NCBI RefSeq assembly: GCF_964194025.1
Contig: NC_134478.1
Location: 5,704,001-5,768,000 of the forward strand
Source: Convolutriloba macropyga
Taxonomy: Eukaryota
DNA length: 64,000 bases
Direction: 5' to 3'
Position numbers and translations under genes: made by a program. Shown here in pieces: positions 1 through 64,000 of this stretch (its first letter is position 1; every line of letters starts with the position of its first letter). The notes under the pieces were generated by a model. The model had not been told where the DNA came from and ran no database searches. It worked only from the letters and a program-made list of their open reading frames with translations.

Positions 1-2415
1 GTTCGACCGCAAGATATCTTTGCAAAACAATATTGAATTTGTTATGAAACGATTAAGTACACAGTGCTGGGTGATCTCGAAACTGAACCACTATGTACCT
101 CGAAAAAAACTTTTACTGTATAACAATTCTAACGTTAAGTCCCTCATTTAGTGGGACTTGCTAGCCTACGTGTGTTGTAAATACTCTAGCTGGAGTGGGA
201 TACTTACATAACAAAAAATTTTTGAACTTTATACCAGAAATTTTGCCGGTGAATGTCACTGATATCACACTGTGTCAGCTTTCAACTTTTGTACTTTCAA
301 TTAGACAGAACTTTCTCATTGGGGATACTGATTTAGTCAATTTGGTATTCAAGTAGATGAGTTTATTAGGGCTCCTGTCCCCAGCTGTTCCGGCAGCTGG
401 AGCGGGAGCTCTATTTTTTTAAATTATGGTTTTCCATACCAAATATCAGCCCCGAAGTTTTTTTAGTTTTCGAGACAAGGCCATTTTTGGTTCAAGATAG
501 CAAAGCACTTAGAAAATTTTCTGCCTCTCAGGAAGCAAAACTTAAGTTAATTGAAGTTTTTTCTCCGCGGCTTTTTAGTTCAATTGAGCGCAATATAACA
601 GCAGCTGACAGAGCAGAGAAACAGAGAAACTATTTCGTGTCTTCAGCACTACAGTGATAGAGCAGTTTCATATAGTATAGTGTTCTTCGTATTCTACTCG
701 AGTTGAGTAACGCTTATTCGGGTGGACCTTGTGTAGGCCTGTTGGCCTCATCGTCCGCCCTCTCCAGGTGCAGTATCCAACAAATTTTGAACTAATTTTA
801 AAGTTGAGTGAGAAAATGTTGTTTGAACAAAAATTTGCGTTCTCGAGTGTGATTTTTTTGTTCACGCGCGACAATTTGACTTGTTTTTTCGATTTTTATA
901 ATGGAATTTTTTGGAACATTTCGGATGAATTAGAGGTCAGTGTTTGGTAGAGAAAATTAGTTACTTTTGATATCTTTGCGGTACAATTTTGGGTACATTA
1001 AGTTTAAATTGTGTAAAATTTGGGTATTTTGGCAAAATTGGGTAAATTTAGGCTAGTTTGTCGAAAAATTTATTGAATTTGGGCAAGATATTAAGTTGAT
1101 TACTTGCGGATTACCTCAGGGATCTGTCCTGGACCCATTCTTTTCCTAATCTATATTAATGATCTTCCACATGTCTGTAAAAGTATCGAAGTTGATCTAT
1201 TTGCAGATGATTTTAATTTGTCTGCAATGGATACATCATTAGATGATATATCTGCCTAATTGCAATCTGTTAGCCATTGGCTAATATCTAATCAATTAGT
1301 CCTCAATGTTGACCAAACAGTAGTATCAAATGTCAGGAACCGAGCTTCCAATTTTGATTTACTTTAGCATACAAAGAAGTCCAGTACCATTTGTATTGTC
1401 TAGTATTTATTTAGGAGTTGTGTTCGACCGCAAGATATCTTTGCAAAACAATATTGAATTTGTTATGAAACGATTAAGTACACAGTGCTGGGTGATCTCG
1501 AAACTGAACCACTATGTACCTCGAAAAAAACTTTTACTTTATAACAATTCTAACGTTAAGTCCCTCATTTAGTGGGACTTGCTAGCCTACGTGTGTTGTA
1601 AATACTCTAGCTGGAGTGGGATACTTACATAACAAAAATTTTTTGAACTTTATACCAGAAATTTTGCCGGTGAATGTCACTGATATCACACTGTGTCAGC
1701 TTTCAACTTTTGTACTTTCAATTAGACAGAACTTTCTCATTGGGGATACTGATTTAGTCAATTTGGTATTCAAGTAGGTGAGTTTATTAGGGCTCCTGTC
1801 CCCAGCTGTTCCGGCAGGTGGAGCGGGAGCTCTATTTTTTTAAATTATGGTTTTCCATACCAAATATCAGCCCCGAAGTTGTTTTAGTTTTCGAGACATG
1901 GCCATTTTTTGGTTCAAGATAGCTCAGCTGACAGAGCAGAGAAACAAAGAAACTATCTCGTGTCTTCAGCACTACAGTGATAGAGCAGTTTTTTATAGTA
2001 TAGTGTTCTTCGTATTCTACTCGAGTTGAGTAACGCTTATTCGGGTGGACCTTTGTGTAGGCATGTTGGCCTCATCGTCCGCCCTCTCCAGGTGCAGTAT
2101 CCAACAAGTTTTGAACTAATTTTAAAGTTGAGTGAGAAAATGGTGTTTGAACAAAAATTTGCGTTCTCGAGTGTGATTTTTTTGTTCACGCGCGACAATT
2201 TGACTTGTTTTTTCGATTTTTATGATGGAGTTTTTTGGAACATTTGGGATGAATTAGAGGTCAGTGTTTGGTAGAGAAAATTAGTTACTTTTGATATCTT
2301 TGCGTAATTTGGGTATTTTGTAAAAATTGTGTAAAATTTGGGTATTTTGGCAAAATTGGGTAAATTTAGGCTAGTTTGTCGAACAATTAATTGAAATTGG
2401 GCAAGATATTAAGTG
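1..2415. repeat. Near-identical tandem duplication (1..~1095 = 1422..~2415); first copy truncated by window edge
   Basis: gttcgaccgcaagatatc at 1 and 1422; colinear near-identity to ...gggcaagatattaagt; copy 1 has an extra ~100 bp (about 501-602). Confidence 0.92.
1097..1660 (+). pseudogene. Degraded non-LTR retrotransposon reverse transcriptase fragment (partial second copy at 1-240)
   Basis: Across a frameshift reads ITCGLPQGSVLDP / FLIYINDLPHVCKSIEVDLFADD, then YLGVVFDRKISLQNNIEFV; stops and frameshifts present. Confidence 0.85.
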
Positions 2416-4711
2416 ACTCAGTTCAAAATTGCCTGAAAGTTGTGTAATTTTGATGTTTCGTCAGCGTTTCAAATTGATTCGTAAACGGCTAAGAATAGGC
2501 TATTTTTTCAGAAATTGGTTTTTTTTTTGGTAAGAACTGGGATAATTGGGAAGATTGCGATATTATATTGCATGTCTAGTTAGGATGAACGCTATTTTGA
2601 TAGCCATTGTTTTCATTTACAGTTGTAAAATCCAACGGTCATATTAACTTCAGGTTAGTACGTTCGGGAACGTCTGCTCTTTGTTCCCCTTTATTTGGAT
2701 CCATCTAATCAGCAGCTCTTTTCCTTAAAAATTTGCTGAAGTTTGACCGCATGAATAAACTAATGCAAAAAGGCTGACTCCTTAAATGAATAGAATTTTG
2801 TTATATTTTTTTTTGATAAAGCTTGGGAGTAAATGGGCAGATTTTGAGTTGTTTTGACCAAACAATTTTTTAATGTTAAAAATTGGATAACATTTGATAT
2901 AAATTTGCTTAATTTTTGATAAGGTCTGGTTAAATTGGGTAAAATCTGGGTAATTTGCAGTAAAATTGGTTAAGGTAGTCATTTTGCAGGGCAATAATTT
3001 GGGTAAATTTGGGATAATAAGTGGTAAAGTATGGCAAATTAGGGCAATTTTTCGTGAAGTTTGTCAATTTGGGCAAAATTTGGAAGATTTTAGATGAATC
3101 AGATTTCAAAGTTTGGTTAAAAAGTGATTTTCGGTACATTTGCGTTTATTTTTGGTACAGTTTGGGTACATTGATTTCAAATTGTGTAGATTTTGGGTGC
3201 TTTTCCAAAATTGGGTAAATTTAGGCTAGTTTGTCGAAAAATTGATTGAAATTGGGGAAGATATTTAGTAAACTAGGTCAAAATTGTCTGAAAGTTGTGT
3301 AGTTTTGATGTTTTGACTGTGTTTCAAAACCTGGGTAAAATGGCAAAGGTATTGGTTAAATTGAATCGAAAACGGCTAAAAATAGGGTATTTTTCCATAA
3401 TTTTATGTTATTGTTAGTGATAACGGATAATAAGGAAGATTGCAATATTATATCGCATGTTTAGTTGAGGTTAACGTAATTGTCGTAGTCCGTGTCTACA
3501 TTTACTGTTGCAATAATCGATGTTCATGCTAACTTCGGGTTAGTACATTCGACAGCTGCTGCTCTTTGTTCCTTTTATGCTGGATCCATCTAATCAGAGG
3601 CTTTTCTATAAAATTCTTGAAGTTTGACTGCATTAGGAAAAATGCAAAAGGTTGACTTAATTATTAAATGAAAGTTTGTATTTTTTTTATGAAAGTTGAG
3701 AATAGATTGGCAGATTTTAAGTCAATTAGGGGATAAAGTATTTTTTCTTTATTAGGTAAAAAATAGGATTAGAATGGCTTAAAAGTTGTGGGAAAATTAG
3801 GTAAAATTTGGCTGATTCCTAGTAAAATATACGGTAATTGTGCGACGCGGCAATTTGGGTTAAATTAGGATGATAAGTGCTAAAGTAGGGTAATTTTGCG
3901 TAAAGTTTGTGAAAAATTTGGAAGATTTTGGATTAATTACGTCAATTTTTAAAAAATTTACTTTGATAAAATTGCGTTAATTTTCGGTATTGCTGGAGTA
4001 TTTTTTGTTAAGTGTTTGAAAAATTGTAATTGTTTGAAAATTTGTGTGAAATTGGGAAGTTATTGAGTAAAGTAGTTAAAAAAAACAAAATTTGTGTTTT
4101 TTGGATGCTCTGATGGTTTTCGAAAAACCGGGGTTAACTATGGACGTTGTTGAGTTAGTTGCTTATTGGCTAAAAATTGATTTTTTGGTAAAGTTGGTGA
4201 AATCAAGGTATTTTTCTATTTTTTGTGTAAAATTATGAAGGTATTGGGTAAAGTAGAGAAAAATTGGGTAATTTTGGTAATATGTTGTTTTAAATCTTGG
4301 TATAGTTTTATGTTGGGATATATTTTTTGTTAAAAGTAGTGTATTATTTGTTACAATTTAAGTAAAATTTGTGAAATTGGAAGATATTGAGTCAAATAAT
4401 TTAAAAAATATGAGAATTGCGTGTTATTTGATGCTCTGATGGTTTTTGAAAAACCGGGGTAAATTATTGAAGTTGTTAGCTTAAATGCTTAATGGCTAAA
4501 AATTGCTTTTTTAAAAAATTAAATTAAGGTAATTTTTCCATTTGTTGGGTAAAGCTGAGAAGATATTGGGTAAAGTACGGAAAAGTTGGGTAATTATGGT
4601 AATATTTTCTTCAAAGTCTGGGTAAAGTTTTATGTTGGGTGATTTTTTGTTAAAACAGTGTATTATTTGTTAAATAATAGGTAAAATTTGTGAAATTGCA
4701 AAGATATTGAG
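2300..4711. repeat. Strand-biased low-complexity repeat (AAATTGGG/TAAAATT motifs) with diverged internal duplications; resumes at 9520-9820
   Basis: Recurrent aaattgggtaaa motifs; 2320-2850 resembles 3180-3720 and 4040-4370 resembles 4370-4710. Confidence 0.7.
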
Positions 4712-6261
4712 AGGATTCTTTTTTTGCAACAAGTAAATTAAAATTATAACCATGCGGTTAAATATACTTGAAACAAAAAATATTTCAAATCATTCAAACA
4801 ATAATAATATAATAAACATCAACAAATTTCATAAAGAATCACATTATAAAATTTTCTTTCGATTGTTTTCTTCCCAAAAATAAAAATAACTTTTAAAAGC
4901 TCCTACCTTAGTATTCAAAGGAATTTTTTCATGTTGTGAGAGAAAGAAATCATTCAACGTTTTCTTAAAAACGTTTTCATTTTTTGCCAACCGTAGCCAA
5001 TGTAACTTATTCCATTTTTGTACGCATTGACGAACAATCGAATTCATTCCAAAGCTGGTTTTGGCATTTTGTCTAATTTTGAATTGTTTTGTTCGAGCAT
5101 TTTGATGAAGACTCAGATACCCCTGAAAATTTTCAGAATTTTCTGGCCTAGCGATATCATAATGAAATTTGTCAAGCGACATTTTTGCTATTATTTGCTC
5201 AGCTGGGAGGGTATTTGTCTGGATTAGCAGATCTCTCGCTTTGTCATACTTTTTGCGTAGAAAGCACACCTTTATACCCCAGTTAATCTGTCGGTTATGG
5301 AGTTTTAGGTTTTTTGCAGATAAATTTTGAAAAAAGATTGCCGAAAATGATAAGTGTGAAAGCACAACTGATTTTAGAATGCGCGCGTTCAGGGGAACTT
5401 GATGTCTTATAAGGTAAATTGATCTTATAGCTTGAGCCATCTTTTTCAAGGTTTTATTCAGCTGCTCCTCCAAACTAAGATTCCTGTCAATTTGAATACC
5501 AAGCTATTTGCAACTTTTTTGTCTCGTGAGAACTTCGTTTTTGTAAAAAATAGATCCAAAATCTGAATTATCGCGCGAGAAAAAGATTAATTCGTCTTTG
5601 TTTGTATTCAAAGTTAGTTTGTTCATCTCTACATGTTCTTCTTTTTTTGTAATACTTCCGTGACTTTTCCATGTAAGCTACTTTTCTGTCCACAACAGAC
5701 AATACTTGTGTCATCTGCGAATTGAATGACCTTTTCCGTTGTGCTTATATTAGACGAGAAATCGTTCACATATAAAAGAAAAATGATTGGTCCTAAAACA
5801 GTTCCTTGTGGCACACCGTGATTCAAAACTTCACAATCAGAGAATATGCTATTAAGTTTTATCTTTTGTCTGCGTTTGGCAAGAAATGAAAACAGTAATT
5901 CTTTTGCTTCCTGGGAAAAACCATACATTTAAATTTTTGTAGGGAAAATGTTATGCGAAATGGAATTAAATGCTTTTGCAAGGTCTAGAAAAATAGCAAT
6001 AGTTTCTTTGCTTTGATCTAAATTAGCAGAAACTTTCAACCAGTTCTAGAACTGCATCTGTTGCAGACTTTTTTTCTAAAATCCGAACTGCTCTTTGTTT
6101 ATAATTTTATGCTTATCAATGAACTCCATCATCTGAATCAGAAGGAGGCGCTCAAAATTTTTTGCAAAACTCGGAGTTACAGAAATTGTTCGATAATTTG
6201 TGCTATCTAATTTACACTTGTTTTGAAAATTGGTGTTACATTGGCTAGTTTCATTTTAGTT

Positions 6262-7203
6262 GGGAAAATTTTCTCTTCAATGCACTCATTTAAGGCGAAC
6301 TGTAGATGTACGCCTATAGCTAATTTGCAAGACTTTATGGGTCGATTTGAGATTTCATCAGGTCCTGCTGCTTTGTTATCGTTCAGCGAGTCAATGACTG
6401 AACAAATTTTTTTTCTGGTCACAGTTCTGATTGTGAATTCAGTTATATTAAGTTTATCAGGGTATTTAACAGCAATATCCAAACCTTTGAAAACACCTAG
6501 ATTAGCAAATGATCTATTCAGACAATTGACGATACTTTTTGGTTCCCTTGAAATTTCACCACTGTCTAATCTGATTTCATCAACATTGACAATTCTTTCA
6601 TTCGGACTGGTCTTTTGTTTAATGAATTTCCATTGTTCCTTACTTGTTGGTAGTTTTTGGAAGAAATTGATGCAAAAATTGTTGTGCGCCTCCCTTAGTC
6701 TCCTATTAACTAGGTTTCTTTTACTAAGTCTCCTATTAACCAAGGGAATATTTTCTCCTTAATGCACTCATTTAAGGCGAACTGTAGATGAACGCCTATA
6801 GCTAATTTGCAAGACTTTATGAGTCGAATTGAGATTTCATCAGGTCCTGCTGCTTTGCTATCGTCCAGCGAGTCAATGACTGAATGAAGTTCTTTTCTAG
6901 TCACATTTCTGAATGTGAATTCAGATATATTAGGTTTATCAGGGTATTTACAAGCAATATACAAACCTCTGAAAACACCTAGATTAGCAAATGATCTATT
7001 CAGACAATTGACAATATTTTTTGGTTCCCTTGAAATTTCACCACTTTCTAATCTGATTTCATCAACCTTGACAATTCTTTCATTCGGACTGGTCTTTTGT
7101 TTAATGAATTTCCATTGTTCCTTACTTGTTGGTAGTTTTTGGAAGAAATGGATGCAAAAATTGTTGTGCGCCTCCTTTAGTCGCCTATTAACTAAGTTTC
7201 TTA
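6262..7203. repeat. ~480-bp diverged tandem duplication inside LINE ORF2
   Basis: 6262-6722 matches 6744-7203; both encode NLVNRRL..AHNNFCI.FFQKLPTSKEQWKF...FALNECI.EKIFP. Confidence 0.9.
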
Positions 7204-8267
7204 AGCGCTTAAATTTTTTGTACGTCTCGCTCTCAGGAATTTTTTTCCATTTATTGAACAAAAAATGTTTTTGTGCAATCAAATGTTTCAATTTGTATGT
7301 TAACCAGGGCTTAGATTTCTTATAAGTTTCTCCCTTTTTGACACTCTGAATTGGCGCGTGTTTTTCAACAATTTTCTCAAAAATATCGGGGAATGAATAA
7401 AGCATATCGTTGCCATTCTCGCATTGGTACATTCTACACCATTCGGCGAGGGCAAGATCTCTGTTAAATTTAGAGCGTGAGAAAAGTCGAAAATTTCTCA
7501 TCGTTATTATGTTGTCGCTCTCAGATTTTAATGAGACGTTTGATTCGAAGATAACAAGAAACTGGTCGGATTTAAAATGCGTTGTTGTGACGCTGTAGGC
7601 AATTATCTGATCTTTTGAAACGAAACAGTGATCAATAAGTGTAAATGTGTTATCAGTACCTATGGTTGCATCCCTTAGGTTAACAATTTCTAATCCTGAA
7701 TTTGACGCAAAAAGGTCTAGTTTACTTTTTTCTGTCTTGTTCAGATAATTCAAGTTGTAATCTCCCAGCAAAATAACTTTATCTGTAACGCTATATGCTC
7801 CCGATAGTTCGGTACTTAACTGATCAAGAAAATACTCACCAAGACGTTTGTTGACAATAAGAAACGTTAACAAGTAATTTTTCAGTCAGAGGCTCAGTTA
7901 TTTCAACCCAAATGGATTCAAAAAACTCTCATCAACCGTTTCCAGGCTTGATTTAATATAGGCGATAAATTTTTTCGGGACAAAAATACCTACTCCTCCG
8001 CCCTTTGAAGCCCCCTTTTTTTTCTGATCTGCATTTCCCAAGGAAAGCATACGATGCTGTTAAAAAGTTATTTTCAGTATTAGAATCAGTGTCCAACCAG
8101 GTTTCAGTTACAGCGACAAACGTATTAATGGGAGCTGTTTGCAAAAAGTTTGCAAACTCTTCAAACTTAATATTCAAGCTTTGACAATTAATAAGGAAAA
8201 ATAAAGGCGAGTGGCTTGTTCCTCTGTTTTTTAAGTAACTTGAATACTCAATCAAATTTTCCAGTTG

Positions 8268-8294
8268 AGGCCCTGGGTTCAATTCAATGTCCCC
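8268..8294 (-). other. 2A-like ribosome-skipping (StopGo) peptide motif GDIELNPGP
   Basis: Exact D(V/I)ExNPGP consensus preceded by LMLS, immediately upstream of the APE domain. Confidence 0.85.
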
Positions 8295-8545
8295 TGACAG
8301 CATGAGACGTACACGTGAACAAAAAATTAACAGTTTTAAGAAGAAAACAAAAAAAGTATGAATCAACTGTTGAAAACAAAAAAGTATGAGTCAAAAAAAT
8401 AACAAACATTAGGTTTGTTGAAATAATACTTTTCAAATGTGCGCTTATGAATTTCAGTATGATTCTCTTCCCATAAGTATACTGAAAATTAAAAATATCA
8501 AGAAAAGTCACATTGTTCTATATTTCAACAAACCATCAGCCAAAT

Positions 8546-9268
8546 TTATAATGAGTTGGAGGTAAAAATGCTTGTTTTGGATGGAAACCAAAAACATTGT
8601 TTTTTATCATAGTGATCAAAATTTTCTCCAAAGTTTCGGTCGATGATTCTCGGTTTTATTTCAGTTTCTGACACCGTAAGCCCAAGATGCACGTAGAAGT
8701 TCCGAATATTTCTGACAAGTTTAGGTATACCATGACTGACTGATGGGTGTACTCCATCATTGCTTATATCTTTCGTTTCCAGTATATTATTCAAAAAAAC
8801 AACGTCAATATCAAAAACGCCACTCAACTCCGTTGCAACATTTTCTAACGCTTCATCATATTTGTCTAAGTTTTCGTTATTTTTGCTGCGACCAAAAAAG
8901 CCATCTTTAACTGGTGGAATTTTGCAAAGTCTAACTTTGAGTGGTGACAGTTTCTTTATAATTTCCGACGCAGTTTCCATTAAAATACTAGCTGTTTCAA
9001 AACCGCTATTTCCCGAATCAATATTGTTATGTCCAGCATGTATAATAGGATTTTCAATCTTGTGATAACCGTTGTATTGTTTTTTTTTTAAATTTGATAA
9101 GTCTTGAACTTTTGCTGCAGGATAGGAGTGTATAGCTGTACATGGGCTCAGATCTTTTGCTTGTACTTTTTTTGTATGTACTATCCGGAAGAATAAGTGT
9201 CTTTGTTGATCTTGGTATAAACTTTGGATAAAAAATCTTGGTTTGTTGTTGAACTTTGTTGTTGTCAT
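8546..9268 (-). CDS. LINE ORF1 C-terminal SGNH/GDSL esterase-like domain (probably decayed)
   Basis: IIHAGHNN (GxN block) and SNDGVHP (DxxH block); located upstream of ORF2. Confidence 0.75.
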   Translation of the reverse strand: MTTTKFNNKPRFFIQSLYQDQQRHLFFRIVHTKKVQAKDLSPCTAIHSYPAAKVQDLSNLKKKQYNGYHKIENPIIHAGHNNIDSGNSGFETASILMETASEIIKKLSPLKVRLCKIPPVKDGFFGRSKNNENLDKYDEALENVATELSGVFDIDVVFLNNILETKDISNDGVHPSVSHGIPKLVRNIRNFYVHLGLTVSETEIKPRIIDRNFGENFDHYDKKQCFWFPSKTSIFTSNSL

Positions 9269-10278
9269 GGATTTGGTTCGATGTTTTTTCGTTTACTTTT
9301 TCAATTAGATTACAACCATTTTGTTATTTTGTTGTCAGAGGAAAGCATTTTCATCTTTAAGTTGTAATAATAATTTATTCAAATTCAAACATTCACTTAT
9401 CAAGTCTTCTTTCTTTCTTTTTTCAAAATCTTTCCTCTCTTTAGGTACCTCTGTCATTGTTTCGAAAGAGCTGTGGTTTGTTTGTGTGTTTTACAAAAAG
9501 CGCATGCGACTGACTTCTTTGACTTCGGTCAAAATTTTGTGAAAGTTGGTTAATTTTTGATGTTTTGATACGTTTTGAAAAACAGGGGTAAAATTGTGAG
9601 GATCTAAGGTAAATCAGTTCGAAATCGGTTGAGAATAGGTTAATTTAATAAATTTGAAAGTGGATGAAAAAAAATTTTCAAAATTTACATTTTTTTGAAC
9701 GTTGTGTGAGTTTGCAAAAACTTGGTGTGACATATGCTGCTAATTGTGCTTTAAGGGGAATTGTGAAGGAACTTGGTTGAATTGGTAAATTTTTGTAACA
9801 GTTGGCAGATATTAACTCAAGTAGTTAATACATACGTGCATCCTTCAGAAATCGATGAAAATAGGCTATACGTACTTGCTCACTTGCTACTGTTCCTGTA
9901 TTTTTTCGCTGATAGTTCGAAAAGAGGTTTTATTTTTAGCTGTTGTAATAATGGTTATTATAACATCGAATGTAACAGTGAAGTCGGACCATCATGAAGC
10001 GTGCTCCGTATCTACAGTTATAAACAAAGTGTTGTTGCTCTATAGACTACAAAACTAGAAAAACCGTTGTAACCAAAAATTGTTTACCAAAAAAAAACGT
10101 TTGCTGTTTTCACGTCGAGCAGCTTCGTAGTGATCAACTGATTTGATTGATACCTCTTTCCGATTGTTACGATTGCAATTGTTATCTCCTGTTATCAGTT
10201 GTGTTTGAGAGAAGAAGTAAAGGAATACTCTTCTGTTTATAGTGAAACTAAATCACCTCTGCTGTGAATTGACCAGTA

Positions 10279-10484
10279 ATGAAGTTATCATGGATCTGCG
10301 ATTTCTACCAGAACAAAGACTGTCGCAAGGGTCCCAAATGTACGCGACTGCACATCTGTGCCAATTTTTTATCTAAAGAGTGCGGCGATGAATCCAGGTG
10401 TGGTCTGAATCATCAACTGTCGCCCAAAGATGCAAGCATGCTTTCGAGTCAGGGTGTGAATGTTAACAGTGTACACGTTTTCAG
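10279..10484 (+). CDS. Exon 1 of PARP12/ZC3HAV1(ZAP)-like zinc finger CCCH-WWE-PARP gene: two CCCH fingers
   Basis: ATG at 10279; two C-x7-C-x5-C-x3-H fingers (CDFYQNKDCRKGPKCTRLH, CANFLSKECGDESRCGLNH); donor CAG|GTTAGT at 10485, phase 2, matching the acceptor at 36365. Confidence 0.82.
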
Positions 10485-11296
10485 GTTAGTCCTCCTACTT
10501 TCATGCCTCAGGATTTCGCCAATTGTCAAACGTTGCCACCATCTGTATGGAGATTAGATAGAAATGATAGTTTGTGATAACTAAGGCAGTTCTCAAGATA
10601 CAAAGCCAGTAGACACTCCAAAAAATAGCACCGGAAAGTTTTTTCAGCGTAGGGCTGTACCACATTGTATGCGCTTGAAAAATAATATTAAAGGTTGTAC
10701 TGTTAGATACATCCGGTCATAAGAAAATACGCCAATATACTTTGCCTTTTTCAGAGTGATATTAGATTTATCCAACTTTTACCTAGCTGTCAATCTGCAA
10801 TTGTTGCGAAACAATTGAGGAAACAGAAGGAATCTAAACATTCAGTTAAACAGTTAAGTTTCCCACAGAAGATCTGTTAATATAATTAATTGCTCTCGAA
10901 CGAAGTTCGATATATTATTGTGAACGTTGTGTGTCTTTTTACTGTGTACAAAATTTTTTCTTGACCGCTTCTAAAACGTTATTTTGATGTCACTTCTTAA
11001 TTTTTTTACGCTTGACTTTTCAATTTTTGTGGAATCTAAAATGCTTTTATACGGAATGTACGTCTGTTCCTAAAAGAAAGCAGATTGGAAGATCATTCAC
11101 AAGACCGTGATAACCCAGTGGTTAATGCTTCCCTCTGCTACACCGTAGGTCGCGGGTTCAAACGCCTACGGGTCGGAGTGTTTTGCATCCATAAAAAATA
11201 TCTAGGCTGATGCCTCCTCTGAATTAAATTGTCATTTGAGAGCAATTTTTCCCACGTTAAGAATAATATTACAGGTTGTACTGTTAGATACATCTG

Positions 11297-12263
11297 CCCA
11301 GGTCGAGGTGGCCAGACCGAAGTGACCCCTGATCAGACGAGTTTCGAGCGCACACATGTTCCCGGTGCGCTCGAATTACATGGTCTGGAAAAGGCTTCGA
11401 GCGCATTTTTGTCTGGAAAATGGTCTGGAACTTGCCTGATCAGAGGCCACTTTGTTCTGGGACGGTCTGATAAGAGGTCACTTTGGTCTGGGACGGTCTG
11501 ATCAGAGACAGTTTCAGGCGCGCACAAGTCTGATCAGAGGCCAATTCGAGCGCACACTAGTCTGACCAGAGACCAATTCGAGCGACATTTTTTTCAAGTT
11601 TTTTTTTGTTTTCTTACTGACTTTTGTTGTCTCGGTTAAGTGACAACAATAAAACAGCATTCTGATCGGAACTGCATCTGAAAATTTGATGGGTTTGATC
11701 AGAACCAAGGGGTCCAGCTGATAACAACTGCCGGTCCCCTCAAGAAAAGATTTTGAATCAAAGTAGATCAAGACGTTTTTATGCAGAGCTGTATAAGTTT
11801 ATTTTTTCAGTTAAAAGCATAAAAAAATGGCATACTCAGTAATTTTTTTTATCATTTTTTTTTTCGATTTACTTTCATTAACAATACTTTCAGGATTGGT
11901 TTTTTGTTAGTTGAATATAAGATTGATAAAATGATAGATGAAATGAATATATTATAACGATATTGAGAGATTTGTTCATGTTTAAAATCATTCTCTGATC
12001 AGACTATTTCGAACGCACTTTAGTCTGGACAATGGTCTGGAACTCGTCTGGACAATAGTCTGGACCTTGTCTGATCAGGGGTCACTTTGGTCTGGAAATC
12101 GCCTGATCAGAGGCGGCTTCGAGCGCACTTCGAGCGCACAATGATCTTCGAGCGCATTCTTGTCTGATCAGAGGTTACTTCGGTCTGGGACGGTCTGATC
12201 AGAGGTCTCACTTGTCTGGGATGGTCTGATCAGAGGCGATTTCGAGCGCGACCTCAACCTGGG
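11297..12263. mobile_element. Non-autonomous CACTA/EnSpm-like DNA transposon (967 bp) inserted in the satellite
   Basis: TIR CCCAGGTCGAGGT / ACCTCAACCTGGG (12 of 13 match); 2-bp TSD TG restoring catcTGgtca; many subterminal TCTGATCAGA, TCTGG and TTCGAGCGC motifs around an AT-rich core. Confidence 0.85.
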
Positions 12264-12295
12264 TGGTCACAAGAAAATACGCCAATATAATTTGC

Positions 12296-12796
12296 TTTTT
12301 AATAGCCGCGAAGCGATAGCTGAGCCTATAAGTGGCCTTCTCTTGGTTTTTTTTATTTTGTCGTCACGATTTTTGTTACGACCATATGACGTCACAACCA
12401 CTTCAGATCTGCTTTGTGCGTGATGAATTGCGTGCGCGATGTCATTTTTTACTCATAGTGGAGCTGGTTTTTTTGTTCATTCGCCTGATTAAATTTTTGG
12501 TCACACGTGACTTACCTCACTCTTAAAAATAACTTTTGCACTCTGAATTTGACTTTTCTTTACTTTAAATCAGAGATAAGGTAAATGAGTGCTTGTCACT
12601 CTAATTGAAGGTTATTTAAGAGCAGCTAATGGAAAAAGCAGTAAGTTATACAGATTCTTAATCAAAATTTAGCATCTCAGCCCCCTAATGAAAAGAATAA
12701 GTTTCTTTTTTTTTGGTCTGTCTTTTGTACCTTCTTTTTAAGATTACAGATCTATGAAGCTATTGCGGCTATTTTCTGGCATTTGCCAGCTATGTT
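12296..12796 (+). mobile_element. Non-autonomous Helentron/Helitron2-like element (HINE/DINE-type) inserted in the satellite
   Basis: 5' T run plus AATAGCCGC (12301), 3' GCGGCTATT (12765), then hairpin CTGGCA-tt-TGCCAG and CTATGTT; inserted in the T run of tttgcctttctcag without an evident TSD. Confidence 0.72.
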
Positions 12797-15700
12797 CTCA
12801 GAGTGTTATTAGATTTTTCCAACTGCTACCTAGCTGTCAATCTTCACTTGTCGAGAAACAATTGAGGAAACAGAAGGAATCTAAACTTTCAGTTAAGTTG
12901 CCCACAGAAGATCTATTAATGTACTTAATTGCTCTCGAAGTTCAAAAAGATTTTTGAAAAAGTGTGCCTTTTTTACTGCAAAATTTTTCTTGACCGCTTT
13001 CTTCTAGAACGTTATTTTGATTTCACTTCTCCGTAACTTTTTCACGCTTGACTTTTTGATTGTTGAGTAATTTAAGTAACTCTTATACAGAAAGCACATT
13101 TTCCTAAGAGAAAGCAGATTGTGAGATTAACATTCACAAGACCCTGACAACCAAGTGGTTAATGCTTCCCTCTCCTACACCGTAGGTCGCGGGTTCAAAT
13201 GCCTCCAGGTCGTAGGTTTTTGCACCCATAAAAATTATCGAGGCTAATGCCCCCCTCTGAATTAATTTGTCATTTGAGTGCAGTTTTAACCACGTTATGA
13301 ATGATATTAAAAGTTGTACTGTTAGATGCATCTCGTCATAAGAGAATACGCCAATTTACTTTGCCTTTCTCAGGGTGATATTATATTTATCCAGCTAGTT
13401 TCTAGCTGTCAGTCTTCACGTGTCGCGAAACGATTGATTCAAGAGTGATATTATATTTATCCAACTGTTACCTAGCTATCAATCTTCACTTGTTGAGAAA
13501 CAATTGAGTAAACAGAAGGAATCTAAACATTCAGTTAAGTTGCCCACAGAAGATCTGTTAATGTACTTAATTGCTCTCCAACGCAATTCGAAAAAATTAT
13601 TGAAAACGAATGTGCCTTTTTACTGCAAATTTTATTCTTGACCCTTTTCTTCTAAAACGTTATTTTGATATCACTTCTCCGTAACTTTTTTACGCTTGAC
13701 TTTGATTTTTGCGTAATTTAAATAAATTTTATACAGAAAGTACATCTGTCCCTAAAAGAAAGCAAATTGGAAGATCAACATTCACAAGACCCTGATAACC
13801 CAGTGGTTAATGCTTCCCTCTGCTACACCGTAGGTCGCGGGTTCAAACGCCTACGGGTCGGAGTGTTTTGCATCCATAAAAAATATCTAGGCTGATGCCT
13901 CCTCTGAATTAAATTGTCATTTGAGAGCAATTTTCCCTCTTTAAAATAATATGAAAGGTTGTTTTGGTAGATACATCTGGTCATAAGAAAATACGCCAAT
14001 ATACTTAGCCGTTCTCAGAGTGATATTAGATTGTTCCAACTGTTACCTAGCTGTCAATCTTCACTTTTCGCTAAACAATTGAGGAAACAGAAGTAATCTA
14101 AACATTCAGTTAAGTTGCCCACAGAAGATCTGTTAATCTACTTAATTCGTCTTGAACGAAATTCCAAAAAATTGTTGTAAACGTATATGTCTTTTTACTG
14201 CAAAATTTTTTCTTGACCGCTTTCTTCTAAAATGTTTTTGATTTCACTTCTCCGGAACTTTTTACGCTTGACTTTTCGATTACTGCGTAATTTGAATTGC
14301 TCTTATACAGAAAGTACATCTGTTCCTAAAAGGAAGCAGATTTGAGGATCAACATTCACAAGACCCTGACAACCGAGTGGTTAATGCTTCCCTCTTCTAC
14401 ACCATAGGTCGCGGGTTCAAATGCCTCCATGTCGTAGGTTTTTGCACACATAAAAAATTATTGAGGCTAATGACCCCTCTGAATTAATTTGTCAATTGAA
14501 TTCATTTTTTTTCCACGTTATAGGTAATATTAGAAGTTGTACTGTTAGATGCATCTGGTCATAGGATAATACGCCAATATACTTTGCCTTTTCAAGAATG
14601 ATATTATATTTATCCAGCTTTTACCTAGCTATCAATCTTCACTTGTTGGGAAACAATTGAGTGAACATAAGGAATCTAAACTTTCAGTTAAGTTGCCCAC
14701 AGAAGATCTGTTAATGTACTTAATTGCTCTCGAACGAAGTTTGAAAAAATTAATGAAAACATATGTGCCTTTTTACTGCAAAATGTATTCTTGACCCTTT
14801 TCTTCTAAAACGTTATTTTGATTTCACTTTTCCGTAACTTTTTTACGCTTGACTTTTTGATTTTTGCGTAATTTAAGTAAATTTTATACAGAAAGTACAT
14901 CTGTCCCTAAAAGAAAGCAGATTGGAAGATCAACATTCACAAGACCCTGATAACCGAGTAGTTAATGCTTCCCTCTTCTACACCGTAGGTCGTGGATTCA
15001 AAAACCTACGGGTCGGAGGTTTTTGCAACCAAAAAATTATCTAGGCTAATGCCCCCTCTGAAATAAATTTCATTTGAGAGCAATTTTTCCCACGTAAAAA
15101 TAATATTAGAGGTTGTACTGTTAGATACATCTGGTCATATGAAGATGCTTCAATATACTTTGCCTTTCTCAGAGTATGTTAGATTTATCGAACTAGTTTC
15201 TAGCTGTCAATCTTCACGTGTCGCGAAACGTTTGAGGAAACAGAAGGAATCTGAACATTCAGTTAATTTGCCCACATCAGATCTGTTAATGTACTTAATT
15301 GCTCTCAAACGAAGTTCGAAAAAATTATTGTAAACCTGTCTTTTTAGTGCAAAAATTTTTTTTGACCGCTTTCTTCTAAAACGTTCTTTCGATTTCACTT
15401 CTCCGTAACTTTTTTACGCTTGACTTTTTGATTTTTGCGTAATTTAAATAAATTTTATACAGAAAGTACATCGGTCCCTCAAAGAAAGCAGATTGGAAGA
15501 TCAACATTTACAAGAACCTGATAACCGAGTGGTTAATGCTTCCCTCTTCTACACCGTAGGTCGTGGATTCAAACGCCTACGGGTCGGAGATTTTTGCAAC
15601 CAAAAATTATCTAGGCTAATGCCCCCTCTGAATTAAATTTCAATTGAGAGCAATTTTTCCCACGTAAAAATAATATTAGAGGTTGTACTGTTAGATACAT

Positions 15701-17214
15701 CTGGTCATATGAAGATGCGCCAATATACTTTGCTTTTCTCAGAGTATGTTAGATTTATCCAACTAGTTTCTAGCTGTCAATCTTCACGTGTCGCGAAACG
15801 TTCGAGGAAACAGAAGGAATCTGACCATTCAGTTAATTTGCCCACATAAGATCTGTTAATGTACTTAATTGCTCTCAACGATTTTCGAAAAAATTATTGT
15901 AAACCTGTGTCTTTTTAGTGCACAAATTTTTCTTGACCGCTTTCTTCTAAAACGTTCTGTCGATTTAACTTCTACGTAATTTTTTTACGCTTGAGTTTTC
16001 AATTTTTGCGTAATTTGAATTGCTCTTATACAGAAACTACATCTGTTCCTAAAAGAAAGCAGATTGGAAGATCAACATTCACAAGACCCTGACAACTGAG
16101 TGGTTAATGCTTCCCTCTCCTATACCGTAGGTCGCGGGTTCAAACGCCTACGGGTCGGAGGTTTGTGCACCCAAAAAATTATCTAGGTTAATGACCCCTC
16201 TGAATTCAATTTCATTTGAGAGCAATTTTTCCCACGTTAAGAATATTAAAGGTTGTACTGTTAGATACATCTGGTCGTACGTAGCCTTTCTCAGAGTGCA
16301 ATTAGATTTATCCAATTGTTAGCTAGCTGCCAATCTTCACTTCTCGCAAAACAATTGAGGAAACAGAAGTAATCTAAACATTCAGTTAATTTGCCCCTAG
16401 AAGATCTGTTTATGTACCTAATTTGTCTCAAACGAAGTTCCAAAAAATTACTGTAAACGTATAATTTTTTACTGCAAAATTTTGTCTTGACCGCTTTCTT
16501 CTAAAACGTTTTTTTTATTTCACATCTCCGTAACTTTTTTACGCTTGACTTCTCGATTTTTGCGTAATTTAAATTGCTCTTGTGCAGAAAGTACCTCTGT
16601 TTCTAAAAGAAAGCAGATTGGAGGATCAACATTCACAAGACCCTGGCAACCGAGTGGTTAATGCTTCCCTCTCCTACACCGTTGGTCGCGGGATCAAACG
16701 CCTATAGGTCGAAGGTTTTTGCACCCATAGAAAATTATGTAGGCTTTTGCTCCCTCTGCTTAAAATTGTCATTTGAAAGCAATATTTCCCTCTTTAAAAT
16801 AATATGAAAGGTTGTATTGGTAGATACATCTGGTCATAACAAAATACGCCAATATACTTAGCCTTACTCAGAGTGATATTAGATTCATCCAACTGTTACC
16901 TAGCTGTCAATCTTCACTTGTCTCGAAACAATTGAAGAAACAGAAGTAATCTTAACATCCAGTTATGTTGCCCACAGAAGATCTGTTAATGTACTTAATT
17001 GCTCTCGAACGAAGTTCGAAAAAATTATTGTAAACCTGTGTCTTTTTAGTGCAAAATTTTTTCTTGAACGCTTTCTTGTAAAATGTTATTTTGATTTCAC
17101 TTCTCCGTAACTTTTTTACGCTTGACTTTTCAATTTTTGCGTAATTTGAATTGCTCTTATACCGAAAGTACATCTGTTGTAAAAGTAAGCAGATTGGAAG
17201 ATCAACATTCACAA

Positions 17215-17286
17215 GACCCTGACAACCGAGTGGTTATTGCTTCCCTCTCCTACACCGTAGGTCGCGGGTTCAAACGCCTACGGGTC
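17215..17286 (+). ncRNA. Representative 72-nt tRNA-like/SINE-head Pol III unit (one per monomer); not a canonical tRNA
   Basis: GACCC...GGGTC terminal stem; A-box-like AACCGAGTGGTT; B-box-like GGGTTCAAAC at tRNA spacing; TTTTT at 17292-17296; D, anticodon and T stems pair poorly. Confidence 0.6.
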
Positions 17287-20200
17287 GGAGGTTTTTGCAC
17301 CCAAAAAATTAACTAGGCTAATGCCCCCTCTGATTTAAATTGTCATTTGAGAGCAATTTTTCCCACGTTAAGAATAATATTAAAGGTTGTACTGTTAGAT
17401 GCATCTGGTCATAAAAAATGCGCGCCAATATACTTTGACTTTCTCAGAGTGATATTAGATTTATCCAACTAGTTTCTAGCTGTCAGTCTTCACGTGTCGC
17501 GAAGCGATTGAGGAAACAGGAATCTAATCATTCAGTTAATTTGCCCACATAATATCTGTTAATGTACTTAATTGCTCTCGAAAGAAGTTCGAAAAAATTA
17601 TTGTAAACCTGTGTCTCTTTAGTGCAAAATTTTTAATTGACCGCTTTCTTGTAAAATGTTATTTTGATTTCATTTCTCCGTAACTTTTTTACGCTTGACT
17701 TTTCAATTTTTGCGTAATTTGAATTGCTCTTATACAGAAAGTACATCTGCTCCTAAAAGAAAGCAGATTGGAAGATCAACATTCACAAAACCCAGACAAC
17801 CGAGTGGTGAACGCTTCTCTCTCCTACACCGTAGGTCGCGGTTTCAAAGGCCTACGGGTCAGAGGTTTTTGCACCCAAAAAATTATCTAGTCTAATGCCC
17901 CTCTGAGTTAAATTGTCATTTGAGAGCAGTTTTTCCCACGTTAAGAATAATATTAAAGGTTGTACTGTTAGATACATCTGGTCATACTTAGTCTTTCTCA
18001 GAGTGCTATTAGATTTATCCAACTGATAGCTTGCTGCCAATCTTCACTTCTCGCGAAACAATTGAGGAAACAGAAGTAATCTAAACATTCAGTTAAGTTG
18101 CCCACAGAAGATCTGTTAATGTACTTAATTGGTCTCGAACGAAGTTCCAAAACATTATTGTAAACGTATGTCTTTTAACTGCAAAATTTTTTCTTGGCAG
18201 CTTTCTTCTAAAATGTTTTTTATTTCACTTCTCCGTAACTTTTTTACGCTTGACTTCTCGTTTTTTGCGTAATTTAAATTGCTCTTGTGCAGAAAGTACA
18301 TCTGTTCCTAAAAGAAAGCAGATTTGAGGATCAACATTCACAAGGCCCTGACAACCGAGTGGTTAATGCTTCCCTCTCCTACACCGTTGGTCGCGGGATC
18401 AAACGCCTGTAGGTTGAAGGTTTTCGCACCCATAAAAAATTATCTGGGCGATTGCCCCCTCCTATTTAAATTGTCATTTGAGAGCAATATTCCCTCTTTA
18501 AAATAATATGAATGGTTGTATTGGTAGATACATCTGGTCATAAGAAAATACGCCAATATACTTAGCCTTTCTCAGAGTGATATTAGATTCTTCCAACTGT
18601 TACATAGCTGTCAATCTTCACTTGTCGCTAAACAATTGAGGAAACAGAATCAATCCTAACATTCAGTTAAAATGCCCACAGAAGATCTGTTAATGTACTT
18701 AATTGGTCTCTAACGAAGTTCCAAAAAATTGTTGTAAACGCATGTGTCTTTCTACTGCAAAATTTTTTTCTTTGACCGCTTTCCTCTAATATTTTTGATT
18801 TCACTTCTCCGTAACATTTTTACGCTTGACTTTTTGGTTTTTGCGTGATTTGAAAAGCTCTTATACGGAAAGTACATCTGTTCTTTAAAGAAAGGAGATT
18901 GGAAGATCAACATTCGCAAAACCCTGATAACTGAGTGGTTAATGCCTCCCTCTCCTACACCGTAGGTCGCGGGTTCAAACGCCTACAGGTCGGAGGTTTT
19001 TGCACCCATAAAAATTTATATAGGCTAATGCCCCCTCTGAATTAAATTTTCATTTGGATTCAATTTTTTCCACGTTATAAATAATATTAAAAGTTGTACT
19101 GTTAGATGCATCTGGTCATATAAAAATGCGCCAATATACTTTGCCTTTGTCAGAGTGATATTAGATTTATTCAACTAGTTTCTAGCTGTCAGACTTCACG
19201 TGTCGCGAAACGATTGAGGAAACAGAAAGAATCTAAACATTCAGTTAATTTGCCCACATAATATCTGTCAATGTACTTAATTGGTCTCGAACGAAGTTCC
19301 AAAACATTATTGTAAACGTATGTCTTTTTACTGCAAATTTTTTCTTGACCGCTTTCTTCTAAAACGTTTTTTTGATTTCACTTCTCCGTAACTTTTTTAC
19401 GCTTGACTTCTCGATTTTTGCATAATTTAAATTGCTCTTGTGCAGAAAGTACATCTGTTCCTAAAAGAAAGCAGATTTGAGGATCAACATTCACAAGACC
19501 CTGACAACCGAGTGGTTAATGCTTCCCTCTCTTACACCGTTGGTCGTGGGATCAAGCGCCTGTAGGTCGAAGGTTTTTGCACCCATAAAAAATTATCTAG
19601 GCGATTGCCCCCTCTTATTTGAATTGTCATTTGAGAACAATATTCCCTCTTTAAAATAATATGAATGGTTGTATTGGTAGATACATCTGGTCATAAGAAA
19701 ATACGCCAATATACTTAGCCTTTCTCAGAGTGATATTAGATTCTTCCAACTGTTTCCTAGCTGTCAATCTTCACTTGTCGCTAAACAATTGAGGAAACAG
19801 AAGTAATCTTAACATTCAGTTAAGATGCCCACAGAAGATCTGTTAATGTACTTAATTGGTCTTGAAGGAAGTTCCAAAAAATTGTTGTAAACGTATGTGT
19901 CTTTTTACTGCAAAATTTTTCCTTGACCGCTTTCCTCTAATATTTTTGATTTCACTTCTCCGTAACATTTTTACGCTTGACTTTTCGGTTTTTGCGTGAT
20001 TTGAATAGCTCTTATACGGAAAGTACATCTGTTCTTTAAAGAAAGGAGATTGGAAGATCAACATTCGCAAAACCCTGATAAGCGAGTGGTTAATGCTACC
20101 TTCCCCTACACCGTAGGTCGCGGGTTCAAACGCCTACAGGTTGGAGGTTTTTGCACCCGTAAAAAATTATATAGGCTAATGCCCCCTCTGAATTAAATTG

Positions 20201-23200
20201 TCATTTGGATTCAATTTTTTCCACGTTATAAATAATATTTAAAGTTGTACTGTTAGATGCATCTGGTCATAAGAAAATGCGCCAATATACTTTGCCTTTG
20301 TCAGAGTGGTATTAGATTTATTCAACTAGTTTCTAGCTGTCAATCTTCACTTGTCGCTAAACAATTGAGGAAACAGAAGGAATCTAAACATTCAGTTAAT
20401 TTGCCCACATAATATCTGTCAATGTACTTAATTGGTCTCGAACCAAGTTCCAAAACATTATTGTAAACGTATGTCTTTTTACTGCAAATTTTTTCTTGAC
20501 CGTTTTCTTCTAAAACGTTTTTTTGATTTCACTTCTCCGTAACCTTTTTACGCTTGACTTCTCGATTTTTGCATAATTTAAATTGCTCTTGTGCAGAAAG
20601 TACATCTGTTCCTAAAAAAAAGCAGATTTGAGGATCAACATTCACAAGACCCTGGCAACCGAGTGGTTAATGCTTCCCTCTCGTAAACCGTAGGTCGCTG
20701 GATCAAACACCTATAGGTCGAAGGTTTTTGCACCCATAAAAAATTATCTAGGCTATTGCGCCCTCTTATTTAAATTGTCATTTGAGAGCAATTTTCCCTC
20801 TTTAATTTAATATGAAAGGTTGTATTGGTAGATACATCTGGTCATAAGAAAATACGCCAATATACTTAGCCTTTCTCACAGTGATGTTAGATTCTTCCAA
20901 CTGTTACCTAGCTGCCAATCTTCACTTCTCGCGAAACAATTGAGGAAACAGAAGTAACTTAAACATTCAGTTATGTTGCCCACAGAAGATCTTTTAATGT
21001 ACTTAATTGGTCTCGAACGAAGTTCCAAAACATTATTGTAAACGTATGTCTTTTTACTGCAAATTTTTTTCTTGACAGCTTTCTTCTAAAACGTTTTTTT
21101 GATTTCACTTCTCCGTAACTTTTACGCTTGACTTCTCGATTTTTGCATAATTTAAATTGCTCTTGTGCAGAAAGTACATCTGTTCCTAAAAGAAAGCAGA
21201 TTTGAGGATCAACATTAACAAGACCCTGGCAACCGAGTGGTTAATGCTTCCCTCTCCTACACCGTAGGTCGCTGGATCAAACGCCTATAGGTCGAAGGTT
21301 TTTGCACCCATAAAAAATTATCTAGGCTATTGCCCCCTCTTATTTAAATTGTCATTTGAGAGCAATATTCCCTCTTTAAAATAATATGAAAGTTTGTATT
21401 GGTAGATACATCTGGTCATAAGCAAATACACCAATATGCTTAGCCTTTCTCAGAGTGATATTAGATTCTTCCAACTGTTACCTAGCTGTCAATCTTCACT
21501 TGTCGCTAAACAGTTGAGGAAACAGAAGTAATCTTAACATTCAGTTAAGTTGCTCACAGAGGATCTGTTAATGTACCTAATTGGTCTTGAAGGAAGTTCC
21601 AAAAAAAGGTTGTAAACGTATGTGTCTTTTTACTGCAAAATTTCTCCTTGACCGCTTTCCTCTAAAATGTTTTTGATTTCACTTCTCCGTAACGTTTTTA
21701 CGCTTGACTTTTCGATTTTTGTGTAATCTAAATAGCTCTTATACAGAAAGTACATCAGTTCCTAAAAGAAAGCAGATAGCTAGGTAAACATTCACAAGAC
21801 CCTGGAAACCGAGTGGTTAATGCTTCCCTCTCCTACACCGTAGGTCGCAGGTTCAAACGCCTAGGGATCGGAGGTTTTTGCACCCATAAAAAATTATTTA
21901 GGCTATTCCCCCTCTCATTTAAATTGTCATTTGAGAGCAATATTCCCTCTTTAAAATAATATGAAAGGTTTTATTGGTAGATGCATCTGGTCATAAAAAA
22001 TATGCCTATATACTTAGCCTTTCTCAGAGTGATGTTAGATTCTTCCAACTGTTACCTAGCTGCCAATCTTCACTTCTCGCGAAACAATTGAGGAAACAGA
22101 AGTAATCTAAACATTCAGTTATGTTGCCCACAGAAGATCTGTTAATGTACTTAACTGGTCTCGAACGAAGTTCCAAAACATTATTGTAAACGTATGTCTT
22201 TTTACTGCAAAATTTTTCCTTGACCGCTTTCCTCTAAATTGTTTTTGATTTCACTTCTCCGTAACTTTTTACGCTTGACTTTTCGGTTTTTGCGTAATTT
22301 GAATAGCTCTTATACGGAAAGTACATCTGTTCTTTGAAGAAAGGAGATTGGAAGATCAACATTCGCAAAACCCTGATAAGCGAGTGGTTAATGCTACCTT
22401 CTCCTACACCGTAGGTTGCAGGTTCAAACGCCTACAGGTTGGAGGTTTTTGCACCCGTAAAAAATTATATAGGCTTATGCCCCCTCTGAATTAAATTGTC
22501 ATTTGGGTTCAATTTTTTCCACCTTATAAATAATATTAAAAGTTGTACTGTTAGATGCATCTGGTCATAAGAAAATGCGCCAATATACTTTGCCTTTCTC
22601 AGGGTGATATTATATTTATCCAGCTAGTTTCTAGCTGTCAGTCTTCACGTGTCGCGAAACGATTGAGGAAACAGAGGGAATCTAAACATTCAGTTAATTT
22701 GCCAACATAATATCTGTCAATGTAATTAATTGGTCTTGAAGGAAGTTCCAAAAAATTGTTGTAAACGTATGTGTCTTTTTACTGCAAAATTTTTCCTTGA
22801 CCGCTTTCCTCTAAAATGTTCTTTGATTTCACTTCTCCGTATTTTTTTAAGCTTGACTTTCCGATTTTTGCGTAATTGAAATATTGCTCTTGTACAGAAA
22901 GTACATCTGTTCCTAAAAGGAAGCAGATTTGAGGATCAACATTCACAAGACCCTGACAACCGAGTGGTTAATGCTTCCCTCTCCTACACCGTAGGTCGCG
23001 GTGTCAAACGCCTGTAGGTCGAAGGTTTTTGCACCCATAAAAAATTATCTAGGCTATTGCCCCCTCTTATTTAAATTGTCATTTGAGAGCAATATTCCCT
23101 CTTTAAAATAATATGAAAGGTTGTTTTGGTAGATACATCTGGTCATAAGAAAATACGCCAATATACTTAGCCTTTCTCAGAGTGATATTAGATTGTTCCA

Positions 23201-26200
23201 ACTGTTACCTAGCTGTCAATCTTCACTTTTCGCTAAACAATTGAGGAAACAGAAGTAATCTAAACATTCAGTTAAGTTGCCCACAGAAAATCTGTTAATC
23301 TACTTAATTCGTCTTGAACGAATATCCAAAAAATTGTTGTAAACGTATATGTCTTTTTACTGCAAAATTTTTTCTTGACCGCTTTCTTCTAAAATGTTTT
23401 TGATTTCACTTCTCCGGAACTTTTTACGCTTGACTTTTCGATTACTGCGTAATTTGAATTGCTCTTATACAGAAAGTACATCTGTTCCTAAAAGGAAGCA
23501 GATTTGAGGATCAACATTCACAAGACCCTGACAACCGAGTGGTTAATGCTTCCCTCTCTACACCGTAGGTCGCGCTGGCAAACGCCTGTAGGTCGAAGGT
23601 TTTTGCACCCTTAAAAAATTTTCTAGGCTATTGCCGCCTCTGAATTAAATCGTCATTTTAGAGCAATTGTTTCCTCATTAAAAATAATATGAAAGTTTGT
23701 ATTGGTAGATACAGCTGGTCATAAGAGAATACGCCAATATACTCAGCCCTTCTCATAGTGATATTAGATTTATCCAACTGTTACCTAGCTGTCAATCTTC
23801 ACTTGTCGCGAAACGATTGCGGAAACAGGAATCTAAACATTCAGTTTCACAGTAAAGTTGCCCGTAGAAGATCTGCTAATATACCTAATTTCTCTCGAAC
23901 GAAGTTCGAGAAAATATTGTAAATGTGTGTTTTTTACTGCAATATTTTTTCTTGAGCGCTTTTTTCTAAAATGTTCTTTGATTTCACTTCTCCGCATTTT
24001 TTTACGCTTGACTTTCCGGTTTCTGCGTAATTGAAATATTGCTCTTGTACAGAAAGTACATCTGTTCCTAAAAGGAAGCAGATTGGAGGATCAACATTCA
24101 CAAGACCCTGACAACCGAGTGGTTAATGCTTCCCTCTCTACACCGTAGGTCGCGGTGGCAAACGCCTGTAGGTCGAAGGTTTTTGCACCCATAAAAAATT
24201 TTCTAGGCTATTGCCGCCTCTGAATTAAATCGTCATTTTAGAGCAATTTTTCCCTCATTATAAATAATATGAAAGGTTGTATTGGTAGATACATCTAGTC
24301 ATAAGAGAATACGCCAATGTACCTAGCCTTTCTGATAGTGATATTAGATTTATCCAACTGTTACCTAGCTGTCAATCTTCACTTGTCGCGAAACGATAGA
24401 GGAAACAGGAGGAATCTAAACATTCAGTTTCACAGTTAAGTTGCACGTAGAAGATCTCCTAATGTACTCAATTTCTCTCTAACGAAGTTCGAAAAGAATA
24501 TTGTAAATGTGTGTTTTTACTGCAAAATTTTTTCTTGAGCGCTTTTTACTAAAAATGTTATTTTGATTTCACTTCTCCGTATTTTTTTTACGCTTGGTTT
24601 TTCGATTTTTGCGTAATTTAAATAGCTCTTATACAGAAAGTACATCTGTTCCTAAAAGAAAACAGATTGGAAGATCAACATTCACAAGACCCTGATAACC
24701 GAGTGGTTAATGCTTCCCTCTCCTACACCGTAGGTCGCGCTGGCAAACGCCTGTAGGTCGAAGGTTTTTGCACCCTTAAAAAATTTTCTAGGCTATTGCC
24801 GCCTCTGAATTAAATCGTCATTTTAGAGCAATTGTTTCCTCATTAAAAATAATATGAAAGTTTGTATTGGTAGATACAGCTGGTCATAAGAGAATACGCC
24901 AATATACTCAGCCCTTCTCATAGTGATATTAGATTTATCCAACTGTTACCTAGCTGTCAATCTTCACTTGTCGCGAAACGATTGCGGAAACAAAAGGAAT
25001 CTAAACATTCAGTTGCACAGCTAAATTGCCCGTAGAGTATCTGCTAACATACTTAATTTCTCTCAAACGAAGTTCAAAAATATATTGTAAATGTGTGTTT
25101 TTTACTGCAAAATTTCTTGACCGCTTTCTTCTAAGAATGTTATTTTAATTTCACTTCTCCGTAATTTTTTTACGCTTGACTTTTCGATTTTTGCGTAATT
25201 TAAATAGCTCTTATACGGAAAGTACATCAGTTCCTAAAAGGAAGCAGATTTGAGGATCAACATTCACAAGACCCTGACAACCGAGTGGTTAATGCTTCCC
25301 TCTCCTACACCGTATGTCACGGGATCAAACACCTATAGTCGAAGGTTTTTGTACCCATAAAAATTTACCTAAGATAATGCCCCCTCTGAATTAAATCGTC
25401 ATTTGAGAGCAATTTTTCCCTAATTAAAAATAATATGAAAGGTTGTATTGGTAGATACATCTAGTCATAAGAGCATACGCCAATGTACCTAGCCTTTCTG
25501 ATAGTGATATTAGATTTATCCAACTGTTACCTAGCTGTCAATCTTCACTTGTCGCGAAACGATAGAGGAAACAGGAGGAATCTAAACATTCAGTTTCACA
25601 GTTAAGTTGCACGTAGAAGATCTCCTAATGTACTCAATTTCTCTCTAACGAAGTTCGAAAAGAATATTGTAAATGTGTGTTTTTACTGCAAAATTTTTTC
25701 TTGAGCGCTTTTTACTAAAAATGTTATTTTGATTTCACTTCTCCGTATTTTTTTTACGCTTGGTTTTTCGATTTTTGCGTAATTTAAATAGCTCTTATAC
25801 AGAAAGTACATCTGTTCCTAAAAGAAAACAGATTGGAAGATCAACATTCACAAGACCCTGATAACCGAGTGGTTAATGCTTCCCTCTCCTACACCGTAGG
25901 TCGCGCTGGCAAACGCCTGTAGGTCGAAGGTTTTTGCACCCTTAAAAAATTTTCTAGGCTATTGCCGCCTCTGAATTAAATCGTCATTTTAGAGCAATTG
26001 TTTCCTCATTAAAAATAATATGAAAGTTTGTATTGGTAGATACAGCTGGTCATAAGAGAATACGCCATTATACTCAGCCCTTCTCATAGTGATATTAGAT
26101 TTATCCAACTGTTACCTAGCTGTCAATCTTCACTTGTCGCGAAACGATTGCGGAAACAAAAGGAATCTAAACATTCAGTTGCACAGCTAAATTGCCCGTA

Positions 26201-29200
26201 GAGTATCTGCTAACATACTTAATTTCTCTCAAACGAAGTTCAAAAATATATTGTAAATGTGTGTTTTTTACTGCAAAATTTTTTCTTGACCGCTTTCTTC
26301 TAAAAATGTTATTTTAATTTCACTTCTCCGTAATTTTTTTACGCTTGACTTTTCGATTTTTGCGTAATTTAAATAGCTCTTATACGGAAAGTACATCAGT
26401 TCCTAAAAGGAAGCAGATTTGAGGATCAACATTCACAAGACCCTGACAACCGAGTGGTTAATGCTTCCCTCTCCTACACCGTATGTCACGGGATCAAACA
26501 CCTATAGTCGAAGGTTTTTGTACCCATAAAAATTTACCTAAGATAATGCCCCCTCTGAATTAAATCGTCATTTGAGAGCAATTTTTCCCTAATTAAAAAT
26601 AATATGAAAGGTTGTATTGGTAGATACATCTGGTCATAAGAGAATACGCCAATATACTCAGCCCTTCTCATAGTGATATTAGATTTATCCAACTGTTACC
26701 TAGCTGTCAATCTTCACTTGTCGCGAAACGATTGCGGAAACAAAAGGAATCTAAACTTTCAGTTTCACAGTAAAGTTGCCCGTAGAAGATCTGCTAATAT
26801 ACCTAATTTCTCTCGAACGAAGTTCGAGAAAATATTGTAAATGTGTGTTTTTTACTGCAATATTTTTTCTTGAGCGCTTTTTTCTAAAATGTTCTTTGAT
26901 TTCACTTCTCCGCATTTTTTTACGCTTGACTTACCGGTTTCTGCGTAATTGAAATATTGCTCTTGTACAGAAAGTACATCTGTTCCTAAAAGGAAGCAGA
27001 TTGGAGGATCAACATTCACAAGACCCTGACAACCGAGTGGTTAATGCTTCTCTCTCTACACCGTAGGTCGCGGTGGCAAACGCCTGTATGTCGAAGGTTT
27101 TTGCACCCATAAAAAATTTTCTAGGCTATTGCCGCCTCTGAATTAAATCGTCATTTTAGAGCAATTTTTCCCTCATTATAAATAATATGAAAGGTTGTAT
27201 TGGTAGATACATCTAGTCATAAGAGAATACGCCAATGTACCTAGCCTTTCTGATAGTGATATTAGATTTATCCAACTGTTACCTAGCTGTCAATCTTCAC
27301 TTGTCGCGAAACGATAGAGGAAACAGGAGGAATCTAAACATTCAGTTTCACAGTTAAGTTGCACGTAGAAGATCTCCTAATGTACTCAATTTCTCTCTAA
27401 CGAAGTTCGAAAAGAATATTGTAAATGTGTGTTTTTACTGCAAAATTTTTTCTTGAGCGCTTTTTACTAAAAATGTTATTTTGATTTCACTTCTCCGTAA
27501 TTTTTTTACGCTTGGTTTTTCGATTTTTGCGTAATTTAAATAGCTCTTATACAGAAAGTACATCTGTTCCTAAAAGAAAACAGATTGGAAGATCAACATT
27601 CACAAGACCCTGATAACCGAGTGGTTAATGCTTCCCTCTCCTACACCGTAGGTCGCAGGTTCAAACGCCTACAGATCGGAGGTTTTTGCACTCAAAAAAT
27701 TATCTAGGCTAATGCTCCCTCAGAATTAAATTGTCATTTCAGAGCAGTTTTTCCCACGTTAAGAATAATATTGAAGGTTGTACTGTTATATACATCTGGT
27801 CATACTTAGCCTTTATCAGAGTGCTATTAGATTTGTCCAACTGTTAGCTGGCTGCCAATCTTCACTTCTCGCGAAACAATTTAAGAAACAGAAGTAATCT
27901 GAACATTCAGTTAAGTTTCCCACAGAAGATCTGTTAATGTACTTAATTGGTCTCGAACGAAGTTCCAAAAAATTATTGTAAACGTATGTCTTTTACTGCA
28001 AAATTTTTTCTTGACCGCTTTCTTCTAAAACGCTTTTTGATTTCTTTTCTCCGTATCTTTTTTACGCTTGACTTCTCGATTTTTGCGTAATTTAAATTGC
28101 TCTTGTGCAGAAAGTACATCTGTTCCTAAAAGAAAGCAGATTAGAGGATCAAAATTCACAACACCTTGACAACCGAGTGGTTAACGCTTCCCTCTCCTAC
28201 ACCGTATGTCACGGGATCAAACACCTATAGTCGAAGGTTTTTGTACCCATAAAAATTTACCTAAGATAATGCCCCCTCTGAATTAAATCGTCATTTGAGA
28301 GCAATTTTTCCCTAATTAAAAATAATATGAAAGGTTGTATTGGTAGATACATCTGGTCATAAGAGAATACGCCAATATACTCAGCCTTTCTCATAGTGAT
28401 ATTAGATTTATCCAACTGTTACCTAGCTGTCAATCTTCACTTGTTGCGAAACGATTGAGGAAACAAAAGGAATCTAAACATTCAGTTGCACAGCTAAATT
28501 GCCCGTAGAGTATCTGCTAACATACTTAATTTCTCTCAAACGAAGTTCAAAAATATATTGTAAATGTGTGTTTTTTACTGCAAAATTTTTTCTTGACCGC
28601 TTTCTTCTAAAAATGTTATTTTAATTTCACTTCTCCGTAATTTTTTTACGCTTGACTTTTCGATTTTTGCGTAATTTAAATAGCTCTTATACGGAAAGTA
28701 CATCAGTTCCTAAAAAAAAGCAGATTTGAAGGTCAACATTTACAAGACCTTGACAACGGAGTGGTTATTGCTTCCCTCTCCTACACCGTAGGTCGCGGGA
28801 TCAAACGCCAACGGGTCGGAGGTTTTTGCACCCATAAAAATTTATCTAGGCTAATGCCCCTTCTGAATTAAGTTGTCGTTTAGGCAATTTTTCCCACTTT
28901 AAAATTAATATTAAAGGTAATACTCTTAGATACATTTGGTCATAAGAAAATGCGGCAATATACTTTGTCTTTCTCAGAGTGATATTAGATTTATCCAACT
29001 GTTACCTAGCTGTCAATCTTCACTTGTTGCGAAACGATTGAGGAAACAAAAGGAATCTAAACATTCAGTTGCACAGCTAAATTGCCCGTAGAGTATCTGC
29101 TAACATACTTAATTTCTCTCAAACGAAGTTCAAAAATATATTGTAAATGTGTGTTTTTTACTGCAAAATTTTTTCTTGACAGCTTTCTTCTAAAAATGTT

Positions 29201-32200
29201 ATTTTAATTTCACTTCTCCGTAATTTTTTTACGCTTGACTTTTCGATTTTTGCGTAATTTAAATAGCTCTTATACGGAAAGTACATCAGTTCCTAAAAAA
29301 AAGCAGATTTGAAGGTCAACATTTACAAGACCTTTACAACGGAGTGGTTATTGCTTCCCTCTCCTACACCGTAGGTCGCGGGATCAAACGCCAACGGGTC
29401 GGAGGTTTTTGCACCCATAAAAATTTATCTAGGCTAATGCCCCTTCTGAATTAAGTTGTCGTTTAGGCAATTTTTCCCACTTTAAAATTAATATTAAAGG
29501 TAATACTCTTAGATACATTTGGTCATAAGAAAATGCGGCAATATACTTTGTCTTTCTCAGAGTGATATTAGATTTATCCAACTGTTACCTAGCTGTCAAT
29601 CTTCACTTGTCGCGAAACAATTGAGTAAACAAGGAATCTAAGCATTCAGTTTCGCAGTCAAGTTGCACACACAGGATCTGTTAATATACTTAATTGCTCT
29701 CGAACGAAGTTCGAAAAAATTCTGGTAAACTTTTGCGTTTTTTGCAAAATTTTATCTTGACCGCTTTCTTCTAAATTTTTATTTTGATTTCACTTCTCCG
29801 TAATATTTTTACGCTTGATTTTTCGGTTTTTGCGTAATTTAAATGGCTCTTATACAGAAATAACATCTGTTTCTAAAAGAAAGCAGATTGGAAGATGAAC
29901 ATTCACAAAACCCTGATAACCGAATGGTTAATGTTTCCCTCTTCTACACCATAGGTCGCGGGTTCAAATGCCTCCATGTCGTAGGTTTTTGCACACATAA
30001 AAAATTATTGAGGCTAATGCCCCTTCTGAATTAAGTTGTCGTTTAGGCAATTTTTCCCACTTTAAAATTAATATTAAAGGTAATACTCTTAGATACATTT
30101 GGTCATAAGAAAATGCGGCAATATACTTTGTCTTTCTCAGAGTGATATTAGATTTATCCAACTGTTACCTAGCTGTCAATCTTCACTTGTTGCGAAACGA
30201 TTGAGGAAACAAAAGGAATCTAAACATTCAGTTGCACAGCTAAATTGCCCGTAGAGTATCTGCTAACATACTTAATTTCTCTCAAACGAAGTTCAAAAAT
30301 ATATTGTAAATGTGTGTTTTTTACTGCAAAATTTTTTCTTGACAGCTTTCTTCTAAAAATGTTATTTTAATTTCACTTCTCCGTAATTTTTTTACGCTTG
30401 ACTTTTCGATTTTTGCGTAATTTAAATAGCTCTTATACGGAAAGTACATCAGTTCCTAAAAAAAAGCAGATTTGAAGGTCAACATTTACAAGACCTTGAC
30501 AACGGAGTGGTTATTGCTTCCCTCTCCTACACCGTAGGTCGCGGGATCAAACGCCAACGGGTCGGAGGTTTTTGCACCCATAAAAATTTATCTAGGCTAA
30601 TGCCCCTTCTGAATTAAGTTGTCGTTTAGGCAATTTTTCCCACTTTAAAATTAATATTAAAGGTAATACTCTTAGATACATTTGGTCATAAGAAAATGCG
30701 GCAATATACTTTGTCTTTCTCAGAGTGATATTAGATTTATCCAACTGTTACCTAGCTGTCAATCTTCACTTGTCGCGAAACAATTGAGTAAACAAGGAAT
30801 CTAAGCATTCAGTTTCGCAGTCAAGTTGCACACACAGGATCTGTTAATATACTTAATTGCTCTCGAACGAAGTTCGAAAAAATTCTGGTAAACTTTTGCG
30901 TTTTTTGCAAAATTTTATCTTGACCGCTTTCTTCTAAATTTTTATTTTGATTTCACTTCTCCGTAATATTTTTACGCTTGATTTTTCGGTTTTTGCGTAA
31001 TTTAAATGGCTCTTATACAGAAATAACATCTGTTTCTAAAAGAAAGCAGATTGGAAGATGAACATTCACAAAACCCTGATAACCGAATGGTTAATGTTTC
31101 CCTCTTCTACACCGTGGGTCGCGGGTTCAAATGGCTATGTGTCGGAGGCTTTTGCACGCATAAGAAATATCTAGTCTTATGCACTCTCTGAATTAAATTG
31201 TCTTTTCAGAGCACTTCTTCCCTCGTTAAAAATAATATTAAAGGTGGTAGTGTTAGATACATCTGTTCATGAGAAAATACGCCAATATGCTTTGCCTTTC
31301 TCAGAGTGATATTAGATTTATTCAACTGTTACCTAGCTGTCAATCTTCACTTTTCGCGAAACAATTGAGGAAACATAAGGAACCTAAACTATCAGTTTCA
31401 CAGTTAAGTTGCCTGTAGAAGATCTGCTAATATACTTAATTTCTCTCAAACGAAGTTCGAAAAAAATATTGTAAATGTGTGTTTTTTACTGCACAATTTT
31501 TTCTTGACCGCTTTCTTCTAAAATGTTATTTTGATTTCGCTTTTCCGTAATTTTTTTACTCTTGACTTTTCGATTTTTGCGTAATTTAAATAGCTATTAT
31601 ACGGAAAGTACATCATTTCCTAAAAAAACAGATTTGAAGGTCAACATTTACAAGACCTTGACAACGGAGTGGTTAATGCTTCCTCTCCTACACCGTAGGT
31701 CGCGGGATCAAACGCCTACGGGTCGGAGGTTTTTGCACCCATAAAAATTTATCTAGCCTAATGCCCCCTCTGAATTAAATTGTCGTTTAGGCAATTTTTC
31801 CCACGTTAAAATTAATATTAAAGGTAATAATCTTAGATACATTTGGTCATAAGAAAATACGGCAATATACTTTGCCTTTCTCAGAAAGATATAAGATTTA
31901 TTCAACTGTTACCTAGCTGTCAATCTTCATTTTTCGCGAAACAATTGAGGAAACATAAGGAATCAAAGCATTCAGTTTCGCAGTTAATTGCACACAGAGG
32001 ATCTGTTAATATACTTGATTGCTCTCGAACGAAGTTCGAAAAAATTCTGGTAAACGTGTGCGTTTTTTTATTGCAAAATTTTTTCTTGACCGCGTTCTTC
32101 TAAATTTTTATATTGATTTCACTTCTGCGTAATTTTTTTACGCTTGACATTTCGGTTTTTGCGTAATTTAAATGGCTCTTATACAGAAAGAACATCTGTT

Positions 32201-34982
32201 TCTAAAAGAAAGCAGATTGGAAGATGAATATTCACAAATCCCTGATAACCGAATGGTTGTTTCCCTCTTCTACACCTTGGGTCGCGGGTTCAAATGCCTA
32301 TGGGTTGGAGGCTTTTGCACCCATAAAAAATATCTAGTCTTATGCACCCTCTGAATTAAATTGTGTTTTCAGAGCACTTTTTCCCTCGTTAAAAATAATA
32401 TTAAAGGTTGTAGTGTTAGATACATCTGTTCATAAGAAAATGCGCCAATATGCTTTGCCTTTCTCAGAGTGATATTAGATTTATTCAACTGTTACCTAGC
32501 TGTCAATCTTCACTTTTCGCGAAACAATTGAGGAAACAAAAGGAATCTAAACATTCAGTTTCACAGTTAAGTTGACTGTAGAAGATCTGCTAATATACTT
32601 AATTTCTCTGGAACGAAGTTCGGAAAAATTGTAGTAAATGTGTGTGTTTTTTACTGCACAATTTTTTCTTGAACGCTTTCTTCTAAAATGTTATTTTGAT
32701 TTCACTTCTCCGTAATTTTTTTACGCTTGACTTTTCGATTTTTGTGTTATCTAAATAGCTCTTATACAGAAAGTACATCAGTTCCTAAAAGAAAGCAGAT
32801 AGGAAGGTCAACATTCACAAGACCCTGGAAACCGAGTGGTTAATGCTTCCTTCTCCTACACCGTAATTCGCGGGATCAAACGCCTACGGGTCGGAGGTTT
32901 TTGCACCCAAAAAAAACTATCTAGGCTAATGCCCCCTCTGAATTAAATGTCATTTGAGAAATTTTTCCCACGTTAAAATTAATGTTAAATTTTGTAATGT
33001 TAGATACATCTGTTCAAAAGAAAATACGGCAATATACTTAGCCTTTCTCAGAGTGATATTAGATATATTCAACTGTTACCTAGCTGTCAATCTTCACTTT
33101 TCGCGAAACAATTGAGGAAACAAAAGGAATCTAAACATTCAGTTTCACAGTTAAGTTGACTGTAGAAGATCTGCTAATATACTTAATTTCTCTGGAACGA
33201 AGTTCGGAAAAATTGTAGTAAATGTGTGTGTTTTTTACTGCACAATTTTTTCTTGAACGCTTTCTTCTAAAATGTTATTTTGATTTCACTTCTCCGTAAT
33301 TTTTTTACGCTTGACTTTTCGATTTTTGTGTTATCTAAATAGCTCTTATACAGAAACTACATCTGTTCCTAAAAGAAAGCAGATTGGAAGATCAACATTC
33401 ACAAGACCCTGACAACCGAGTGGTTAATGCTTCCTTCTTCTACACCGTAAGTCGCGGGATCAAAAGACTACGGGTCGGAGGTTTTTGCACCCATAAAAAA
33501 TTATCTTGGCTAATGCCCCCTCTGAATTAAATTGTCATTTGAGAAATTTTTCCCACGTTAAAATTAATATTAAATGTTGTAATGTTAGATACATCTGTTC
33601 ATAAGAAAATACGCCAATATGCTTTGCCTTTCTCAGAGTGATATTAGATTTTTTCAGCTGTTACCTAGCTGTCAATCTTCACTTTTCGCGAAACAATTCA
33701 GGAAACATAAGGAATCTAAACATTCAGTTTCACAGTTAAGTTGACTGTAGAAGATCTGCTAATATACTTAATTTCTCTGGAACGAAGTTCGGAAAAAATG
33801 TTGTAAATGTGTGTGTTTTTAACTGCCCAATTTTTTCTTGACCGCTTTCTTCTAAAATGTTATTTTGATTTCACTTCTCCGTAATATTTTTACGCTTGAC
33901 TTTTCGATTTTTGTGTAATCTAAATAGCTCCTATACAGAAAGTACATCAGTTCCTGAAAGAATGCAGATAGGAAGGTAAACATTCACAAGACCCTGGAAA
34001 CCGAGTGATTAATGCTTCCTTCTCCTACACCGTAGGTCGCGGGATCAAACGCCTACGGGTCGGAGGTTTTTGCACCCATAAAAAATTATCTAGGCTAATG
34101 CCCCCTCTGAATTAAATTGTCATTTGAGAAATTTTTCCCACGTTAAAATTAATATTAAATGTTGTAATGTTAGATACATCTGTTCATAAGAAAATACGGC
34201 AATATACTTAGCCTTTCTCAGAGTGATATTAGATTTATTCAACTGTTACCTAGATGTCAATCTTCACTTTTCGCGAAACAATTGAGGAAACATAAGGAAT
34301 CTAAACTTTCAGTTTCACAGTTAAGTTGCCCGTAGAAGATCTGCTAATATACTTAATTTCTCTCGAACGAAGTTTGGAAAAAATATTGTAAATGTGTGTT
34401 TTTTACTGCACAATTTTTTCTTGACCGCTTTCTTCTAAAATGTTATTTTGATTTCACTTCTCCGTAATTTTTTTACGCTTGACTTCTCGATTTTTGCGCA
34501 ATTTAAATTGCTCTTGTGCAGAAAGTACATCTGTTCCTAAAAGAAAGCAGATAGGAAGGTCAACATTCAGAAGACCCTGGAAACCGAGTGGTTAATGCTT
34601 CCTTCTAATATTAAATGTTGTAATGTTAGATACATCTGTTCATAAGAAAATCCGGCAATATACTTAGCCTTTCTCAGATTGATATTAGATTTATCCAACT
34701 GTTACCTAGGTGTCAATCTTCACTTGTCGCGAAACAATTGAGGAAACAGAAGGAATCTAAACATTCAGTTAAACAGTTAAGTTGCCCCCAGAAGATCTGT
34801 TAATATACTTAATTGTTCTCGAACGAAGTTCGAAAAATTATTGTAAACGTGTGTCTTTTTGCTGCAAAATTTTTTCTTAAGACCCATAGAACTTAGTGCA
34901 ATGAAGTTCATAAGTAGCTGTACATTTGATTGAGCTTATTGGCCTGTACCAGCTCATTGGAAAGGTGCATTCACTTCCATTG

Positions 34983-36093
34983 TTAATAGCCTTGTCAGCA
35001 ATTGCAAGCGGCTATTATAGTGCTCCTAATTTTTTTACAATTCAATGAATTTGAATTGTATTGGTGTGTTGTCTTTTTTTCAATATCTATTCACACATTT
35101 TAATGATTTTTGAAGTCAAATTGGATTCGTGATTTTGGTCACGCTGATACAATACTGGAGCGAAAAAGCGAGTGGTTTTGCGGCGTGAAATTTTTTTGCT
35201 CTAAATTTAAAGTAGAGTGACAAAACGGTATTTGAACAAAAATCCGCTTTCTCGCTAGTGGTTTTTTGTTCACATGCGGCAATTTGACTTTGATTTTTAC
35301 TGTTTTTTCAATTTTTTGGATCGGATTTTTTTTTCTAAATTGTTTTCCCAATCTATGCATAGTTCATTCTAGGCCTAGTTTTTTGGTTTGAAACAAATTT
35401 CCTTTTCTCGCTGATGGTTTTCTGTTTACATGCGGCATTTTGACATTGATATTCTGTATTTTTTTAGTTTTTTATCTGATTTTTTATAATGGTTTTCCCA
35501 ATTCACTCATAGTCCGTAATAGGTCTAGTTTTTTTGTTTGGTCAATGAAATTTCTTTGAATTGTACGTCAGGACTTGTCCTGCTATGTTTTTTTACTTCG
35601 TCTGGCAGATTTTTGTTTTGTCTTACCCTGACTTTTTGGAGTTGACTTTTTCAATGACTTCAGTGACTTCTACTGCTTTGCAGTTAAAGTTTTTGTTCGT
35701 GACGTCATTTCTGCTTTTAGGTCAATTGCGTGACTTTTCTCACTAAAAAATGATTTCTGAACTTTTTTATGGAACTTTAAATTTTATGAACATTTACTAA
35801 TTAAAGGTCAATAGTGTGCATCTAAGTATATATTTATATGCCCTAATTCCTGAGCAATAGAGTCTTGAGTTTTAATATCGAATAATAATTTTGAAAAAGC
35901 TGCATTAGGCCTTTTTCCTTGTAGAGCAAATGTGTCTCGTAAAAATGACAGTCCTAATCAAATCCAAAAAGTCTAGTGGTCCATTAAAAAGCTGGTGGTC
36001 GATCTGTCAATCTTATTTCTTTAGTTGTTTCAATTCATGGTAGGCCACAAGTGTCTATCGCGGCTATTTTCCGACAATCTGCCGGCTATGTTT
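34983..36093 (+). mobile_element. Second Helentron-like non-autonomous element, related family
   Basis: 5' TTAATAGCC...GCGGCTATT palindrome; 3' GCGGCTATTTT plus hairpin CCGACA-atc-TGCCGG plus CTATGTTT, the same architecture as 12296-12796. Confidence 0.62.
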
Positions 36094-36365
36094 CTAAATT
36101 AGAAGCGTTGCGCATATTTTACAGAGGAGAATAGATTAATATTTTTACCCGGATACTTGAAAATTGAAGGCCTGAGATTTTCTGATTTTCCGTTGAACTT
36201 TTAGAGCCCCTGTGTTATCAAAAAATTAAAATCAAAAGTTATTTGAAACTTGGAGTCTGTCGCATTTAGGTTGTGTGACAGGTTTTGCTATAGTTCATAA
36301 ACTTAATCAAGGAGTGCCTCTGTTGATGTTGTCTATACAATAACATAATGCATATCGTTGTTTAG

Positions 36366-38892
36366 GTTTATTGGAGAATTTTGTCGAGATCAGAATGAAA
36401 TAATGCATATGGAACCAACAATGAACATCCCAAGACCCTGCCGTGACTACAACCGAACCTACTGTACGAAGACAGACTGCCGATATCCACACATATGCTA
36501 CAAATTTGTGGACGAATCAAGAGAAACGATGGACCCACGGTCGAAAAGTTGCATAAATTGTGGTAAAGAGCATACGCTAACTCTGACTGAAAGACAAAAA
36601 TTGGCGCCTTATTGTTTCGATGTGAACTCAAACGTAATATTGAAACTATATTGTGAAGTTATGCAGCGCTTCATAAGACCTGGAGCATCTTCGTCATATA
36701 GAAAAACGGCTAAAGATCTTGATAGCAATTCTGCGGTTTACACGCCTCGACCAAGCAGTTCAGCGCAACCTATGTACCGAGAATTTAATCAAGTTCATCA
36801 GGAGTTGAAAAAAGTTCAAATAAATCAACAACCAGAACATGAAGACTCATTTAAAAATGGTACAGAATTTGTTGCCTCGGACGAACATGAAGTATGTCTA
36901 CCCTTTTTGAAAAACCGATGCCTCTTTACAGATTGTTTCAAAGTACATCCGAACTATAACACTACTGTTCTTTGGGAGTACCGCCCAATGGGCCAAAAAG
37001 TCTGGCGGCAATTTGAACAGGAAGAAAACGAAGCTCTGGAATCAAGATTTTGTGACCCTGAAATAGATCGTGGAACGTACCAAGGTAAGACTATACGAGT
37101 AATGTACGACTTCACGACTATGAAGGCTACCCTTTACCCGAGCGCGAGTAAGAAAGTTGTATGCAATATCACACGAGCCGAAGTTAAAGCGCCGAGAAAG
37201 CAAGCTTGGAATTATTACTGGCAAAATGAGAACAATAACAATTACTGGGAAAAGTTTAAGAGGAAGGGGAATTTTGGTCTGGACTGTGATGAAATTGATG
37301 CGATGTTTGAGAGAATGAAACCGAATGAGATTCAAGAAAAACTGTTTCTGGTCAGTAATAAAGAAGGCAAAGTATTACATTTGAACAAAACTATTGGAAA
37401 CTATTCTTTCCATGAAACAGATGTGACTGGAAATGTCCAAAGGGAGGTTAAAAGACGACCCCGTTCTGAGAAATTTGTCCACGAAGACAAACCGACAACA
37501 GCTAAAAGTACTGTTACTAAAATCACTGAATTTACTCAAGCGACTAACATCCCGACTACTGAAATTGCTCACAAGATTTGCGCAAGATGTACTAAGCCGT
37601 GCACTAAGCGCGAATGTCCTATGTCAGGCTGCACTAAAGATTTTTTGTGGCTGTACAGGGAACGCGGCCGAAAACGGTGGAGCAAATTTGCGGAAGCAAT
37701 TGGAAATTTGATAGAATCTCAATTTTGTGACCCTCAAGTTACAGAAGCGACTTTTAGATGGAATAATAATGAAGAGGTTATGAAGTTCGGTGATCACCAA
37801 ATCGAACTGGTCAGTAAGCCGAATATGGAGATAACTCGCGTAGGTTACAATGATTTGCTCTCATGGGCTTGGTATTGGCACGAAAATGGCAGTACAACGG
37901 GAGCAAGTCCCGTTCAATTACCAACTATTTTTCCTCAAATTCTGAAAAAACTGGGAGTCGAAGTGAAGAAAGCGCGTCCCAAAAACTGGTATCTATTCGG
38001 AGAAAAAGGACTGGGAACTGTGACGTCAGATATTGAAAGTGAGCGCATTGAATACGGCTTTGAAAACTTCAAAGACGAGAAAATCACGTTTGCGGCTGGT
38101 CGAAGTATCTACGAAATAAACTTTGCTACTTTCGAGCAGAAAAATATCAAGTCGGGAAAACTGAGAAAGATAAGACGACGACCTAAGGTTGAAACAAAGG
38201 ATAAATTTTCTGAAAGTGACCAGGGTAAAGAGGAAGTGGATGAGAAAGGTGACAGTGTCAATAAATCGCAACCCCCTAAGGATTGGGTGTCCAAAAGTAG
38301 ATGTGCGTTTATGGCCATTGAACCAGACGACAATCCAGATTGTGAACTAATTACTACTTTTTTCAAGGAATCTATGCCAGAATATGAGATCTTTGTGACG
38401 AGAGTGGAGAACCATAAAATATGGAAGAACTATCAACTGAAGAAAAAGGAGATGACTGCTAGTTTAGGATCGAATGCTCTTCTTAACGAAGTGCTGCTGT
38501 TTCATGGAACTGAAAAGAAGTACAAGAACGATATTATGGAATCAAATACTTACAAGGTGGGACCCCCCAAAGGCATGACTTACAACATAGGCAAGGGAAT
38601 CTATTTCACATCGGAGACTGCAAAGATATTCGGCGATGAGTCAGATAACACTGAGCGTAGTCAAGACTCGAGATTCGTGACTGTCTCATTGGTTCTGGTC
38701 GGGGAATTTACCCAGGGTTCCAAGTTTTTCAACCGACCCCCGTTGAAAGATAATGACGATGGCAGTGACGAACAGTTTGACTCCTGTGTTGACGACCCAG
38801 AGCAACCGAGGGTTGTGGCCCTGTTCGATGCGAATCAAACTTACCCTCTATACATGGTCGAGTTACAACCGAATGATGACGATGATGAGTAA
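36366..38892 (+). CDS. Exon 2 of PARP12/ZC3HAV1(ZAP)-like mono-ADP-ribosyltransferase family gene (CCCH fingers, four WWE-like domains, PARP catalytic domain)
   Basis: 2.5-kb open frame; CCCH CRDYNRTYCTKTDCRYPH and CLPFLKNRCLFTDCFKVH; WWE motifs (WEY..W..F..LESRFCDP; WAWYW...YEINF...QKNIKSGKLRKIRRRP); PARP motifs LLFHGT, GKGIYF, VLVGEFTQG, FDSCVD, QTYPLY. Confidence 0.93.
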
Positions 38893-41800
38893 ATAAGTGA
38901 AATAAACTGAGACGACGCAAATTGATGCAGTTTAACGTTGAACGAATTTTAATTTTTTTCCAACTTGATATAATTACTCTTCTATGTTTTTCCTGGAAAT
39001 TGTGAAATGTTTCCTAAAGTCAGTATAATTGAACATGAAATATAACACCAAAATTCATTTTGCTAGGATTGTAATCATCATTTTGAGCGTTTTTCTCCGT
39101 GGGATTAACTGATAAGTGTATTTTTATAATCTTCAGCAGGGGAGTTTGTGATAAATTAGACTATTGTTTGTAAAGTTCTATCCGTTCAGCAAAAAAATGG
39201 GAAATATTTCATTGTTCAACTTATATGTCTGCACTTAAACCTTCGTAATAACAAGTACGAAATTACGTATGCATTTGTTATGTTTAACTTGTGTAAAATT
39301 TTCTCAAAATCTGATAAGATGTTTGATAGTTTGTTGCTCCATAGACATGAAGACCTCAAATTATCAGTGGTTGACAGATGAAATATTTCGACTCTATTTG
39401 AATTATCTTCATGTAACCGTGAGCAGCAATATTTCAACGAGTTTTTATTTCGAAAGATGAGAATCGGAAATAACTATCTCTATAAAAACTACTTGTAGCC
39501 TGAAATCTGTCCTATTGCTATTTGTTTACTTACCCATATTCTGAAGATATTCTGCTATAATTTCATTTAGTTTGTTCATGCGTAGTCATGACCGATGAAT
39601 GACCGATCGTTCATTTTGATTTTATTTTCAATCTTCCTTCGCGTTGATCAGATTGAACAAGAGTAAAAATTCCATTTGAAAATTTATGTGTTCCTGTTTT
39701 GTCTTAACTGTTATGTACATTTGTGTTGAAATTCAAATCGAAATTGTTAAGAAAGTCAAACGATATAATGTAACTAACTGATAAAGGTGATTATCATGAT
39801 TATGTTATCTATCTGATGAAAACTGCGAGACATTAAGAGATTAAAAAGAGGTTAAAATTGAGATGTAAATTGACACAAATTCACTACTTGTTTTTTAATG
39901 TCTCGGAACAAGGATATGTAGTTTCATTTTCAGTTGAAGGCTGAAAATATTAAAATTAATTCGTTGTTGACCTACTGGCGCTAAATTTGTTTACGGTAGA
40001 TTTAGATTTGTATTTTTTTCGGGGACGGGGGGTATAAATGCTTTAAAAAGACGGTGGTTGCTGATATGAACAACCTGAGCGTTTATACATGTTTCTCTAT
40101 TAAACATGAAAACTTCGGTGATCATAAATTTAGTGTCTTTTCGAAAATCTTCGTTAAGTTGACTTAACAATTTGATTCTGAAAAAGTTGTATGATGTTAT
40201 TAAGACCGTTATCCAATGATCATACTTGATAATGCGTATATTTGATGATGAGAGCTTGTTTTCCATGTATCTAAAAAAACGTCAAGATATTGACTGAAAC
40301 TACAGCCTAGAACTGATTTTAAACTCCTAGAATTGATTATTAAAAACTTAAATAGGGATATATTGCAAAATGTTAGCGGTGGTACCAGTTAAAAAAAAAT
40401 TAGACTACCAACCACTATTAATTCAAAAAGGGTACGCAATTTTGTGGTACACATGCTCATGGGTGAATATTTTTTCACGGAGGGCAGGGTGGAAAGCATA
40501 TATCCGTTGATTACTTGATAGTACAAGATGTGCTGATTGATTTTGTATGAAGAAAAAACAGTAATGATGATGCTACTGTTTTTTGAACTACATGGATCGA
40601 TGATGCAGATATAACACTATTTTGTTACCCTCTAGATTACGGCAAATAGCTTTTTTCAGTGTTCAACTAATTTGTTCATGGATTGCACTGCATCATCGGT
40701 CCTATCAAAATAAATGTGTCATTTAGCTTATTTGTTGTAGTATCCAACAAAAATTGAAATTTTGAGTCCTCCTCACCCCACCCCCACGCGGTGTAAAATT
40801 ACAGCCAACATTGTGCTCGAAATGAAGGGCCGACTATATATTTGCATTAGCCCTCCGTACCAGTCCTAAACTGGTATCTGAACTGCAAGACATTTCAAGT
40901 TGCTGAAGTTTTAGTTTAATTGCAAGGGACAAGAATGAACAATGAAAAAATTAACATTGAACAAAAACACATTTGTTTCATAAATGCAACGAAAAAGATC
41001 ATCATTACTCGATAAACCAAGTTTAAATGCTGCATAGATCAACAGTCATTTTCAACTGTGAGGTTGAAAGACTAACTTGGGAGTATATTGATTTGGAAAC
41101 TTATGTTGATCAATGCTCCTCTAAACCATTGCTGTGAATTTTTTTGTTGCTTATACTTATTACGTAATTACTTGGAAGAATTCTGATGTTAATTCCACGG
41201 TGATTTCTCTTTTTGATAATCCAGTTGATCGAAATAAATCTCTTTATTTTACTTATTTTGTTAATAGATCAGGTTAGAAAAAACATATGCGCCTACTCTT
41301 TTGATTGAAAAAAAACGAGAAATCCCGAACCGACTCGAAGAGTACGTCTTTGACCAAAAATCGGAATATTTCAGTGACTAAAATTACCCGAAATAACCCC
41401 AAGGTAATGTGAAAAGTCGTGCTAATAGTCACTTCCTTTATTCTTCACTGACTGTTTCGGTGTGCTCAAAATCTCAAAAATGCACCTCAAGACTGGACAA
41501 ATTCATTTTTGAAAATAAAAAAATTGCGAGAGTAGCTCGACTTAGAATTTGCTGAATTTGAATAAAACTAAAATCATGGCGCATAAATTGAGTGTACGCG
41601 TCAGGTAATCTTTCGTGTTTTAAGTCGCAGGGAATTGCGCAAGGTTTTCCGTTTTTTGATTGGTAAAGGGGCAAAAAACGAAGGTTCTGGGAATGCAGAA
41701 GCTCAAAAGATAGCTTGAAAACACTTCACGCGCGCCGCAAAAGGATGTACTTTTGTTCATACTTGTTTCGGAAACAGAGAGCAAAACAACATGCAAAAAC

Positions 41801-42289
41801 TTTTGCAAAGTTAGTGATAGTTTATTGTTCACAGAAGACATTTTGTTTAATTAGACCATTAGTTAAATTTATTTTTTAATAGATTAAATAGAGTTTTTCA
41901 AACGTTTCTCAAAACGTTTTTCAGTTTTTGAACTGTTTTCAAGCTTTTTAAAACAAATTTGAGCTTCTTTTGCCATTTATTATTCCTGAAACTTTGATAA
42001 ATTTTTATTGGTTTTTAATGCGTGAACTAAGTTCTTACAGCTTGCCACTAACCCCTTTTTATTGTTTTGATTTGACTTCTATGAATTAACCTCAAATGAA
42101 GTTCGAAGCAAATACTATAGTTGAAATCGTATTTTTCCAATTTGTGGCTGATAGTTTTGGCTTTCCAATTGAAATTTGCTTCCTAATTTTTTGTGTTTTG
42201 CGTGACTTAAATTACTCTTCCAATCAGAAATCTGTCAGCTGAATCAATTGACTGCAAACATCAACTTAAATTTGTTCCAGAGGTTCCTC

Positions 42290-42940
42290 TAATACGTTGT
42301 TGTTGTTAATGGGATTTTCAATCTTATGATCTTTATGGAATATTTGATTTAGAAATCTGGTCGTATTTTCCTGTAGTTCTGACAGTCACGCCCTAACTGC
42401 CAGGTGCAAGAGTTGCCAAGTGATACAATTTTATTGAAGGATCTATAAATCGAGGATAGGATCCTTTTCGTTAGACCTCCGGCTTTTTCAAAGTTAGTTT
42501 TATTTCCAAACCTCTTTACTGTTCTGCAAACTGTAATAGTAAATTGTTTACAGCTGTTTTTTAGTCCCGTCATTGTCAAGTTGAACAAATTGTTGGTTCT
42601 TCCTCTTAGTTCGAAAATATGCGGTATGTTTTTATCGCGGTATGAAAAAATGAGGAGGTCATTAATCTGTATGAACATTGGTCTGCATGAGAATTAGTAA
42701 CCGCAGCTTTGTCTCGCATTCACTGTTTCCTGTGATCCACTTAAAAACTATCTTTTGGAAGAACTCCAGGGTTCTCATCATTGTTTTGGTCAGATCAGTA
42801 CGCAAGTAGCCGTACATTAACACAAGTAGTATCCAGGATTTTTCCAAGCTTAGCTCAACAATTGTTTTCGCTCGTGTGCTGACGTTTCTCTTCAGGTTGC
42901 AGAACTCTCGATTCACTTTTTTCAGCCTTTTCTGCATTTG
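42290..42940 (-). pseudogene. Degraded 3' fragment of a LINE ORF2 (post-RT region)
   Basis: RLKKVNREFCNLKRNV...ILLVLMYG...LEFFQKIVFKWITG resembles the C-terminal thumb region of LINE RTs; frameshifted. Confidence 0.55.
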
Positions 42941-44981
42941 CTCGTTCCTTTTTATGGTGATCAGTTTTCCAAAGTCCTCGTATTTAGGGGAATCAGAGAG
43001 AACACTCCGCGCGCCTTAGATCCGGGTTTATTCCTCAAAATGCAATCTTTCTATTATAAATTTTCCTGGCATCCTTTGCAGTCCGCGATGACGTTTCGCC
43101 CCTCTCGGAACCCAACCCCCTATAGCAAGTTAAATCAACCTGCTTCCCTTCCAAGCAAAAGCAAGTTACATTAAGGAGCAACGTGACAAAGAACTATGTG
43201 ACGAGACGACAAAAAGAACCACAAATTTTTCGGTATCAAAAACTGACAGTTTATTGATTGAAAACTCGTAGTGCCCAAGTGATAAAAAGATATACCCTGA
43301 GTTTTTATTTGCAAAAATTGTAAAAGTTGTTGAAATTTATTTGAGGAGAAAGTCTTTGAGCCTGTCAATGATGTGACTAAGTTACAGGTTATTTAAACTA
43401 ATTAATCAAGAATAACATTAACATCTATAAAAAAAACTAAAATATAGTCAAAACAAAAATTGTCAATAAAAAAACGCGGGAATAAAGTGTAGCTACTAAA
43501 AACATGAACTGTTTCCTGAAATGTTTTTTATGTATTTAATATTTTTTAAAGCCAAAGAGACCTATCAATTTTGTGAGAATGTGCAACACCTCTAAAAGAA
43601 ATACACAAAAGAACTAATATACAAAAATCATTTTTTCAAAATAATTAAACCGTCAATTGAACCGAAAAGCCGCTGACAGGATTGCTTTTCTTTAACTGGA
43701 GAGAAAACAAGTCCTGCCATTTGTGTGGCGTCGCTCAAAAAATTGACAGGAATACGATTGAAAAAGGGACATAGATCAAAAAGGCAATTGGGCGTTTGTT
43801 TAATGAGACAAAGTTGTAAGACTACAATAAGTGCAACAAGTGTGGTCAAAACTCAAAAGATCTAAGTTTCACGATTATTAACAAAAACCAAATCTTCTTG
43901 ACTGCAAAAATTCACGATCAGACCAAAATTAACTTTTCTTTTGCATCTATTGAAAAGACGCAAATGATCAAAATTTTAGCGTAATATATAAATTTTAGGG
44001 CAATAAGACAAAACAAATTGATGCAAAATAAATATGGAAAGGGGAAAAATGAAGCTAAAAGTAAACAGAACCACGCTAAATCACTTCAATGTTCACAATA
44101 ACTTTCAGACTTAATAAATTCTGGAAAAACGAAATTAAAAAAAACCTTAATTTAAAATTCTACGGTTGAAGGGCCTTCTAATATTCTAATAATACCAATC
44201 AACTCTCTGCGATTAGTATATCGTTCAGCCGAAATTGACTGAACAACAAAACATGTTCAGCATAAAGTTCATCCCCCGCTAAGCTATTATAGTCTTTTGA
44301 ATTTATAAAAAAAGGTATTTTTTAAATAATGATTAAGTTAGAATAAAAAATAGAAATTTATCAGCTGATTTCTTACTATAATTGATACAACGTTAATTAT
44401 CAGGGATAACCGGAAAAAAATTGAAAATTTTCTGAAATAATTTTTGTCAAAAAATGTGTAGACATCTATTCTTAATATATTCAATAGTGTGGACAGTAAA
44501 CAACAAAAAACGTATTTGTTATTCTTATTGGTAACAAAATGAAAGAATTTTTTTGAAGTTTGCATCTTTTGAAAAAGTTTTGGCACAATTTTGCCGCAAA
44601 TTAGGTCAAGTTAATTTTGGATTATATTTTACTAAAATTACCGAATTTTTTCTACTCATTTCACTAAAATTATGACTTCGTCAATGTTATATGACAACCA
44701 TTTTTTATTGTTGATACCGTAACAATACATCACAATATTTGATCAACGTTTGTCAGTCAATTGGATCCTTTTGTTGGTCGATTTTCAAAATTTTCTGAGG
44801 TCTTTATTAAAAATGAAGAAAACATAGTGTGCAATTTGACACAACTAAATAACTCTCTTGAACTTTTTAAAAAAGTAAAAAATTATGTTTCTTGTCGAGG
44901 ATTGATGTAGGGGAGAAATGACTGGAAGGCAATCGAAAAATTCTAGTTGTGCAAAAAAAATTTATTCTGCAACCTTCAGAT

Positions 44982-45296
44982 TTAAACAAAATCAGATTCT
45001 GAAAACGCATTTTGAACTAATTTACTCAATCTGATTAATATTTTTTCACCATTCCGTTTTTGTTGTTCCAATAAATTGTTCAACGTGTTAAAGAAAACAA
45101 CTATGTAGGAACTATTTTGGATAGCGTTTTTTACATAGTCTGCTAATAATAAGCTTCCAATTTTCAAATTCAAATAAATGAACGACTTTATATATATTAT
45201 TTTGAGAACATCTTTGCTGGAAGAACATCGGTCAATTGCTGCTGAACTGTTGTTCATAGCGAACGTCCGGAGTTCGTACGAGAAAAACGGTTTCAT
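44982..45296 (-). pseudogene. Possible decayed hAT transposase fragment
   Basis: AMNNS...SFIYLNLKI...IVVFFN...LLEQQ...LSKLVQNAF loosely follows the hAT TDNA / CxxHxLNL / IVxFF / VxTRW spacing; key residues lost. Confidence 0.3.
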
Positions 45297-45955
45297 CTAT
45301 TTGAAAGTTCTATGTTTTGTGTTACTGAGAAATAAATTGTTGTTGTTTTTTATATTTTATTCACTTTCTGAATGAATTTTATTGGGGTATGGTGCATTCC
45401 AATTAAATCGCGACAGTAGGCTAAATCTGTTAACTCTGTTGTCGTATGCAAGAATTCCAAAAAATCATTTAGCTACGCTTTTCAGTTCGTTATGTTTGAT
45501 AAGGAGATTTTGGTTTTGTTCAACCAATTTTTGTCCTCGTTTCATTATTTTGCTCAAAATTAATTTAACTCTAAAAAATTAGTTTCACACATTCATTCTA
45601 GTTTTACAATGACAAAAGGTAGTCAACATGTACTTATTTGTTGTTGACCTTATACTGAATTTGTGCCGCAAATCGTGATATTATAAATGGTTCATACAAT
45701 GACTTCGTTTATTCATTTGTAACTGTGATTCGCGCACTCGAGAGATACAAGTACTGAAAGCCGATTATCCTACTTTAAATTGATTTTCTGAATTCAAAAT
45801 AACTCCTGTCTCTTTAACATTAAACTGACCAGAGAGTGGTTTAGCATTGATAGTTCAACTTAATAAATTTCACATGGAAAAGCTAGGCGTTTCTATTTTA
45901 ATTGTTGAAATTACAACTTGCCTCATATAAACCGAAACAAATTTTCTGGTATAGT

Positions 45956-46370
45956 ATGGCGTACCAATCACACAACAAATTGGGATACTTTCCATAAAAA
46001 ATGGAACCCGACTACGAAAAGCGTACTCAAAAGCCACACTTCAGATGGAAGCGCTGGAGAACACATCTTGAATTAGGACTTCTAACTAAAGAAAGCATTT
46101 CTGTTGACATAATCTTGGCGGACGCTCAGCGTACTGTTACTTTACGAGAAGAAACAACTCATGAAACAGAAATTGAAAACAAGACTGCAAAATTGGAGAG
46201 AGATCATTCGATACCCGATGACAAATGGAATACAGCCTAACAAACAAAATGCCAAAAAAACTAGGGCGGTTTTTTTCTTTGCAAAGGTAAACAATGGAAG
46301 ACGTCTGTTTCAAAATCAGTTTTTTGATGATATCAGTCTGTGTAGGGAGAGCCAACATATTTTTTATTGA
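45956..46370 (+). pseudogene. Gypsy-like gag N-terminal remnant (copy 1)
   Basis: PHFRWKRWRTHLELGLLTKESISVDIIL...ETEIENKTAKLERD, then NGRRLF; parallels the gag remnant at 58780-59170. Confidence 0.5.
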
Positions 46371-47947
46371 TCAAAACACCTTGGAAACATGAAAACAACA
46401 GAAACAAGAACCAATTAAAAACTATGGTGATCTCAAAAAACCTTAACAAAAATGGAAATTAGGAGAAAAAGAAGATATAGCTGATACTCTCGATGCAAAC
46501 ATGTTGACCGCGAACATGTACGGTTAGTCGGTCCAACAGATTATGCTAAAAAAGTGATTGACACAAACCGGATCTGTGCGTCATAATTTTTTAGTACTGA
46601 GTCATAAAATTTCCATTATGATTTTTACTATGACAAGAGTTCTGATCATGGCACTTATTAGACATTTCATAGAGAAATTCATAGTAAAATTCTGAAACTC
46701 TGGACACATATTCAACCTCCTCTACAGGGAATGGATGGTGGACAAGTTGGATAACCGCGAACCATCACAAGAAGAGCAACAAATATTCATCCACCTCCTC
46801 GCATTGCAACCCCACTGCAACGTGGATTTGTATCCCCGTGCCCTTGCTGCCTGTTTTGCACGGGATCCCGATTTTTTCGCCTTCTTTCGAGATCCGGACA
46901 ATCACGCAGCGGATTTTCAGTTCGAGTATCGAACGTAGGCCACAGTCCTACAACACACTTCGGGCTCACAGTCCCACAAACTCAGAGACTCACTGTTCTC
47001 ACAAAGAACTCACCTTTAACTTTCTGTTTATTTTTTTTTCGTTTCTCTTTATTTCTACATTCATTTTCAATTCTTTTTTCAATTCTATATATCTTGATCA
47101 TATTTCTTTTCCACAAGACTGAAGATTGGGATTAATTCTTTTCTTCTTCCTCCAGGTCGGGACCTAATATAAGAATGTATTAAATTTAACTAATAGATTT
47201 ATTAGGGAAAGTAGGTCACACAGTAGCTAAGAGATGGATTTGCACCAGAAAGTAAGCTGGTAAATCCGACTGGTTCAAAACTTGTACCAAGTGGAGATAA
47301 AAAAATCTCCTCCTACAAACCAGACAGAGACTACAGACTAAAAGCGATCCTCCAACTGGGAACAAATCATCACTAAAAGACAGTGAGAGCAGTTGGACAC
47401 TCTAAACAGGACTGACGTTAGTGGCCAGCACACCCTTTAACTGGCACACTCACTGGTTCTACAATTAGATGAACTCTTCACTGCCGACACTAGTCACTAC
47501 TTCACTGACAGGGATTCCAAACGAAGACACAAGTCACAACCCACTTCAGAGAGGACACAACTCATCACCTATTTTACCCTATCTTTCAACGAGGATGACA
47601 CATTCAACGTATTTCTACTACACTTCGGAAATTCGAATTTGAAACTCTCAACCCCGGATGGATGTAGCAGTAGAAATACTGAATGTACACCTTCAACCAG
47701 TCAGAGACTAAGAAGAAACTATTCTCTTTTATATAGAGAGAACTAAACTAACTGTAGTCATTCTATTAGTTAGATACACCATGTGTATACCATTGACTCC
47801 GGTGCTATACTTCTTAACAGCCGCAATAATAGAAGTTTACTCTCAGTGTTTTACAGAGTCGGTTAATCTTAGAGTTATAGGTAAGTCTAGTTCGCGCGCA
47901 GAAATAAGTAACCCTAGGTCTTTATACTTTAAGGTTGTAAAAGGAGC

Positions 47948-48121
47948 NNNNNNNNNNNNNNNNNNNNNNNNNNNNNNNNNNNNNNNNNNNNNNNNNNNNN
48001 NNNNNNNNNNNNNNNNNNNNNNNNNNNNNNNNNNNNNNNNNNNNNNNNNNNNNNNNNNNNNNNNNNNNNNNNNNNNNNNNNNNNNNNNNNNNNNNNNNNN
48101 NNNNNNNNNNNNNNNNNNNNN
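47948..48121. other. Assembly gap or masked run (174 N)
   Basis: Run of n. Confidence 0.99.
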
Positions 48122-49408
48122 ATCGTGTCATTCTTTGCAGGTACTTTGCCGCGATTTTTTTTGTAATTATGCTTAATTGTAAAAATTGCAGGTAAATTTG
48201 CTTATAGTCATTTTTGCTTAGACAATTGCAACAAATATCTGATAACCAATAGCCTGATAACAAATAAAAATTAGTACTAAAATTTGTACTTAAAGGGTCG
48301 TTGTCAAAATTGTTAAGTCTAGTGTTTCATGAAGGTTTAACTTAAACTGCGAGTAATGAACCCTTATGATCGCTGGAATATTTGGAGGCCGTTCAGATTA
48401 TTGATGATCAAATAATTATCACAATTTTACTGTTTATTTTATTTCATTCGAGATGCTGTTTGTAATTATACTGCAATATTTAATTTCTACCTTTGCTTCT
48501 ATTGAAGGTTTGTTTTTTGTGCTTATTCCCTTGTTTTCCCGAAGTAGGAGATTAATTTCCTCCTAAAGTTTAGCCGTGGGTTTCTTCGTAGTTGTGTTTC
48601 AAAAATGATCAAAAGTATTATCAAAAATCTTTTCAATTTTACTCCCAAATTAACGATCTAAGAAAAGCTTTTTGCGCAGTTCTTTTTATAAATTGTCGAT
48701 AATTTTACATCCTAATGTTTGTAATTACATCCTAATAAAATGACCAGAAAGGATCAGCAGGGAATGTCATAAAAGCCATGAATTCTTATAAGATTTCCAA
48801 ATGATTTAATGGTGTAATTTTATTTTTAAACGCTTTTAAGTTACTTATTCTTACATAAATTAATTTCTGGCGCAACCAGTCAAAAAATTTGTAATTTTTT
48901 GTTTCTAAAATGAGATACGAAATGCTGTTTGTAACACGCGCAAATCTTGGCAGCGAACGGCGTTGAGTTGTTTTTGTAATCGCTTTAAACACATTCAATG
49001 CATTTGTTACAATCTTACACTGCAAAATGGCCCGGAGGTGCATTTATAATAACTGAGGTCAAGTTCGGGTTTGACAAGTTAGGGTTAAAATATTAAGCTT
49101 TACTGATTTTTTCGTGGCTATCTCTTCACTAATCGTGTTCCTTAGTACGTGACACAAATAAATGAAAGACATTTCGTAAAATTGTTTCAGCAGCTCGTGG
49201 GTCTGTCAACAGGAATCGAGAGTCGCTCGATTTTGTCCTCCCAGACCACAAAGAAGAGCTCGGGCGAAAATGTTTACAGTACAGGTAAGAGTCAAATTTT
49301 GCAACCCACTTGAGTTCTCTTTTTTTCTCTACGTAGAGATGGCCTCCTCCCAAAAGGGCTCAGGGAGGAATTCCTGTAGTTTTTGCAGCAATTTGAGGGA
49401 TTAATTAA

Positions 49409-49851
49409 ACTTCATTTGCTACTACTATTTGTGTATGGTGTTTCTGATTCTTCATATGGTTCGCATTTGCGGTGTTAAATCTTTTTCTTGTAAATTAATT
49501 GCTGTAAACAGTTGTTGCCAACAATCAACTGACGGGTGATTTTGTAAAGCAGAACTAATTTTACAAAGTGGGTGTAGAACCAGCGATGTGAATGTTTTTT
49601 CGAGTATGTTAAATGCTTTATTAGTTTTTAACTGATTTTGTACTCAGAATGCGCTATATGATTGTGATATGTGTTTACAGGGGAGCAACAGCACAGATGA
49701 TTGGTGATCTGTGTTTCACTTTTTATTATATCTGATAATTTAACAAAAGATTTTGAATTTGGTAATATAATTTGTTCAAGGAGTTCCAGATTTTTGAGAA
49801 GGTTGCTACGACAAAATGCTCGTCATAACAGGAACTATTGTTAGTTTTAGC
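49409..49851. repeat. ~450-bp dispersed repeat, diverged copy at 56292-56740
   Basis: Both start acttcatttgctactactatttg and end ttagttttagca, colinear in between. Confidence 0.8.
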
Positions 49852-49961
49852 ATTGATAGTTCAACTTAATAAATTTCACATGGAAAAGCTAGGCGTTTCT
49901 ATTTTAATTGTTGAAATTACAACTTGCCTCATATAAACCGAAACAAATTTTCTGGTATAGT

Positions 49962-50377
49962 ATGGCGTACCAATCACACAAACAAATTGGGATACTTTCC
50001 ATAAAAAATGGAACCCGACTACGAAAAGCGTACTCAAAAGCCACACTTCAGATGGAAGCGCTGGAGAACACATCTTGAATTAGGACTTCTAACTAAAGAA
50101 AGCATTTCTGTTGACATAATCTTGGCGGACGCTCAGCGTACTGTTACTTTACGAGAAGAAACAACTCATGAAACAGAAATTGAAAACAAGACTGCAAAAT
50201 TGGAGAGAGATCATTCGATACCCGATGACAAATGGAATACAGCCTAACAAACAAAATGCCAAAAAAACTAGGGCGGTTTTTTTCTTTGCAAAGGTAAACA
50301 ATGGAAGACGTCTGTTTCAAAATCAGTTTTTTGATGATATCAGTCTGTGTAGGGAGAGCCAACATATTTTTTATTGA
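49962..50377 (+). pseudogene. Gypsy-like gag N-terminal remnant (copy 2)
   Basis: Duplicate of 45956-46370. Confidence 0.5.
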
Positions 50378-51958
50378 TCAAAACACCTTGGAAACATGAA
50401 AAAAACAGAAACAAGAACCAATTAAAAACTATGGTGATCTCAAAAAAACCTTAACAAAAATGGAAATTAGGAGAAAAAGAAGATATAGCTGATACTCTCG
50501 ATGCAAACATGTTGACCGCGAACATGTACGGTTAGTCGGTCCAACAGATTATGCTAAAAAAGTGATTGACACAAACCGGATCTGTGCGTCATAATTTTTT
50601 AGTACTGAGTCATAAAATTTCCATTATGATTTTTACTATGACAAGAGTTCTGATCATGGCACTTATTAGACATTTCATAGAGAAATTCATAGTAAAATTC
50701 TGAAACTCTGGACACATATTCAACCTCCTCTACAGGGAATGGATGGTGGACAAGTTGGATAACCGCGAACCATCACAAGAAGAGCAACAAATATTCATCC
50801 ACCTCCTCGCATTGCAACCCCACTGCAACGTGGATTTGTATCCCCGTGCCCTTGCTGCCTGTTTTGCACGGGATCCCGATTTTTTCGCCTTCTTTCGAGA
50901 TCCGGACAATCACGCAGCGGATTTTCAGTTCGAGTATCGAACGTAGGCCACAGTCCTACAACACACTTCGGGCTCACAGTCCCACAAACTCAGAGACTCA
51001 CTGTTCTCACAAAGAACTCACCTTTAAACTTTCTGTTTATTTTTTTTTCGTTTCTCTTTATTTCTACATTCATTTTCAATTCTTTTTTCAATTCTATATA
51101 TCTTGATCATATTTCTTTTCCACAAGACTGAAGATTGGGATTAATTCTTTTCTTCTTCCTCCAGGTCGGGACCTAATATAAGAATGTATTAAATTTAACT
51201 AATAGATTTATTAGGGAAAGTAGGTCACACAGTAGCTAAGAGATGGATTTGCACCAGAAAGTAAGCTGGTAAATCCGACTGGTTCAAAACTTGTACCAAG
51301 TGGAGATAAAAAAATCTCCTCCTACAAACCAGACAGAGACTACAGACTAAAAGCGATCCTCCAACTGGGAACAAATCATCACTAAAAGACAGTGAGAGCA
51401 GTTGGACACTCTAAACAGGACTGGTTAGTGGCCAGCACACCCTTTAACTGGCACACTCACTGGTTTCTACAATTAGATGAACTCTTCACTGCCGACACTA
51501 GTCACTACTTCACTGACAGGGATTCCAAACGAAGACACAAGTCACAACCCACTTCAGAGAGGACACAACTCATCACCTATTTTACCCTATCTTTCAACGA
51601 GGATGACACATTCAACGTATTTCTGCTACACTTCGGAAATTCGAATTTGAAACTCTCAACCCCGGATGGATGTAGCAGTAGAAATACTGAATGTACACCT
51701 TCAACCAGTCAGAGACTAAGAAGACACTATTCTCTTTTATATAGAGAGAACTAAACTAACTGTAGTCATTCTATTAGTTAGATACACCATGTGTATACCA
51801 TTGACTCCGGTGCTATACTTCTTAACAGCCGCAATAATAGAAGTTTACTCTCAGTGTTTTACAGAGTCGGTTAATCTTAGAGTTATAGGTAAGTCTAGTT
51901 CGCGCGCAGAAATAAGTAACCCTAGGTCTTTATACTTTAAGGTTGTAAAAGGAGCCCA

Positions 51959-52152
51959 NNNNNNNNNNNNNNNNNNNNNNNNNNNNNNNNNNNNNNNNNN
52001 NNNNNNNNNNNNNNNNNNNNNNNNNNNNNNNNNNNNNNNNNNNNNNNNNNNNNNNNNNNNNNNNNNNNNNNNNNNNNNNNNNNNNNNNNNNNNNNNNNNN
52101 NNNNNNNNNNNNNNNNNNNNNNNNNNNNNNNNNNNNNNNNNNNNNNNNNNNN
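51959..52152. other. Assembly gap or masked run (194 N)
   Basis: Run of n at the homologous position in duplication copy 2. Confidence 0.99.
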
Positions 52153-53772
52153 TGTCATTCTTTGCAGGTACTTTGCCGCGATTTTTTTTTGTAATTATGC
52201 TTAATTGTAAAAATTGCAGGTAAATTTGCTTATAGTCATTTTTGCTTAGACAATTGCAACAAATATCTGATAACCAATAGCCTGATAACAAATAAAAATT
52301 AGTACTGAAATTTGTACTTAAAGGGTCGTTGTCAAAATTGTTAAGTCTAGTGTTTCATGAAGGTTTAACTTAAACTGCGAGTAATGAACCCTTATGATCG
52401 CTGGAATATTTGGAGGCCGTTCAGATTATTGATGATCAAATAATTATCACAATTTTACTGTTTATTTTATTTCATTCGAGATGCTGTTTGTAATTATACT
52501 GCAATATTTAATTTCTACCTTTGCTTCTATTGAAGGTTTGTTTTTTGTGCTTATTCCCTTGTTTTCCCGAAGTAGGAGATTAATTTCCTCCTAAAGTTTA
52601 GCCGTGGGTTTCTTCGTAGTTGTGTTTCAAAAATGATCAAAAGTATTATCAAAAATCTTTTCAATTTTACTCCCAAATTAACGATCTAAGAAAAGCTTTT
52701 TGCGCAGTTCTTTTTATAAATTGTCGATAATTTTACATCCTAATGTTTGTAATTACATCCTAATAAAATGACCAGAAAGGATCAGCAGGGAATGTCATAA
52801 AAGCCATGAATTCTTATAAGATTTCCAAATGATTTAATGGTGTAATTTTATTTTTAAACGCTTTTAAGTTACTTATTCTTACATAAATTAATTTCTGGCG
52901 CAACCAGTCAAAAAATTTGTAATTTTTTGTTTCTAAAATGAGATACGAAATGCTGTTTGTAACACGCGCAAATCTTGGCAGCGAACGGCGTTGAGTTGTT
53001 TTTGTAATCGCTTTAAACACATTCAATGCATTTGTTACAATCTTACACTGCAAAATGGCCCGGAGGTGCATTTATAATAACTGAGGTCAAGTTCGGGTTT
53101 GACAAGTTAGGGTTAAAATATTAAGCTTTACTGATTTTTTCGTGGCTATCTCTTCACTAATCGTGTTCGCTCTTAGTACGTGACACAAATAAATGAAAGA
53201 CATTTCGTAAAATTGTTTCAGCAGCTCGTGGGTCAGTCAACAGGAATCGAGAGTCGCTCGATTTTGTCCTCCCAGACCACAAAGAAGAACTCGGGCGAAA
53301 ATGTTTACAGTACAGGTAAGAATCAAATTTTGCAACCCACTCGAGGTCTCTTATTTTTCTCTACTTAGAGATGGCTTCCTCCCAAAAGGGTTCAGCGGAG
53401 ATAAGAGAACCTAGGGTACGATTTCGTCAGTCACTAAGCGTTCGAGGCAGAGACCTTAGTTCGAAAGATTGAATTTAGTCTGAAACAAGTAAAAGTCTTC
53501 ATTTTTTGCACTAAACTTAGTGTTAGTGTCCTAATTTAGGACAAAGTTTAGGGCAAAAAATTAGACTTAGTTAGAGATCTTACTTTGACACTTGAATCAA
53601 ACCGATATAAATAATCAGATGCTTAGCTATCGGAGATGGAGACATTTGGATTGTTTTAACTCCTGTATATTTTTAAGATAAAGACTTTTCTTTCACTACT
53701 CTGTAAAATTGTACTCTTAACTTTAATTTCATATGAAATTCTACAGTTTCGTACCCCTTGGTTATCTAAACA

Positions 53773-53865
53773 CAAAATTTTAGTCTCCCCGGGTCTTGAG
53801 CCCATGACTCGGGCGCAAGCACCCTCATGTCAGGGCACTAAGTCCCGGGGGCGACTAAGATTTTG
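53773..53865. repeat. GC-rich imperfect palindrome (MITE-like hairpin)
   Basis: caaaattttagtctccccggg... pairs with ...cccgggggcgactaagattttg. Confidence 0.7.
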
Positions 53866-54272
53866 TTCTGACAAATACGAAACGACGGATGTGATTCCTT
53901 TGCCAAACAACAACGGAATTTGAACTTACCCGAAACAATTTTTATCAAAAAATCACTCAATATAATTATAACTCAAATTAATAATTAATATTATGCTAAA
54001 TAAAATTGAACCATACTCAAACAATTGAACGATTCTTTCGTAATTGATGTGGAAAACAACTTTTAAAATGATTCAGTTGGTTTCTTTGCGCGAATCAGTT
54101 GTACTTTTTTTGTTTAAGTGGCCAAGATTGAGAAACAATTGCCTGATACTCGAATTAGTATAAGTGCTGCCAGACAAGTTAAATTGAATTGAACAAATGG
54201 TCTGTGAGAACTGTTAGATCCTGTAAGTAAAATTTTGAGAAACGCAGATGATAAGTAGAATTTATGAACTCG

Positions 54273-56036
54273 AGTTTGGATTTTGCTACACGAGATACTA
54301 TTCTCAATTTCGGTTAGCAAAACGCGGCAAAGTTCATTGTTTAAATTATCTACTGAGTTTTAGCTAGCAGTTCGAATGCAGTGCATGAAAATAAAGTTAA
54401 AGCAAAATGTATACATTTATATAATCACTTTTTAAACAAATGTTTTGAAACGGAATTAGAAATGTTCACCATTTGAACAGAAATTAAAACCGCGAAATAT
54501 TGTCCGGCAGAGTGAACTAATGATTAACCTGTCTAGGTGTATCGATAGGTAATTAAAAAAGTGAATCATAAAACGTGAAGCTATGGACTGACATTGAGCC
54601 TTAAGACCTAAATGAAAGGTTTTTTAAATTAAAAAAAATTTTAAAGTATAGTTAAAAACTCAATAATATAAAATTGAATCTTTTCCGTTTGCTCCCCAGC
54701 ACGTTATGCACACCTCCAATCACGTGTTCTTAAATAGTCTGTCTTAATCTAAAATTATTGCTCGTGCGTCTGGGGAGTTTTAATTTTATACTCCCAATAA
54801 ATTGAGGGCACAAACTGAAAAAGTCCAAAATTAGAAACTTCGTAATTATTCACCAGTTATACAATATACAAATATCTTGTAATAATTTATGTAGTTATCT
54901 CTGCACATTTCAAGTTTCAAATTGTTTTAGTTTTTAGATCTATCGCAGCGCAAAGTTGTCATCACTGATCGTTTCAGCCTCTAATACTTGAGGCTTTCAT
55001 TTCTCTTGGAGGCTTTGGACGTGAGTTGCTGAGGTAACCTTCATTAAGATTTCGGGGGCAGCACTGACTAATAAACATTGTTGTAGAGGCAGTTACTAGA
55101 TCGTTGCAGGCAGCTGTCGATTGTGCGTTCTGAGTGCGCGTTTTTGGTTTTTTATTTGCCTATTCTTCATTTGTGTCGTCACCAAAATTTTTTGTCTGCT
55201 TGAGCTGTCTAGTGCTTTGTCTACTGCTTGAAAAATTTGTGGAGGAACAAAAATCATGAGACCATGTTGCGTCGGGCGTGACCTGTTTTTGATGTTGAGA
55301 GTTTTGCGATATAGAAAAGCTGCCTGCAACTTGAGTTGGATTTTAAATCATAGACGTTAATTGAACTTTAGGAACTCACTGAGCAGGAATTTCTCCACGT
55401 TCTGTTGCAACATTATCAAATTTAAGATTTTGCATTCGAATTGTCATCTTCAGCGCTCTTGTGACATTAATGTTGATTGAAACGCAAGATCTTTTTTGGC
55501 AATTTGTGATTGCTGGAGTGAAATCTTTTTAAAACGTTTTTTTTTCACACAGCCGTATTGCTTTTCTGATAGTCTTAGCAACGTTTTAAGATTTTTGTTT
55601 CGGTGTCTTTTCCATTATCTTTGCATGTCTTCTGTCTAGGTATAACTTCAGACCCGCATTGCGATCCTTTTGAGAGTCACATTTTGTTTTGTTGGAATTG
55701 CCAACGGTAACTAATTTTTTTTCGAGTTCATTTATTTCGTTTTTCGTTTGTGTGGTCTTACTGAATAAGGATATTGGTTCCAGTGTCTTACATAAGCCCT
55801 TCAGCCTCTTTATCAGTCTCCTGACTTGGTTTTTTCTAACTAAATTGACATGAATGCTACGTTTTTTTTTTCGCGTGCGAGGTCGAGATGCTTTTATAGA
55901 TCGTATAAGTCTTGGCGGGTCATCTGTTGAAAGTCTTTCTCGTTCTACAGCTTTGGCAGTTTTGGTGTACATCATTTTCGCAATTTGGGCTGGACTGCCT
56001 GCTCTCGTGTCTGCCTCTTGTTGTAGGGCCTGGTAA

Positions 56037-56089
<53 letters not shown>

Positions 56090-59000
56090 ACGGTATCTTC
56101 GTCTAAACGATGATTAACTAATTTGTCGTAATTGATCGTTAAGATTGATTCGAATTTATTGAATTTTTGAAATAAAGATTTGTGATTTTTGTTTGGTATT
56201 TGGACAATAATTGTGAACACTTGATAGGCTCATTTTCCTAATTCTTGTGTTATGCCTTTTTTGAGCCAGTTCGAGAGATTAGTTGTTGATAACTTCATTT
56301 GCTACTACTATTTGCGTATGGTATTTTTATTTGTTCACATTGTTTGCGTTTGCGGTGTTAAATTCTTTCTTGCAGATTAATTGTTGTAAACTGCCGTTGT
56401 AAACAGTTAATTGACAGGTGATTATGTAGAGCAGAATTACTTTTACAAAATGAATGTAGATTCGGCGAAGCGAATGCATTATCATGTTTGTTAAAAGCTT
56501 TCTTTGTTTTAATTGATTTTGTACTGCGAATGCGTAATCTGGTTGTAATAGATGATTGTGATATGTGTTTATAGGAGATCAACAGCTTAGATGATTATTG
56601 TTCTGTGATACGGTTTTGATTAGATTATTTAATTAATGATTTTGAATGTGATCTTTTATTTGTTGAAAAGAGATTCGGATTTTTGAGATCGTAGCTGCGA
56701 CAAAATGGTTGTCATAAGAGCAAATATTTTTAGTTTTAGCAAATGGATTATGTGAAATGCAGTCCAAGGAGCAGTTTTTGGTGCCGGCCCGGTGTCCTAT
56801 TATAAAATTAAACGGACAGAGTCTAACTATTCATCTTGTTACACGAATCTTATCTGAGTTTTTTATCTGAGATTTTTATTAAAGGATAATATTATCCTGT
56901 GCTTGGTTTTGACTTTGAACTGCTGGTCACATAGGAAATAATTGGAATAGTTTAAGGACTAGACAAAATCCAAATGTTCGCGTTCATGAACAATAAATCA
57001 CTTTTCCGTAGAATGATAAACCGTGAGGCATAATTGATTGGTTTTCAGCCATCTTTTACATTTTGTTCAATAAAGAGGTAGTCTACCGGTTTTTGGGATA
57101 CTACAGGCATATCAATTAGACCATAAATTCTTGTTTTCAGTGATGTTCTTGTTGTTTTTCTGCAAATGATTTTCAAAAATTACAATGCTTAGACGTTTCT
57201 GAATGAAGTTTGAGTTGCCTATACGCGTTTTTTAAGTCTATGTTTTACCAATACGCTATTCGCTCATTCTTTGTTTCGGTCAATTTCGCAATACTGAATC
57301 ATAGACAAACTCGAAAAGTTGGCATTTAGTTTTTATTTTCGCGAAATGCTTTGTTGAGAACGTTAGAACCCAGAGCTAATTTTTGAAGAGATTTTTCTAA
57401 CCTTTAAGAAATATAGAGAAATGAAATTTTCGTCAAAAAATTTTGATAGTTTGTCAATATGGCCTTCCTTTCGGAGTTAGTAGGTTTCTTCCTTGATTTT
57501 GGTTGATGATTTCTCAGAACTCGTCTCCCTTTCTGACGTTCTACCCTATAGTAATTATGAAACTTTTATCTAGCGTTGTGTGTTTTTGTATACCAATGGG
57601 CAAAAATAGGTCAGGAAATCGAGAGACGATTTCTTATTTCTTTGGTCAAGGGATTTGATATGAAATTTTTTTGATTGAGATAATTAGTTGTGGTTGCTGT
57701 TGAACCGCTACAATTCCGAGGTCTTTGAAGATACATCAATTGTTTCAACTTTTAGCAGAACTTCGCTGCTTTTCCACTTGTTGTACTCTATTGACGTTTG
57801 GAATTTTTCTATTATTCTGATTATTCCGTTGGAGAATGTTTGAGATTTTTGTCGTGTTTGTTTTTTTATCGAGGAAGATGTTGTTGATTCCTCGAGAATT
57901 TAATTCGCCAGATACTGCTTACGATGCTACAAAAACCTCCTGATTCTATCATTGCAAAGCAGTTTGTTTTTCCAATTTGAAATTTTACGTTCATCTTTTC
58001 AATTTCGGTTGCGTGTCACTTGTTGCTGTAGCAACATAGTGGTCTTCCAAAGTTTCAAAGAAGAAATTGTACACTTGTTTGTACAAGTAATTTTAGCTAG
58101 TGATCTAATCGAGACTTCCTTCCTCTTCTTCCTCTTCTTTTCCATCAATTTGATTAACATCTATTTGTTTTTTTCTTCTGCTGTTGTGGTTGTTTTTGGC
58201 TTTCCTATAAAACTTAGCAACGTTATTTGGGATTCTACAATTGTTGTAGGTTGCACCAACTTATGCCACTGTTTCTATATTTAATTTTAGATCTGTTTTG
58301 TACGAATTTACTCGTGTTGGGATTTCGATAGTGCCTTTGCTGGTTGTAACAAACGTTGCTATTTCTACTCTTTGAATTTTTAATATACCCACTCTGCCAA
58401 TTTTTTAAGTTTTGATTGATTCGTCAATGAATTTTTGACCCATTTTCATTTGTAGGTCAGTCTCAAAAACTTTGTCGGGATTGATTTTTTCTTTCAAGAG
58501 TTCCCTTTGCGTTTCGAAGTCAAGCACGTTAGTTATAGATATGCTAAAACTGTACCTGATTATGGTATCTGGCTCGTCACTTTTTTGCAGATATCTGATT
58601 TTGCATTGAGTTTAAGGAAAAACTTCTTGACCAACTCCCGTTTGTTGTTACATTGTGAACTAATGATATCTGTCTTACGCTATGCTTTGAATTCTAGAAA
58701 ATGCTTCTTTCATCGCCACCTAAAGTCACTGATTTGTTGAACGTTGGATTTCAATGTAAATCTTTGGACTGTTAAATGTTCTTCTGCTTTTCGTTCCAAT
58801 ACTAAAGTAAAAAATTGCTGCAGTTGTTTAATCACATGTGGTCCATGATTTGTCTCCGCATGAGAGTCGAACTTCATCACTCATTTTGTAGCGGTTCTGC
58901 CAGATCATCTTCGTTTGTGCGCTCCGTGATATTCTCTCCCTTCCGGATTGAGCAGACGTTCCTTCAATTGTTACCTCATATATAGGTTCGGGTGGGTATA

Positions 59001-59520
59001 CCACGGAGTTTGGAGGTCCTTGGAGCATCCCATCTAATGTCATAGTTGCCTCTGCTACGGCTGTCATCTTCCACTTCTCTCAAATGAGTGGTGGGCTTAA
59101 CGTCGGTTTTTCCCAAAAGGCATTGATACCTGAAAGTGGTTTTTTATTGAAGTCCTTTGCTGACTGCGCCATGTTATACTCTCAAACGCGGATCAGAAGA
59201 GCAATTATTGAGTTAGAATGGAGTTTGGATTTCGCTACACGAGATAGTGCTCTCAATTTCGGTTAGCAAAACGCGGATTAATTAACAATTTAAATTATCA
59301 ACTGAGTTTCAGCAGTTCAAATGCGATGAATGAAAAGAAATGAATTGCAAAATATGTACATTAATTTATTCACATTTCAATCATGCGTTTCGAAACCCAA
59401 ATGGAATTGTTTACAATTTGAACAGAAATTGCGACTGCGATATCTTGTCTGGCAGAGTGAAATAGTGAATCAGCTGTCTAGGTGTATGAATAAGTAACTG
59501 AAGGAGGTGAATGAACAAAA
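54273..59520 (-). mobile_element. Heavily decayed Gypsy/Ty3 LTR retrotransposon (gag, RT remnants, ~300-bp diverged direct repeats at the ends)
   Basis: Minus strand: gag-like PPEPIYEVTIEG...CGDKSWTTCD and FYFSIGT (58780-59070); RT-like QKGRRV, EGHIDKL, IDLKNAYRQLKLH..SKHCNF, YGLIDMP (57100-57550); 54273-54570 resembles 59221-59520. Confidence 0.6.
56037..56086. repeat. (CT)n microsatellite
   Basis: ~25 CT units with one interruption. Confidence 0.95.
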
Positions 59521-60757
59521 TTACAAATATTGAAAGACATCGAAATTAAAGAAAATTAAAGAACTAAATAACTTAAATGTATGTTCATACGACAAGAAAT
59601 TTTGCAAAAAGGAATGAGCACAAATTATGAGAACTGAAACATTGTAATTTAATTGTGTTTTGGTGAAGTGAAAATCCCTACTTTTGAGAGAGTACTTCAT
59701 TGGGAATTTATTGGGAAGTATTAAAATTATTAAAATCATTAAAATCATCATACTAGCTGTAACTCAGTGGCGGGTGAAATTTGATTGCCCAGAACAGGAA
59801 GTTTTACCTGAAACAATTTTTCCAAGAAGGAAACGCGTGTGATTGCATGGGTGATTGCATGGGTTGAACTGATAACAATGATCGTTTATGAACCAAGATT
59901 TTCTAATTAGATAGATCCATCTTAACTTTAAAAATTCTTAATTAGAACGATATACCACCATTTTTGAAATGATGTTAGAACAATAATTTCATCTTCTTTT
60001 GGCTTTGCATTAAGGGTTGTGTTACTTTCCATCCCATTTAGCGGAATGATCAAGATTCAAGATTTCTAGTTATAAATTCTGTGCTTGTATATATTGCATT
60101 TGATTTGTCTATGTAGTAACTGCACGCGTCCAGGGGAGCGTAATTTTTGAAAAATCTTTAGTAGGGGGGGGGGGGGGGGTGATTACGTTTTATGCCTATT
60201 ATTCACGGGGGAGTAAATGTCCTCTGGGGCGGGGAACGGGATATAAAAATGAAATCTTTTTCAGCTTGTACTTTTGCGTGATGCGATACTGGATCCAAGG
60301 AAAGCAGAGTGAGAGAAGTCCAGAAGAAACGGATGTTGAGACATTCAAAGAGATGGTTTTGCCAGTTTTTAAAGAAATCAATTGGTACTCGTTCCAACAA
60401 AATGACAAAACATCGGGTTTGTAAAATAATACATTGAAACAAAAAGAGGAATTAACATTTCTGAAATACAGAGATTAAATAAATAAATGTGTTTCTGCGT
60501 AATCGCAGCGGAGCAGCTTTAGGCTTTCAGTCGGCAGTGTATTAACAGTAGCCTGTTCTCAGCTCTATCTTTTCTATTATTCCCCACATCTCAGACTGTT
60601 CATTTGGTGAGCATGAATGCTCTTTTTTGGTGACTATGGCCACTTTTTTTTGCGTCTGAAACTTTCACGTGGTACCATCATTGCAGACAACATTGGTCAG
60701 GTTGTGGTCAACCTCAAGCTATGGTTAAGTAAGAGCTCATCCTCACACAGACAGCTT

Positions 60758-60819
60758 CACGGAGGCAGGGGATTGAACTCTCAATCATTGGCGTGTGAAT
60801 CACACACCTTACCTCTCGG
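60758..60819 (-). mobile_element. tRNA-derived SINE head remnant
   Basis: Reverse strand CCGAGAGGTAAGG (A-box-like) ... GAGTTCAATCCCC (B-box-like) at tRNA spacing. Confidence 0.5.
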
Positions 60820-63610
60820 AGAATAATATACTAGCTGCAAACAAAGTTTAAGCGAATGTTAAAACATCATCTTCGGCAATTTAATTTTGTACAATTCGAA
60901 AGAAATATTCTTAGCTACTTCGAATTTTTTTTATGTTTAGCAGAACACATCTAGTCTAGATTAAAAATATAGTACAAAAAATTAGAGTGTAAACATTATT
61001 TCTGTCATGCAAAGTTTAACCAGCTGGCCACTTCTCATTTGTCCTAAAATGGGAAAATATTTCCAGCTACGATAAACGGTATTAGTATGGGCTTCCGAAA
61101 CACAGAAAAGGATTCCTTTAAGTATGCTGGGTGGCTCTGCTTGCAATCTGTGACAACTTCCTTTTAGTCCGTTGTCATGTACAAATTCGTACCATGAACC
61201 GTGTAGTTTTACTTGGATTACAAAAACAAATCGGTTTCATAATCTTAGGACACTGGCCAGCGCGATTGAAAATGGATTTGCCTTCGCTCTGATTATTTTG
61301 GCGACCTTGAGTATTTATTTCTATATAAGGGATTTGAGAATGTTACTCTCAAGTATTATGATAAGAAAATTCAAGGCATGCGGCGATTGAGCCAATTAAG
61401 AATTAATTAGAACAATTTTTGTTGAATAAAATACAATATTTCCGATTTGCGACCCGATCCTAGCAACAGTCTGAAATGTTCTGGAGTTTATACAGAATTA
61501 GGTCCCAATTTCAAAGTGACTTTTGGGTTACATAGCGTTGCATAAAACACGTAAATTGCAGGTTTCAAAGTTCCGGAAAATTATCAAAGGCAAATTTTAG
61601 CTATGTATATGGGAACGGCGGGCATTCCAACTCCTAATACTGAGAAACTTCAACATTTGATGACTTGCAAGTGCAAATGCTTGTTAAGATAGAGTTGAAG
61701 AACGATAAGATGATATTGTACCAATGCTTCGATCATGGTACCAATGTTTTCATGTACCAAACTTTCATTCCTGCGCATTAGGAAAGATAAACAACCCGGC
61801 ATTCAGAACGAAAACAACGATACGTGTTTATCAACACCGCCAATGCAACGCACCCAAAAAAAATCTCGTGCTAAGATTAACAACTTATTAGTATTTACAG
61901 TTGTCATTTCTACATAATAAGGTTGTATTAGTTTAGGCCCAAATCACATTGCAGAGACTCAAGACAGAAAATTTTAAATGTTCATTTTTTGCACAGACGG
62001 TCCTGATGTAATTAATTTTTAATAAACTGCCTTTTGTCTGTAACAGACAGTTGCACTGAGGAATTGTTCGTCGAGTTCAATAGAAAAGAAGTAGATTGTT
62101 TCAGGGGAAAAACAACATAGTCCAAAACGCCCATACAAAACTACAAAGGGCAGTGGTTTTTGAAGAATGAAAAACAGATATTAGGCGCATCTGTGGTCAT
62201 TAATTGATTATTTTTGTTTTCAATTTTTTTTACTATTTATTGATACCAAATAAATATTCCATGCGATAAGGAAATTCTCTCATATTTATTGGCTTACAGG
62301 AAATTTATGGACTCACCATAAATGTGGACGTGTGATGCACTCTATGGGCCTAAAATGGAGCAGAAATTAATTGAACAAATATTTCCAGCAAAATGGGGAC
62401 AAATAATTATGTTGCAGCTCCTAACCACTGAAGACAGCGTTATCTTCTTTCTTATTGATACATTGTCCTGGAAAAACTTCCAATAGCCTTTGAGTTAAAT
62501 CTTCATATTACTGATCATCATTTTTATTTTTTCGTGACAGATTGATAGAAGAAACCGAGAAGCGAAGACACGTATATAGGGATATCTCGAGAAGTCCCAT
62601 GATTAGAGCTTGTAAAATAACAGCTCACTCTCAATCAATTTGCAGTCAGCAATTTTATCAATTTATATTCTCTCAATTGAATTTTTTCTTTCAACCCCCC
62701 CCCTTTTTTTGAAATTGAGACTTTTCGTCTCTTATATTCAGGTCTCAGGCATATAACTTTGCTTTTGATTTGTTTCTTTTTCAGATTTACCTTTTACGCA
62801 TAAACAGATACTGTATTTGGTTATATGTAGCAAACCCAGAACATTTTTGTAACTTTTTTTGCACAATATATTGCATTTCGATTATCATATCACACAATCC
62901 GAACGTGAAAGGGAAAAACCCACGAGAAAAAAAGTCCCAACTGATTTTAGATGGGAAACAAACTACCAAGGAAATATACCCCCAATTGACTAGTAAAGAG
63001 TTGCGCTATTACCAATTTGGCGGTACCTCGCTGGCCATGGCCATGCCTTAGCGGCCCGTGGAATTTTATATGAAACTATCACAACCGAAAAAATTTCCGG
63101 AGCGCATCGTCAGAGAGATTCAGTACTGCACCAGAAATTAAATCATAAGGATTTTTAGGTGGGCCATTACTATGTTCAGGTCCGAGATTTCACTGTTTAG
63201 TATAATTTTAATAAGACAAGATGGGTCATCAACTGACTTTTGTCTGAACATGAATTTTGTTAATTCGGTTTGCGGTCTGGGCATAAACAAATTTTGTCTG
63301 CCCTGGTTATGGGCATATTAAAATGCCGCCTGGTTTTGATATGCGCATAGCGTACATAATTACCCGCGCTTTCGTGCTTCTTTTATAGCCAATTATCTCG
63401 CGTCTCTCTCTCTCTCTCCCTCTCGCTATCTGTTTTGATCGTAATTAAAAATACATGCGTATTCAATATATATGAATTTATATCATTTTGCAGAATTTGT
63501 TCTGCGTAAGCCTTAAATTAATAGGCTCTGAAACTATGATTATAACTATATGATTATAACTATGATTTTGAGTTATAGTTCTTCAGTTTGTCGCATACAT
63601 CTAATTAATT

Positions 63611-63685
63611 TGAATTGCGGCCATTTGAATTGCGGCTCCTTGCATTGCTGCTCCTTGAATTGCGGCTCCTTGAATTGCGGCTCCT
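63611..63685. repeat. 15-bp minisatellite, five copies
   Basis: (TGAATTGCGGCTCCT)x5 with minor variants. Confidence 0.92.
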
Positions 63686-64000
63686 CCGACCTCCGTCTCC
63701 GACCTCTAAACTCTTCTCCCGACATCAATGTCCAGCAGGATGGCTGGTGTGAATAATGTTCATGTAGGTCCATCAACGTGAACGGAAGGTCTCAGAGATT
63801 GTTAGAATCGTGTCGACATCCAGAGAACAACTTCCGACATGCACTTCGTGATCGAACACGGCTGTGGTGTGTGTGTGTGTGTGGGGGGGGGAGGTGAACG
63901 CCTGAAATAAATAGATCAAATTAAATGAAATAATTACCATGATGGGGGGCTATAGTTTATCCGACCACTAAGCTGGGGGGGGGGGGGGGCTAAAATGGGA

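Follow-up and report, generated by a model that had tools for sequence, protein, structure and literature searches.

A probable near locus-private macrosatellite with degenerate tRNA-like units in the intron of a PARP12-like gene

In tandem tRNA gene arrays and in tRNA-derived SINEs, A and B boxes lie at tRNA spacing and a T run is found just downstream. The Cassandra TRIM forms tandem arrays of retroelements that bear Pol III promoters in 5S-derived LTRs (PMC7215508). Euchromatic low-copy satellite or macrosatellite arrays made from pieces of mobile elements lie within genes or close to them (reviews: PMC10048060, PMC12628747); PMC7492417 cites satellites in HSP70 introns of mussels. Bivalve genomes contain non-autonomous transposons that carry tandem repeats (pearl, DTC84, Cg_HINE Helentron derivatives), and DTC84 and pearl lack complete A and B boxes (PMC3879986, PMC7492417).

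The array described here lies in a window of 64 kb (the whole stretch of DNA that was analysed). Like the euchromatic low-copy satellites, it is intronic and non-coding, with units of a few hundred bp arranged head to tail, has no constraint along the unit and has a block and higher-order structure generated by local duplication. Unlike them, it has a long unit (~580 bp) with a tRNA-derived segment and a terminator-like T run, and by depth appears limited to about one locus. As in Cassandra, the tandem unit is a Pol III-gene-derived segment (internal promoter, terminator) followed by a spacer, and mimics an array of Pol III genes. However, Cassandra is a plant LTR element whose 5S promoters are conserved across species, whereas the promoter boxes are decaying here and no retroelement structure was seen. 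No paper describing the repeat of this intron was found in a literature search. The features of the locus are given in Table 1.

Table 1. Array, host gene and inserted elements in the window. Features are listed by first position; ".", no strand assigned.
Feature	Position	Strand	Details
Host exon with start codon (10279)	10243..10484	+	PARP12-type CCCH fingers; splice donor GT at 10485
Array-bearing intron, 25,881 bp	10485..36365	+	Splicing shown by transcript contig
Tandem array, ~41.5 monomers (554-587 bp), 39 tRNA-like heads	10678..34878	+	BLAST, consensus tiling
MITE-like insertion, 967 bp, in first full monomer	11297..12263	.	~13-bp terminal inverted repeats (CCCAGGTYGAGGT); apparent TG duplication; internal 31-bp repeats
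Second insertion, 495 bp	12300..12794	.	In the monomer already hit by the MITE-like element
Representative 72-nt tRNA-derived head, near consensus	17215..17286	+	A-box-like and B-box-like motifs; alignment; not called as tRNA; fold z-score -1.67
T5 run resembling a Pol III terminator	17292..17296	+	5 nt 3' of head 17215..17286
Sole head accepted by ARAGORN, as tRNA-Arg(CCT)	22369..22442	+	Thresholds lowered to 85%; weak ancestry clue
Youngest block of the array	24103..27604	+	Lag-2 or lag-5 monomers 99.5-99.7% alike; heads with broken B boxes (TGGCAA or GGATCAA)
Host exon to stop codon	36366..38892	+	Further CCCH fingers, WWE domains, PARP catalytic domain

Copies were located by BLAST and nhmmer. 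The original prediction placed an array of ~39 copies at 10680-34878; the array is real, and 39 heads (the tRNA-like parts of the monomers) were found at 10678-34878. With one 72-nt head as query, BLAST returned these 39 copies from 11102 to 34606 with a period of 553-587 bp. All are on the + strand, which confirms that every unit is sense to the host gene; the last head is shortened to 35 nt. The 19-nt core of the unit gave 30 matches at up to 3 mismatches (0 expected). The monomer consensus tiles the whole array and has no match elsewhere in the 64-kb window on either strand. Both ends of the array fall within a monomer: its first letter is monomer position 159 and its last is position 428. 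The array was not reported by TRF run on the window, because the longest TRF period is 500 and the monomer is ~580 bp.

The mean pairwise identity of the monomers is 0.867. Neighbours at lag 2 are closer to each other than neighbours at lag 1, and 16 of 36 monomers have their best partner at lag 2. The array therefore has a block and dimer higher-order structure, with 99.5-99.8% identity in the youngest pairs. A satellite or macrosatellite is made of non-coding units joined head to tail, with local homogenisation or higher-order repeats, and the array has these features. The MITE-like element inserted in the array is a point in favour of neutral evolution.

Like PARP12/ZAP-like proteins, the host protein has CCCH fingers at its N-terminus, one or more WWE domains and a PARP catalytic domain at its C-terminus. 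Pfam matches are zf-CCCH_PARP12 (below its cut-off), WWE and PARP. The best PDB matches are PARP12 (catalytic domain, E 6e-19) and the ZAP central domain (E 6e-7). The assignment of the host as ZAP/PARP12-like is thereby confirmed, PARP12 catalytic domains being its closest solved relatives. A contig of transcriptome run X5 passes from exon 1 directly to letters found at 36370, and the reading frame is kept over the junction; splicing out of the array-bearing intron is proven. This intron had been described as single and as filled by the array. It is single in the coding sequence but not in the transcript, whose contig has an additional 5' piece joined at AG 10241-10242 (the piece lies outside the window). 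The array takes up most of the intron but not the whole: 24.2 kb, or 93.5% of 25.9 kb.

In two DNA runs, the summed word depth of the repeat is ~2,200 vs 33-61 for single-copy sequence, i.e. ~37-67 copies (a rough estimate, not a true copy number). The head bin has the same depth as the remaining monomer, about the copy number of the array itself by this rough measure. These depths suggest that the repeat has a few dozen copies genome-wide, roughly the array alone. A protein search returned the gene itself and a single homologue (L001), the nearest homologous gene, which is from another assembly (57% amino acid identity, 72% for exon 1). Another contig (L002) matches the window at 100% identity and was not counted as independent. 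Sequencing runs of two related species have words in common with exon 2. The homologue has an intron at the same position (5.6 kb). Comparison of this intron in a relative had been proposed as a check on the original prediction; it was run, and neither the array nor the monomer is present there. JGI metagenome contigs were scanned for one exact pattern from the head and one from the spacer, and neither gave a match.

A dispersed SINE family is rejected: a SINE would have many dispersed copies, a tail and target-site duplications, and no copy was found beyond the array in the window or in the homologous locus. An abundant (classical) satellite present at many loci is rejected on the depth of ~37-67 times single copy in the two DNA runs. 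The neutral SINE/tRNA-derived satellite that had been offered as an equal alternative thus fits as a neutral repeat, but the read depth indicates a macrosatellite that is near locus-private, not one that is abundant at many loci.

The edges of the array are abrupt, do not grade into the flanks and show no recognisable transposon termini. The abrupt edges favour an alternative origin, in which a non-autonomous transposon carrying tandem repeats, either rolling-circle (Helitron/Helentron-type) or other, inserted in the intron with the array as its cargo or product. On this reading, the hairpin found in the 3' half of the head marks a transposon end and is no tRNA relic. Each unit does contain an imperfect 7-9-bp inverted repeat followed ~28 nt on by CTAG, and bivalves have carriers of this type (PMC7492417, PMC3879986). 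The satellite-like arrays of pearl, DTC84 and Cg_HINE are dispersed in gene-rich DNA; they are short, have defined left and right modules and occur in many copies, whereas the present array is 24 kb, about single-locus and has no termini that could be found. Termini, inverted repeats and sequence common to both array flanks gave nothing above chance. Simple comparisons, made without reference elements, found in the flanks no termini of the Helitron/Helentron kind (5' TC, 3' hairpin plus CTRR, or inverted ends) that would bracket the array. The copy number is about that of the single array, with no sign of a dispersed family and no further copy in the 64 kb or the homologous locus. The hairpin distance and loop size of the unit differ from those of canonical Helitron 3' ends. 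A transposon carrier is thus an unlikely source of the array. It concerns origin alone and would be compatible with later neutral decay.

The consensus head resembles tRNA genes and SINEs: it has a D-loop-like GAGTGGTTAA and a T-loop-like GGTTCAAA, its A-box-like and B-box-like motifs are spaced as in a tRNA, and T5 comes after them. The head was correctly predicted to be the GC-/CpG-richest part of the monomer (GC 0.53-0.58 vs 0.22-0.47 elsewhere). The predicted TTTTT is likewise found ~5 nt downstream in most copies (T5 in 32/38, T4 or longer in 37/38); it has the form of an oligo-T terminator, but T runs are common throughout the AT-rich unit. The consensus shows the predicted terminal stem and the look of A and B boxes, but most copies do not. 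The GTTCRA core of the B box is kept in 14/38 copies; it is replaced by GGATCAA in 15 and by TGGCAA or GTGTCAA in 9, and no copy (0/38) fits the longer pattern of an intact B box (GGTTCGANNCC-like). A loose A box (RRCNNAGTGG) is found in 31/38 copies and a strict one (TRGCNNAGTGG, +8 to +19) in 0/38. The fifth acceptor pair is present in 16/35 copies.

ARAGORN found 0 tRNAs, and called 1/38 heads when its thresholds were lowered to 85%. Calls at 80% thresholds are on both strands, scattered and not at heads, and were rejected as noise. The Rfam check on the monomers that the original prediction had asked for was run on the array and on a single 121-nt head: at E up to 10, no tRNA and no other credible family was found, and nothing in the whole window reached the gathering score. 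Matches to mir-4662 (E 9.8) and to the Flavobacteria L19 leader (E 0.07, opposite strand) were dismissed as chance. Apart from the one head called at 85%, the heads are therefore accepted as cloverleaves neither by the tRNA finder nor by the Rfam tRNA model. They differ from tRNA genes in having no cloverleaf, and from SINEs in having no dispersed copies, tails or target duplications. Active tRNA genes are rejected: there is no match to a finder or model, and the B box is broken in most copies. Folding shows no gain over shuffled sequence (z-scores +0.07 to -1.67). Changes on both sides of a pair were found at 2 pairs of the acceptor and D stems and at 0 pairs of the long hairpin, no better than in shuffles. 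The heads thus have neither the better-than-chance fold nor the compensatory changes of a structured ncRNA.

Per-column conservation of head and spacer was compared as had been proposed; the head is no better conserved (column identity 0.859 vs 0.851) and ranks 257th of 577 windows. Its most variable part is the B-box/3'-stem columns. Substitution outside CpG is 0.083 per site per copy in the head vs 0.079 in the spacer. B boxes are broken even in the youngest duplicates (99.5-99.8% alike). The depth in X5 is 221 for the exon, ~23 for the unique intron flank and 7.5 for the head bin summed over all copies. The head is thus not enriched in these assembled contigs of one ordinary transcriptome, with which a Pol III RNA of 75-85 nt from the 14 better-preserved units would be compatible.

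These results give no support to the original prediction that the array holds small structured ncRNA genes, transcribed by Pol III and tied to an RNA-sensing PARP. A narrower proposal is that some of the units, namely those that retain the GTTCRA core, the T run and an A-box-like motif, are live type-2 Pol III units; they would give an ~80-nt non-tRNA RNA or act as TFIIIC-binding ETC-like sites. Such units might affect the host PARP as ligand, decoy, insulator or transcriptional roadblock. The motifs of the consensus, the 14/38 intact cores, the sense orientation and the near locus-specificity by depth all favour it. Against it stand a head conserved no better than its spacer, with the B box as its most variable part and broken in recent duplicates, the lack of structure, covariation and RNA family match, a head unenriched in X5, and an array missing from the homologous intron. 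Live units of this kind are very improbable. It is likewise very improbable that the minority of units in which these motifs and a T5 run persist recruits TFIIIC/Pol III within the intron of an antiviral-type PARP, either giving an ~80-nt CpG-rich RNA that CCCH fingers could bind or forming a clustered ETC-like barrier that tunes the host gene. If this were true, it would be meaningful that the array is private to a single locus.

The array is quite probably a near locus-private macrosatellite, founded on a degenerate tRNA-derived segment, amplified in the PARP12-like intron and decaying without constraint. The founder unit of ~580 bp would already have carried the degenerate segment, either a SINE-head-like relic or a tRNA pseudogene plus terminator, which possibly descends from tRNA-Arg(CCT). 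Unequal crossing-over or replication slippage would then have multiplied this unit head to tail in the intron, and segments of the array would still be duplicating. The array would be transcribed solely within the host pre-mRNA and lost with the intron, and its heads, which have no detectable constraint, would decay as fast as the spacer. We infer both this mode of amplification and the neutrality of the array; its link with the PARP gene is probably coincidental. Some observations are counterpoints to neutrality: the T run is kept in 37/38 copies and the loose A-box-like motif in 31/38, every unit is sense to the gene, and the repeat seems nearly confined to one locus, unlike a purely selfish dispersed repeat.

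The presence of A-box, B-box and oligo-T look-alikes in a repeat unit is no evidence for Pol III genes, and tRNA genes should not be annotated at this array. The link with the PARP would be of interest only if the few intact units were bound by Pol III or TFIIIC. The array is a clean case of a tRNA-derived relic decaying in an actively duplicating array, and an example of a gene intron enlarged ~tenfold by a private tandem repeat.

The array in the intron of the PARP12-like gene is best supported as a near locus-private macrosatellite, and the 72-nt tRNA-like heads of its ~580-bp units (monomers) do not look like genes. Its layout is that of the original prediction. A 19-nt core of the unit gives 30 matches at ≤3 mismatches (0 in 100 shuffles), and BLAST with one 72-nt head gives 39 copies, each on the + strand, within 11102-34606, with a head-to-head spacing of 553-587 bp and a truncated final copy. 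The consensus monomer (577 columns) tiles the array without gaps, except in the first full unit, which carries two insertions, and in the last, which has an internal deletion. No further match to monomer or head is found on either strand in the rest of the 64-kb window (BLAST; nhmmer profiles of the head and of the whole monomer). The array was missed by TRF solely because the period limit was 500. Two predicted features of the head also hold: it is the part of the monomer richest in GC and CpG, and a run of at least four T lies 3′ of it in 37 of 38 copies.

Features of the window, with positions and basis or remarks
Feature	Position	Basis or remark
Tandem duplication, 322 bp	4045-4711	additional to that at 6262-7202
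Non-LTR retrotransposon ORFs (endonuclease/reverse-transcriptase-like; 387 aa and fragments)	4800-9300, minus strand	immediately upstream of the PARP12-like gene
Tandem duplication, 482 bp	6262-7202	internal to the non-LTR retrotransposon region
ORF with PARP12-type CCCH fingers	starts 10279	
Splice junction	exon end 10484; GT 10485; AG 36364-36365; exon start 36366	X5 contig
Array	10678-34878	consensus tiling
Insertions into the first full monomer	11297-12263 and 12300-12794	consensus tiling
Long ORF with WWE and PARP catalytic domains	36358-38892	
Two repeat copies, ~4 kb apart	47781-48176 and 51789-52223	same ORF at start; each enters a masked N stretch (47948-48121 and 51959-52152)

The solved structures closest to the host protein are PARP12 catalytic domains (E 6e-19), followed by PARP15 and PARP14; the ZAP central domain is also matched. 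Run X5 behaves as a transcriptome (depth 221 in the exon, ~12-23 in the flanks). One of its contigs departs from the window sequence at 10487 and resumes, with letters unique in the window, at 36370; three letters are common to both sides of the junction, across which the reading frame is intact. This gives an intron length of 25,881 bp, of which the array makes up 24,201 bp (93.5%). Contigs of X4 and X1, DNA-like runs of the same organism, pass unspliced through the donor site, in two alleles. Ten linked single-base differences at 10498-10618 in X1, X4 and X5 correspond to two haplotypes of the unique 5′ part of the intron in the sampled animals. The host transcript contig has 26 extra letters upstream of an AG at 10241-10242, absent from the window at ≤2 mismatches, so either one or more further 5′ introns exist in the gene or a leader is added otherwise. 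Candidates for this piece are a 5′ UTR exon lying more than 10 kb upstream and a trans-spliced leader.

A protein search at E < 1e-10 gives one other match (57% identity), on L001, a contig of another ENA assembly. This homologue (L001 4157-12445; only a faint WWE match in Pfam) has the same two-exon coding structure, its exon-1 homologue (72% identity) being separated from the large exon downstream by ~5.6 kb, i.e. at the same intron position. The 5.6-kb intron is repeat-free: no tandem array, monomer or head-like sequence is found in it. The protein encoded by contig L002, 100% identical to the window, is identical and not independent. The JGI metagenome contigs scanned give no match.

The head is no more conserved than the spacer, an outcome that the original prediction itself listed among those counting against it. 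Column identity averages 0.859 over the head and 0.851 over the remaining 505 columns, and of 577 windows of 72 columns the head comes 257th; the rate of non-CpG substitution (per site per copy) is 0.083 for the head versus 0.079 for the rest. Within the head, conservation is lowest in the columns of the B box and of the 3′ stem (ten-column values of 0.80 and 0.73). ARAGORN finds zero tRNAs in the window; at thresholds lowered to 85% the only head called is 22369-22442, as tRNA-Arg(CCT), and the calls at 80%, on both strands, were rejected as noise. Rfam gives no match at gathering score in the whole window; with E relaxed to 10, neither a tRNA nor any other credible family comes up (array; one 121-nt head alone with the laxest filters). 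Five folded heads do no better than their own shuffles (z +0.07 to -1.67). The predicted terminal stem is not borne out by the alignment of 38 heads: taken with the D-like hairpin, it shows 2 pairs changed on both sides, where shuffles give 1.6, and no such pair is seen in the minimum-energy fold's long hairpin. The majority of changes in candidate structures disrupt pairs; of 35 distinct copies, only 16 have standard pairing at the fifth acceptor position.

A remaining alternative is that a minority of heads are live Pol III/TFIIIC sites. The B-box core GTTCRA is kept in 14 of 38 heads, variants being GGATCAA (15 heads) and TGGCAA or GTGTCAA (9); none of the 38 fits the strict pattern of an A box or the full one of a B box. 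The head is not enriched in X5, a library type that would capture an 80-nt RNA poorly: summed over all copies, depth ranges from 0 to 37 along the monomer, the head bin standing at 7.5 and the exon at 221.

In X4 and X1, single-copy depth is 33-61 and monomer bins average ~2,200; at ≥85% likeness the monomer amounts to ~37-67 copy equivalents (rough, summed word depth not being a copy number), about this one array's own supply. The head bin is no deeper than the remaining bins. On these rough figures the repeat is not an abundant multi-locus satellite, nor is the head part of a large SINE family of similar sequence. One 54-bp bin (11212-11265) has about threefold the summed DNA depth of the others, and the majority of X5 contigs touching the monomer continue into unlike sequence; a short stretch of the unit thus seems to occur in some other repeat of the genome as well.

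Mean pairwise identity of monomers is 0.867. Neighbours at lag 2 are more alike than at lag 1 (0.904 versus 0.884), and 16 of 36 monomers have their nearest relative at a distance of two units. The array has discrete blocks; the youngest pairs (24103/27021, 24687/25853, 29328/30491) are 99.5-99.8% alike. B boxes are broken in the heads of these duplicates, and intact promoters are therefore not favoured by recent amplification. The 967-bp insertion is MITE-like, with terminal inverted repeats of ~13 bp, an apparent 2-bp duplication (TG) and internal 31-32-bp tandem repeats centred on GTCTGATCAGAGG. The terminal motif of the 495-bp insertion (GCGGCTATTTTC ... GCTATGTT) is found again near 36060, in unique intron sequence (36050-36100), and probably marks where a dispersed repeat ends. 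Block structure, lag-2 likeness and the MITE-like insert are what a tandem repeat evolving by unequal exchange usually shows.

Motifs resembling D and T loops, together with the CCT 'anticodon', are hints of descent from a tRNA-Arg or a SINE head. A founder unit would already have carried a degenerate tRNA-derived segment, terminator included, and been amplified inside the intron, unequal exchange still reshuffling the array; the array leaves the transcript with the spliced-out intron, its sequence presumably decaying neutrally. Parallels are satellites of euchromatin built from transposon pieces (PMC10048060, PMC12628747), bivalve MITE or Helentron elements carrying tandem repeats (PMC3879986, PMC7492417), and Cassandra elements arrayed in tandem, whose Pol III promoters derive from 5S (PMC7215508). 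The other remaining alternative is that the array originated as the cargo of a transposon carrying repeats; transposon termini were looked for around the array and not found. Such an origin would leave the functional verdict on the array unchanged.
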